From the sequence record DRR723986_5359: a DNA stretch of 45,123 nucleotides. One strand, 5' to 3'. The notes beneath the pieces are model-generated. The model was not told where the DNA came from and did no database searches. It saw only the letters and a program-made list of their open reading frames with translations. Position 1 is the stretch's first letter, and every line of letters starts with the position of its first letter. A program made the translations under genes and the position numbers. This document shows positions 1 through 45,123 of this stretch, piece by piece.

Positions 1-265
1 AAGCAATTATACTGATCAGTGATTTTAATAAGATCTTCTTGGAGACTGTAAAATAGCCAAGAATTAAAAAAGGCGCACTAACCGCCAATAAAAATATGGA
101 AGTGTTTGCGCCTAATACACTGTGCAGAAGAATGGCGATTCCTGTTGCTCCTCCATCTAAAAAATCGTTAGGTATTAAAAATGCCTTCAAGCCAAAACTT
201 GCCAAAAAAATGCATACAGCAAGTTGAAAAGTAGGCCGTATAAAATTGTTGAATGTCGTTTTCAC
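1..265 (-). CDS. YitT-family membrane protein (5' part; runs off the window edge)
   Basis: Not in the ORF track. Manual translation from GTG at 265: MKTTFNNFIRPTFQLAVCIFLASFGLKAFLIPNDFLDGGATGIAILL...; the GLxxFLxPNxFxDGGxTG motif and hydrophobic helices are typical of YitT. It starts 3 nt after the upstream stop. Confidence 0.8.
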   Translation of the reverse strand, partial: MKTTFNNFIRPTFQLAVCIFLASFGLKAFLIPNDFLDGGATGIAILLHSVLGANTSIFLLAVSAPFLILGYFTVSKKILLKSLISIIA

Positions 266-268
266 TTT

Positions 269-1672
269 TTATGATATTCTCCTATAAACAGGACGTTTGC
301 TTTCTAGAATTGATTGAATGCGATCTGGTACACATTGCTTCCAATTATCGTTTCCTGAAATCAAGGAATGGATGACATTGTTTGACCTGATATTCAGCAC
401 GTTTTTGTCAACGTTCGGAATATCTTTAATGCGATCGGTGTTTTTCAAAAAGGCCAATAGCGTCTGAATTCCGATATCGAGATACAAATCTTTTAGTGTT
501 CTCATCTCCTTGTTCGAATTTAGCTCCGGGAAACAGAGGATGAAATTATTTCCTGCAACCATAGCACTTAGAAGTTCTAAAGTCTGTTTCTCGCTTTTAC
601 CATTGTTTGGAGATAGGGCCTTTTTTAAATTATCCATTCCCAATACTAAGTTTAAACTTTTTAGTTTGACGAACTTATTGATGAATGAAATCAGCTCATG
701 ATGGAACTGAAAATTGGTAATTAAAATTGGATAACCTATCGCAGATATTACTTCAGTTCTATTCAAAAAGTCTTTTATACTTAGGTCTTTTTTGTTTTGA
801 TAGCAGTTGAAAGTAATTTCTGCAATAGGAATTATATCTTGATTTCTTACATTTTCTGTTGATTGAAGGAGTTGTTTGGCTTTTTCAAACATTTCCATGG
901 TTACTTTGGTTGGTGGATTAAAACGACCACGAACAAGCACGACATCTTTTTTATAAAGTGCATTTAAAGGTTGAAGAATCTCTCCGTTTGGGCCTATCAT
1001 TACCATTTTCGTCAAGTTGTGTTTTACCAAAAGTAGAGTCAATTCTTTACTGTAACTTGACGAAATATTATTGCCAGTTAATTCGATATAGTTGACTTCT
1101 AACTTATCCTGAGGAATATTGTCTTTTAGGCTTTTAATAAAGAGTTCTGAGCCATTCATGAATTCATAAACACCGTAAATTAAATTCACGCCCAAAATCC
1201 CGATTAATTCTTGTTGCTCAATAACGTCAGTAGTGTGCAAAACCACGTGTATTTTACATTGAATAGGTCGGCTGTTGGGTCTAGTTTGAAATTTAATCCC
1301 CATCCAACCTTGCCCCTGGTTTGCTTTTTGAAAAGCCGTGGTTTCTATTGTGTTGGCATAGGCAAAAAAATGAGCAACATCAGATTTTGAAGGAATATTT
1401 GATATTAAGTTGTTGTATTCAACTTGAAGCATATTTTCTAATCTTTCTTTACTGACATAGCGTTGAATTTTTCCGTAGGTTGAGTCGCTTATCATCATGT
1501 CATAGGCACAAATACTCTTTGCAACGGTACCTGAAGCAGCTCCTGCCTTGTAAAAATGATTGCTTACTTCTTGTCCCGCACCAATTTCGGCGAATACTCC
1601 ATAAATACTTGGTTGAAGATTCAGTTTTAATGCCTTTTCGCGGCAGCTTAGTATGTGATTTATAGTTTTCAT
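269..1672 (-). CDS. Bacteroidota nucleotidyltransferase-like protein (often annotated as nicotinate/NMN adenylyltransferase-like; function unproven)
   Basis: N-terminal YGVFAEIGAGQEV...AGAASGTVAK..AYD..SD..YG family motif. C-terminal RGRFNPPTKVT resembles a degenerate HIGH-type loop. ATG at 1672 chosen; the ORF extends to TTG at 1690. Confidence 0.6.
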   Translation of the reverse strand: MKTINHILSCREKALKLNLQPSIYGVFAEIGAGQEVSNHFYKAGAASGTVAKSICAYDMMISDSTYGKIQRYVSKERLENMLQVEYNNLISNIPSKSDVAHFFAYANTIETTAFQKANQGQGWMGIKFQTRPNSRPIQCKIHVVLHTTDVIEQQELIGILGVNLIYGVYEFMNGSELFIKSLKDNIPQDKLEVNYIELTGNNISSSYSKELTLLLVKHNLTKMVMIGPNGEILQPLNALYKKDVVLVRGRFNPPTKVTMEMFEKAKQLLQSTENVRNQDIIPIAEITFNCYQNKKDLSIKDFLNRTEVISAIGYPILITNFQFHHELISFINKFVKLKSLNLVLGMDNLKKALSPNNGKSEKQTLELLSAMVAGNNFILCFPELNSNKEMRTLKDLYLDIGIQTLLAFLKNTDRIKDIPNVDKNVLNIRSNNVIHSLISGNDNWKQCVPDRIQSILESKRPVYRRIS

Positions 1673-1690
1673 ATGTTTCAGTGTTGTCAA

Positions 1691-2602
1691 TTATCTATTG
1701 AGGGAAATTTTGAATGATGCCTCATCAGGATTATCAGAAAATTTTGGCATACCAGGTAAGTTCATTTTGATGTTGTTATTTGTTCTCATTGAAGGGTTGA
1801 TTAACTCATCTCCAATTAAAATTTTAAACAAGGATTGTTGCTGATAAGGAGCCACCTTTTCTCTGTCTAAATGATTGCCTTCAAAATGGACGAGCTGAAG
1901 TGAGGGTATTTTTTGCAATACGTTAAAAGTGTATTCGAAATGCAAAAAAGGCTGCTGATCTAAATAAATTGTATTGAGTTTATGAAGGTTTGATAAATAC
2001 AAAGGAATTTCCAATAATTCATTATTTCCAACATCTAATACCTCAAGTTGCGTAATATCTTTGATTGATTTAGGAAGGTGGTTGAGGTGATTATTTCTTA
2101 GGCTCAAATACTTAAGCTGTGATGGAAAAGCAATGTTATCTGGAAAGTTTGGGCCAGGTAATCCTTCAATTTTTAATTCAGTTAGGGATGGCAATTTGTT
2201 TGCCAACACTAATGCGCTTTGAACATTTAAGTGCGTATCATAGATAAACTCTAAGCGACTTAAATTCGTCAAATTTGCATAGCTACTCGGAATCGTGTAA
2301 AAATCATCATTGATAAACTTCAATTCTTGAAGACTTGAAACTTTAGCAATGGCTTCAGGCGCAGTTGAAAAATGATAGTCAATTAAACTAAGTGATTCTA
2401 AATGAGGGAATTGTTGTAAAAATTCTAAACTATCAATGTCAGTTAAATTGATGACTTCAAGGTACCTTACCTTTTCAGGCTCTTCAAGTCCTTCTGATAT
2501 TGAATGATAAATTTTTTCATTTTCGTCTTCTTGAGCAAAATTGATTAACCCAAAAGTAAGGGCTATAAAAGTGGCGAGTAATTTATAAATGGTTGTTTGC
2601 AT
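1691..2602 (-). CDS. Secreted leucine-rich repeat protein
   Basis: Signal peptide ending NFA-Q; repeated LxxLxLxxNxLxxLP units (LKYLSLRNNHLNHLP, LEVLDVGNNELLEIP). Confidence 0.85.
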   Translation of the reverse strand: MQTTIYKLLATFIALTFGLINFAQEDENEKIYHSISEGLEEPEKVRYLEVINLTDIDSLEFLQQFPHLESLSLIDYHFSTAPEAIAKVSSLQELKFINDDFYTIPSSYANLTNLSRLEFIYDTHLNVQSALVLANKLPSLTELKIEGLPGPNFPDNIAFPSQLKYLSLRNNHLNHLPKSIKDITQLEVLDVGNNELLEIPLYLSNLHKLNTIYLDQQPFLHFEYTFNVLQKIPSLQLVHFEGNHLDREKVAPYQQQSLFKILIGDELINPSMRTNNNIKMNLPGMPKFSDNPDEASFKISLNR

Positions 2603-2637
2603 AGCTTTAATTTTGAGATAAAACTATTCATGGGATG

Positions 2638-2678
2638 TTAAGCCCGACTTAAAAAGAAATTAGAAAGAGATTAGAATT
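2638..2678 (-). promoter_or_regulatory. Phased direct-repeat array (TTCTAA-N5), putative response-regulator binding site upstream of the LRR operon
   Basis: Minus strand: TTCTAA tctct TTCTAA tttct TTTTAA gtcgg GCTTAA, 11-bp period; near-identical to the array at 4769-4807. Confidence 0.65.
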
Positions 2679-2684
2679 TATTAA

Positions 2685-4031
2685 TTACAGTAATACAGTG
2701 AATTCTGAGCCTTTATTCAATTCAGATTTTACGGTAATTTGTCCGCCGTGTAAATCAATAATTCGTTTCACCAATGATAAGCCAATACCGGTTCCAGTTA
2801 TTTCTTGAGCATTCTCAGCACGAAATAATGACTCAAAAATGTGATCCATATGTTTAGAATCAATTCCTATCCCTGCATCTTTAATCGATAACACTAATTG
2901 ATCGTCCTTTTTCCTTAAATCTACTTTGATCTTAGAACCGTCACTTGAAAATTTACAGGCATTCTCTATCAGATTGAAAAAGGCATTACGTAATAATTCA
3001 CCGTCTGCATTAATGGTATAATCCTCAGGTTCACTATTGTCGGCCAAATTAAATTCAATTTCTATATTCGGATACAGCTGCGAAAGATTAAAGATTATCT
3101 CCATGATAATACCATCTGCGCTTACTTCTTCTATATTGAGTTTGGCTGAATCGAATTGAGAGAGCTGCAAAAAATGATCTACTAGAGCATTCAAACTTTC
3201 AGCTCTAGTCTTTATTTTTTCGATTGAATCTACATATTCATTCGGGCTGCGAGATTTAAGCAAGGCAACCTCGGCTTCACCTAAAATAACAGCCAATGGA
3301 TTTTTGATTTCATGAGATGCATAACGCACAAAGTTTTTTTCTAATTCGAAAGAAGTTTGAAGTCTATCTAGAAGCTTATTAAACGATAGTGCCAGCATAC
3401 CAAGTTCATCCTTTTCATTGTAAACTGTAAGCCTCATATCAAGATTTGATGCACTTATTTTATTGGCTTTTTTAATTTTTCCGTTAATTGGTTTTAGAAC
3501 ATTCTTGGAAAAGAAGTTACTCAGAATAAAGATGGTAATTAAGGAAAGAAAGAATGCTAATAGCAAGATATTTCTGAGTTTGGTCAGATAAGCATGTCCC
3601 GTTTCGTCTACTGCCGCTACCAAAACTACGTAATCTACATTGTCTATTTTATAGAGTTTACTGATACCTTGAAAATCTGCTTTTTCCCAAGCATATTCAG
3701 TTTGGCCTTTTTGAAATTTATTCAACAGATCTTTGGGGACTTTATCACTCAATTCATCTGGTAGCTCAAAATTGGATAGCGTATCAGCAAATTCAATTTC
3801 TTGAGGCAGAGTTTTTAAAAAATTCTCTTGGATGGAATTTCGCACTTCTGGGGTGAAATTATCTTTTTCTAGAAAAAATTGTTCGGTAATTTGTAGCCGA
3901 TTATCTAGCTGTTCATGAAAAATTTGCTTTTGTGTTTTAGACGATAGCAGAAAGATCAGTATTGAAAATGCTATAATCAGAACACCAAAAAGAGTAGTGA
4001 AGGTGTAGGTGATTCTCTTTCTGATTTTCAT
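2685..4031 (-). CDS. HAMP-domain sensor histidine kinase (CusS/ArlS-like)
   Basis: Two TM helices, HAMP (DELGMLALSFNKLLDRL), H-box ASHEIKNPL, N-box NLIENACKF, G-boxes DAGIGI and GTGIGLSLV. Confidence 0.95.
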   Translation of the reverse strand: MKIRKRITYTFTTLFGVLIIAFSILIFLLSSKTQKQIFHEQLDNRLQITEQFFLEKDNFTPEVRNSIQENFLKTLPQEIEFADTLSNFELPDELSDKVPKDLLNKFQKGQTEYAWEKADFQGISKLYKIDNVDYVVLVAAVDETGHAYLTKLRNILLLAFFLSLITIFILSNFFSKNVLKPINGKIKKANKISASNLDMRLTVYNEKDELGMLALSFNKLLDRLQTSFELEKNFVRYASHEIKNPLAVILGEAEVALLKSRSPNEYVDSIEKIKTRAESLNALVDHFLQLSQFDSAKLNIEEVSADGIIMEIIFNLSQLYPNIEIEFNLADNSEPEDYTINADGELLRNAFFNLIENACKFSSDGSKIKVDLRKKDDQLVLSIKDAGIGIDSKHMDHIFESLFRAENAQEITGTGIGLSLVKRIIDLHGGQITVKSELNKGSEFTVLL

Positions 4032-4708
4032 TACTGTTGTTTTACGACATAGCCCATGCCTACTACAGTGTGAATTAGTTTCACACCGAAACGTTTATCG
4101 ATTTTTTTTCTCAAATAGTTCATGTAGACGTCCACCACATTAGTCCCGAGATCAAAATTTATTTCCCAAACATTTTCTAAAATGTCAATCCGTGACATCA
4201 CCTTACCCTTGTTTTTTAATAGATAAGCTAAAAAATTGAATTCTTTTGCAGTAAGGTTAACCTCCTCATCTCCAAACTTAACTTCCTTCGAGTCTTGATT
4301 TAAGGTAAGATCACCAATCCCTAAAACATTGCTGTTTACATTGTAATTCTTTCGCCTACTTAGAGCATTTAAACGTGCTAAAAGTTCTTTAAACTTAATT
4401 GGTTTTACCAGATAATCATCTGCTCCGGCATTAAGTCCTTCAACCACATCATCTGTTGAACCTAAGGCAGTCATCATGATAATCGGATTGTCAAAACTCA
4501 ACTCTTTTCGCAGTTTTGCACATACTTCAAGACCGTTAATTTTGGGAAGAATTATATCTAAGAGAATCAAGTCAAAAGGCGTATTCATGGCCAAACGAAG
4601 TCCCATTTCGCCATCATAAGCTACTTGAGTTTCATGACCATTTTCCTCTAAACCCTTTTTTAAAAAAGAGGCAATATCCTGTTCGTCTTCGATTATTAAT
4701 AACTTCAT
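4031..4708 (-). CDS. OmpR/PhoB-family response regulator (CusR/ArlR-like)
   Basis: Receiver domain LLIIEDE...LLDIILP...GADDYLVKP; winged helix NVVDVYMNYLRKKID...TVVGMGY. Its stop overlaps the kinase ATG. ATG at 4708 chosen. Confidence 0.95.
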   Translation of the reverse strand: MKLLIIEDEQDIASFLKKGLEENGHETQVAYDGEMGLRLAMNTPFDLILLDIILPKINGLEVCAKLRKELSFDNPIIMMTALGSTDDVVEGLNAGADDYLVKPIKFKELLARLNALSRRKNYNVNSNVLGIGDLTLNQDSKEVKFGDEEVNLTAKEFNFLAYLLKNKGKVMSRIDILENVWEINFDLGTNVVDVYMNYLRKKIDKRFGVKLIHTVVGMGYVVKQQ

Positions 4709-4768
4709 TTCTTTCAATAGAACAGCAAGGTTTGTAAAAAGTTGGAGGGTTTCAAGGTTTTTTGATGA

Positions 4769-4807
4769 TTTTAATCGAATTCTAATTTCTTTCTAATTTG
4801 AACTTAA
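4769..4807 (+). promoter_or_regulatory. Phased direct-repeat array (TTCTAA-N5), putative response-regulator binding site in the divergent RR/TPR intergenic region
   Basis: TTTTAA tcgaa TTCTAA tttct TTCTAA tttga ACTTAA at 4769, 4780, 4791 and 4802. Confidence 0.65.
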
Positions 4808-4846
4808 AAGTTATTTGGGAGTTTTACATTGAGAAAAACAGATAAG

Positions 4847-6106
4847 ATGAAGAACAGGTGGGTAACACTAACAATTGTAGTATTGAGTAGTATAATGTAT
4901 TCATGGTCTTTTGGACAAGAGTATACAAGCAGTGCAAGATTGAGATCCATAGAATTAATTGAAGAAGGTGACGCTTTTCTTCAATATGGAGATTGGGAAA
5001 GAGCACTTTTTTCATATACTAACGCCATTCAGGCAGATGTAACCTTTGCACAAGCCTATATGAAAAGGGGCCAATTGTATGAACGAACCACGCATAATCA
5101 GGAGGCCATGTCAGATTATAATATGGCAATACAATTAAACCCTTATATAGATATTTATTATGATCAAAGAGCACGCGTAAGAATGCTGTCCTTTGATTAT
5201 TATGGAGCAATTGAAGATGTTAACATTGCCATTGATTTGAATCCGAACAATCGAAATTACTTGCAACATAAAGTTGATGGATTCATTGCATTGGGTGAAT
5301 ATGAAGAGGCCTTGAAACAGCTCGATTCACTAATTCTAAATGGATCAGCAGAGATTCACACACTCCAAAGGCAAGCGCTTATATATACCCTTGAGGGAGA
5401 TTTGCCTTCTGCTGAACAAGTTATTTTGGATAGTTATGAATTAGGCGATTCTAGTTTTATGACTTTTGATTTACACGGTTTAATTGAATTGAAAAACGAG
5501 AACTATGAAGCAGCTATTTCACTTTTTAATAAGGCAATTGAGAAAGACTCAAATCAATTCGTTTCCTACTACAATAGAGGAATTGCCAAAAGATTTCTGG
5601 GAGATAAGGAAGGAGCTTTGAAGGATATTAATGAGGCCATTAAGATCAATGATAGTGCCCAGACTGCTTTTTTTAAGAGAGCACTTATAAAGAAAGAACA
5701 GGGTGATTTTGATGGAGCTATTTCTGATTATAATAAGGCTATAAAATTAAATCCTAATTACACTGAGGCTATATATAATCGCTCATTCGCTTATAAAGTT
5801 TTAGGTGATTATTCTAGCGCTGAAGATGATATTAATAATTTAATAGATATGCCTGATGATCAACCAGAATTTTGGAATATGAAAGGAAACTTGACAGTTT
5901 TACATGGAGATATTCGATTTTCAATTGAGTGTTACGATCGGGCAATTAGTTATGACAATAATTATGCAGAAGCATACTACAACAGGGGAATGGCTTATCT
6001 TCTAAGTAATAAGCCTATCGAATCTTGTCAAGATTTTGAAAGAAGCATTGAATTAGGTTATCCTAAGGCTGAGATCATTTTTGAAAACTTTTGTGGTCAT
6101 TATTAA
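4847..6106 (+). CDS. Exported tetratricopeptide repeat protein
   Basis: Signal peptide from ATG 4847; many 34-aa TPRs (AYMKRG, SYYNRGIAK, AFFKRA, AIYNRS, AYYNRG...AI.LNP). Confidence 0.9.
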   Translation: MKNRWVTLTIVVLSSIMYSWSFGQEYTSSARLRSIELIEEGDAFLQYGDWERALFSYTNAIQADVTFAQAYMKRGQLYERTTHNQEAMSDYNMAIQLNPYIDIYYDQRARVRMLSFDYYGAIEDVNIAIDLNPNNRNYLQHKVDGFIALGEYEEALKQLDSLILNGSAEIHTLQRQALIYTLEGDLPSAEQVILDSYELGDSSFMTFDLHGLIELKNENYEAAISLFNKAIEKDSNQFVSYYNRGIAKRFLGDKEGALKDINEAIKINDSAQTAFFKRALIKKEQGDFDGAISDYNKAIKLNPNYTEAIYNRSFAYKVLGDYSSAEDDINNLIDMPDDQPEFWNMKGNLTVLHGDIRFSIECYDRAISYDNNYAEAYYNRGMAYLLSNKPIESCQDFERSIELGYPKAEIIFENFCGHY

Positions 6107-6173
6107 TCGCGTTATACGAAAAATAGAATCAATAATAATTTCTGTACTTTTGATTTGATTCAAGATTCATATT

Positions 6174-7220
6174 ATGTACGTAAAAAGAAGATTCTCTTTT
6201 AGAAGTGTGATTAGATGGACTCGAAGAGAGCTCATTTTCTTTCTAATATTTGTGACCGCGGTCACCGCTTTATATGAAGCTTTAGACATCAAGTGGCTGC
6301 AGGTTCCCCTAGCACCTGTAGCACTGATTGGTACTGCCGTTGCCTTCATGGTTGGTTTCCAAAACAATGCCGCTTATGATAGAATCTGGGAGGCCCGTAA
6401 AATTTGGGGAGGAATTGTAAACGTTTCCAGAACTTTCGTGATAACTGTAAGAGACAGTTTTTATCTGCATAATAAAGATAAAGCCACTGACCAAAGCAAA
6501 GCCTTAAAAACAATTACCAATAGACATATCGCCTGGTTAACTACGTTGAGATATGCCATGAGGGCTAAAAAAGTATGGGAAACAGATTACGCAACATTTA
6601 AGGAAAAGGGTTTTCCGTATAACACTCCTGAAGATAATACGCCTTTAGAAGATGAAATTAAAAATTACTTATCGCAAGAAGAGTTTGACTATGTGATGAA
6701 GCAAGCGAATAAACCAAATGCCATTATTGGTTTACAATCAAAACATCTGAGAAAGCTATCGGATGAAGAAAAACTGTGGGAATTTTCATTACTTAATTTG
6801 CAACAGCTATTGCAAGAAATGACAGCCTTGCAAGGTAAGTCTGAACGAATTAAGAACTTTCCTTATCCAAAGCAATATGGGAGTATCGGTTATCATTTTG
6901 TTCATATATTCATGTGGTTATTACCCATGGCGATTATTCCCGCCTTTGCTCAAATAGGAGCTGATTTGGAATTAACGCATCCCATTGTTTCTGCAACTTT
7001 TGTTTGGTTAAATATTCCGTTTACGGTAATTGTTATTTGGGTATTTAATACCATGCTGCGAATTGGATTGGCTGGAGAAAATCCTTTTGAAGGTTCACCA
7101 AATGACGTCCCAATATCAAATATCTCAAGAGGAATTACTAGAGACGTTTTAGCTTTGATTGATGAAGATCCTGAGAATATGCCACCTGTATTTGAAAATA
7201 CCAATGATATTCAGATGTAA
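6174..7220 (+). CDS. Bestrophin-family (YneE-like) ion channel
   Basis: GFQNNAAYDRIWEARKIWGGIVN, ERIKNFPYP and ENPFEG..NDVP motifs; TM helices; TACTTTTG promoter box at 6145-6152. Confidence 0.9.
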   Translation: MYVKRRFSFRSVIRWTRRELIFFLIFVTAVTALYEALDIKWLQVPLAPVALIGTAVAFMVGFQNNAAYDRIWEARKIWGGIVNVSRTFVITVRDSFYLHNKDKATDQSKALKTITNRHIAWLTTLRYAMRAKKVWETDYATFKEKGFPYNTPEDNTPLEDEIKNYLSQEEFDYVMKQANKPNAIIGLQSKHLRKLSDEEKLWEFSLLNLQQLLQEMTALQGKSERIKNFPYPKQYGSIGYHFVHIFMWLLPMAIIPAFAQIGADLELTHPIVSATFVWLNIPFTVIVIWVFNTMLRIGLAGENPFEGSPNDVPISNISRGITRDVLALIDEDPENMPPVFENTNDIQM

Positions 7221-7225
7221 GGAAT

Positions 7226-8116
7226 TTATGGATGGACTTTAATTTCAACTCGGCGATTTTGAGCTCTGTCTTTTTCTGTTTGATTTGAATTGATAGGATT
7301 TACCTCACCATAACTTTCAATCGATACCCGCTCTGGTGGTAATCCGGCATCAATTAATGCTTGCTGCACTGCCATGACCCTTTGGGTTGATAGTTCGAAA
7401 TTATAAATTTCATTTCCGATTTTATCTGTATGGCCGTAAAGCAGGACTTTGTAATCTTTCTGGATCATCAAATAATTGATTAAACTGTCTATTTGTTCTT
7501 TGTACTGTTCTTGAATTCTGCTTTTATCCGTTTCAAAAAGAATATTTGTGAAGTGAGTGGTGTCCTTTTTTAAGGGGTTTTGATTGAGTAACAGAGGAGT
7601 TATTCCAATGAATCCTGGGTTGCAAGACGCTGCTCTACCATGTTGAATGATTATGGTGTCAACCTGATAATAACTGATTGTCAAATTCCCCCCTATTTCT
7701 GATATTGGAATAATCGCAGTTCCTTCAGTTTGGACATCTTTAAGTTGACTAAATATCGGAGTTCCTGAAAATTTTAAATGATCTACAAAACACTTGCCCA
7801 AACTATCTTGATTAATATCAAAAACGGAGAACTGAAGATCTACTTTTTCTGAAAAGATGAAAACGTATTCGTGAACAATTGAGCCTTTAGTAAAATTATT
7901 GATACCCGTTTGCACGTTTTGCCATCCTAAATTGGAATTGTCTAAATAGAGTCCTTTGACAGTTAAGTCTATTCCAGAGTTGTCGATATTTCGATAATGT
8001 CCACCATGTGAGTTTTTAGAATAGCCATCTAGGCCCCAATCGAATGATTGAGAGAATGAAACAAGCCCATTCAATAGGAACACGATAAGGCAGCATATTT
8101 GGGTTTTGAGTATCAT
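7226..8116 (-). CDS. Exported protein with C-terminal OmpA-like peptidoglycan-binding domain
   Basis: ILFETDKS..GHTDKIG..NFELSTQRV..SYGE..P..RAQNRRVEI; signal peptide from ATG 8116. Confidence 0.88.
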   Translation of the reverse strand: MILKTQICCLIVFLLNGLVSFSQSFDWGLDGYSKNSHGGHYRNIDNSGIDLTVKGLYLDNSNLGWQNVQTGINNFTKGSIVHEYVFIFSEKVDLQFSVFDINQDSLGKCFVDHLKFSGTPIFSQLKDVQTEGTAIIPISEIGGNLTISYYQVDTIIIQHGRAASCNPGFIGITPLLLNQNPLKKDTTHFTNILFETDKSRIQEQYKEQIDSLINYLMIQKDYKVLLYGHTDKIGNEIYNFELSTQRVMAVQQALIDAGLPPERVSIESYGEVNPINSNQTEKDRAQNRRVEIKVHP

Positions 8117-8200
8117 TTGAAGTTGATACAATCGGTGAAGGGGTAAGTTCAATTTGAAGAAAGATTAGTTCGTTCTGATATAGCTTGAGAATAGTTATCT

Positions 8201-9043
8201 CTATTCCCTCAATTCTTCTGGAATAATAAGAAGTGGAATGTCAGAATAATGAATCATTTGATCAGACAGACTACCATAGAAAAACTTAGCGATAAAGTTT
8301 TTATTTGTTTTTACTAACGCCAAAAGATCAGATTTATGCTCTGAAACATGTTCACTAATACCTGAAATATAACTATCGCTGAGAATAGATTTAAAGGATC
8401 TTCTTTGAACGGGTTCAAGTTTTGTTAAATTGGTTTTGACTTGTTCAATAACTTTAGCTCCGTTTTCTTTTTTATCTTCAGAACAAACATAAACCAATTG
8501 CAACTCGCTATTAAGTTTGGCACTTATGTGGTTAACAAAATTTAATGTAGCCTCATTTACATTTTCTAAATTTGCAGCAAAATCAATAGTTTTCAAAGAG
8601 TTGAGAGTAGAATTGACTGGAATCGCAAGAACGGGCGCAGTTGATACTTGGGTAATTGCGCTAGCATTGCTACCGAAAAATTTATTTCCTATGGATCCTG
8701 CCCCGGTTGTTCCCATGAGGACTAAATATGGGTTCTCTTCATGAATTAATTTTGGAAGCCAATCGGTTATATTTCCCGAGTAGAGTTTAGCACGACATTC
8801 AATGCCTTTTTCTGTTACAGCATCTCCAAGGGCTCGAAGTTTTTTTTCTGCTTCTTCTTCTATTTGTTTACTTTTTGCTAGAAGTGTATGCCCAGTTTGA
8901 TCAAAGGCATCCAGTTGGCTCAAATCGATAGAATGCACGAGTAACAATTCACAATTAAAAATCTCCGCAAGATGAATTGAATATTCGAATGCTACCTTAG
9001 AACATTCAGAGAAATCTGTTGGATGGATTATAATATTGTTCAT
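8201..9043 (-). CDS. Universal stress protein (tandem Usp domains)
   Basis: IIIHPTDFSECS, VLMGTTGAG..FFGSNA, and a second domain ending FYGSLS...PLLIIP. ATG at 9043 chosen. Confidence 0.92.
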   Translation of the reverse strand: MNNIIIHPTDFSECSKVAFEYSIHLAEIFNCELLLVHSIDLSQLDAFDQTGHTLLAKSKQIEEEAEKKLRALGDAVTEKGIECRAKLYSGNITDWLPKLIHEENPYLVLMGTTGAGSIGNKFFGSNASAITQVSTAPVLAIPVNSTLNSLKTIDFAANLENVNEATLNFVNHISAKLNSELQLVYVCSEDKKENGAKVIEQVKTNLTKLEPVQRRSFKSILSDSYISGISEHVSEHKSDLLALVKTNKNFIAKFFYGSLSDQMIHYSDIPLLIIPEELRE

Positions 9044-9177
9044 GTCTTTTTGTTTGTTGCGAAATATACCTGGGCGTAATATTAAAGTTAGCAATTTTAA
9101 AATTGTTATCTTAGACTAGGTTAACCGAACCATAAAATAGTGACATTTGGTCGTTAATCGTCTAATCATTTCAAATT

Positions 9178-9654
9178 ATGAAGAAAGCATTTATTGCAAT
9201 ATTTTTTTCGAGCTTGACCCTTATAAGTTTTGCTCAAAGTAAAGATTCACACTCTAAATTAGTTTCAAAAATTGAAAATGGTGAAGACCGTTTTAAGGGA
9301 ATACTTCAACTTTCGGCCTGTAGAAATTCTGAACGAAAAAATTGCTTAGTTGGAGGATGGAAAAAAATAGAAATTGTAACTAATTCAGGTGACATAACTG
9401 AAGTTAAGATTAACGATACCCTGACAATAGGTGTCGAAATATCCGCGCACAGTTTGGTCTGGAAGAAAGACAAATTACCGGTATTAGACGCTCATTTCTA
9501 CTCTAAAAAAGATGGAAAATGGGAGCTTTATGAAGATGAAGGTGAATTTGTGAGTACTTTAAGAGTAGGAAAAGCGTTGCCATTCAGAGGTTGGACATAC
9601 GTATCTGGTAAAGAGTTTTTACGATTAGATTTTTCCATCAAGCTTGAAGATTAG
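9178..9654 (+). CDS. Hypothetical exported protein
   Basis: 158-aa ORF with a clear signal peptide (MKKAFIAIFF..SFA-Q) and an A/T-rich leader; no recognised domain. Confidence 0.7.
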   Translation: MKKAFIAIFFSSLTLISFAQSKDSHSKLVSKIENGEDRFKGILQLSACRNSERKNCLVGGWKKIEIVTNSGDITEVKINDTLTIGVEISAHSLVWKKDKLPVLDAHFYSKKDGKWELYEDEGEFVSTLRVGKALPFRGWTYVSGKEFLRLDFSIKLED

Positions 9655-9669
9655 AGAATTTTTTCCAAC

Positions 9670-9696
9670 AAAAAAAGTCCGATCAAAGATCGAGCT
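9670..9696. terminator. Imperfect hairpin with A/T tract, probable terminator
   Basis: aaaaaaagtccgatc aaa gatcgagct; gives a T-tract on the minus strand. Confidence 0.45.
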
Positions 9697-9706
9697 GAAT
9701 TCGTTC

Positions 9707-9751
9707 TGAGGAGAGAGGAGGATTATTTCATGATCCCAAAGTCGTGGAACC
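9707..9751 (-). repeat. Degenerate copy of the tRNA-Ser 3' end with an insertion in the T-loop
   Basis: 9707-9724 tgaggagagaggaggatt matches 9874-9891 tgcggagagagggggatt at 16/18 nt; gaacc resumes at 9747 after a 22-nt insert. Confidence 0.65.
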
Positions 9752-9835
9752 TTGAACAAGCAAAATCAAAGTCGTTTCACTCTTCTTTTTTTACGCAATA
9801 ATTTGATGAAGCAAGCTTCTCAAATTCTATCACAC

Positions 9836-9864
9836 AAAAAAAGCCCAGCTAGTAGCTGGACTTT
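9836..9864 (-). terminator. Rho-independent terminator of tRNA-Ser
   Basis: Minus strand: aaagtccagct act agctgggc ttttttt. Confidence 0.75.
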
Positions 9865-9875
9865 GATTTCACTTG

Positions 9876-9962
9876 CGGAGAGAGGGGGATTCGAACCCCC
9901 GTTACAGTTTCCTGTAAACACGCTTTCCAAGCGTGCGCGTTCAACCACTCTGCCACCTCTCC
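9876..9962 (-). tRNA. tRNA-Ser (GGA)
   Basis: GGAGAGG/TCTCTCC acceptor stem, anticodon arm CACGC-TTGGAAA-GCGTG, long variable arm, GGTTCGAATCC T-loop; CCA not encoded. Confidence 0.97.
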
Positions 9963-10090
9963 GTATTTTTGCACGCTTTATATTGAGGCCGTGCGCGTTT
10001 CTCGGCTCAGCCGAGACCACCTCTCCGTATTTTTGCACGCTTTTTATTGAGGCCGTGCATTTCCCGAATTCATTTCGGGACCTCCACTTG
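9953..10090 (-). repeat. Tandem 64-bp-period repeat in the tRNA-Ser leader: degenerate tRNA 5' halves carrying palindromes
   Basis: 9953-9994 and 10017-10058 are identical at 41/42 nt. Spacer palindromes are tctcggct-c-agccgaga (10000-10016) and tcccgaa-ttcat-ttcggga (10062-10080). Confidence 0.9.
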
Positions 10091-10104
10091 AAGTTTTGCG
10101 TTTG

Positions 10105-10112
10105 CAAAACTA
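10105..10112 (-). promoter_or_regulatory. Bacteroidota -7 promoter element for tRNA-Ser
   Basis: Minus strand TAGTTTTG matches TAnnTTTG. Confidence 0.55.
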
Positions 10113-10315
10113 GTCATTTATCCGATAATACCTTGTACCTATCGAGAAAGCACTTTTTTACCATCACTTGAAATTGAAAATAATTTTTTTATTGTTAAAT
10201 TGCCAGTAAATATTGGGGCTTCGTTATTTAGTTGAATTTTTTTTTTGGATTGAATAGGGGGACACATTTGTTTGCACGACTTAATGAAAAAGGAAACAAT
10301 TTAAAATCAATTATT

Positions 10316-11002
10316 ATGAAAAAACTACTTTTTGCAATTATCGGAGCCGGTTTACTTTTAGGTTCATGTGATAAAGAAGATTCATCAGATGTGAATCAAC
10401 AAAAAATTTGGACGAGTTATGAAGTATTTTATAACCAAAATGATGACAAAACTCACGCAATCGCAAGATTCAGATTTGGTGGACCAACTGGAACACTATT
10501 GGAGTTAACTGATTCAACTAGCGCCAATGTGACTTATAACGGAACAGAAATGCCATATAGCAATATTTGGGGTGGTCATCACTTAGAATTTGCTGGATCT
10601 CAAACACCTGGTACGTTTGTTTACACAAATAATGACGGGGATGTTTATACGAATTCAGTGCCTTCTGGAAACACAATAGCTTATGAAGCTGGGTTTGACA
10701 CCATTACTAAAGGATCTGCACAAACTTTTACTTGGGATGGAACTGCTTTAGCAGCTGACGAAAAAGTAGCAGTGTTTGTAGGTTCATGGACATGGGGTGA
10801 AGATGCTTTATTCTATACTGAAGATGACGGAGCAACTAGCTTGGTGATGGGTGTTACGCAAATGCAGAATTTAGCCTTAGGAACATCAACTGTATACATG
10901 GATAGAAAAACAGAAGTTGATTTAGCTGAAGGAACTCCTGAAGGTGGAAAAATAACTTATACTTACAGACCTACAAACGTACAAGTACAAGTAGTTCAAT
11001 AA
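10316..11002 (+). CDS. Hypothetical lipoprotein
   Basis: From ATG 10316: MKKLLFAIIGAGLLLGSC lipobox followed by DKEDSSD; T/G-rich, beta-rich sequence. Confidence 0.8.
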   Translation: MKKLLFAIIGAGLLLGSCDKEDSSDVNQQKIWTSYEVFYNQNDDKTHAIARFRFGGPTGTLLELTDSTSANVTYNGTEMPYSNIWGGHHLEFAGSQTPGTFVYTNNDGDVYTNSVPSGNTIAYEAGFDTITKGSAQTFTWDGTALAADEKVAVFVGSWTWGEDALFYTEDDGATSLVMGVTQMQNLALGTSTVYMDRKTEVDLAEGTPEGGKITYTYRPTNVQVQVVQ

Positions 11003-11021
11003 GTAAATACTAAGAATTGTT

Positions 11022-11054
11022 AAAGGGATTCATCTGAAGATGGATCCCTTTTTT
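11022..11054 (+). terminator. Rho-independent terminator
   Basis: aaagggattcatc tgaa gatggatccc tttttt. Confidence 0.8.
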
Positions 11055-11087
11055 GTTTGGTTACTATTTCAGTACTTTTGCCTCCTT

Positions 11088-11648
11088 ATGGTAAAAACGT
11101 TAAGTTCTATCCTTGTAATTGTAGCCGTTTTGTCCTGTACAGAACAAAATGAAAACATCCCTGAAGAAAAAGAAAATGTTGAGGTCATTGAGGACACAGA
11201 AACTCAACCTTCTAAAGTTGTTGAGCAAGACAACATTTCTATTGAGGTTTACGATTTTGAGAATATTCAACCCTTCATTTATAAAAGCAATGATCGTATT
11301 AATGTTGTGAATTTTTGGGCAACCTGGTGTGTTCCATGTATACAAGAATTGCCAGCCTTTGAAAAATTAAAGGCCGAAAATCCGGAAGTTGATATGACCC
11401 TTATTAGTATGGATTTTACGCAAAACATAGAGTCAGATCTAATTCCCTTTATTATAAAAAATAACATTCAATCAGACGTGGTTGTATTAGACGATCCTGA
11501 TGCCAATTCATGGATACCTAAAGTAGATGAGAACTGGTCCGGTGCTATTCCGGCAATAATTATATATAACAAGGATAAAAGAGTCTTTTACGAACGCTCC
11601 TTTACTTATGAAGAACTCGCAAAAGAAGTACAAAAATTTAAAAACTAA
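11088..11648 (+). CDS. TlpA/ResA-like thiol-disulfide oxidoreductase lipoprotein
   Basis: VVNFWATWCVPCIQELP, WSGAIPA cis-Pro loop, lipobox VLSC; ATG 11088 follows TACTTTTG. Confidence 0.9.
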   Translation: MVKTLSSILVIVAVLSCTEQNENIPEEKENVEVIEDTETQPSKVVEQDNISIEVYDFENIQPFIYKSNDRINVVNFWATWCVPCIQELPAFEKLKAENPEVDMTLISMDFTQNIESDLIPFIIKNNIQSDVVVLDDPDANSWIPKVDENWSGAIPAIIIYNKDKRVFYERSFTYEELAKEVQKFKN

Positions 11649-11651
11649 ACA

Positions 11652-12329
11652 ATGAAACAAATCAAATTAATCCTTCCCTTATTTCTTATAGCTTGTTCTG
11701 GACCAGCAGAAACCGAGGAAGAAACTGTAGAAGTAGATTCTGTAGAAACCACAATTAATAAGGAGGATATCGTCCTTGCTGAGTCAGGTTATTCTGTTGG
11801 TGATATGGCTGCGGACTTTAGTCTAAAAAACATAGATGATCAAATGGTCTCACTGAGTGATTATGAAGAAGCTAAAGGGTTTATTGTGATTTTTACATGT
11901 AACCATTGCCCTTTTTCAGTGGCGTACGAAGACAGAATAATTGCTTTGGATAAAAAATACAAGGAGCAAGGTTATCCTGTCATTGCTATTAATCCAAATG
12001 ATCCTGAGGTGAATCCTGATGATAGTTTTGAATTAATGAAAGTAAGAGCAAGTGAAAAAGGCTTTACCTTCCCATACCTATTTGACGAGGGGCAAGAAAT
12101 TTACCCGCAATACGGTGCTACAAAAACACCTCATGTCTATATCTTAGAGAAAACAGATGCAGGAAATAGAGTAGCATACATTGGCGCTATTGATGATAAT
12201 TCTAAGGAACCAGAAAATGTGACCGAGAAGTATGTAGAAAATGCAGTTGATGCCTTGTTGAATGGAAATCAGCCTGAACTTACCGAAACAGTCGCAATTG
12301 GCTGTAGTATAAAATTTAAAGAAGGATAA
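11652..12329 (+). CDS. Thioredoxin-family (AhpC/TSA-like) lipoprotein
   Basis: DFSLKNID, IFTCNHCPF, FPYLFDEGQ, GATKTPHVY, YIGAIDD, AIGCSIK; lipobox LIAC. Confidence 0.9.
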   Translation: MKQIKLILPLFLIACSGPAETEEETVEVDSVETTINKEDIVLAESGYSVGDMAADFSLKNIDDQMVSLSDYEEAKGFIVIFTCNHCPFSVAYEDRIIALDKKYKEQGYPVIAINPNDPEVNPDDSFELMKVRASEKGFTFPYLFDEGQEIYPQYGATKTPHVYILEKTDAGNRVAYIGAIDDNSKEPENVTEKYVENAVDALLNGNQPELTETVAIGCSIKFKEG

Positions 12330-12358
12330 AAAAAGGGCTCGGTTTAACCGAGCCCTTT
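12328..12358. terminator. Bidirectional terminator between convergent genes
   Basis: aaaaaagggctcggt tta accgagcccttt. Confidence 0.85.
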
Positions 12359-12379
12359 ATGCCTATCTTAAAGATAGGA

Positions 12380-13345
12380 TTAAGCTTTTTTCAAACCTAA
12401 TTCAATCAATCGCTCTGTTAAAAATTCACCTGCAGTCATGTCTGAATATTCTTTCGGATTCTCTGCTGTAACACAATCTTCTAAACATGTCAAATCCATA
12501 TCAGATCGTGGATGTAAAAAGAAAGGTGCTGAATATCTAGGCTTTGTCCAAGACTCTTCATTTGGGGTGATAACTTGATGCTGCGTAGACCTGAAACGGT
12601 TATTCGTTAAACGCGCTAACATATCTCCTATATTCACTACAATTTCATCATCTGCCGGGCTAACTGGAATCCATTGTCCGTCTAAAGATTGTGCTTGTAA
12701 ACCTTCGGCAGAACCACCCATTAGTAAGGTAATAAGGTTGATATCACCATGAGCAGCAGCTCTCACTGCCCCTTCTGGTATTTGTGATTTATCAGCAACT
12801 GGATAATAATGCAATAACCTCAGAATGGAATTTCCATTGTGGATTTTATCATCAAAATACTTTTCATCTAAACCTAAATATAAAGCCGTAGCTCTCAATA
12901 AGTTTCTTCCCGTATTTTCAAATGTCTCGTAAACCTTTTGCCCAACCGCTTCAAATTCAGTAATGGCATCAGGCCAAATATTATCAGGGTACTCTTCTGC
13001 AATAGGGTCATTATCAGAAACTGTTTGACCGATATGATAAAACTCTTTCAAATCCGGTACACTTTTCCCTTTAGCAGACTCCTTGTTTTTTGAAATATAT
13101 CCTCTTTGACCATGATTTGCCTCATCCTCATATTTCTTCTTAACGTCATCTGGAAGTTCAAAAAAGGCTTTAGAAACTTCGAACAATTTTGCTTTTAACT
13201 CTTCACTTACGCCATGATTTTTAACAATGGCAAAGCCCATGTTTGAAAATGAATCACCAAATTCTTTAATGAAATTGGATCTTTTAGCTGGGTCTCCTGA
13301 GGTGTAGTCGTGGTAATCAACTACTGCAATTTTATTCTTATCCAT
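12380..13345 (-). CDS. Isopenicillin N synthase-like 2-oxoglutarate/Fe(II) dioxygenase
   Basis: GFAIVKNHG, DLKEFY, HxD (AHGDINLIT), VNIGDML...HQV, RYS motif; ATG 13345 sits just after the clpX stop. Confidence 0.9.
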   Translation of the reverse strand: MDKNKIAVVDYHDYTSGDPAKRSNFIKEFGDSFSNMGFAIVKNHGVSEELKAKLFEVSKAFFELPDDVKKKYEDEANHGQRGYISKNKESAKGKSVPDLKEFYHIGQTVSDNDPIAEEYPDNIWPDAITEFEAVGQKVYETFENTGRNLLRATALYLGLDEKYFDDKIHNGNSILRLLHYYPVADKSQIPEGAVRAAAHGDINLITLLMGGSAEGLQAQSLDGQWIPVSPADDEIVVNIGDMLARLTNNRFRSTQHQVITPNEESWTKPRYSAPFFLHPRSDMDLTCLEDCVTAENPKEYSDMTAGEFLTERLIELGLKKA

Positions 13346-13346
13346 A

Positions 13347-14576
13347 TTATGCAATTTTTAACTTGGCCATTTTTGAACCTGCAAATTTAGACCGTGCGTA
13401 ATCAACTGTTATTCTTAATTCTTTCGTGTCTTTTTTAGAAGGGATTTCAAACATTGCGTCATTTAAAATCGCCTCACAAATAGACCTTAAACCTCTTGCT
13501 CCTAATTTATATTCAAGTGCTTTTTCAACAATAAAATCTAAGGTGTCGCCATCAATTTTTAAATCAACATTGTCTAAGCTAAAAAGATGTACGTATTGTT
13601 TGATCAATGAATTTTTTGGCTCTGTTAAAATTCTTCTCAATGCTGTTTCGTCAAGAGGATTGAGGTAACTTAATACCGGCATTCGTCCAATTAATTCAGG
13701 AATTAATCCGAAATCTTTAATATCAGATGGAATCACATATTGTAATAAGTGATCAGCATCTAATTTTTCATCTTTAGACGAGAAGCCAATCATATTGGTA
13801 TTCACCCTTCTTCCAATGATCTGCTCAATTCCATCAAATGCTCCACCAGCTATGAACAAGATGTCTTTTGTATTCACCTTAATCATTTTTTGTTCTGGAT
13901 GCTTTCTTCCTCCTTGCGGCGGAACATTAACTTCCGTTCCTTCAAGCAGTTTTAACATGGCCTGCTGAACACCTTCTCCTGAAACATCTCTGGTGATTGA
14001 TGGGTTATCAGATTTACGTGCAATCTTATCGATCTCATCTATAAAAACGATTCCTTTTTCAGCAGCCTCAACATTGTAATCAGCAGCTTGTAATAAACGA
14101 GATAAAATAGATTCAACATCTTCGCCAACATAACCTGCCTCAGTTAGTACCGTTGCATCTGCGATACAGAATGGTACGTTCAGAGATTTCGCAATGGTTT
14201 TAGCCAGCAAAGTTTTACCAGTACCTGTACGTCCAACAAGAATCAAATTCGATTTATCAATTTCTAGTTCCTCCTTGCCTTCAGCATAAGTCAACCTTTT
14301 GTAATGGTTATAAACCGCTACAGATAACACTTTTTTAGCCTCATCCTGACCAATTACGTACTCATCCAATTCTTCTTTAATTTGAATAGGCTTAAGTAAT
14401 CTGAAATCATGACTTACGTTGTCCGCACTTTCGTGCTTTTGCTGCTCTTCAACAATTTGATGAGCCTGATCAATACAGCTTGAACAGATATGACCCGTTA
14501 ATCCCGCAATTAAAATTCCAGTGTCATTTTTTGCTCTTCCACAAAATGAACAATTGATATTTTCTTCTGAACTCAT
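13347..14576 (-). CDS. clpX: ATP-dependent Clp protease ATPase subunit ClpX
   Basis: C4 zinc finger (CSFC..CSSC), Walker [39 protein letters not shown] loop, GARGLR. Confidence 0.99.
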
Positions 14577-14585
14577 GAAGAGGTA

Positions 14586-15248
14586 TTATTTTTTTCCTAG
14601 AACTTCGTCTACCATACCGTAAGCTTTCGCTTCTTCAGCTATCATCCAATAATCTCTATCAGAATCTTTCCATACAGTATCGTAGTCTTTTCCAGAGTGA
14701 TGAGAAATTATCTCATACAATTCTTTCTTTAATTTTTGAATTTCACGTGCCGTGATTTCAATATCTGAAGCCTGACCTTGTGCACCACCTAATGGTTGGT
14801 GAATCATTACTCTTGAATGTGGCAAAGCCGATCTTTTTCCTTCAGCACCTGCACACAATAAAACAGCTCCCATTGAGGCTGCCATACCAGTACAAATTGT
14901 TGCAACATCTGGTTGGATATACTGCATAGTATCGTAAATTCCTAAACCAGCATAAACACCACCACCCGGTGAGTTTAAGTAAATTTGGATGTCTTTTTTA
15001 GGATCAACAGATTCTAAGAATAACAATTGTGCTGTAATGATGTTAGCCACTTGGTCATCAATGCCAGTTCCTAAAAAGATGATTCTGTCCATCATCAATC
15101 TTGAGAATACATCCATTTGAGCAACGTTCAATTGTCTTTCTTCAATAATATAAGGAGTCAAAGAAGAAGTAATGTAACCATCTACGGCAGTACTACTAAT
15201 TCCATGATGCTTGGTAGCGTATTTTCTAAATTCGTCTTTGTTAAACAT
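14586..15248 (-). CDS. clpP: Clp protease proteolytic subunit
   Basis: DVFSRLMMDRIIFLG, YLNSPGG, AASMG, MIHQP, DRDYWM. Confidence 0.99.
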   Translation of the reverse strand: MFNKDEFRKYATKHHGISSTAVDGYITSSLTPYIIEERQLNVAQMDVFSRLMMDRIIFLGTGIDDQVANIITAQLLFLESVDPKKDIQIYLNSPGGGVYAGLGIYDTMQYIQPDVATICTGMAASMGAVLLCAGAEGKRSALPHSRVMIHQPLGGAQGQASDIEITAREIQKLKKELYEIISHHSGKDYDTVWKDSDRDYWMIAEEAKAYGMVDEVLGKK

Positions 15249-15268
15249 ATATGATAATAATTTATTGC

Positions 15269-15303
15269 AAAAAAATAATACCTATAAAGATAGGTATTAT
15301 TTT
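15269..15303 (-). terminator. AT-rich hairpin or terminator between tig and clpP
   Basis: 14-bp perfect inverted repeat aaaataatacctat aaag ataggtattatttt; T-run on the minus strand. Confidence 0.55.
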
Positions 15304-15325
15304 AAATAATGTATGTGAGATAAAA

Positions 15326-16663
15326 TTACTTCTGAGCGTATGCTTGCTCTACGAATTTATCGTATGGAAGTGCTTTCTCGTTTAATTTTACAGTTTGCTT
15401 AAAATAATGCATGATTTTATCGTTGTAAAGGTTGTCGTAAATACGATTCGCCTCTTCTTGATTTCCTAATACATTTTTAGCCTGGCTTTCTAACTCAGCA
15501 TCTTCTGGAGCCGGCATTCCGTATTGTGCAAATTGATTCACTAACAAAGATTTTGTATAGTCGATTGCCTCTTGAGGCTCAACTTTAATATCGTTCTCTT
15601 TGATGATTTTATTTTGAATCAACTGCCAAGTTAAACTCTTTTTGTATCCCTCAAAATCTGCTTCAATTTGTTCAGCCGTAACTTCTTCTTTAGATGAGGC
15701 CAAAATCCATCTCTTTAAAAAGTCTTCTGGGAATTTGATTTTAGTTGTTTCAACTAATTGATCAACAAGTTTTTGGCTGAATAATCTATCTGAATCATTC
15801 GCAAACATTTTCGTCAAATCACCCTTGATACGATCTCTCAATTCTTTTTCTGATTTGATTGTTCCTTCACCAAATAGTTTATCAAATAAAGCTTGGTCAA
15901 TAGCAGCTGGAACCATGTTTTTGATTTCTGAAATTGTAAAATCAAAGCTTGTTCCAACATTGGCTAATTCCTCTTCACTAACCCCTAACATAGCGGCCAT
16001 GTCCTTGTCTCCCTTAGAAACTTTTCTTGGATCTAATGTGATGACATCTCCAGCCTTGGCACCAATCAACTTTTTCTTTGTTGCTTTATCTTCAACAAAC
16101 TCCATTGAAATGGTTGAGTTATTTTTGATTTCACCATCTTTTTCAGTGAATTCTCCAATTACCATATCTCTTTCTCCTACAGTTTCTGCCGGATGTAATG
16201 CCCCGTATCTACGAGCCATGTTTTCTACTTCTTTATCCAACATTTCCTCATCAATAGCAACACTCAAGTAATCTACTTTGGTTTTATTATTGACTTTTAG
16301 ATCGAACTCTGGTGAAAGACCAATTTCATAAGCGAATTCAAAATCTGTAGGATTGTCAAAATCTCCTTTTACTTCTTCGTCCTCTTTTGGAAGAGGGTTT
16401 CCAAGAATGTTCAAGTTATTAGATGTAATGAAGTTGTGAAGTGATTCATTCACTGCTTTGTTTAATTCTTCAGCTAACACTCCTTTTCCATACTTCTTTT
16501 TGATTAGACTCATGGGTGTTTTACCAGGTCTAAATCCAGGCATGTTGGCCTGTTTTCTGTAGTCGCTTAAAGTTTTATCAACTTTTTCAGCATAATCATC
16601 AGCAGTAATAGTAATTCTCAAAACTGCATTCAAATCATCAATTTTTTCTTCAACAACGTTCAT
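15326..16663 (-). CDS. tig: Trigger factor
   Basis: Ribosome-binding motif MPGFRPGK; located upstream of clpP-clpX. Confidence 0.97.
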   Translation of the reverse strand: MNVVEEKIDDLNAVLRITITADDYAEKVDKTLSDYRKQANMPGFRPGKTPMSLIKKKYGKGVLAEELNKAVNESLHNFITSNNLNILGNPLPKEDEEVKGDFDNPTDFEFAYEIGLSPEFDLKVNNKTKVDYLSVAIDEEMLDKEVENMARRYGALHPAETVGERDMVIGEFTEKDGEIKNNSTISMEFVEDKATKKKLIGAKAGDVITLDPRKVSKGDKDMAAMLGVSEEELANVGTSFDFTISEIKNMVPAAIDQALFDKLFGEGTIKSEKELRDRIKGDLTKMFANDSDRLFSQKLVDQLVETTKIKFPEDFLKRWILASSKEEVTAEQIEADFEGYKKSLTWQLIQNKIIKENDIKVEPQEAIDYTKSLLVNQFAQYGMPAPEDAELESQAKNVLGNQEEANRIYDNLYNDKIMHYFKQTVKLNEKALPYDKFVEQAYAQK

Positions 16664-16681
16664 TCTAATAAGAATTTAATT

Positions 16682-16713
16682 AAAAAAAAATGGTCTCGGC
16701 TAACCGAAACCAT
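16682..16713 (-). terminator. Terminator-like hairpin after tRNA-Leu
   Basis: Minus strand: atggtttcgg ttag ccgagacca ttttttttt. Confidence 0.7.
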
Positions 16714-16717
16714 CTAG

Positions 16718-16799
16718 TGCGGGTGGAGGGACTCGAACCCACACGCCTCGCGGCACTAGATCCTAAGTCTAGCATGTCTACCAATTTCACCACACCCGC
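16718..16799 (-). tRNA. tRNA-Leu (TAG)
   Basis: GCGGGTG/CACCCGC acceptor stem, CTAGA-CTTAGGA-TCTAG anticodon arm, variable arm, GGTTCGAGTCC; TAAATTTG promoter box at 16843-16850 (minus). Confidence 0.97.
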
Positions 16800-16883
16800 A
16801 TTATTAGACTTGACATTTCAAGCTAACCCTAAAAAGGGTTGGCAAATTTAGTTAGTTTTTTTGTTTCACGCAATAAATATCCA

Positions 16884-17942
16884 CTAGAAATTCTTTGAAC
16901 CCTTTCTTTGGTCAAAAACATAGGTGTAAGATAAGGCCGGAATAGGAACTGGAAGTGCACCTTGATTCGCTATTGCAACTGCTAAGCCGGTTTGAAATCT
17001 GTGCTGTGGACTGGGTCCGAAACGCAGGGCTGCTGCACCAGTGACTATAGTGTTTCCGTTTCCAAAAGCTCCCATCAAGTCCATGACAATGTCCAGTTTA
17101 TATGATATATTGATGATACCGCCGAAATTCGCAATTCCATAATGGTCTAAAGTAAATACATCAGGTCCTTCTATAAAAAATCCTGTTGTATCATCCCAGA
17201 ATCCCATATTTCTCACTTGATGTATCATCCCATAACCACCTCTAATGGTGAAATTGGTTTTTCTATTACCAAAAGTGTATCCCACTGAAGCTAAGCCGCC
17301 TCCATTTGATGCGTTACTTCCAAATAAACTTCCAAAAATCATGCTCCCATACATCATGTCTACAGAAATATATGATGAATCAAAAAGCATAAAACTCAGT
17401 TTAGATTTCAATGCTAGGGGCGCACCCAAATAGCTTGTCATTACACCCATTGACCAATTTTTCATTAATGGAATTTGAGCTTCCAATCCCACAGGCATTA
17501 ACTTGACAAAAGCCTCTCCTCTCCTTAATGGATAAGCATTATCTGACTGAATATATTTGGTGGTGATTCTACTAGCGTAATCTTTTTCTTCTTCAGCTGG
17601 TGCAACAACTGTGTCTTTCGGTTCTTCATTTTTGACTTCTTGAACTGGATCTTTGGGATCTTCATTCGTATTGTCTTCGGTTTCTTTTTGCTGCTCTTTC
17701 ATATAATCAGCATGCGATTGAATTTTTTTAATCGAACTTTTAGGAATATAAATTTTCCCGATTTCTTCGGTATTCAATAATAATTCACGGCCGTCATCTT
17801 CTAATATAAAACCTGTGTACACGGTTCCATCATTTTTGATAACCACCATTTTCACCGGATCTTTGGTTCCATCATCTTGCGAAAATCCCGTATTGACAAA
17901 AGCCAACATGGTGAAAAAAATCAATAATATTTTAGCTTTCAT
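16884..17942 (-). CDS. Hypothetical exported, possibly outer-membrane, protein
   Basis: Signal peptide (GFS-Q), small beta domain (KNDGTVYTGFILE...IPKSSIKKI), acidic linker, then a Gly/aromatic-rich beta-strand region. Confidence 0.7.
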   Translation of the reverse strand: MKAKILLIFFTMLAFVNTGFSQDDGTKDPVKMVVIKNDGTVYTGFILEDDGRELLLNTEEIGKIYIPKSSIKKIQSHADYMKEQQKETEDNTNEDPKDPVQEVKNEEPKDTVVAPAEEEKDYASRITTKYIQSDNAYPLRRGEAFVKLMPVGLEAQIPLMKNWSMGVMTSYLGAPLALKSKLSFMLFDSSYISVDMMYGSMIFGSLFGSNASNGGGLASVGYTFGNRKTNFTIRGGYGMIHQVRNMGFWDDTTGFFIEGPDVFTLDHYGIANFGGIINISYKLDIVMDLMGAFGNGNTIVTGAAALRFGPSPQHRFQTGLAVAIANQGALPVPIPALSYTYVFDQRKGSKNF

Positions 17943-18046
17943 AAGTCAAATATTCTTTGCTTCTAATCAATATACGTGAACTAATCTAAAATCGTGTGCA
18001 ACATTAATGAATAATCTTTAATTTCCATGCTTACATTTGCAGTGAG

Positions 18047-19201
18047 ATGCAGGAGAAAAAGAAAATAGCAATTATCGGATGCACGGGTTCAATTGGTACT
18101 CAAACCCTTGAGGTGATCGAACAAAACTTGGATAAGTTTGAGGTGATACTGATGTCGGCTCATAACAACGCTGATTTATTAATAGCTCAAGCATTGAAGT
18201 TCGTACCAAATACGGTTGTAGTGACGAATGAGGAGCATTATACAAAGGTAGAGGAGGTGTTATGGCAAGAAGATATCAAAACTTTTGCTGGTGAAAAAGC
18301 ACTAGAGGATGCAGTGCAAATGGATGAAATTGATTTGGTGGTTGCGGGAATAGTAGGTTATGCTGGATTAATGCCCGTGATTAAAGCCATAGAAGCTGGG
18401 AAAAACATAGCCCTTGCCAATAAAGAAACCCTCGTTGTTGCTGGTGAAATAATCACAAAATTGGCTCAAGAAAAGGGTGTGAATATCTACCCAGTGGATT
18501 CTGAGCATTCGGCGATATTTCAGTGTCTTGCCGGTGAGTGGGAAAATAAAATTGAGAAAATTATTCTCACTGCTTCTGGTGGTCCATTTAGGGGGTATTC
18601 AGCCGATCAATTAAAATCTGTATCAAAAGAACAAGCGTTAAACCATCCTCAATGGCAAATGGGTGATAAAATCACCATAGATTCGGCCACAATGATGAAC
18701 AAAGGCCTTGAAGTGATTGAGGCAAAATGGTTATTTGGTCTTCAGCCTGAACAGATTGAAGTAATTGTGCATCCAGAATCGATCATTCACTCTTTAATTC
18801 AATTTGAGGATGGGGCAATAAAAGCACAAATGGGCTTACCTGATATGAAATTGCCTATACAATATGCCTTATCTTATCCGAAAAGATATAAATCTAATTT
18901 CAAGCGATTTTCTTTTGCTGATTATTCGTCCCTTAACTTTGAAAAGGTGAATACGGATGTCTTCTCAAATCTCAAATTGGCATATGAATCTATTCGATTC
19001 GGTGGCAATTTACCGGCTGCTTTGAATGCTGCCAATGAAATAGCTGTATCAAAATTTTTGGATGACAAGATTAAGTTTCATCAAATTGCCTTGATAAACG
19101 CAGCAGTTTTGGATAAAATCGACCGTATCCAACAACCCAGTTTAGAGGATTTGGTTTTGACAGATAAGAAATCTCGGGAGCTGGCTGATCAAATCCACTA
19201 A
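18047..19201 (+). CDS. dxr: 1-deoxy-D-xylulose 5-phosphate reductoisomerase
   Basis: GCTGSIG, LANKE, PVDSEHSAIFQ, LTASGGPF, HPQWQMG.KITIDSATMMNKGLE; TACATTTG at 18032-18039. Confidence 0.98.
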   Translation: MQEKKKIAIIGCTGSIGTQTLEVIEQNLDKFEVILMSAHNNADLLIAQALKFVPNTVVVTNEEHYTKVEEVLWQEDIKTFAGEKALEDAVQMDEIDLVVAGIVGYAGLMPVIKAIEAGKNIALANKETLVVAGEIITKLAQEKGVNIYPVDSEHSAIFQCLAGEWENKIEKIILTASGGPFRGYSADQLKSVSKEQALNHPQWQMGDKITIDSATMMNKGLEVIEAKWLFGLQPEQIEVIVHPESIIHSLIQFEDGAIKAQMGLPDMKLPIQYALSYPKRYKSNFKRFSFADYSSLNFEKVNTDVFSNLKLAYESIRFGGNLPAALNAANEIAVSKFLDDKIKFHQIALINAAVLDKIDRIQQPSLEDLVLTDKKSRELADQIH

Positions 19202-19254
19202 TCTAATTGTTTGAAAGTAAGCGAATAAAAGTTATCTTTATTCAAATTTTTCCT

Positions 19255-20808
19255 ATGAAAAAAATCTTACTCGCTCTTGTATTGTTATCCTCAATATCAA
19301 TGCAAGCCCAAACAAAATGGTCAGAACACGCGGCTGCAGTTTTTTACGCCAATTGCACTGAATGCCATAATCCTAATGGGATAGCCCCAAATTCTTTAAT
19401 GACTTATAATGATGCGGTTACTTATGCACCATTAATCGAGTCATATGTTCAGAACAACATTATGCCTCCTTGGACTGCAGATACTTCTTATCAGCATTAT
19501 TCTCAAGAAAGAATTTTAACTCAAAATGAAAGAGATATTATTCTGAATTGGATTTCTGATGGAAATTTGGAAGGGGATCCTGCTCAGGCTCCACCACCGC
19601 CAGTTTATAACGGAGATCAAATTTTATCTGGTGTTCCAGATTTAGTGGTTACAGCTCCAAACTATATGAGTAAAGCAACGTCTACTTCTGATGATTACGT
19701 TTGTTTTACGATTCCAACGGGATTATTGGCTAATAAAAAAGTTAAGGCTTTTGAAGTGATTCCTGGAAATCGTCAAACCGTGCACCATGCTTTAGTTTAT
19801 CATGATGCAGCAGCTAGTACAACAACAGATAGTTCAGGGAATTGTGCAGGACCGGTATCTTCAGAATTAATGGGTGGATATACTCCTGGAGCAACACCAA
19901 CTATTTTCCCAGCTACTGGGTCTTTCGCAACTGGGATGGTGTTAGACGCAGGTTCTAATATTGTTTTGGCAATGCATTACCCAGCAGGATCTTATGGAGA
20001 GTTTGACCAAACTTCAGTCAATTTCTACTTTTACGAAGAACCTGTAGCCAACTTCAGACCGGTTTCTTGTGATCCAATTGTTCAAGATTGGAGTTTTACA
20101 ATTCCTGCAGATACTTTTGATTCAGTAGAAGTTGCGGCCGGGCCAATTCCAGCAAATTACACCATGTTGAGTGTTTTTCCTCACATGCATTTATTAGGTG
20201 ATTATATAGAAACATATGGGGTGACAGGATCAAATGACACTATGAATTTTGCAAGAATTCCGCAATGGGATTTTGATTGGCAAGATTTCTATTGGTTTGA
20301 GTATATGCAAAAAATTCCGGCCGGAACAATGGTTCACGGAAAAGGGATTTACAACAATACCGTTACAAATTCGCACAATCCAAACACACCTCCAATTGAT
20401 GTTTCCGCTGGCCTCAATACTTCAGATGAAATGTTCTTAGTCTATTTCCATTATATGCCTTATGAAAATGGAGATGAAAACATCAACGTAGATAGTTTAA
20501 CAACTGAGTTTTTATCTACCGGTGAAATTCAAAAGGATATTGGTTTTGTGACGGCTTATCCTAATCCATTTAATCAAACAGTTTCTATAGCATATAAGCT
20601 AGATCAATCAGCTTTTGTAACCCTTTATATCTATGATATGCAAGGTCGATTAACCAAAAAAGTTATTCGAGAACAACAGTCTGCCGGATTACATGAATTG
20701 AATTGGGATGGTACAAATGAACAAGGAGCTCCAGTGAGTAACGGCGTTTATTTTTATTCCATTAATGTTGGAGGAGATCAGCACTCTGGAAGGTTGATTA
20801 AAAGATAA
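19255..20808 (+). CDS. Probable T9SS-secreted protein: N-terminal cytochrome c-like domain + copper type II (PHM/DBH-like) monooxygenase + type A CTD
   Basis: Signal peptide; CTECH and MPPW; VHHAL, LAMHY, PHMHLLG, TSDEMF; C-terminal AYPNPF...IYDMQGR...WDG...GVYFY...LIKR. Confidence 0.8.
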   Translation: MKKILLALVLLSSISMQAQTKWSEHAAAVFYANCTECHNPNGIAPNSLMTYNDAVTYAPLIESYVQNNIMPPWTADTSYQHYSQERILTQNERDIILNWISDGNLEGDPAQAPPPPVYNGDQILSGVPDLVVTAPNYMSKATSTSDDYVCFTIPTGLLANKKVKAFEVIPGNRQTVHHALVYHDAAASTTTDSSGNCAGPVSSELMGGYTPGATPTIFPATGSFATGMVLDAGSNIVLAMHYPAGSYGEFDQTSVNFYFYEEPVANFRPVSCDPIVQDWSFTIPADTFDSVEVAAGPIPANYTMLSVFPHMHLLGDYIETYGVTGSNDTMNFARIPQWDFDWQDFYWFEYMQKIPAGTMVHGKGIYNNTVTNSHNPNTPPIDVSAGLNTSDEMFLVYFHYMPYENGDENINVDSLTTEFLSTGEIQKDIGFVTAYPNPFNQTVSIAYKLDQSAFVTLYIYDMQGRLTKKVIREQQSAGLHELNWDGTNEQGAPVSNGVYFYSINVGGDQHSGRLIKR

Positions 20809-20826
20809 TTTGTTTTTAACAATAAT

Positions 20827-20860
20827 AAAGGCCACTTGAATTTTCAAGTGGCCTTTTTTT
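20827..20860. terminator. Bidirectional terminator
   Basis: aaaggccacttgaa tt ttcaagtggccttt tttt, between convergent genes. Confidence 0.88.
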
Positions 20861-20894
20861 ATGATCGCATCTTTTGATGATTCAAAATTTGCTT

Positions 20895-21818
20895 TTATCG
20901 CCTCTTTTTTCCGGAGCCACCTCTGTTTTGACCTTTGTTACTTTTAACTTGCTTTTGATTGTTTGAATTTTTCTTGTTAGCGCCATTTCCCTGCTTTTGA
21001 TTGTTGGATTTGACATTACCGTTGCCTTTGTGGTGTCCATTGTTGTTTTTATGATGTCCATGTCCGTGTCCATTGTGATGGTTGTGACCTGCATGATGAT
21101 TATGGTGATGATGCTTGTGTTTATGAATTCTTACGCAAGTTCTTCTATTCGTTTTATAAAAACCGTGCGCTCTTCCACATCTCCTTACTTTCACAACATG
21201 AAAATGTGCTCTGTGGTGATGATGAAATCCGTGATAAGTTCTCCAACGATAGGGTCTCCAAGGTTTCCAGTAATTCGGATGATGATTCCAACGCCAAGGT
21301 GATCTCCAACGCACATACCCAGGCGCGAATACAAATCTTACTCCTCTCCATCCCCACACATTAACAATTATGCCTTGTGGAATCATTAACCGTTCAGTTA
21401 CAGCATCTGCTGTTTTTGGCTCAACGATATAATCTTCGCCATAAATTTCTTCGTCTCCAACTATTTGAATGGTCGCCTCATTATCGTCAGATTTTTCTAG
21501 CTCAATAACGGCCACATCTTGATCCTCGGTTTCGCTCATTGCTACGCGCAGAATGATGGCATGTGCATCTCCCTCGCCTTCATCATAAACAGAAATGTAA
21601 TCTACTTGATCGTCTTCATCCAAGTCTAGATTGTTGATTTTGTTATCCGGATCGTTGATGGTTTTTTCAAATGCTTCAACACTTTCAGCATCTTTAAACG
21701 CGTCTAGAACTGCGTATAGATCTAAATTATCTCCAATAACGCCCAATGAATCTTCATTTTGAGCAATTGATGGTAAACACCAGAGAAGTGCCCCAATAAA
21801 TAGTGATGTAAATTTCAT
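20895..21818 (-). CDS. Exported hypothetical protein with acidic N-domain and W/R-, His- and N/K/G-rich tail
   Basis: Signal peptide from ATG 21818; GDNLDL..INNLDLDEDDQVDY; tail WRSPWRW...HKHKHHHHNHH...NNQKQG. Confidence 0.8.
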   Translation of the reverse strand: MKFTSLFIGALLWCLPSIAQNEDSLGVIGDNLDLYAVLDAFKDAESVEAFEKTINDPDNKINNLDLDEDDQVDYISVYDEGEGDAHAIILRVAMSETEDQDVAVIELEKSDDNEATIQIVGDEEIYGEDYIVEPKTADAVTERLMIPQGIIVNVWGWRGVRFVFAPGYVRWRSPWRWNHHPNYWKPWRPYRWRTYHGFHHHHRAHFHVVKVRRCGRAHGFYKTNRRTCVRIHKHKHHHHNHHAGHNHHNGHGHGHHKNNNGHHKGNGNVKSNNQKQGNGANKKNSNNQKQVKSNKGQNRGGSGKKRR

Positions 21819-21938
21819 AGTCAAAAGTTTTCGTGCCTTTCGGCTTGTTCAACTCTTTGACTTGACAGGTTTAAAAAGGTTTAATTACTTGGGAATAAAA
21901 CTTTTATACTCTATCAACTATTTAATTCCTAAATCGAG

Positions 21939-24713
21939 TTAAACGACTATGTTCACGATTTTTCCAGGAACGATAATTATTTTCTTCGGGTCTTTACCTT
22001 CTAACCATTTTTGAGATTGTTCATTGGCAAGAACTTCCTTTTGAATGTCGTCCTTAGATAAATTAGTCGGCAATTCAAGTAAAAATCTCATTTTACCATT
22101 AAATGAAACCGGGTATTTGTGGTTGGCCTCAATCAAATATTCAGGGTTGAAAGTTGGAAAAGAAGCATTGTTGATGCTTTCAGTTTCACCTATACGTTCC
22201 CAAAGCTCTTCACAAATATGTGGAGCATAAGATGAAATAAGGATAATCAATTCTTTCAGTACTGATCGATTATTGCATTTTTGTTCTCCCAATTCATTAA
22301 CAGCAATCATGAAGTTAGAAACGGCCGTATTGAACGAAAAGCGGTCTAAATCATCTTTGATTTTTTTAATGGTTTTATGTAAAGTTTTTAAGGCTTTTTT
22401 GTCTGGTTCCCCATCTGAAACAGTGAAGTTGTTGTTGTCATCATGGAATAAGCGCCATAGCTTTCTGAGGAAATTATGAACCCCGTTAATACCTTTGGTA
22501 TCCCAAGGCTTGGCTTGTTCTAAAGGCCCTAAGAACATCTCATAACAGCGTAAAGTGTCAGCACCAAATTTTTCAACTAACTCATCAGGAGTTTGAACAT
22601 TGAATTTTGATTTTGACATTTTTTCAACTTCGTTGCCACAGTGATAAGTTCCATCATCACTCAAAATAAATTCAGCATCTGCGAATTCAGGCATCCAATT
22701 TTTGAAGGCCTCTGTGTCCAATTTGTCATTATCAACTCTATTGATATCCACATTCAATCGAGCCGTTTTATATTCTTTTCGTTTATCGAATGAAACGAAT
22801 TTACCTGATTCTTTATCTCTATATACAAAGCTTGATCTGCCTAATATCATTCCTTGGTTGATCATCTTTTTAAATGGCTCATTGAAATTAATGTATCCCA
22901 TATCATACAAGAATTTCGTCCAGAACCGTGAATAAAGCAGATGTCCAGTGGCGTGCTCTGAACCGCCTATGTATAAATCAACTTGATTCCAATAATCAGC
23001 TTTTTCTTTTGAAACAAAGGCCTGCTCGTTTTGAGGATCCATGTAGCGTAGAAAATACCAAGATGATCCAGCCCAGCCTGGCATGGTGTTAAATTCCATG
23101 CGTTCACCATCAAAATCCACATCCCAAGCTTCTTTTTTAGCTCTTGCCAAAGGTGGCTCGCCGTCTTCAGTTGGTAAATAAGCATCAACTTCGGGTAAAG
23201 TCACTGGAAGTTGTTCATCTGCCAAGGCGTACGGGATATCATTTTTATAATAAATTGGGAAAGGCTCACCCCAGAATCGTTGACGCGAAAAAACAGCTTC
23301 ACGCAGTCGATAATTGGTTTGTCCTTTACCAAAACCTCTTTGTTCAATTTCGTAAATGGCTAATTTTAATGCTTTTTTAACTGGCAAATCATTTAAGAAA
23401 TCTGATTCACAGATCACTGCGTCTTTCTCAACGTAAGCCGCTTCTGAAATATCTTTATCCTTAAAAATGTTTTTGATCTCAATGCCAAAGTGATTCGCAA
23501 AGTCCCAATCTCTTTGATCGCCACACGGAACGGCCATTACAGCTCCTGTTCCATAACCCGCGAGCACATAATCAGCAATCCATATTTGTACTTTTTCTCC
23601 GGTAAATGGATGAATTGCAAAAGCTCCTGTGTTTTGTCCGGTAATATTTTTGACGTCAGCTTGGCGATCACGCTCTGTTTTTAAGCTGGCTTGTTTTTTA
23701 TAGCCGGCAACCGCATCTTTATATGCTGGTGTTGTAATTTGATCAACCAAATCATGTTCTGGTGCCAGTACTATAAAAGAAACACCAAATATTGTATCAG
23801 GGCGGGTTGTAAACACTTCAATGCTTTCTTCGCTATCAGCTAATTTGAAATGAACTGAAGCTCCAACTGATTTACCTATCCAATTCCGTTGTTGTTCTTT
23901 GATAGAATCTGACCAATCAACCGTATTCAAATCGTTTATCAAACGTTCTGCATAAGCCGTAATGCGCATGCTCCATTGGCGCATGAGTTTTTGTTCTACC
24001 GGATGTCCGCCTCTTTCTGAAACTCCATCTTTAATTTCATCATTGGCCAAAACAGTTCCGAGAGCTGGGCACCAGTTTACCCATGAATCTGCCAAAAAGG
24101 TTAGACGATAGTTCATGAGTATTTTTTGCTGTTCTTCTTGGCTAAAGGCAGCCCATTCATCAGCTGTAAATTCAACTGTGTTGTCGTGAACCGCTTGCAC
24201 GTTTTGACTGCCAGTTGTATTGAAATGCTCAATCAGTGAATCTATGGATTCGGCCTTGTCGGTTTCTTTATTGTACCATGAATTGTACAATTGTTTAAAA
24301 ATCCATTGCGTCCATTTATAGTAGGCAGGGTCTGAAGTTCTCACCTCTCTGTCCCAGTCAAAAGAAAAACCAATTTTATCTAGTTGTTCACGATAACGAG
24401 CAATATTTTCTTCGGTTGTAATAGCGGGATGTTGTCCTGTTTGAATGGCATACTGTTCAGCAGGTAAACCAAAAGAATCGTAGCCCATTGGATGCAATAC
24501 ATTGAATCCTTGTAATTTTTTATATCGAGCGTAGATGCAAGAAGCAATATAACCTAGAGGATGTCCTACGTGCAAACCTGCCCCAGAAGGGTATGGAAAC
24601 ATGGAAAGGCCGTAGTATTTTGGTTTGTCAGATTGATCTTGAGCGGCGAATGTTTTGTGTTCAGCCCAATATTTTTGCCATTTGGCCTCTATTTCTCTAA
24701 AATCGTATTCCAT
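21939..24713 (-). CDS. leuS: Leucine--tRNA ligase
   Basis: MFPYPSGAGLHVGH, FTTRPDT editing domain, GTGAVMAVP, KMSKS; TAAATTTG at 24739-24746 (minus). Confidence 0.99.
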   Translation of the reverse strand: MEYDFREIEAKWQKYWAEHKTFAAQDQSDKPKYYGLSMFPYPSGAGLHVGHPLGYIASCIYARYKKLQGFNVLHPMGYDSFGLPAEQYAIQTGQHPAITTEENIARYREQLDKIGFSFDWDREVRTSDPAYYKWTQWIFKQLYNSWYNKETDKAESIDSLIEHFNTTGSQNVQAVHDNTVEFTADEWAAFSQEEQQKILMNYRLTFLADSWVNWCPALGTVLANDEIKDGVSERGGHPVEQKLMRQWSMRITAYAERLINDLNTVDWSDSIKEQQRNWIGKSVGASVHFKLADSEESIEVFTTRPDTIFGVSFIVLAPEHDLVDQITTPAYKDAVAGYKKQASLKTERDRQADVKNITGQNTGAFAIHPFTGEKVQIWIADYVLAGYGTGAVMAVPCGDQRDWDFANHFGIEIKNIFKDKDISEAAYVEKDAVICESDFLNDLPVKKALKLAIYEIEQRGFGKGQTNYRLREAVFSRQRFWGEPFPIYYKNDIPYALADEQLPVTLPEVDAYLPTEDGEPPLARAKKEAWDVDFDGERMEFNTMPGWAGSSWYFLRYMDPQNEQAFVSKEKADYWNQVDLYIGGSEHATGHLLYSRFWTKFLYDMGYINFNEPFKKMINQGMILGRSSFVYRDKESGKFVSFDKRKEYKTARLNVDINRVDNDKLDTEAFKNWMPEFADAEFILSDDGTYHCGNEVEKMSKSKFNVQTPDELVEKFGADTLRCYEMFLGPLEQAKPWDTKGINGVHNFLRKLWRLFHDDNNNFTVSDGEPDKKALKTLHKTIKKIKDDLDRFSFNTAVSNFMIAVNELGEQKCNNRSVLKELIILISSYAPHICEELWERIGETESINNASFPTFNPEYLIEANHKYPVSFNGKMRFLLELPTNLSKDDIQKEVLANEQSQKWLEGKDPKKIIIVPGKIVNIVV

Positions 24714-24778
24714 CTAAATTTGCTTGGATATAAAGCCGCAAATTTAGTAAAACCATCTAGTAAAAAGAGAAAGTAGAC

Positions 24779-25132
24779 CTAGTTTTCAGGATAGCCTTGT
24801 TCAATCCAGCATTTCATGGTCTGGATTTCTTCGGTTGTTAAAGAATCAATACCCCATGTGTTGGGGATTTCAGGCATAGTTTTTTCAACAAAAACTTCAT
24901 TTTGCCAGCTGCCAGCGTCAATATAAGATTTAATAGGTGCGTAATCGTCAATCCATGCGTCATGACAACCTGTTCCGGGCCCAGCTTGAGTTTTACATGA
25001 GTTTTCGATTATCGGACGAATATCCATTGTGTACGAAATCTCAACAGAACAATCTGCCAATGACTGCGTTTTGTCTTTCAAACATGAACTTGAAAGCAAA
25101 GCAAGACTTAATATGAGAAAAAAGTTTTTCAT
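24779..25132 (-). CDS. Small lipoprotein with cytochrome c-like domain (atypical CX9CH)
   Basis: Lipobox LSSSC from ATG 25132; SYTMDIRPIIENSCKTQAGPGTGCH...TMP...LTTEEIQTMKCWIEQG. Confidence 0.65.
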   Translation of the reverse strand: MKNFFLILSLALLSSSCLKDKTQSLADCSVEISYTMDIRPIIENSCKTQAGPGTGCHDAWIDDYAPIKSYIDAGSWQNEVFVEKTMPEIPNTWGIDSLTTEEIQTMKCWIEQGYPEN

Positions 25133-25166
25133 AAAAATGCCCGAATTGATTTTCAATTCGGGCATT
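25133..25166 (-). terminator. Terminator after sod
   Basis: Minus strand: aatgcccgaattga aaa tcaattcgggcatt ttt. Confidence 0.8.
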
Positions 25167-25171
25167 AAAGA

Positions 25172-25777
25172 TTATTTATTTGCTGCGTATCTTTTAGATA
25201 CTTCATCCCAGTTAATTACATTGAAAAATGCATTAACGTAATCTGGACGTCTGTTTTGATACTTCAAATAGTAAGCGTGCTCCCAAACATCCAATCCTAA
25301 AATTGGTGTTCCACCGCAACCTATTCCATTCATTAATGGGTTATCTTGGTTTGGTGTAGAACAAACTTCAACTTTTCCTCCTGCATGTACGCAAAGCCAA
25401 GCCCATCCTGACCCAAATCTTGTTCCAGCTGCAGTTGAAAATGCAGATTTAAATTCATCAAAAGATCCAAATGCCGCATTGATTGCATCTGCTAATTCTC
25501 CTGATGGTTGACCTCCACCGTTAGGTGACATCACTTCCCAGAATAAGCAGTGGTTATAATATCCACCACCATTATTTCTAACAGCAGCATTGTCTGTGCA
25601 ATTCGCTAAAATATCTTCAATAGATTTTCCAGCTAAGTCAGTGCCTTCAATAGCAGCGTTTAATTTTGATGTATACCCATTGTGGTGTTTACCATGATGA
25701 ATTTCCATGGTTTGTTTGTCAATATGTGGTTCTAATGCATCATGTGCATAAGGTAAATTTGGTAGTTCAAATGCCAT
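25172..25777 (-). CDS. sodA: Fe/Mn superoxide dismutase (Mn-type signature residues)
   Basis: [36 protein letters not shown]. Metal specificity is inferred from GGG/QD only. Confidence 0.93.
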
Positions 25778-25909
25778 TTTAAATTTTTTAGATTAATTAA
25801 TGAATCCCTTCTCTCAAAATTAATAAGTTTCTTCACAATAGACAGAAAAAGATTAGCCTTTTTTTAGGACTCAAATATTCTTATTTTTGAGAAACCTAAT
25901 TTGTAAAAA

Positions 25910-26221
25910 ATGAAAAGAGTATTTTATTTAGTTGGAGTTCTTGCCTTAACGTTGACTTTCCAATCTTGTGGAGGAGATGAGGCTACCGAAGAATCTTCTG
26001 AATCAACAACGGAGTCAACGGAAACAGAGACAGAATCATCTTCAAATAACTCATTAAACGGTTTAATTAATAGTGCGGTCAATGAGGTTAATGATGAAAT
26101 TCAGCATCAAGTTTCTGATCCAAACTCAGAATTATTAGAGGCGGTTGACACAATTAAAGATGTTATAACGGACAAAGTTGTTGAACCAATGACTGATGCT
26201 GTTAACGAAAAATTAAAATAA
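25910..26221 (+). CDS. Small S/T/E-rich lipoprotein
   Basis: Lipobox FQSC-GG, low-complexity linker; TATTTTTG at 25882-25889. Confidence 0.75.
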   Translation: MKRVFYLVGVLALTLTFQSCGGDEATEESSESTTESTETETESSSNNSLNGLINSAVNEVNDEIQHQVSDPNSELLEAVDTIKDVITDKVVEPMTDAVNEKLK

Positions 26222-26330
26222 ATCAGCATTTTTCTTTGTAGAAACCTTGATTTCTACTAACGTTTGTGGGTGAATAACCTCTGTAACCAGAGGCCCACAT
26301 GAGCGATATATTGCCATAACTTTACAGAGT

Positions 26331-29018
26331 ATGCGTAAAACGCTCAAAATATTGAGGAAAATTCTCTTCTGGATTTTTTTTGTAGGTCTCTTTATCACCA
26401 CGGTGATAACGATTCTATTGACCGTTTACGAAGATGATATTAAGCAGTTTGCCATTGATGAATTGAATAATCATTTGAAAACGAAAGTGGATGTTGAGGA
26501 TATAGAACTATCCATATTTCATGATTTTCCTTATGCTTCAATTGAGTTCCAGGATGTTTTTATTCCGGATGCTTTTCCAGATGCAATATCTAGTGATACT
26601 CTGTTTTTTGCTGAGAGTATGTTTCTAAATTTTAATGTTTGGGACATCTACTCCGGTAATTATAAAGTGAAAAGGGTAAGTGTTCATCAAGGATCACTTC
26701 AAATGAAAATTGATCATGAAGGGAATAACAATTATGATATTTTAGAGGAGAAATCTGATTCGATTGAGCAGGATAAAAAATTCAATTTTTTACTTGAACT
26801 GTTGGAGTTAGAAGGAATGCACTATAGCTATTCGAACTTTGCCTCTCAACAATTTTACGATTTCAATATTGAAACTGGATTGTTACAAGGAAATTTTTCG
26901 GAAGATGATTATCAACTCTCGGCTGAAGCTGATTTGAGGATTAATCAATTAAAAAGTAATTCTTTCTCTTTAATAAACAACAAGGATGCAAACCTTGAGT
27001 TGGAATTAGACGTGTCGGCTCTTGCCAAATCTTACACATTTAATAAAGGGGACCTCACCGTTGAGAAAATGCCTTTTCAAATTACGGGGTTCATAGATTC
27101 AACCGAAATGGATTTTGAAATCAAGGGAAAAGAAATCCAAATAAAAGACTTGGCAAATGGTCTGTTAGAAGAATCTATGGCTGAAGTGAAAAGTTATGAA
27201 AGCGAAGGGGTATTGGATTTTTCAGCAAAAATTACTGGACCGAGGTCTTCAACTGAAATGCCTGATGTCACAGCAAATTTTCAAATCAATGATGGAGCAA
27301 TCATTGAACCTAAAAACCAACTTTCAATTAACGAAATTAATTTATCAGGTAACTATCAGAATGCACAGAAAAACAGAAAAGAAAAGCTCAGCTTTGACAA
27401 GTTTGATTTAAAATTATTGCAAAGCTATTTTGAAGGCGAAGCTACTGTCGAGGATTTCGCTCAGCCGATTCTTGATACCAAGATGAAAGGCGACCTGAAC
27501 TTAGAGCGATTCCAGCAATTTTTCAGTTTTAAAAATATAGAAAAATTGACTGGAAATTTAAACTTCAATTTTAACGGCAGTATTCAGTTTTTTGATCCCG
27601 AGTTTAGAAAGGAAAAATTTAGGGTACTTAAATCGAATGGACGATTTAATTTGGACAAAGTCGTTTTCAAAGCAATTGATAATGATATTTATTATCAGAA
27701 TATTTCTGGAGATATTCTTTTGAAAGATAAAGATGCTGCCGCGCAAGATTTAACAATAAAAACCAGTCAATCTGATATTTTGTTGAATGGAGCGTTAAAG
27801 AATTTTGTGCCATTTATTGAAGGAACAGGAAGTTTAGGCCTTATTGCAAGTGTCGAAGCGAATAAAATTGTACTTGACGAATTTCTTGGAGAGCCCAATA
27901 AAAGTAAATCTGGTCCTTTACAGATGTTTGTGTTACCAGCAAATTTGAATCTCAATATCGACCTTCAACTAGGGGCCTTACAATGGGAACATCATCAATT
28001 CAAAGACATCAAATCGAAAGTGCTGATGGCGAATAGAAAGATTAACTTAAGCAGCTTATCGTTTAAAATGCTAGAGGGTAGTGCCTACGGAAATTTATCA
28101 TTGAATAATTTATTGGCAAATGGAAACGTGATTGATGGCAACTTGAAATATAAAAACATCAATGTCAAAAGCCTGTTTGCAGAGTGGGACAACTTTGATC
28201 AAAAGAGTATAACTGACCAACACATTTCAGGTAAGTCATCCGGTTCTATAGAGTTTTTATTAGGGTTCAACCCTTACTTTTCAATCATTGAAGAAAAGTT
28301 GTTTGCCAACTGCGATATCAACATATCTAATGGAGAGTTGAATGATCTTGAAGCCATGAAGTCAATCACCGACTATATGCGCTCAAATAAGGCCTTAAAA
28401 TTGATGCTGAATAAGCATATCGACAGATTTGAAGATAAATTATTGCATTTAAAGTTCTCTGATATAGACAATAAACTGACGATAAAAGATCGCAGATTGA
28501 ATATTCCTAAGATGAAAATTATAACCAATGCCTTAGATGTTGAGCTGTTTGGATGGCATGATTTTGATAATCAAATTGAATATCACTTCAGTTTTAGGTT
28601 CAGAGAATTAAAAACAAAAGCAGAGGAAACGGAATTCGGAATAATTGAAGATGACGGTCTTGGAATGGTTATTTATTTAACCATGTTTGGTGATTTGTAT
28701 GACCCTAGTTTTTCTTTAGACAAAGATGAGAGACGATCGAATTTAAAAGAAGATTTGGCGAAAGAGAAGCAAGATTTAAAATCAGTGCTGAAAACAGAAT
28801 TGGGCTTGTTCAAAAAAGATTCAACGGTTCAAAAAATAGAACAGCAGAATAAAAAAGAGGTGGAATTTATTTACTTTGAAGAAGATAATAATGAGGAGAT
28901 TGATAGCACGGAATACAAGGAAAAGAATAAGAAGCGTACTTTCAGAGTAATTGAAAAGTGGAAACAGGAGCAAGAGGCGAATAAAAGCAAGATAGATGTG
29001 GAGAAGGACGACCAGTAA
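26331..29018 (+). CDS. AsmA-like envelope protein
   Basis: Single N-terminal TM anchor, then ELNNHLKTKV..IELSIFHDFP..GNNNYDIL; long beta-rich body with an AsmA-like C-terminus. Confidence 0.8.
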   Translation: MRKTLKILRKILFWIFFVGLFITTVITILLTVYEDDIKQFAIDELNNHLKTKVDVEDIELSIFHDFPYASIEFQDVFIPDAFPDAISSDTLFFAESMFLNFNVWDIYSGNYKVKRVSVHQGSLQMKIDHEGNNNYDILEEKSDSIEQDKKFNFLLELLELEGMHYSYSNFASQQFYDFNIETGLLQGNFSEDDYQLSAEADLRINQLKSNSFSLINNKDANLELELDVSALAKSYTFNKGDLTVEKMPFQITGFIDSTEMDFEIKGKEIQIKDLANGLLEESMAEVKSYESEGVLDFSAKITGPRSSTEMPDVTANFQINDGAIIEPKNQLSINEINLSGNYQNAQKNRKEKLSFDKFDLKLLQSYFEGEATVEDFAQPILDTKMKGDLNLERFQQFFSFKNIEKLTGNLNFNFNGSIQFFDPEFRKEKFRVLKSNGRFNLDKVVFKAIDNDIYYQNISGDILLKDKDAAAQDLTIKTSQSDILLNGALKNFVPFIEGTGSLGLIASVEANKIVLDEFLGEPNKSKSGPLQMFVLPANLNLNIDLQLGALQWEHHQFKDIKSKVLMANRKINLSSLSFKMLEGSAYGNLSLNNLLANGNVIDGNLKYKNINVKSLFAEWDNFDQKSITDQHISGKSSGSIEFLLGFNPYFSIIEEKLFANCDINISNGELNDLEAMKSITDYMRSNKALKLMLNKHIDRFEDKLLHLKFSDIDNKLTIKDRRLNIPKMKIITNALDVELFGWHDFDNQIEYHFSFRFRELKTKAEETEFGIIEDDGLGMVIYLTMFGDLYDPSFSLDKDERRSNLKEDLAKEKQDLKSVLKTELGLFKKDSTVQKIEQQNKKEVEFIYFEEDNNEEIDSTEYKEKNKKRTFRVIEKWKQEQEANKSKIDVEKDDQ

Positions 29019-29053
29019 TAAAGTCTTAAAAGATACGTTTAGCAGCTAAGCAT

Positions 29054-30649
29054 ATGAATCTTTATCATAAGAAACAACGTTGGAAAATTGCCTTACTCGG
29101 AATTGCGATTCTGTTAGTAGGTGTTTCTTTATGGTTTTCATTCAACATTGTTAGCAAGGTTCAAGACAGGGAAGTTCATAGAATTGAGCAATGGGCGGAT
29201 GCTGTTGAGAGAAAATCTGAACTTGTTAAGCTAACCAATAATGCATTTGCTGAATTGAGTTCGGCTCTCGAGAAGTTAAAAGAGCGTGATCGACAAAAGG
29301 TTGAAATGTGGTCAATGGCCATTGAAGAAATTAATAAGCCCCTTCAAGATTACTCATTTGTCGTTAAAATTCTTCGTGAGAATAACGCTATCCCTATAAT
29401 TATTACCGATTTGAATGAAGATATTGTATCAAGTCACAATATCGGAAACATTGATTCAATCATTGATAATAATATTCAAGCTGAGTTCGCTGAAATGGAT
29501 AATTCAAGTAAAGATTCCATCTTCAAAAAGGTAAAAAATGACAGTTTGAAATCGTACATTGATTTTTGGAGAAAGGCGCATCCACCATTGGAAATTGATC
29601 TTTATTATGGCGAGAAACAAAAGGTATTTTATTTTGATTCTATTTACTTCAAAACACAGAAGTTAATTGCCCTAGAATTCAGCAGAGATTCACTAATATC
29701 TTCCTTTACAGATGAGTTGGTAGCGAATGAATATTTGGTTCCAGTGCTATTCATTGATTCTGATTCGAGAGATGTTTTAGCCACCAATATTCCCGAGTAT
29801 GATTCAACAAACGCTATTTCTTTGGTTCAAAGGTTAAAAGAAAATGGGGATTCAATTTTAGTTGAATTAGATGGACAAAGTACAGGAGTCATTTATTACG
29901 AACATTCTGAAGAAGTCACTCAAATGAAACTGTTCCCAATAGTTCAATTTGTCATTATTGGCCTCTTTATTCTGATTGCATATATCGCATTTTCTACTTT
30001 CAGAAAAGCTGAGCAAGACCAAGTTTGGGCTGGGATGGCAAAGGAGACTGCTCATCAGTTGGGAACGCCAATTTCGTCTTTAATGGCTTGGAATCAATTG
30101 CTTGAATCTAAGGGAGTTGATGAGAGTATAACGGTTGAAATTAACAAGGATATAGATCGATTAAATACCGTCACCAATCGATTTTCTAAAATAGGTTCAC
30201 AAGCGGTTCTTGAATCATCAGATATTGTCAAAATCATTCAAAATGCAAGCGATTATCTAAAGACTCGAATCTCCAATAAAATTGAATTAGAGTTTATCTC
30301 TAGTAAAGATTCAATCATGATTCCAGCTAACAGCTCTTTGATAGAATGGGTGATTGAAAACATTACAAAGAATGCCGTGGATTCTATGGAAGGCCGCGGC
30401 AGAATAGAAATCAGGATAGAACAGAAAGAGGATGAGGTGTTTATTGATATTGAGGACAACGGAAAGGGAATTCCAACAGGAAAACTAAAATCTGTATTTC
30501 AACCTGGATTCACTACCAAAAAGCGTGGCTGGGGCTTAGGACTGTCTTTGGTGAAACGAATTATTGAAGAGTTTCATAAAGGCAAAGTTTATGTCTTACA
30601 GTCAGAAGTCGGAAAAGGGACCACCTTTAGAATTCAATTACCTGTTTAA
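29054..30649 (+). CDS. Orphan sensor histidine kinase
   Basis: Two TMs, VWAGMAKETAHQLGTPISSL, ENITKNAVD, DNGKGI, PGFTTKKRGWGLGLSL. Confidence 0.95.
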   Translation: MNLYHKKQRWKIALLGIAILLVGVSLWFSFNIVSKVQDREVHRIEQWADAVERKSELVKLTNNAFAELSSALEKLKERDRQKVEMWSMAIEEINKPLQDYSFVVKILRENNAIPIIITDLNEDIVSSHNIGNIDSIIDNNIQAEFAEMDNSSKDSIFKKVKNDSLKSYIDFWRKAHPPLEIDLYYGEKQKVFYFDSIYFKTQKLIALEFSRDSLISSFTDELVANEYLVPVLFIDSDSRDVLATNIPEYDSTNAISLVQRLKENGDSILVELDGQSTGVIYYEHSEEVTQMKLFPIVQFVIIGLFILIAYIAFSTFRKAEQDQVWAGMAKETAHQLGTPISSLMAWNQLLESKGVDESITVEINKDIDRLNTVTNRFSKIGSQAVLESSDIVKIIQNASDYLKTRISNKIELEFISSKDSIMIPANSSLIEWVIENITKNAVDSMEGRGRIEIRIEQKEDEVFIDIEDNGKGIPTGKLKSVFQPGFTTKKRGWGLGLSLVKRIIEEFHKGKVYVLQSEVGKGTTFRIQLPV

Positions 30650-31044
30650 GCTTTTTCTTGGCAAAGTTCAACTAAAACACTATTGGTTGACTTAGGATGT
30701 AGAAATGCAATTCTTTTATTATCAGCACCATCTTTAGGACTTTGATGTATCAATTGAAAACCTTCTTTAGATAAGCGGTCAATTTCAAAATCAATATCCA
30801 CCACTTCAAAAGCAAGATGGTGAATTCCTTCGCCTTTTTTTGCAATGAACTTTGCAATTGCGCTATCCTCATTTGAAGCCTCCAGTAACTCGATTTTTGA
30901 CTCACCCAATTTGAAAAAGGAAGTTTTAACTCCTTCAGAGGCAACTTCTTCCATTTTATAATGAGGTGAATTGAATAAGATTTCAAACAATTTGTTTGAG
31001 GCTTCAATGTCCTTTACGGCGATTCCGATATGTTCTAATTTCAT
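30646..31044 (-). CDS. mce: Methylmalonyl-CoA epimerase
   Basis: EHIGIAV, EGVKT.F, IELLE, GEGIHHLAF, FLHPKST.SVLVELCQ; TAAGTTTG at 31049-31056 (minus). Confidence 0.93.
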   Translation of the reverse strand: MKLEHIGIAVKDIEASNKLFEILFNSPHYKMEEVASEGVKTSFFKLGESKIELLEASNEDSAIAKFIAKKGEGIHHLAFEVVDIDFEIDRLSKEGFQLIHQSPKDGADNKRIAFLHPKSTNSVLVELCQEKA

Positions 31045-31066
31045 AAGTCAAACTTACACATTATTG

Positions 31067-31102
31067 AAAAAAAAAGCCCGCTTTGAAGATCAAAACAGGC
31101 TT
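31067..31102 (-). terminator. Terminator downstream of the 31125-31931 gene
   Basis: Minus strand: aagcctgttttga tct tcaaagcgggc tttttttttt (G-U pairs in stem). Confidence 0.7.
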
Positions 31103-31124
31103 TAAATATTATTCAACGAAACAA

Positions 31125-31931
31125 TTACGTCTTAATGAATTTTTCGTTTTTATTATCGTAGTTGATGTAATATGCCCCCTTCTTGAGGTTTTCGCAATTT
31201 ACTTCAGATCCAACTCCTTTTTTAACAATATTACCGTATGCATCATAGATTTCATACTTGGTTTCAATAGGTGCTCCTCCAGCCGTGAAATTAATTTCTT
31301 TTTTCACTTTTTTCGGATTCAATTCAGGTTCTTTGATTGAAGGGTTTGAAAAAGTAACTGCTTGAGAAGGTTTCTTTTTTCCAGTGTGGTCAGTTTGTAC
31401 GACTCTCACTTTATTTTCGCCTGAGTGAGGTGAAACTTGAAAAGTGTAACTGTTCTCTGAAGCAGTTCCTACCCCGTCAACTTCTCCTACAGAAACCCAT
31501 TTATTCCATCTGTATTGTTCAACTACATAAGGTAGTTTTCCAGATTCACCAGTTGTTGTCCAAGAAAGAGAACCATCAGGTGAACATGAAATATCTCCAA
31601 CTACATATGTACTTTTTGGTAATAATACTTCTGGATTTAAGATTTTCGGTTTACAACCAATACCGTGCTCTAAAACAATAAATACTGGATCTCCAATATT
31701 TACGCTAAACTCTGCAAAGTTTATTTCAAAGGCACTTGATTGAATTCCATCCGAAATCGGATCTCCATTTACAGTGGCTTTTGTCACACAAAAACCAAAT
31801 CCATCCTCATCCTCAGGATTTTGAACGTAGAGATTTTTTCCTTGATAATGCCCTTCAATAGACAAATCAGCATATGAAGCATATGTGCCGCCTAGAAAGA
31901 TCGTTACCAGTAAAATAGTGTTTTTCAACAT
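31125..31931 (-). CDS. Exported hypothetical protein with a divergent T9SS type A CTD-like C-terminus
   Basis: Signal peptide (SYA-D); Ig/Fn3-like middle (LSWTT..YVVEQ..W..VGEV); end YEIYDAYGNIVKKG..LKKGAYYI..KFIKT. Confidence 0.65.
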   Translation of the reverse strand: MLKNTILLVTIFLGGTYASYADLSIEGHYQGKNLYVQNPEDEDGFGFCVTKATVNGDPISDGIQSSAFEINFAEFSVNIGDPVFIVLEHGIGCKPKILNPEVLLPKSTYVVGDISCSPDGSLSWTTTGESGKLPYVVEQYRWNKWVSVGEVDGVGTASENSYTFQVSPHSGENKVRVVQTDHTGKKKPSQAVTFSNPSIKEPELNPKKVKKEINFTAGGAPIETKYEIYDAYGNIVKKGVGSEVNCENLKKGAYYINYDNKNEKFIKT

Positions 31932-32140
31932 AATAGCTAATATAAAAACGCTTTACTTCTTTTATAAGTAAGTGCAATATTAAAACTTCCAAAAGAGATA
32001 AACAAGCTAAAACCTATTTTTTTCTGTTGGTCAAAGGTTTAGTCAAAGATAATATCCTTTAGAACTTCTCCTACTTAATAAATTTAATTTATATTTGGAT
32101 TTAGATAATTAAGAGCTATTTGAATTTTCAACACTTGAGT

Positions 32141-33883
32141 ATGAATATATTAAAGAAGATAAGTTTAATTCCAGTTGCGGCACTTTTGTTTGCTTGCGGT
32201 GGCGATTCTGAAAATACGACTAATGAGACCGGAGAAGAGTCAATTTACGGTGGTGTATTCTCAATGCCAGTGGGTAGTTATTTTAACTGTATTAGACCAA
32301 TTGAGGTACAAAAGCTAGAAACTGCACAAGTTTATGATCAAGTTCTTGATGGTCTTGTAAAATTTAATCCTAAAACTCTAGAAGTTGAGCCTGCTCTTGC
32401 TTCTGAATGGACAATCTCTGAGGATGGAAAGACTTACGTGTTTACACTTAGGGATGACGTATATTTTCACGATAATGCATGTTTCGCAGACGGTAAAGGA
32501 AGAAAGTTAGAGGGCTCTGATGTTGTCTATTCTTTTGAGAACATTTATACGAAAGAAGCTACGAATCGTGCCTATACTAACTTCACAAATACCGTGGTTG
32601 GAGGAGAAGAGTTTTACAATGGAACGGCTACTGAAATTTCAGGAATTTCTGTTGACGGAAATAAAGTAACAATTCAAATTCTTGAACCGAGTTCGGTATT
32701 TATTCAAAAGTTGGCTACTGTTTTTGCAACGATAGTGCCTTATGAGTCTTTTGAAACTGGTGAATATGTGCCTGTTGGAACAGGGCCTTTTGCATACGAT
32801 AAAAGCTCTAACTCTGAATTGGTTAAATTATACAAAAACCCGAATTTTTATGGTAAAGACGCTGAAGGAAACCAATTACCTTACTTAGATTCAGTTCAAT
32901 TCAAATATTACGAGAATTCGGATGATCAAATGGATTTATTCTGGGAAGGTGGTTTGTCTTATATTCCTAACGTTCCAATTACAAGTATTTCTGAAGTACT
33001 TGAAGAAAGAATTGAAGATTTCGAGAGCAATCCACCGAAATATATGTTGGTTTCGCAACCACAATTGTCTACTACTTATCTTGAGTTCAACATGCAAACG
33101 CCTGTTTTGAAAAATAAAAAAGTAAGACAAGCCATCAATATGGCTGTAAATAGAAAGAAATTGGTTGAAAAAATCATGAAAAATCAAGCCTACGAAATTG
33201 GTAAGTTCGGAATCACACCTCCACTTCCAAAAGTATTTGCTGATTATGATTTTGAAGGAATTGAAGATGTAGCTTATTCTTACAATCCAGAAGAAGCGAA
33301 AAAATTGTTGGCTGAGGCGGGATATCCAGGTGGTAAAAACTTCCCATCACTTTCTATGCAATTTAGATTAGGAAACGATCACTACTTAGTAGCATCTGAA
33401 ATTCAAAATCAATTAAGATCTGTATTGAATATCAATATTGAAATTGAAGGTGTTGAGTTCAATCAATTAATTGAAAACCAAGCAATGGGTAAAGCGGATA
33501 TCTTTAGATCTACCTGGTTTGGTGATTTCCCTAACCCTGAAACATTCTTAGTAAACGCTTACGGTAAAATCGTTCCAGATAGTAAAGATCTGCCTTCATA
33601 CATGAACAGTTCAAGATATGTTAATCCTGCTTTTGATGAAGCGTTTGAAAGAGGAGCACAGTCAGGAAATCAAGCTGAAGGTTATGCAGCGTTTGCAGAA
33701 GCTGAAAAAATCTTAATGGAAGATGCGGCGTTCATCATGTTATGGTATGGTGAAGACATGATGTTACTACAATCGAATGTAAGAGATTTAGAAACGAACG
33801 GTATCAGATTTTTAGATTTAAGATCGGTTTATTTCAAGACGCGAACTGCTGAAGAAAAAGACAAGAATAAAGCTGAAAGCTAA
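32141..33883 (+). CDS. ABC transporter substrate-binding lipoprotein, family 5 (peptide/nickel)
   Basis: Lipobox FAC-GG from ATG 32141; EPALASEWTISEDGKTYVFTLR, PVGTGPF, KVRQAINMAVNR, YNPEEAKKLLAEAGY; TATATTTG at 32090-32097. Confidence 0.92.
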   Translation: MNILKKISLIPVAALLFACGGDSENTTNETGEESIYGGVFSMPVGSYFNCIRPIEVQKLETAQVYDQVLDGLVKFNPKTLEVEPALASEWTISEDGKTYVFTLRDDVYFHDNACFADGKGRKLEGSDVVYSFENIYTKEATNRAYTNFTNTVVGGEEFYNGTATEISGISVDGNKVTIQILEPSSVFIQKLATVFATIVPYESFETGEYVPVGTGPFAYDKSSNSELVKLYKNPNFYGKDAEGNQLPYLDSVQFKYYENSDDQMDLFWEGGLSYIPNVPITSISEVLEERIEDFESNPPKYMLVSQPQLSTTYLEFNMQTPVLKNKKVRQAINMAVNRKKLVEKIMKNQAYEIGKFGITPPLPKVFADYDFEGIEDVAYSYNPEEAKKLLAEAGYPGGKNFPSLSMQFRLGNDHYLVASEIQNQLRSVLNINIEIEGVEFNQLIENQAMGKADIFRSTWFGDFPNPETFLVNAYGKIVPDSKDLPSYMNSSRYVNPAFDEAFERGAQSGNQAEGYAAFAEAEKILMEDAAFIMLWYGEDMMLLQSNVRDLETNGIRFLDLRSVYFKTRTAEEKDKNKAES

Positions 33884-33900
33884 ACCACTGACATCTTTTC

Positions 33901-35025
33901 ATGGCCGGAATTTATTTGCACATTCCTTTTTGCAAAAAGAAGTGCCATTATTGTGATTTTCATTTCTCAACCAATTTATCCAGTGTCCAAAATATGGTGG
34001 ACGCTATATGTCGTGAAGCAACGTTAAGAAAACATGAGTTGCATTCTGACTTAATTGAAACCATTTATTTCGGTGGCGGAACGCCATCTGTGCTTTCAGA
34101 AATTCAACTCAACCAATTGCTCAATTGTTTGAGAGACAATTTTCAAATTATTGAAACCCCTGAGGTTACTTTTGAAGCCAATCCCGAAAACCTAACAAAG
34201 GCTTATCTGTCCAGCCTAAAATCTGCAGGAATAAATCGGTTAAGTATTGGGTTACAATCTTTTGATGATGAAGTGTTGAAAACAATGAATCGTGCACACA
34301 ATGCTGAGGACTCTTTAAACTGTGTTCAACTGGCGGTTGAAATGGGATTTAAATCTATATCTATTGATTTAATTTATGGTATCCCTGATAGAGATTTGGG
34401 ATATTGGAAAACCCAGGTAGAGTGCGCACTGAATCTTGGTGCCAATCACATATCTGCCTATTGTCTCACTATTGAAGAAAATACAGTTTTTGCTCATTTA
34501 GAAAATAAAGGAGATTTAAAAATTCCGGAAGATGACGAAAGCTTACAACAGTTTCAATACTTGGTCAACGAACTTGCCGCACATGATTTTGAGCAGTACG
34601 AAATCTCTAATTTTGCATTGACCGGTGGTATATCCAAACATAATTCGTCCTATTGGTTGGGTAAAAAATATGTGGGATTAGGACCTTCGGCTCATTCTTT
34701 TAATGGATCTGAAAGATCTTGGAACATAAGGAATAATCCACAATACATTAGACAAATAAATGACAATGAACTGCCTTCAGAAAAAGAAGCTCTAAGTTCT
34801 GAAGATAGATTTAACGATTACGTTTTAACGAGATTAAGAACAAAGTGGGGACTTGAAATGAGTGTTTTAGAAAACATGATGAAGTCCTTACAGCATCCCA
34901 CCTTTGAACAAGAACTAAATACCCATTTAAGCAATAACAATCTAAAAAGAAATGAAGGGCACATTTTCTTGACGGACAAGGGAAAGTTCATTGCTGATAG
35001 AATCGCCTCAGATCTTTTCGTTTAA
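33901..35025 (+). CDS. hemW: Radical SAM heme chaperone HemW
   Basis: YLHIPFCKKKCHYCDF, YFGGGTPS, YEISNFA, and the HemW-type HNSSYW motif. Confidence 0.92.
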   Translation: MAGIYLHIPFCKKKCHYCDFHFSTNLSSVQNMVDAICREATLRKHELHSDLIETIYFGGGTPSVLSEIQLNQLLNCLRDNFQIIETPEVTFEANPENLTKAYLSSLKSAGINRLSIGLQSFDDEVLKTMNRAHNAEDSLNCVQLAVEMGFKSISIDLIYGIPDRDLGYWKTQVECALNLGANHISAYCLTIEENTVFAHLENKGDLKIPEDDESLQQFQYLVNELAAHDFEQYEISNFALTGGISKHNSSYWLGKKYVGLGPSAHSFNGSERSWNIRNNPQYIRQINDNELPSEKEALSSEDRFNDYVLTRLRTKWGLEMSVLENMMKSLQHPTFEQELNTHLSNNNLKRNEGHIFLTDKGKFIADRIASDLFV

Positions 35026-35055
35026 AAGCTTAATTTTGCGCAAAAGAAATCAACA

Positions 35056-35544
35056 ATGGCAGAAGAGTTACAAATTGCAGTAGGTTCGCGAAAAGAGGTT
35101 TATCAATCTCTTATTCCGCAACTGAAAGCATTGATAGAAGGTGAAGATGATTTCATTGCAAACTGTGCCAATATAGCAGCAGCATTAAGACAGAGTTTTA
35201 ATTTTTGGTGGGTAGGATTTTATTTCGTTAAAAATCAGGAGGAACTTGTCTTGGGACCTTTTCAGGGAGATATTGCTTGCACAAGAATAAAAATTGGTAA
35301 AGGTGTTTGCGGCACAACTTGGGAGAAAAATGAGACGATCATTGTGGATGATGTTGAAACTTTTCCAGGTCATATTGCTTGTAGCTCGGCATCAAAATCT
35401 GAAATAGTTGTACCAATTGTTAAAGAGGGTGTAGTAATAGGTGTATTGGACGTAGACTCTGATAAACTTGCCGATTTTAACGAAGTGGACAAAATATATC
35501 TTGAGCAAGTAGCGTTAATCATTGCCGATTCTATCCGTTCTTAA
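35056..35544 (+). CDS. msrC: GAF-domain free methionine-(R)-sulfoxide reductase
   Basis: WVGFY, LGPFQG..AC, GVCG, FPGHIAC, SEIVVP, LDVDS; TAATTTTG at 35031-35038. Confidence 0.88.
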   Translation: MAEELQIAVGSRKEVYQSLIPQLKALIEGEDDFIANCANIAAALRQSFNFWWVGFYFVKNQEELVLGPFQGDIACTRIKIGKGVCGTTWEKNETIIVDDVETFPGHIACSSASKSEIVVPIVKEGVVIGVLDVDSDKLADFNEVDKIYLEQVALIIADSIRS

Positions 35545-37124
35545 TGCACAAAATTGCAATCATATCTGGGCTTATATTTTTAATGGCCTGTGCTCAAATT
35601 CCACCTTTAACTGGAGGACCTAAAGATACGACTGCGCCTATAATTGATTCGGCTAAAACCTATCCTTATAACGGTCAAATTAATTACCAGCACAAAATCA
35701 TTCAATTAAAATTCAATGAGTATGTCAATTTGAATAAACCCCTAGAGAATATTCTGATTACACCGCAACAAACCGAAAATCCTATCATCACTGCTAACAA
35801 AAAAAAGGTGAGAATAGAGTTGGTGGATGATTTAATGCCAAATACAACTTATTCCATCACATTTAATCATGCCATTCAAGATATCACCGAAAAAAATGAT
35901 TCCGTTTTTCAATACGTATTCTCAACCGGAAATTATATAGATTCTTTATCTCTTAGTGGTCAAGTAGTTGATGCATTTACGAATAAACCCCTAAAGCAAA
36001 TGTTAATCGGTTTGTATCCTGATTACTTAACCGATCAGTATGATTCTATTCCATTTAATAATAAACCCATGTATCTTGCTCAATCTAATGAACAGGGTGA
36101 ATTTCAGCTTAACTATTTAAAAGACGGTGATTATTACCTCTTTGCTTTTTTGGATAAAAACCGAGATTTGTATTATCAACCCGGAGAAAAGTTCGCCTAT
36201 ATAACCGAAGAAAAAGTTAGGATAATTGATAAAGTTGAAGGTATTGAACTGAAGGCTTATGACATTGTAGAGAATGAATGCAAAATTCTGAACACTTCAT
36301 TTTCTTTCCCAGGTCGATTTGAAATCACCTTTTCTAAAAAGCCAGATTCCATTGAAGTAACTTCGAATGTAGAATTGTTAAATGAGAATACACAAGTTAA
36401 TGACTCATTGGTTTTTTGGTTGGCAGAAAACCCGGTTCCCAAAATGCGATTCTTTGTGAATTTAAACGGAGAAAGGGATACGTTGAAACCTGTTTATGAA
36501 AACATTCCAGATAAAATTGAAGAAGTAGAATTCAAAGCCTCGCACAATGTTTTGGGTGGTAAACTTTTCCCGAAAGAGAATTTGATCTTTCAGTTTACCG
36601 AACCAATAAAGTCAATTGACAGCACTTTAATCCTCGCTTTTGACAAAGACTCAAACCGAATGACCGTACCGGCTTTCAATTTTAAAACCAGAGAATTAAC
36701 TTTCGAAACCCTGGCTGATTCTGTTTATGAAATCAGAATAGATTCCGGTGCAGTCTCATCAGTGTACGGCCGAACAATTGATGCTCAACTAACCGTCAAA
36801 TTTGAGAATCATGATATGGATTATTTCGGATCCCTAATTATAAACACAGACACCACTTTTCAAGAAGATGTTTTAGCCGCTTTGTTAGATTCAAAAGGGG
36901 AAGTGGTAAGAGAATTTGATTTCAGTGATAAGATTGTCTTAGAAGAATTATTGCCTGGTGATTATCAGCTCAGGTTGATTCTTGATGCTGATAAAAATGG
37001 TGAGTGGACATCAGGAGATTTATTAAATAAAATTCAGCCAGAGACTGTGATTTATTATATTGGCACCGTTAAGGTAAAGTCAAAATGGGAAAAAGAGGTA
37101 GACTGGAATCTAAGTATTAAATAA
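35544..37124 (+). CDS. Conserved Bacteroidota Ig-like domain lipoprotein
   Basis: Lipobox MAC followed by AQIPPLTGGPKDTTAP; FNEYV, PNTTYSITF..IQDITE, YVFSTG. Confidence 0.82.
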   Translation: MHKIAIISGLIFLMACAQIPPLTGGPKDTTAPIIDSAKTYPYNGQINYQHKIIQLKFNEYVNLNKPLENILITPQQTENPIITANKKKVRIELVDDLMPNTTYSITFNHAIQDITEKNDSVFQYVFSTGNYIDSLSLSGQVVDAFTNKPLKQMLIGLYPDYLTDQYDSIPFNNKPMYLAQSNEQGEFQLNYLKDGDYYLFAFLDKNRDLYYQPGEKFAYITEEKVRIIDKVEGIELKAYDIVENECKILNTSFSFPGRFEITFSKKPDSIEVTSNVELLNENTQVNDSLVFWLAENPVPKMRFFVNLNGERDTLKPVYENIPDKIEEVEFKASHNVLGGKLFPKENLIFQFTEPIKSIDSTLILAFDKDSNRMTVPAFNFKTRELTFETLADSVYEIRIDSGAVSSVYGRTIDAQLTVKFENHDMDYFGSLIINTDTTFQEDVLAALLDSKGEVVREFDFSDKIVLEELLPGDYQLRLILDADKNGEWTSGDLLNKIQPETVIYYIGTVKVKSKWEKEVDWNLSIK

Positions 37125-37981
37125 TGAGTTGGATAAAAGACATATTGAAAAAACGCTTCTATATTTTGAAAGTGAGGGATCGCTTTTCTGCTGAGGTGCA
37201 AATTTCACAAAGGTCATTGTATAACCAATACCAGTCATACGCTAAAAAAGGAGAGTACATTCCACTTTCAGAAACAGGATTCCGTGTTTTTTCCCAATAC
37301 GAGGAGGACGGAAAATTACTTTATATTTTCGCCATCATTGGCATGCGCAATAAAACTTTTGTAGAGATAGGATCTGATGATGGAATTAACAGTAACTGCG
37401 CAAATCTTGCATTGAACTTTGGTTATCACGGCTTGTTTTTAGATGGAAATGCAAAGGCAATCAATCGCGGAAGAAATTTTTATGCGAAGTATCCGCACCC
37501 ATGGATGTATGCGCCTACATTTAAATGTGCCAAGGTTCAAGCAGAAAACATCAACCAACTGTGTGCTGAAGCTAATTTAGAAGGTGAAATAGATTTACTA
37601 TCAATTGATATTGATGGAAACGATTATTGGATTTGGAAAGCCCTGGAACAAGTCTCTCCAAATGTGGTAATAATTGAAACACATGTTGAATTTGGGATGC
37701 GCAATATCGTGGTGCCTTATGATAAGGATTATTTTTTTCCAGGTAAACATCCAGTATATCACGGTGCATCCGTTCCTGCCATGATTAAACTGGCCAAAGA
37801 AAAAGGATATCGCTTGGTAGGTGCCAATGAATTGGGATTCAATTTAATCTTTGTGAAAAATGGTTTAGGCGAAGCTGAATTGCCTGAAGTTACTGCTGAG
37901 TCGGTGTTGACCCATCCTTCAGTAAAAGAATCTTGGAAACGATTTGAGCCAATCAAAGATTGGGAGTTCATTGAACCATAA
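37124..37981 (+). CDS. FkbM-like SAM-dependent methyltransferase-family protein
   Basis: FSQYEEDG, FVEIGSDDG..SN, DLLSIDIDGNDYWIW, GAS...KGYRLV. Confidence 0.7.
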   Translation: MSWIKDILKKRFYILKVRDRFSAEVQISQRSLYNQYQSYAKKGEYIPLSETGFRVFSQYEEDGKLLYIFAIIGMRNKTFVEIGSDDGINSNCANLALNFGYHGLFLDGNAKAINRGRNFYAKYPHPWMYAPTFKCAKVQAENINQLCAEANLEGEIDLLSIDIDGNDYWIWKALEQVSPNVVIIETHVEFGMRNIVVPYDKDYFFPGKHPVYHGASVPAMIKLAKEKGYRLVGANELGFNLIFVKNGLGEAELPEVTAESVLTHPSVKESWKRFEPIKDWEFIEP

Positions 37982-38108
37982 ATTAATGGTTCTGAATTGG
38001 ATAATTTATCCGCTTTGTTGATAAGATTTCATCTCATTCCCCTTTCCTTTTATTTAACTTTGCATCTCAATTTATTGACGATAAGTTAATAGGATAAAAA
38101 AAGCAATC

Positions 38109-39398
38109 ATGAACGTACTTTTACTTGGCTCAGGTGGTAGAGAACATGCAATCGCATGGAAAATTTCACACAGTTCACAAATAGATAAATTGTTTATTGC
38201 TCCGGGCAATGCAGGTACAGGTCAAGTAGGACAGAATGTTGATTTAAAACTGGATGATTTTGCATCCATTGCTGATTTTTGTTTAAATGAAAAGGTAGAT
38301 TACTTAATTGTTGGGCCTGAGAAGCCTTTGGTTGATGGGATTGCAGACTTTTTTGCGGCAGATCCGGCTTTGGCTAAAATTGGAGTGATCGGGCCGAATA
38401 AAGCAGGAGCACAGTTAGAAGGGTCGAAAGATTTTTCTAAAAAGTTCATGAAAAAATACAATATCCCTACTGCAAAATACCAGTCAGTTACGAAAGATAA
38501 TATTGAAGAGGGCTACGCATTTTTAGATAAGATGAAACCGCCTTATGTATTAAAGGCGGATGGTTTAGCATCTGGCAAGGGTGTGCTTATCGTGGAAGAT
38601 TTAGCTGAGGCCAAGCAAGAATTGAAACTGATGGTTGAAGAGGCGAAATTTGGAGATGCATCTTCTAAAGTGGTGATTGAAGAGTTTTTAGACGGCATTG
38701 AATTGTCGGTATTTGTGATAACAGATGGACAATCGTATAAGATTTTGCCAGAAGCCAAAGATTATAAAAGAATTGGAGAAGGAGATACAGGATTGATGAC
38801 TGGTGGAATGGGTGCTATAAGTCCAGTGCCATTTGCAACTCCTGGTTTCATGGATAAAATTGAAAATCAAATTATCATCCCTACCATAAAAGGTTTAAAA
38901 AAAGAAGGGATAGATTACAGAGGATTTATCTTTTTCGGATTGATCAATGTGCGTAAAGATCCTTATGTGATTGAATACAACTGTAGAATGGGAGACCCGG
39001 AAACAGAGGTGGTAATGCCAAGATTAAAATCTGACATTTTAGAATTGTTTGAGGGCGTTGCTACACAAACCTTGTCAGAAAGGGATGTAGTTTTTGACGA
39101 AAGAACTGCGGCAGGAGTCATGATGGTTTCAGGAGGATATCCAGGAGCTTATGAGAAAGAGAAAAACATTAGCGGATTAACTGGAATTTTTGATTCGGTT
39201 ATTTTTCACGCCGGAACCAAGCAAGATGGCCCTACCTACGTTTCTGCTGGAGGTAGAGTGTTGTGTGTAACTTCTTATGGCAAAAATCAAGAAAAGGCTC
39301 TCGAGAAAACCTATGAAAACGTAAAGAAGATTGACTTTGAGAAAGCCTATTATAGAACAGATATTGGATTTGACCTGAAAGAGGTCGTTAAGAAATAG
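38109..39398 (+). CDS. purD: Phosphoribosylamine--glycine ligase
   Basis: GSGGREHA, APGNAG, LEGSKDFSK, KADGLASGKGV, TGGMGA, RMGDPE; TAACTTTG at 38055-38062. Confidence 0.99.
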   Translation: MNVLLLGSGGREHAIAWKISHSSQIDKLFIAPGNAGTGQVGQNVDLKLDDFASIADFCLNEKVDYLIVGPEKPLVDGIADFFAADPALAKIGVIGPNKAGAQLEGSKDFSKKFMKKYNIPTAKYQSVTKDNIEEGYAFLDKMKPPYVLKADGLASGKGVLIVEDLAEAKQELKLMVEEAKFGDASSKVVIEEFLDGIELSVFVITDGQSYKILPEAKDYKRIGEGDTGLMTGGMGAISPVPFATPGFMDKIENQIIIPTIKGLKKEGIDYRGFIFFGLINVRKDPYVIEYNCRMGDPETEVVMPRLKSDILELFEGVATQTLSERDVVFDERTAAGVMMVSGGYPGAYEKEKNISGLTGIFDSVIFHAGTKQDGPTYVSAGGRVLCVTSYGKNQEKALEKTYENVKKIDFEKAYYRTDIGFDLKEVVKK

Positions 39399-39458
39399 GA
39401 TATTATTGTTGTGAAACAAAATTTCCTATCTTAGCGTTAACAACCACCAAAAATTAAA

Positions 39459-40721
39459 ATGCCTCCCGGTCCCGAGATTTATCTTGTCATCATTATCACC
39501 TTACTTTGTTCAGCCTTCTTTTCAGGCATGGAGATTGCTTTTATTTCTGCTAATAGATTAAAAATTGAATTGGATCGGCAAGCAGGTAATTTCACAGGTA
39601 AAATCCTTTCCTATTTCGTAAAAAACACCTCCAACTTCATCTCTGCAATGCTGCTTGGAAACAATGCCTCATTGGTGATTTACGGGATATTCATGGCGGT
39701 TGCACTAGAGCCATTGTTTCTCAATTTAACTGATAACACTGCATTAATTCTGGTATTGCAAACAATCGTTTCAACACTAATTGTACTCATTACAGCCGAA
39801 TTTTTACCAAAAGCATTATTCAGAATTAATCCAAATCGAAGTTTAAAATTCGGGGCGGTTCCGCTTTTCGCTTTTTATTGGCTATTCATTGTGCCTACAA
39901 TGATCACCATGGCCATTTCTAAGTTCTTTTTAAAAATCATGAAGGTCGATATTTCAGATTCTGAACATGCTTTTTCAAAAATTGACTTAGACCATTATGT
40001 GCGCGACATTAATGATCGAATGGATGATGAAACTGAAATGGATAACGAGATTCAAATCCTACAAAACGCACTTGATTTTGCCAATACCAAAGCAAGAGAT
40101 TGCATGATACCAAGAACGGAGGTGATTGCAATGAGTATTGATGATGAGGTAGAAGCCTTGAAAAAGCAATTCATTGACACAGGTCTTTCCAAAATATTGA
40201 TCTATCGAAATTCAATTGATAATGTCATTGGTTATGTCCATGCGCACGAACTGTTCTCAAAACCTACTGAAATTAAGCAAGTTTTATTGCCGATTTTCAT
40301 AGTGCCTGAGGCTGTTTTTGTAAAAGACTTGCTACAGCAATTTACCAGTCAGAAAAAGAGTGTTGCGGTTGTAGTAGATGAATTTGGTGGCACTTCAGGA
40401 ATCATTACAGTTGAAGATATCATTGAAGAGATTTTTGGAGAGATTGAAGATGAGCACGATAAAGAAGAGGTTGTTGAGCAAATAATAGACGAACAAACCT
40501 ATTTGTTTTCGGGAAGATTGCATGTAGATTATCTTCAAAACGAATACAATATCCCTATCCCGGAAAGTACTGAGTATGAAACTTTAGCGGGCTTTGTCAT
40601 CAATACCCTTGAGGAAATACCGAAGACAAATACTGTTTTAGAAACAGAACAATTGGTGCTAACCGCAGTAGAAGTTTCTGAGAACAAAGTCCTTCTAGTA
40701 AGGCTTAAGGTCAAAAAATAG
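39459..40721 (+). CDS. CNNM/CorC (hemolysin-family) CBS-domain membrane protein
   Basis: SAFFSGMEIA, AEFLPK, MIPRTE, VVDEFGGTSGIITVEDIIEEIFGEI, YETLAGF. Confidence 0.93.
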   Translation: MPPGPEIYLVIIITLLCSAFFSGMEIAFISANRLKIELDRQAGNFTGKILSYFVKNTSNFISAMLLGNNASLVIYGIFMAVALEPLFLNLTDNTALILVLQTIVSTLIVLITAEFLPKALFRINPNRSLKFGAVPLFAFYWLFIVPTMITMAISKFFLKIMKVDISDSEHAFSKIDLDHYVRDINDRMDDETEMDNEIQILQNALDFANTKARDCMIPRTEVIAMSIDDEVEALKKQFIDTGLSKILIYRNSIDNVIGYVHAHELFSKPTEIKQVLLPIFIVPEAVFVKDLLQQFTSQKKSVAVVVDEFGGTSGIITVEDIIEEIFGEIEDEHDKEEVVEQIIDEQTYLFSGRLHVDYLQNEYNIPIPESTEYETLAGFVINTLEEIPKTNTVLETEQLVLTAVEVSENKVLLVRLKVKK

Positions 40722-40841
40722 ATGCTAAAAATTCATTTACGAATAATAAATTGATTGCGTAGAAATACTTGAAATGGCCTTGGTCTATAGGATGTCATTT
40801 GTATTTTTCTTATTTTTGTTATTCATCAAAATTCAGACGAG

Positions 40842-41276
40842 ATGTTTAAAGGAGGTAACGGCAAAACAACTGGACCAAGTAATTCACCAGACAAACTAAA
40901 CAAGATAGTAGAAGGTACCAGTATTAAAGGAGATGTAAAAACGGACAGCAATTTTCGAATTGATGGAACTTTAGAGGGGACATTAGAATCAATCGGGAAA
41001 CTAGTAATAGGAGTTACCGGAAAGATTGAGGGCGAAATAACTTGCGGAAATGCTGACATAGAAGGAGAGTTTATCGGAAACATTCGTGTAGAAGGCTTGT
41101 TAGTCTTAAAGTCAACAGCTAAAATTTCAGGTAATGTTACGGCAGGTAAAATTGCTATTGAGAACGGTGCTGAGTTTAATGCAACATGTAAAATGGGCGG
41201 AGCTCCAGTTGAATTAGACAATTCATACATCAGTGAAGAAGCATCTGAAAAAGAGGCTGAAGAATTAGTATACTAG
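40842..41276 (+). CDS. Bactofilin (polymer-forming cytoskeletal protein)
   Basis: IVEGTSIKGDV..RIDGTLEG..IEGEI..IEG..GN..IENGAEFNA beta-helix repeats; TATTTTTG at 40811-40818. Confidence 0.92.
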   Translation: MFKGGNGKTTGPSNSPDKLNKIVEGTSIKGDVKTDSNFRIDGTLEGTLESIGKLVIGVTGKIEGEITCGNADIEGEFIGNIRVEGLLVLKSTAKISGNVTAGKIAIENGAEFNATCKMGGAPVELDNSYISEEASEKEAEELVY

Positions 41277-41277
41277 T

Positions 41278-41568
41278 ATGAGCATTACTGAATCGTCAGA
41301 TTTCCCTGATGATAATGAATCGAATGAGATAGATCGTAAAGATGTTACTCAATCGTCTAAAAAAGGACCGAATAAATTTTTGGTGTTTTCAGGTATGGCT
41401 GTTCAAATGGGTGCAACAATAGGCTTAGGTGCTTGGGGCGGTCAACAATTAGATTATAAATATCAACCAGAAAAACCGTATTGGACAATAGCCCTTTCAT
41501 TATTGGGTGTTTTTATCTCGCTATATTTGCTGATCAAACAAGCAAAAAAACTTTCAGATGACGCTTAG
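41278..41568 (+). CDS. AtpZ/AtpI-family small membrane protein
   Basis: QMGATI..WGG..LD...SLLGV; two TMs; lies upstream of the atp genes. Confidence 0.82.
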   Translation: MSITESSDFPDDNESNEIDRKDVTQSSKKGPNKFLVFSGMAVQMGATIGLGAWGGQQLDYKYQPEKPYWTIALSLLGVFISLYLLIKQAKKLSDDA

Positions 41569-41983
41569 CGCCTACCGCAAAGTAAGTACTATTTCATTTT
41601 TATCGGTAATTGTCTTGGTTTGGACAATTAACTTTGCTTTTGTTCAAGGAGCTTTTCTTGTAGATTATATTCGATTGTCTTATTGGTGGGTGATTTATCC
41701 TGTTCTTATTCCACAATTTCTTATCGCTTATTTCTATGTTCTTCGAAAAGCAGCAAATCAAAAGACGCTAGAAGAGGTGGGTAAAAAGTTCATTATCACC
41801 TTAACCCTTCGCATGTTCTTGGCAATTTTATTTCTTTTACCCTGGTTATTAAATAAAGATGAAACTTCGCGTCCAATGGTCGGACAGTTTTTCTTTGTTT
41901 TTTTTCCGCTATTAGTAGTAGAAATCAAGCTATTGGTCAGCTATTTAAATCAATCTGTCCCAGAATTTCAAGAAGAGGAGTAA
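41558..41983 (+). CDS. Four-TM membrane protein, AtpI-like by position
   Basis: Four hydrophobic segments; directly upstream of atpB. Confidence 0.6.
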   Translation: MTLSAYRKVSTISFLSVIVLVWTINFAFVQGAFLVDYIRLSYWWVIYPVLIPQFLIAYFYVLRKAANQKTLEEVGKKFIITLTLRMFLAILFLLPWLLNKDETSRPMVGQFFFVFFPLLVVEIKLLVSYLNQSVPEFQEEE

Positions 41984-42022
41984 AAACTCGTGAAAAATTA
42001 TGGGCGAAAAGCTTTTTCTATA

Positions 42023-42030
42023 TACCTTTG
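42023..42030 (+). promoter_or_regulatory. -7 promoter element upstream of atpB
   Basis: TACCTTTG(C) matches TAnnTTTG. Confidence 0.65.
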
Positions 42031-42074
42031 CGCCGAATTTAAAAACGAGTATTTCTCGAATTGTAATTTAAGAC

Positions 42075-43136
42075 ATGAAGAAGTTTTTCGGATTAATATT
42101 GGCTACTGTGTTTTCTTTGAGTGCGTTAGCAAGCGGAGGAGACAAAGAGTTTAACGCGGCAGAACACGCAATTCACCACGCATTAGATGCACATGAAATT
42201 CACATTGCAGATGCAATTACGATTCCACTCCCTGTTATTTTATGGACAGAAAATGGATTAGTGATGTTTATGTCTTCAGAGTTTCACCATGATGATAGCG
42301 GTCATCATATCGTTGAAAAAGACGGAATGAGCTTTGTTAAGCTGCACGAAAAAATTTATCAATTGGAAGCTGGGGCACACGGAATTGAATTTGATGCTGA
42401 AGGTCATCCTACTAATGCAAAAAAAATTACTACTGATTTCTCAATTACAAAAAATGTTGTTGCAATGTTCTTAGTAGCGTTCTTCTTATTGTTTGTATTT
42501 ATTAAATCAGCAAAGAATTATAAAAAGCACGATACTTTAACACCAAAGGGAATTGCTAAATGGACTGAACCAGGCGTTGTATTTGTTCAAGATATCGCTA
42601 AAGAAAATATTGAAGCAGATAAATTCAGAAAATTTGTTCCTTATTTATTGACGCTTTTCTTTTTCATTTTCTTTGGAAACCTATTAGGATTAATTCCTTT
42701 CATTTCGAATCCGAACATGACAGGAAGTATTTCAATCACGATTTTGTTGGCGGCAATTACTTTCTTTATTCAAATGAAAAATTCAAGAAAGACCTATTGG
42801 TTGCACATTGTTGATCCCTTAGGGAATTCTATGCCATTAATCGCAAAAATTCCATTGTACATAATTTTATTGCCAATTGAGATTGCGGGGATTTTCATTA
42901 AGCCAATTGCATTGTTGATTCGTTTGTTTGCGAACATCACTGCAGGACACATTATTGTTGTTTCATTGATTGCCATTATTTTTGTGAATCAAAACATGGG
43001 ATGGGCTGGTTTATCAGTGCCAATGACATTATTTATTTCAGTACTAGAACTTTTAGTCGCGTTTTTACAGGCCTATATCTTTACAATGCTAGCAGCAATG
43101 TATATCGGTTCGGCAGTTGAAAGTGCGCACCATTAA
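42075..43136 (+). CDS. atpB: ATP synthase F0 subunit a
   Basis: NLLGLIP, IRLFANITAGH, ELLVAFLQAYIFTML; Bacteroidota-type His-rich N-terminal extension. Confidence 0.98.
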   Translation: MKKFFGLILATVFSLSALASGGDKEFNAAEHAIHHALDAHEIHIADAITIPLPVILWTENGLVMFMSSEFHHDDSGHHIVEKDGMSFVKLHEKIYQLEAGAHGIEFDAEGHPTNAKKITTDFSITKNVVAMFLVAFFLLFVFIKSAKNYKKHDTLTPKGIAKWTEPGVVFVQDIAKENIEADKFRKFVPYLLTLFFFIFFGNLLGLIPFISNPNMTGSISITILLAAITFFIQMKNSRKTYWLHIVDPLGNSMPLIAKIPLYIILLPIEIAGIFIKPIALLIRLFANITAGHIIVVSLIAIIFVNQNMGWAGLSVPMTLFISVLELLVAFLQAYIFTMLAAMYIGSAVESAHH

Positions 43137-43155
43137 ATTGTAATTTTTTAATTAA

Positions 43156-43374
<219 letters not shown>

Positions 43375-43383
43375 AAAAAGATT

Positions 43384-43412
43384 GGTGCTAGGGATTGCCT
43401 AGCACCGCTTTT
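43384..43412 (+). promoter_or_regulatory. Intra-operon hairpin after atpE
   Basis: ggtgctagg gattg cctagcacc gctttt. Confidence 0.6.
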
Positions 43413-43441
43413 AAATTATTAATTGAAATAAAAATTAAACT

Positions 43442-43951
43442 ATGCTATTAGAATTGCATCCATTGATTACACCGGCTTGGGGACAAATTTTCTGGGGTGG
43501 TATTGTATTCATCATTCTTTTGTTTTTGTTAAAGAAATTCGCTTGGGGACCAATGTTGTCCGCTGTGAATGAGAGAGAAAAAGCAATTGAAGAATCTGTA
43601 AACCTTGCGCAAAAAACGCAGGCAGAGATGAAGCAATTACAAGCTCAAAACGAAAACTTGTTGAAAGAAGCAAGAGCTGAGAGAGATAAAATGATTAGAG
43701 AAGCTTCAGAAACTTCTAAGCAAGTGATTGCTGATGCTAAGCAAGCAGCAAAAGGTGAAGCTGATAAGATCATTAAAGATGCTCAGGTAGTTATCAATTC
43801 AGAAAAGCAAGCAGCAGTTGCTGAGTTAAAAACTCAAATGGCAGCATTCTCATTAGAAATTGCTGAAAAAGTAATTAAAGGAGAGCTTTCAAGTGATGAT
43901 AAGCAAAAAGCACTAGCAGAAAAATTAGCTGATAGCATCAGCGTTAATTAA
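43442..43951 (+). CDS. atpF: ATP synthase F0 subunit b
   Basis: N-terminal TM, KFAWGP..ERE..I, coiled coil, IAEKVI. Confidence 0.97.
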   Translation: MLLELHPLITPAWGQIFWGGIVFIILLFLLKKFAWGPMLSAVNEREKAIEESVNLAQKTQAEMKQLQAQNENLLKEARAERDKMIREASETSKQVIADAKQAAKGEADKIIKDAQVVINSEKQAAVAELKTQMAAFSLEIAEKVIKGELSSDDKQKALAEKLADSISVN

Positions 43952-43956
43952 ATCAA

Positions 43957-44496
43957 ATGGGAGTAAGCAAAGCAGCAGTTAGATATGCACAGGCACTTTT
44001 AGATTTGGCACTTGAACAAAAAGTGGCAGATAAAGTGAGTAACGATATGGCTTCGCTTAATGGTTTATGCTCTGAAAATAAAGAGTTAGCAAACTTCTTA
44101 AGCTCGCCAATTATTCCTAAAAGCAAGAAGGTCGAAATTTTTGATGCTTTATTTACAGGTAAGGTGGAGAAAATGAGCTTGAACTTTTTCAAGTTGATCA
44201 CTAAGAATAAAAGAGAAGATATCTTAAATGAAATCGCTGAAAGCTATGTAGAATTATACAAAGCACACAGTGGAATCGTTGACGTACATATCACATCTGC
44301 AATTCAACTTGAGGCTAAAGTGAAAGATCAGATCTTGGCTAAGGTGCAAGAAAAATACGCAGGTAAAAAATTAGAAGTTCACCATGAAATTGACGCAAGT
44401 TTAATCGGTGGATTTAAGGTTGGAGTTGATGGTAAGCAATTAGATGCATCAATCGCCAGCCAATTAAGTAATTTGAAAAACATATTATTAAATTAA
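43957..44496 (+). CDS. atpH: ATP synthase F1 subunit delta
   Basis: AVRYAQAL, FLSSP, IDASLIGGF..DASI. Confidence 0.97.
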   Translation: MGVSKAAVRYAQALLDLALEQKVADKVSNDMASLNGLCSENKELANFLSSPIIPKSKKVEIFDALFTGKVEKMSLNFFKLITKNKREDILNEIAESYVELYKAHSGIVDVHITSAIQLEAKVKDQILAKVQEKYAGKKLEVHHEIDASLIGGFKVGVDGKQLDASIASQLSNLKNILLN

Positions 44497-44498
44497 AT

Positions 44499-44559
44499 AG
44501 AATCAAGAACAAAGAGCCAAGAACAAAAATGATTGTCTTGGATCTTGGATCTTGAATCT
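44499..44559. repeat. Inverted heptamer arrays between atpH and atpA
   Basis: agaatca agaacaa agagcca agaacaa (44499-44526) faces tcttgga tcttgga tcttgaa tct (44536-44559). Confidence 0.75.
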
Positions 44560-44574
44560 GAAAAACAAATAAAA

Positions 44575-45123
44575 ATGGCAGACGTAAAACCAGCAGAAGT
44601 ATCTGCAATTTTGAGAGAACAACTTTCAGGATTTAAGTCAGAAGCAGAATTAGAAGAAGTAGGAACCATCCTTCAAGTAGGTGATGGTATCGCACGTATC
44701 TATGGTTTATCTGGAGTTCAATACGGTGAAATGATTGAATTTGAAGGTGGATTAAGAGGAATCGTTTTGAACCTTGAAGAAGATAATGTAGGTGCAGTAC
44801 TTTTAGGAAAATCTGATTCTATTAAAGAAGGAGATACGGTTAAAAGATTGAATTTGATTGCTTCACTACAAGTAGGCGAAGGTATCGTTGGTCGTGTTGT
44901 TGACACAATGGGTAACCCAATTGACGGTAAAGGTCCAATTCAAGGTGAAACTTTCGAAATGCCACTTGAGCGTAAAGCACCAGGTGTAATTTATAGAGAG
45001 CCAGTAACAGAGCCATTACAAACTGGAATCAAGTCAATTGACTCAATGATTCCTGTTGGAAGAGGACAAAGAGAGTTAGTAATTGGAGATAGACAAACTG
45101 GTAAAACAACAGTTTGTATTGAT
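44575..45123 (+). CDS. atpA: ATP synthase F1 subunit alpha (5' part; runs off the window edge)
   Basis: Not in the ORF track. Manual translation: [52 protein letters not shown]. Confidence 0.98.

Follow-up and report, generated by a model that had tools for sequence, protein, structure and literature searches.

Peptidylglycine alpha-hydroxylating monooxygenase (PHM) and dopamine beta-hydroxylase (DBH) are the textbook non-coupled two-copper enzymes, and animals use two-copper oxygenases of this kind for amidated peptide hormones and noradrenaline. A haem domain that supplies a copper oxygenase is known from cellobiose dehydrogenase, the cytochrome domain of which feeds the copper of an LPMO; that haem is of the b type, the partners are two separate proteins and the copper is a single one, held in a histidine brace. 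In PHM and DBH the route of the electrons, from the donor to CuH and from there to CuM, is still disputed, according to the accessible text of PMC12164859.

The gene described here lies at 19255..20808 on the plus strand of the window (the whole stretch of 45,123 nt that was analysed), where the initial annotation had placed it, and encodes a precursor of 517 amino acids followed by a stop codon. In the list of open reading frames it starts at a TTG at 19207, which would give 533 amino acids; the ATG at 19255, which gives 517, is the start (MK/MR) common to all 39 of the 39 aligned homologues. The four-part make-up of the product was confirmed: an N-terminal signal peptide is followed by a c-type cytochrome domain, a two-domain copper core of the PHM/DBH type and a T9SS type A tail, and our verdict is that the protein is a real, uncharacterised variant of the PHM/DBH-type enzymes. 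One related locus, L001, shows 99% identity.

With PHM (PDB 1phm, 1opm, 8dsl) the protein shares the fold of two beta-sandwiches (Foldseek E to 6.7e-14, TM 0.59-0.65 on the target), the ligand pattern of HH plus H for CuH and HxH plus the Met of a D-E-M motif for CuM, and a Tyr four residues after that Met, which we take to be a residue of PHM too. In contrast to PHM, to which its sequence identity is just 13-17%, it is bacterial, it has a Phe for the carboxylate-binding Arg240, and it begins with a haem c domain, ends with a T9SS tail and lacks the PAL partner domain. DBH, with which we group tyramine beta-monooxygenase as one of the closest known systems, likewise has an extra N-terminal domain before the CuH domain and no Arg before HxH (there is a Gln in DBH), but possesses a dimerisation domain, whereas the protein studied here has a secretion tail. 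The N-terminal module of DBH is a DOMON domain, according to the accessible part of PMC12164859, whereas here it is a c-type cytochrome.

The copper core and its substrate side

The CuH (N-terminal) beta-sandwich domain comprises residues ~119-265 (19609..20049, +; boundary approximate), as judged from a Cu2_monooxygen match under the cut-off, the strand pattern, the Foldseek matches to PHM and the alignment with DBH. The CuM (C-terminal) beta-sandwich domain, residues ~266-421 (20050..20517, +), was assigned from Pfam Cu2_monoox_C, Foldseek and the same DBH alignment. Of the three Pfam models that the initial annotation had named as a check, two were recovered, Cu2_monoox_C (PF03712; 29.0 against a cut-off of 23, residues 304-402) and Por_Secre_tail (PF18962; 27.9 against 27), whereas Cu2_monooxygen (PF01082) stayed at 17.1 bits against 30 (residues 133-242, E 0.0064). 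Because the fold and the ligands are present, we ascribe this shortfall to divergence. In relatives the same model scores 42.1 (P0166), 34.1 (P0162) and 32.9 (P0156), and comes close to its cut-off of 30 in P0151 (28.7).

The AlphaFold2 model of the protein (pLDDT 92.9, pTM 0.76) agrees with the PHM-like structure that had been proposed from the letters alone. The listed Foldseek matches down to rank 31 are all PHM or DBH, with E-values from 6.7e-14 to 6.4e-10 and a TM on the target of up to 0.65, and the next match is an unrelated protein (E 7.6e-6). Searches of the PDB with single sequences yielded the tail domain only for the whole protein and nothing for the core alone, and profiles were therefore needed. 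A family profile limited to the core finds human DBH (4zel_A, E 2.8e-8), the sole solved protein that the family profile found from sequence, and in this alignment HH, HY, HxH and EM are paired residue for residue. Fold and profile alignment thus support the assignment of the core to the PHM/DBH type.

The complete copper ligand set put forward in the initial annotation stands on the DBH alignment and on conservation. For CuH it would comprise the pair H177-H178 (19783..19788, +), aligned with the HH of DBH and each kept in 248 of the 250 relatives, and H241 in MHY (19975..19977, +), aligned with the HY of DBH (249/250). For CuM the candidates are H310 and H312 of H310-M311-H312 (20182..20190, +), aligned with the HTH of DBH (248/250 and 250/250, respectively), and M393 of D391-E392-M393 (20425..20433, +), aligned with the EEM of DBH (248/250). 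All the motifs listed earlier were found back in the translation: CTECH (34-38), MPPW (70-73), DDYVC (146-150), VHHAL (176-180), VLAMHY (237-242), FPHMHLLG (308-315) and TSDEMFLVY (389-397).

An alignment of 70 sequences, 30-87% identical, contains only 20 invariant columns, among which are C34, C37, H38, M70, H177, H178, H241, H310, H312 and M393; E392 is invariant as well. The motif set is far beyond chance, and the ten proposed haem and copper ligands are all intact in 247 of the 250 relatives. Without selection for redox chemistry such conservation would be difficult to account for. We thus consider it very improbable that the protein is no enzyme at all and serves as a surface adhesin, or as a metal- or haem-binding protein, on an old catalytic scaffold, although adhesins often have a T9SS tail and an FlgD-Ig-like fold and two relatives (P0257 and P0266) have lost copper ligands.

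In PHM the residue R240 makes a salt bridge with the C-terminal carboxylate of the peptide, according to the accessible part of PMC12164859. At the corresponding position, two residues before HxH, the translation has F308 (20176..20178, +), in agreement with the Phe that had been read there before. A census of this position in 250 relatives gave F in 147, A in 27, L in 26, S in 9, M in 8, T in 7, G in 6 and Y in 5, the remaining 15 of the 250 not being itemised; among these eight commonest residues the position is hydrophobic or small. The Arg two residues before HxH that would identify PHM proper was not found, and since the carboxylate-binding Arg is a Phe here, we infer that the substrate is not a glycine-extended peptide.

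One haem, two coppers and no recognisable substrate-binding residue at the Arg240 position would also suit an oxidase or electron sink, in which electrons pass from the haem via the coppers to O2 or to reactive oxygen or nitrogen species without organic hydroxylation, or else a protein with the reverse flow, from a substrate to copper, haem and an acceptor. We regard this as unlikely, since all the characterised members of the fold family are substrate-coupled monooxygenases (established knowledge, in line with the accessible part of PMC12164859) and since the second shell is retained along with the CuM Met: E392 occurs in all 250 of the 250 relatives and Q343, which aligns with a Gln of DBH, in 246. 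The Tyr four residues after the Met, present in 160 of the 250 relatives and replaced by Phe in 44, likewise suggests that a substrate pocket has been preserved.

The haem c domain and the export signals

A c-type cytochrome domain was assigned to residues 19-118 (19309..19608, +), with a Pro-rich linker (APPPPV) at its end, on the basis of the invariant CxxCH and MPP and of weak matches to cytochrome models. The haem c attachment motif CTECH (C34, C37 and H38; 19354..19368, +) is invariant in the 70 sequences, and of the 250 relatives all 250 have C37 and H38 and 249 have C34. M70 of MPPW (19462..19473, +), the candidate distal haem ligand, is invariant in the 70 sequences together with P71, is kept in 249 of the 250 relatives and falls within the C-terminal part of the Haem_bd profile.

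The Pfam cytochrome models all remain under their cut-offs with the whole protein, and so do Cytochrome_CBB3 (21.0 against 27) and Cytochrom_C (18.6 against 21.3) with the haem domain alone. Cytochrome_CBB3 and Haem_bd each match 40 of the 40 family members weakly (E<=0.1; best 1.9e-5), and the former passes its cut-off of 27 bits in the distant relatives P0154 (34.1) and P0175 (37.1). The best PDB profile match of the haem domain is CcoP, around CxxCH (E 0.0035). The modelled domain contains four helices; when modelled in isolation its quality is mediocre (pLDDT 74.2), and Foldseek gave no significant match to this isolated model, the best having an E of 0.7 and the cytochromes c6 heading the list non-significantly.

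In conservation the haem c domain (CxxCH...MPP) equals the catalytic domains. Its mean identity is 0.65 in alignment A1, against 0.66 and 0.62 for the copper domains and 0.47 for the tail, and 0.47 in the diverse alignment A2, against 0.43 and 0.44 for the copper domains and 0.28 for the tail. The domain was found in all 250 of the 250 relatives that span the copper core.

The N-terminal Sec signal peptide, a trait of T9SS type A cargo, was read from the sequence at residues 1-18 (19255..19308, +), where a hydrophobic core is followed by MQA|Q. Cleavage is likely to occur before Q19, which is invariant in 40 homologues; a Q directly after the cleavage site presumably reflects the 'Q-rule' of the Bacteroidota. 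At the other end of the protein a flexible linker, residues 422-434 (20518..20556, +; pLDDT <50 at 425-429, mean identity 0.16 in A1), leads to the T9SS type A C-terminal sorting domain, residues 435-517 (20557..20805, +). The tail had been called from its resemblance to such domains, and the call is upheld by NCBIfam TIGR04183 (44.2 bits against a cut-off of 23), by the PF18962 match given above and by a Pfam match to FlgD_ig (1.3e-11); its PDB matches include PorU and CTD chains. The combination of an N-terminal Sec signal and a C-terminal TIGR04183/PF18962 domain is that of T9SS type A cargo of the Bacteroidota, with the difference that the exported protein would here contain copper and a covalent haem c, a combination for which we know no characterised precedent among T9SS cargo. 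Genes for the T9SS machinery (Por/Gld/Spr) were not found among the annotated open reading frames of the window.

The longer relatives have a T9SS tail at the end in 13 of 21 cases and PKD/Ig-like spacers before the tail in nine, an architecture that would be expected of surface-displayed enzymes. Relatives that lack the tail, e.g. P0250 and P0269, retain all the motifs, and the conserved function therefore does not need an extracellular site.

Neighbourhood and family distribution

The upstream neighbour, outside the enzyme, is dxr (DXP reductoisomerase; 18047..19201, +), with three Pfam DXP domains (E 1e-37 to 1e-42). The gap of 53 nt (19202..19254) reported between the two genes is there, and contains neither a terminator-like site nor a TAnnTTTG box, the promoter consensus that we assume to apply here. 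Co-transcription with dxr is plausible from this arrangement. For the terminator announced for the end of the gene a candidate was also located, a hairpin with a 13-bp stem followed by a T-run at 20827..20856. The whole element (20827..20863, reported on both strands) is terminator-like, lies between convergent genes and has 6 G-C pairs in its 13-pair stem and T-rich tails on both strands. Three terminator-like sites were found in the region, a total not above that of the shuffles (mean 2.4). The promoter scan remained at chance level both for sigma-70-like sites (11 found, shuffle mean 10.8) and for TAnnTTTG boxes (58 found, 60 expected).

Across 80 related loci the neighbours are housekeeping genes only: an S41 peptidase in 30, a hybrid histidine kinase in 26, a dCMP deaminase in 22 and dxr, directly upstream, in 21. 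A functional link to dxr was considered and rejected. The arrangement goes together with tig, leuS and sod, occurs among the closest orthologues only and looks like family-level synteny. No redox or copper partner gene is conserved around the gene in the 80 loci, in agreement with a self-sufficient fusion. Nor is the gene linked to catabolic or transport genes there; across a family it is conserved in single copy beside dxr, tig and leuS, in the manner of a housekeeping gene. Both features, as well as the fusion of the distant relative P0175 to AhpC-TSA and thioredoxin-like domains, would agree with the transfer of electrons to oxygen without hydroxylation, which we judged unlikely above.

The proposal that homologues might already be present in the databases proved correct. 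They form a large, unnamed and uncharacterised family, with ~1400 representative sequences matching at E<=1e-30. Among the motif matches in species-representative genomes, 563 of 602 encode relatives. The family is real, conserved and abundant in aquatic Flavobacteriales, and nobody appears to have studied it. The literature search, which covered few subscription journals and so is no proof of absence, found no bacterial cytochrome c-PHM/DBH fusion and no characterised member of the family.

Several genomes contain extra paralogues, some of them in tandem; locus L047 has two copies, and three proteins named for Crocinitomix catalasitica are all listed on one contig of 7357 bp. The relatives also differ at positions 308, 395 and 397 of the pocket. 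These observations bear on the question whether the enzyme might be a monooxygenase that acts on the cell's own envelope, modifying a surface protein, lipid or polysaccharide during export, and not on an environmental nutrient or signal. Type A cargo of the T9SS is typically tethered to the surface, according to the accessible parts of PMC9143113 and PMC8545088, and the copy linked to dxr is positionally conserved (in the 21 of 80 loci given above), unlike the usual niche-specific catabolic loci. Paralogues and a variable pocket, however, suit diversification toward varied external substrates, and no envelope-biogenesis gene is consistently adjacent in the 80 loci, and hence we hold the modification of the own envelope to be quite unlikely.

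Proposed function

We give about an even chance to the reading that the protein is a self-contained, exported redox enzyme, in which the haem c relays electrons to CuH for the O2-dependent hydroxylation of a substrate outside the cell. The domain identities, the ligand set with its conservation and the sorting signals are observed; the course of events given below, from the loading of haem and metals to the direction of electron flow, the oxygenase chemistry, the substrate and the location, is a proposal. Export by Sec would remove the signal peptide of 18 residues. In the periplasm the haem would be attached covalently to C34 and C37 and ligated axially by H38 and M70, and the two coppers would be loaded, CuH at H177, H178 and H241 and CuM at H310, H312 and M393. 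Its type A C-terminal domain would then direct the folded holo-protein through the T9SS across the outer membrane, after which the enzyme would be set free or stay attached to the cell surface. There the haem c domain would accept single electrons from an outside donor and pass them to CuH, which is the role of ascorbate in the animal enzymes, while at CuM O2 would be bound and a C-H bond hydroxylated in a substrate outside the cell or on its surface, presumably one other than a glycine-extended peptide. A donor able to reduce a haem beyond the outer membrane is not known to us, and no gene for one was found among the annotated open reading frames of the window or in the 80 related loci.

In a broader sense, which we put forward tentatively and with somewhat less than even confidence, the protein may be the first example of a large, ascorbate-independent branch of the PHM/DBH copper monooxygenases in bacteria, which has a built-in covalent haem c as the electron entry to CuH and is exported by the T9SS in the Bacteroidota to oxidise outside substrates. 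By analogy with cellobiose dehydrogenase and the LPMO, an extracellular haem domain would give single electrons to a copper oxygenase outside the cell; the folds are unrelated, and in the known pair the haem is b and not c, there are two proteins and the copper sits in one histidine brace. If the reading is true, the protein would be a bacterial counterpart of that pair within a single polypeptide.

With a haem c donor fused to the enzyme in nature, the delivery of electrons could be set off and monitored by spectroscopy. If the proposal holds, the family would thus provide a natural system in which, via the haem, both the delivery to CuH and the disputed transfer from CuH to CuM could be triggered and followed optically. 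Finally, as the family is abundant in aquatic Flavobacteriales, its substrate could play a part in how dissolved organic matter is turned over.

A predicted haem domain joined to a copper core

The listed open reading frame (19207..20808, +) carries a TTG start, and the ATG at 19255 yields a protein of 517 residues, P0001; all 39 aligned homologues begin with MK or MR at this same Met. Between a signal-peptide-like N-terminus and a beta-rich C-terminal tail, the translation contains every motif listed in the initial annotation: CTECH (residues 34-38), MPPW (70-73), DDYVC (146-150), VHHAL (176-180), VLAMHY (237-242), FPHMHLLG (308-315) and TSDEMFLVY (389-397). Of the Pfam models proposed there as a check, Cu2_monoox_C (29.0 bits over residues 304-402; cut-off 23) and Por_Secre_tail (27.9 bits over 435-511; cut-off 27) were recovered, but Cu2_monooxygen (133-242) stayed under its cut-off (17.1 against 30), a model that does pass in relatives. 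FlgD_ig also matched (E 1.3e-11), and Cytochrome_CBB3, Haem_bd and Cytochrom_C gave weak matches, all under their cut-offs. In NCBIfam no family-level model matched the entire protein; TIGR04183, the model of the T9SS type A sorting domain, scored 44.2 bits (cut-off 23).

Used as a single sequence against the PDB, P0001 retrieved tail-like chains only, and the copper core alone retrieved no match. A profile of 40 homologues reached human dopamine beta-hydroxylase (DBH; 4zel_A) at E 4.9e-4, and a core-only profile from 40 related loci did so at E 2.8e-8. In the profile alignment the HH, MHY, PHMH and DEM of the family lie opposite the HH, VHY, LHTH and EEM of DBH, and the almost invariant Gln343 is opposite a DBH Gln.

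The AlphaFold2 model (70 homologues; mean pLDDT 92.9, pTM 0.76) places four helices within residues 22-101, then two all-beta domains and a beta-sandwich tail, and its sole low-confidence stretch is the linker preceding the tail (425-429). In a Foldseek search of the PDB with this model, ranks 1-31 were taken by PHM entries and DBH only (E 6.7e-14 to 6.4e-10, identity 13-17%, TM 0.56-0.65 normalised on PHM), and the later matches were unrelated (E 7.6e-6 or worse). Judged by predicted fold and putative ligands, P0001 belongs with the PHM/DBH/TBM copper monooxygenases. DBH likewise has an extra N-terminal module, which is a DOMON domain there and a predicted c-type cytochrome in P0001. Modelled alone, the haem domain gave a weaker model than within the whole protein (pLDDT 74.2) and no significant Foldseek match (best E 0.7); the cytochromes c6 that head this non-significant list are at most suggestive.

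Conservation and spread of the family

A2, a family alignment of 70 sequences with 30-87% identity to the query, has just 20 invariant columns, among them C34, C37, H38, M70, P71, H177, H178, H241, H310, H312, E392 and M393. Of the 269 proteins aligned to the family HMM, 250 cover C34 as well as M393. Within these, 248 retain the four haem residues (C, C, H, M) and likewise 248 the six of the copper set (five His and a Met); 247 retain all ten, and only P0258, P0257 and P0266 fall short. The rival view of P0001 as an inert binding protein is to be weighed against this pattern. P0257 and P0266 keep the CxxCH motif and have lost several copper ligands; these copies may have degenerated or been re-purposed. 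P0266 (1423 residues) has a T9SS tail and numerous PKD/Ig-like domains.

The haem domain is as well conserved as either copper domain, with a mean identity to the query of 0.65 versus 0.66 and 0.62 in alignment A1 (tail 0.47) and of 0.47 versus 0.43 and 0.44 in A2 (tail 0.28). Cytochrome_CBB3 and Haem_bd each matched all 40 haem-domain sequences at E<=0.1 (best 1.9e-5), and Cytochrome_CBB3 exceeds its cut-off of 27 in the distant relatives P0154 (34.1 bits) and P0175 (37.1 bits). These sequence comparisons point to a divergent yet probably genuine c-type cytochrome module, apparently subject to the selection that acts on the catalytic core.

Architectures diverge past about residue 415. A T9SS tail ends 13 of the 21 longer relatives and PKD/Ig-like spacers occur in 9; P0154 carries EF-hands, and P0175 combines its cytochrome and copper core with AhpC-TSA and thioredoxin-like domains in one fusion. 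The tail-less P0250 (424 residues) and P0269 (429 residues) have every haem and copper motif. Because architectures vary and tail-less forms keep the motifs, the haem domain plus copper core is the constant unit and the T9SS tail an add-on. P0250 and P0269 also differ in amino-acid composition; other phyla are their probable source, and the periplasm their probable location.

It had been suggested that homologues may already be in databases, and indeed a word-indexed search that scored 8000 candidates gave 1959 proteins at E<=0.001, the most similar of them 87% identical. Their source names ('T9SS type A sorting domain-containing protein', 'Cytochrome c domain-containing protein', 'mono/diheme cytochrome c family protein', 'hypothetical protein') are uninformative. 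An exhaustive search of 50%-identity representatives returned 164105 proteins at E<=0.001, a count inflated by the common tail domain, 12076 at 1e-10, and 1413 at 1e-30, which still takes in some multi-repeat tail-like proteins (e.g. P0149, with 15 matched stretches). With each species represented by a single genome, relatives are encoded at 563 of the 602 motif matches listed. The ESM Atlas contains unnamed clusters only, commonest in Bacteroidota and Pseudomonadota. The 80 loci retained come nearly all from Crocinitomicaceae and other Flavobacteriales, both MAGs and isolates; one of them (L001) is 99% identical and has the gene order of the window.

Tandem paralogues occur in some genomes, e.g. 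two adjacent copies at 7055..8620 and 8666..10246 of locus L047. Three proteins named for Crocinitomix catalasitica (P0097, P0105, P0116) are 69-74% identical to one another, are all assigned to one 7357-bp contig, and are separate from the dxr-linked copy that this species has (L019).

Genomic context

The window consists of ordinary chromosomal DNA with tig, clpP, clpX, dxr, leuS, an Fe/Mn superoxide dismutase gene (sod), purD and ATP synthase genes. The upstream neighbour dxr (18047..19201; three Pfam DXP reductoisomerase domains) ends 53 nt ahead of the ATG, as originally described. It is immediately upstream in 21 of the 80 loci, all of at least 51% identity. A functional operon signal was rejected, since tig (18), leuS (14) and sod (11) also retain their positions in these loci; the adjacency is part of a gene order that a bacterial family has conserved. 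The terminator placed after the gene has its counterpart in a hairpin with a 13-pair stem and T-run (20827..20856), between the gene and the convergent ORF, and the dxr-gene gap holds no terminator-like site and no exact TAnnTTTG box (a Bacteroidota consensus), both scans being at chance level overall. Co-transcription with dxr is plausible but unproven. The commonest neighbours within 4 kb in the other loci encode an S41 peptidase (30), a hybrid histidine kinase (26) and a dCMP deaminase (22), and no conserved cytochrome, copper chaperone or reductase adjoins the gene in the 80 loci.

Several other ORFs of the window may be mentioned. The convergent 309-residue ORF (20895..21824, -) starts with a signal-peptide-like segment, is acidic in its central part and ends in a C-terminal tail with a very high content of His, Asn and Lys; Pfam gives no match at E<=1e-4. 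By tblastn this ORF lies downstream in only 4 of the 80 loci (probably an undercount owing to low complexity), and it may encode a metal-binding envelope protein. Between tig and dxr, a 352-residue ORF (16884..17942, -) with a signal peptide and without Pfam match keeps its position in 11 of the 80 loci (25-90% identity). Two adjacent TlpA-like ORFs (thioredoxin-fold/AhpC-TSA; 11040..11648 and 11652..12329, +) lie 7 kb upstream of the gene; their domains are of the kind fused in P0175, with no connection implied. According to Pfam, 12380..13354 (-) encodes a 2OG-Fe(II) oxygenase (DIOX_N and 2OG-FeII_Oxy), and its 3' end overlaps the clpX start by 8 nt. Finally, at 32120..35025 (+) an SBP_bac_5 solute-binding protein is directly followed by a radical SAM protein.

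Substrate pocket and proposed reaction

In PHM, H107, H108 and H172 are H-site ligands, H242 and M314 are M-site ligands, and R240 forms a salt bridge with the C-terminal carboxylate of the peptide (PMC12164859). The equivalent of R240, which sits two residues before H242, is F308, upholding the Phe that had been called there by its position relative to HxH; profile alignment places a Gln at this position in DBH. PHM proper was thus rejected for P0001, as the Arg240 feature is absent. Among the 250 relatives the eight commonest residues at position 308 are F (147), A (27), L (26), S (9), M (8), T (7), G (6) and Y (5), and a rare Arg is possible among the other 15. At the position of Y397, four residues past the Met ligand, 160 of the 250 have Y and 44 have F; Y397 may be the equivalent of a PHM Tyr that also touches the peptide carboxylate. 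The pocket is therefore unlike that of PHM and variable among relatives. This would fit a substrate other than peptidylglycine, and paralogues possibly differ in substrate.

The best-supported reading is that of an exported hydroxylase. The enzyme would leave the cell via Sec and then the T9SS; its His/Met haem c would take up single electrons and reduce CuH (H177, H178, H241), and CuM (H310, H312, M393) would activate O2 for hydroxylation of a substrate that is presumably not a glycine-extended peptide. The comparisons themselves bear out the fold, the conserved ligands, the constancy of the haem domain, the sorting signals and the lack of conserved partner genes; cofactor loading, the way electrons run, the oxygenase reaction, the substrate and the location belong to the inferred part of this reading. 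A rival reading of the substrate is that the enzyme modifies the cell's own envelope. The main difficulty is that no electron source for the haem is evident outside the outer membrane. Two further rivals concern electron flow: an oxidase or electron sink, and a dehydrogenase in which electrons run in the reverse direction. For the exported hydroxylase, we take the closest functional analogy to be the cytochrome of cellobiose dehydrogenase, which feeds the copper of LPMO.

A full-text literature search found no paper on such a bacterial fusion; subscription journals lie mostly outside its coverage, and a description elsewhere is possible. The fusion appears to be an uncharacterised variation on the known copper monooxygenases, and databases already contain many members of its family under names that say little.
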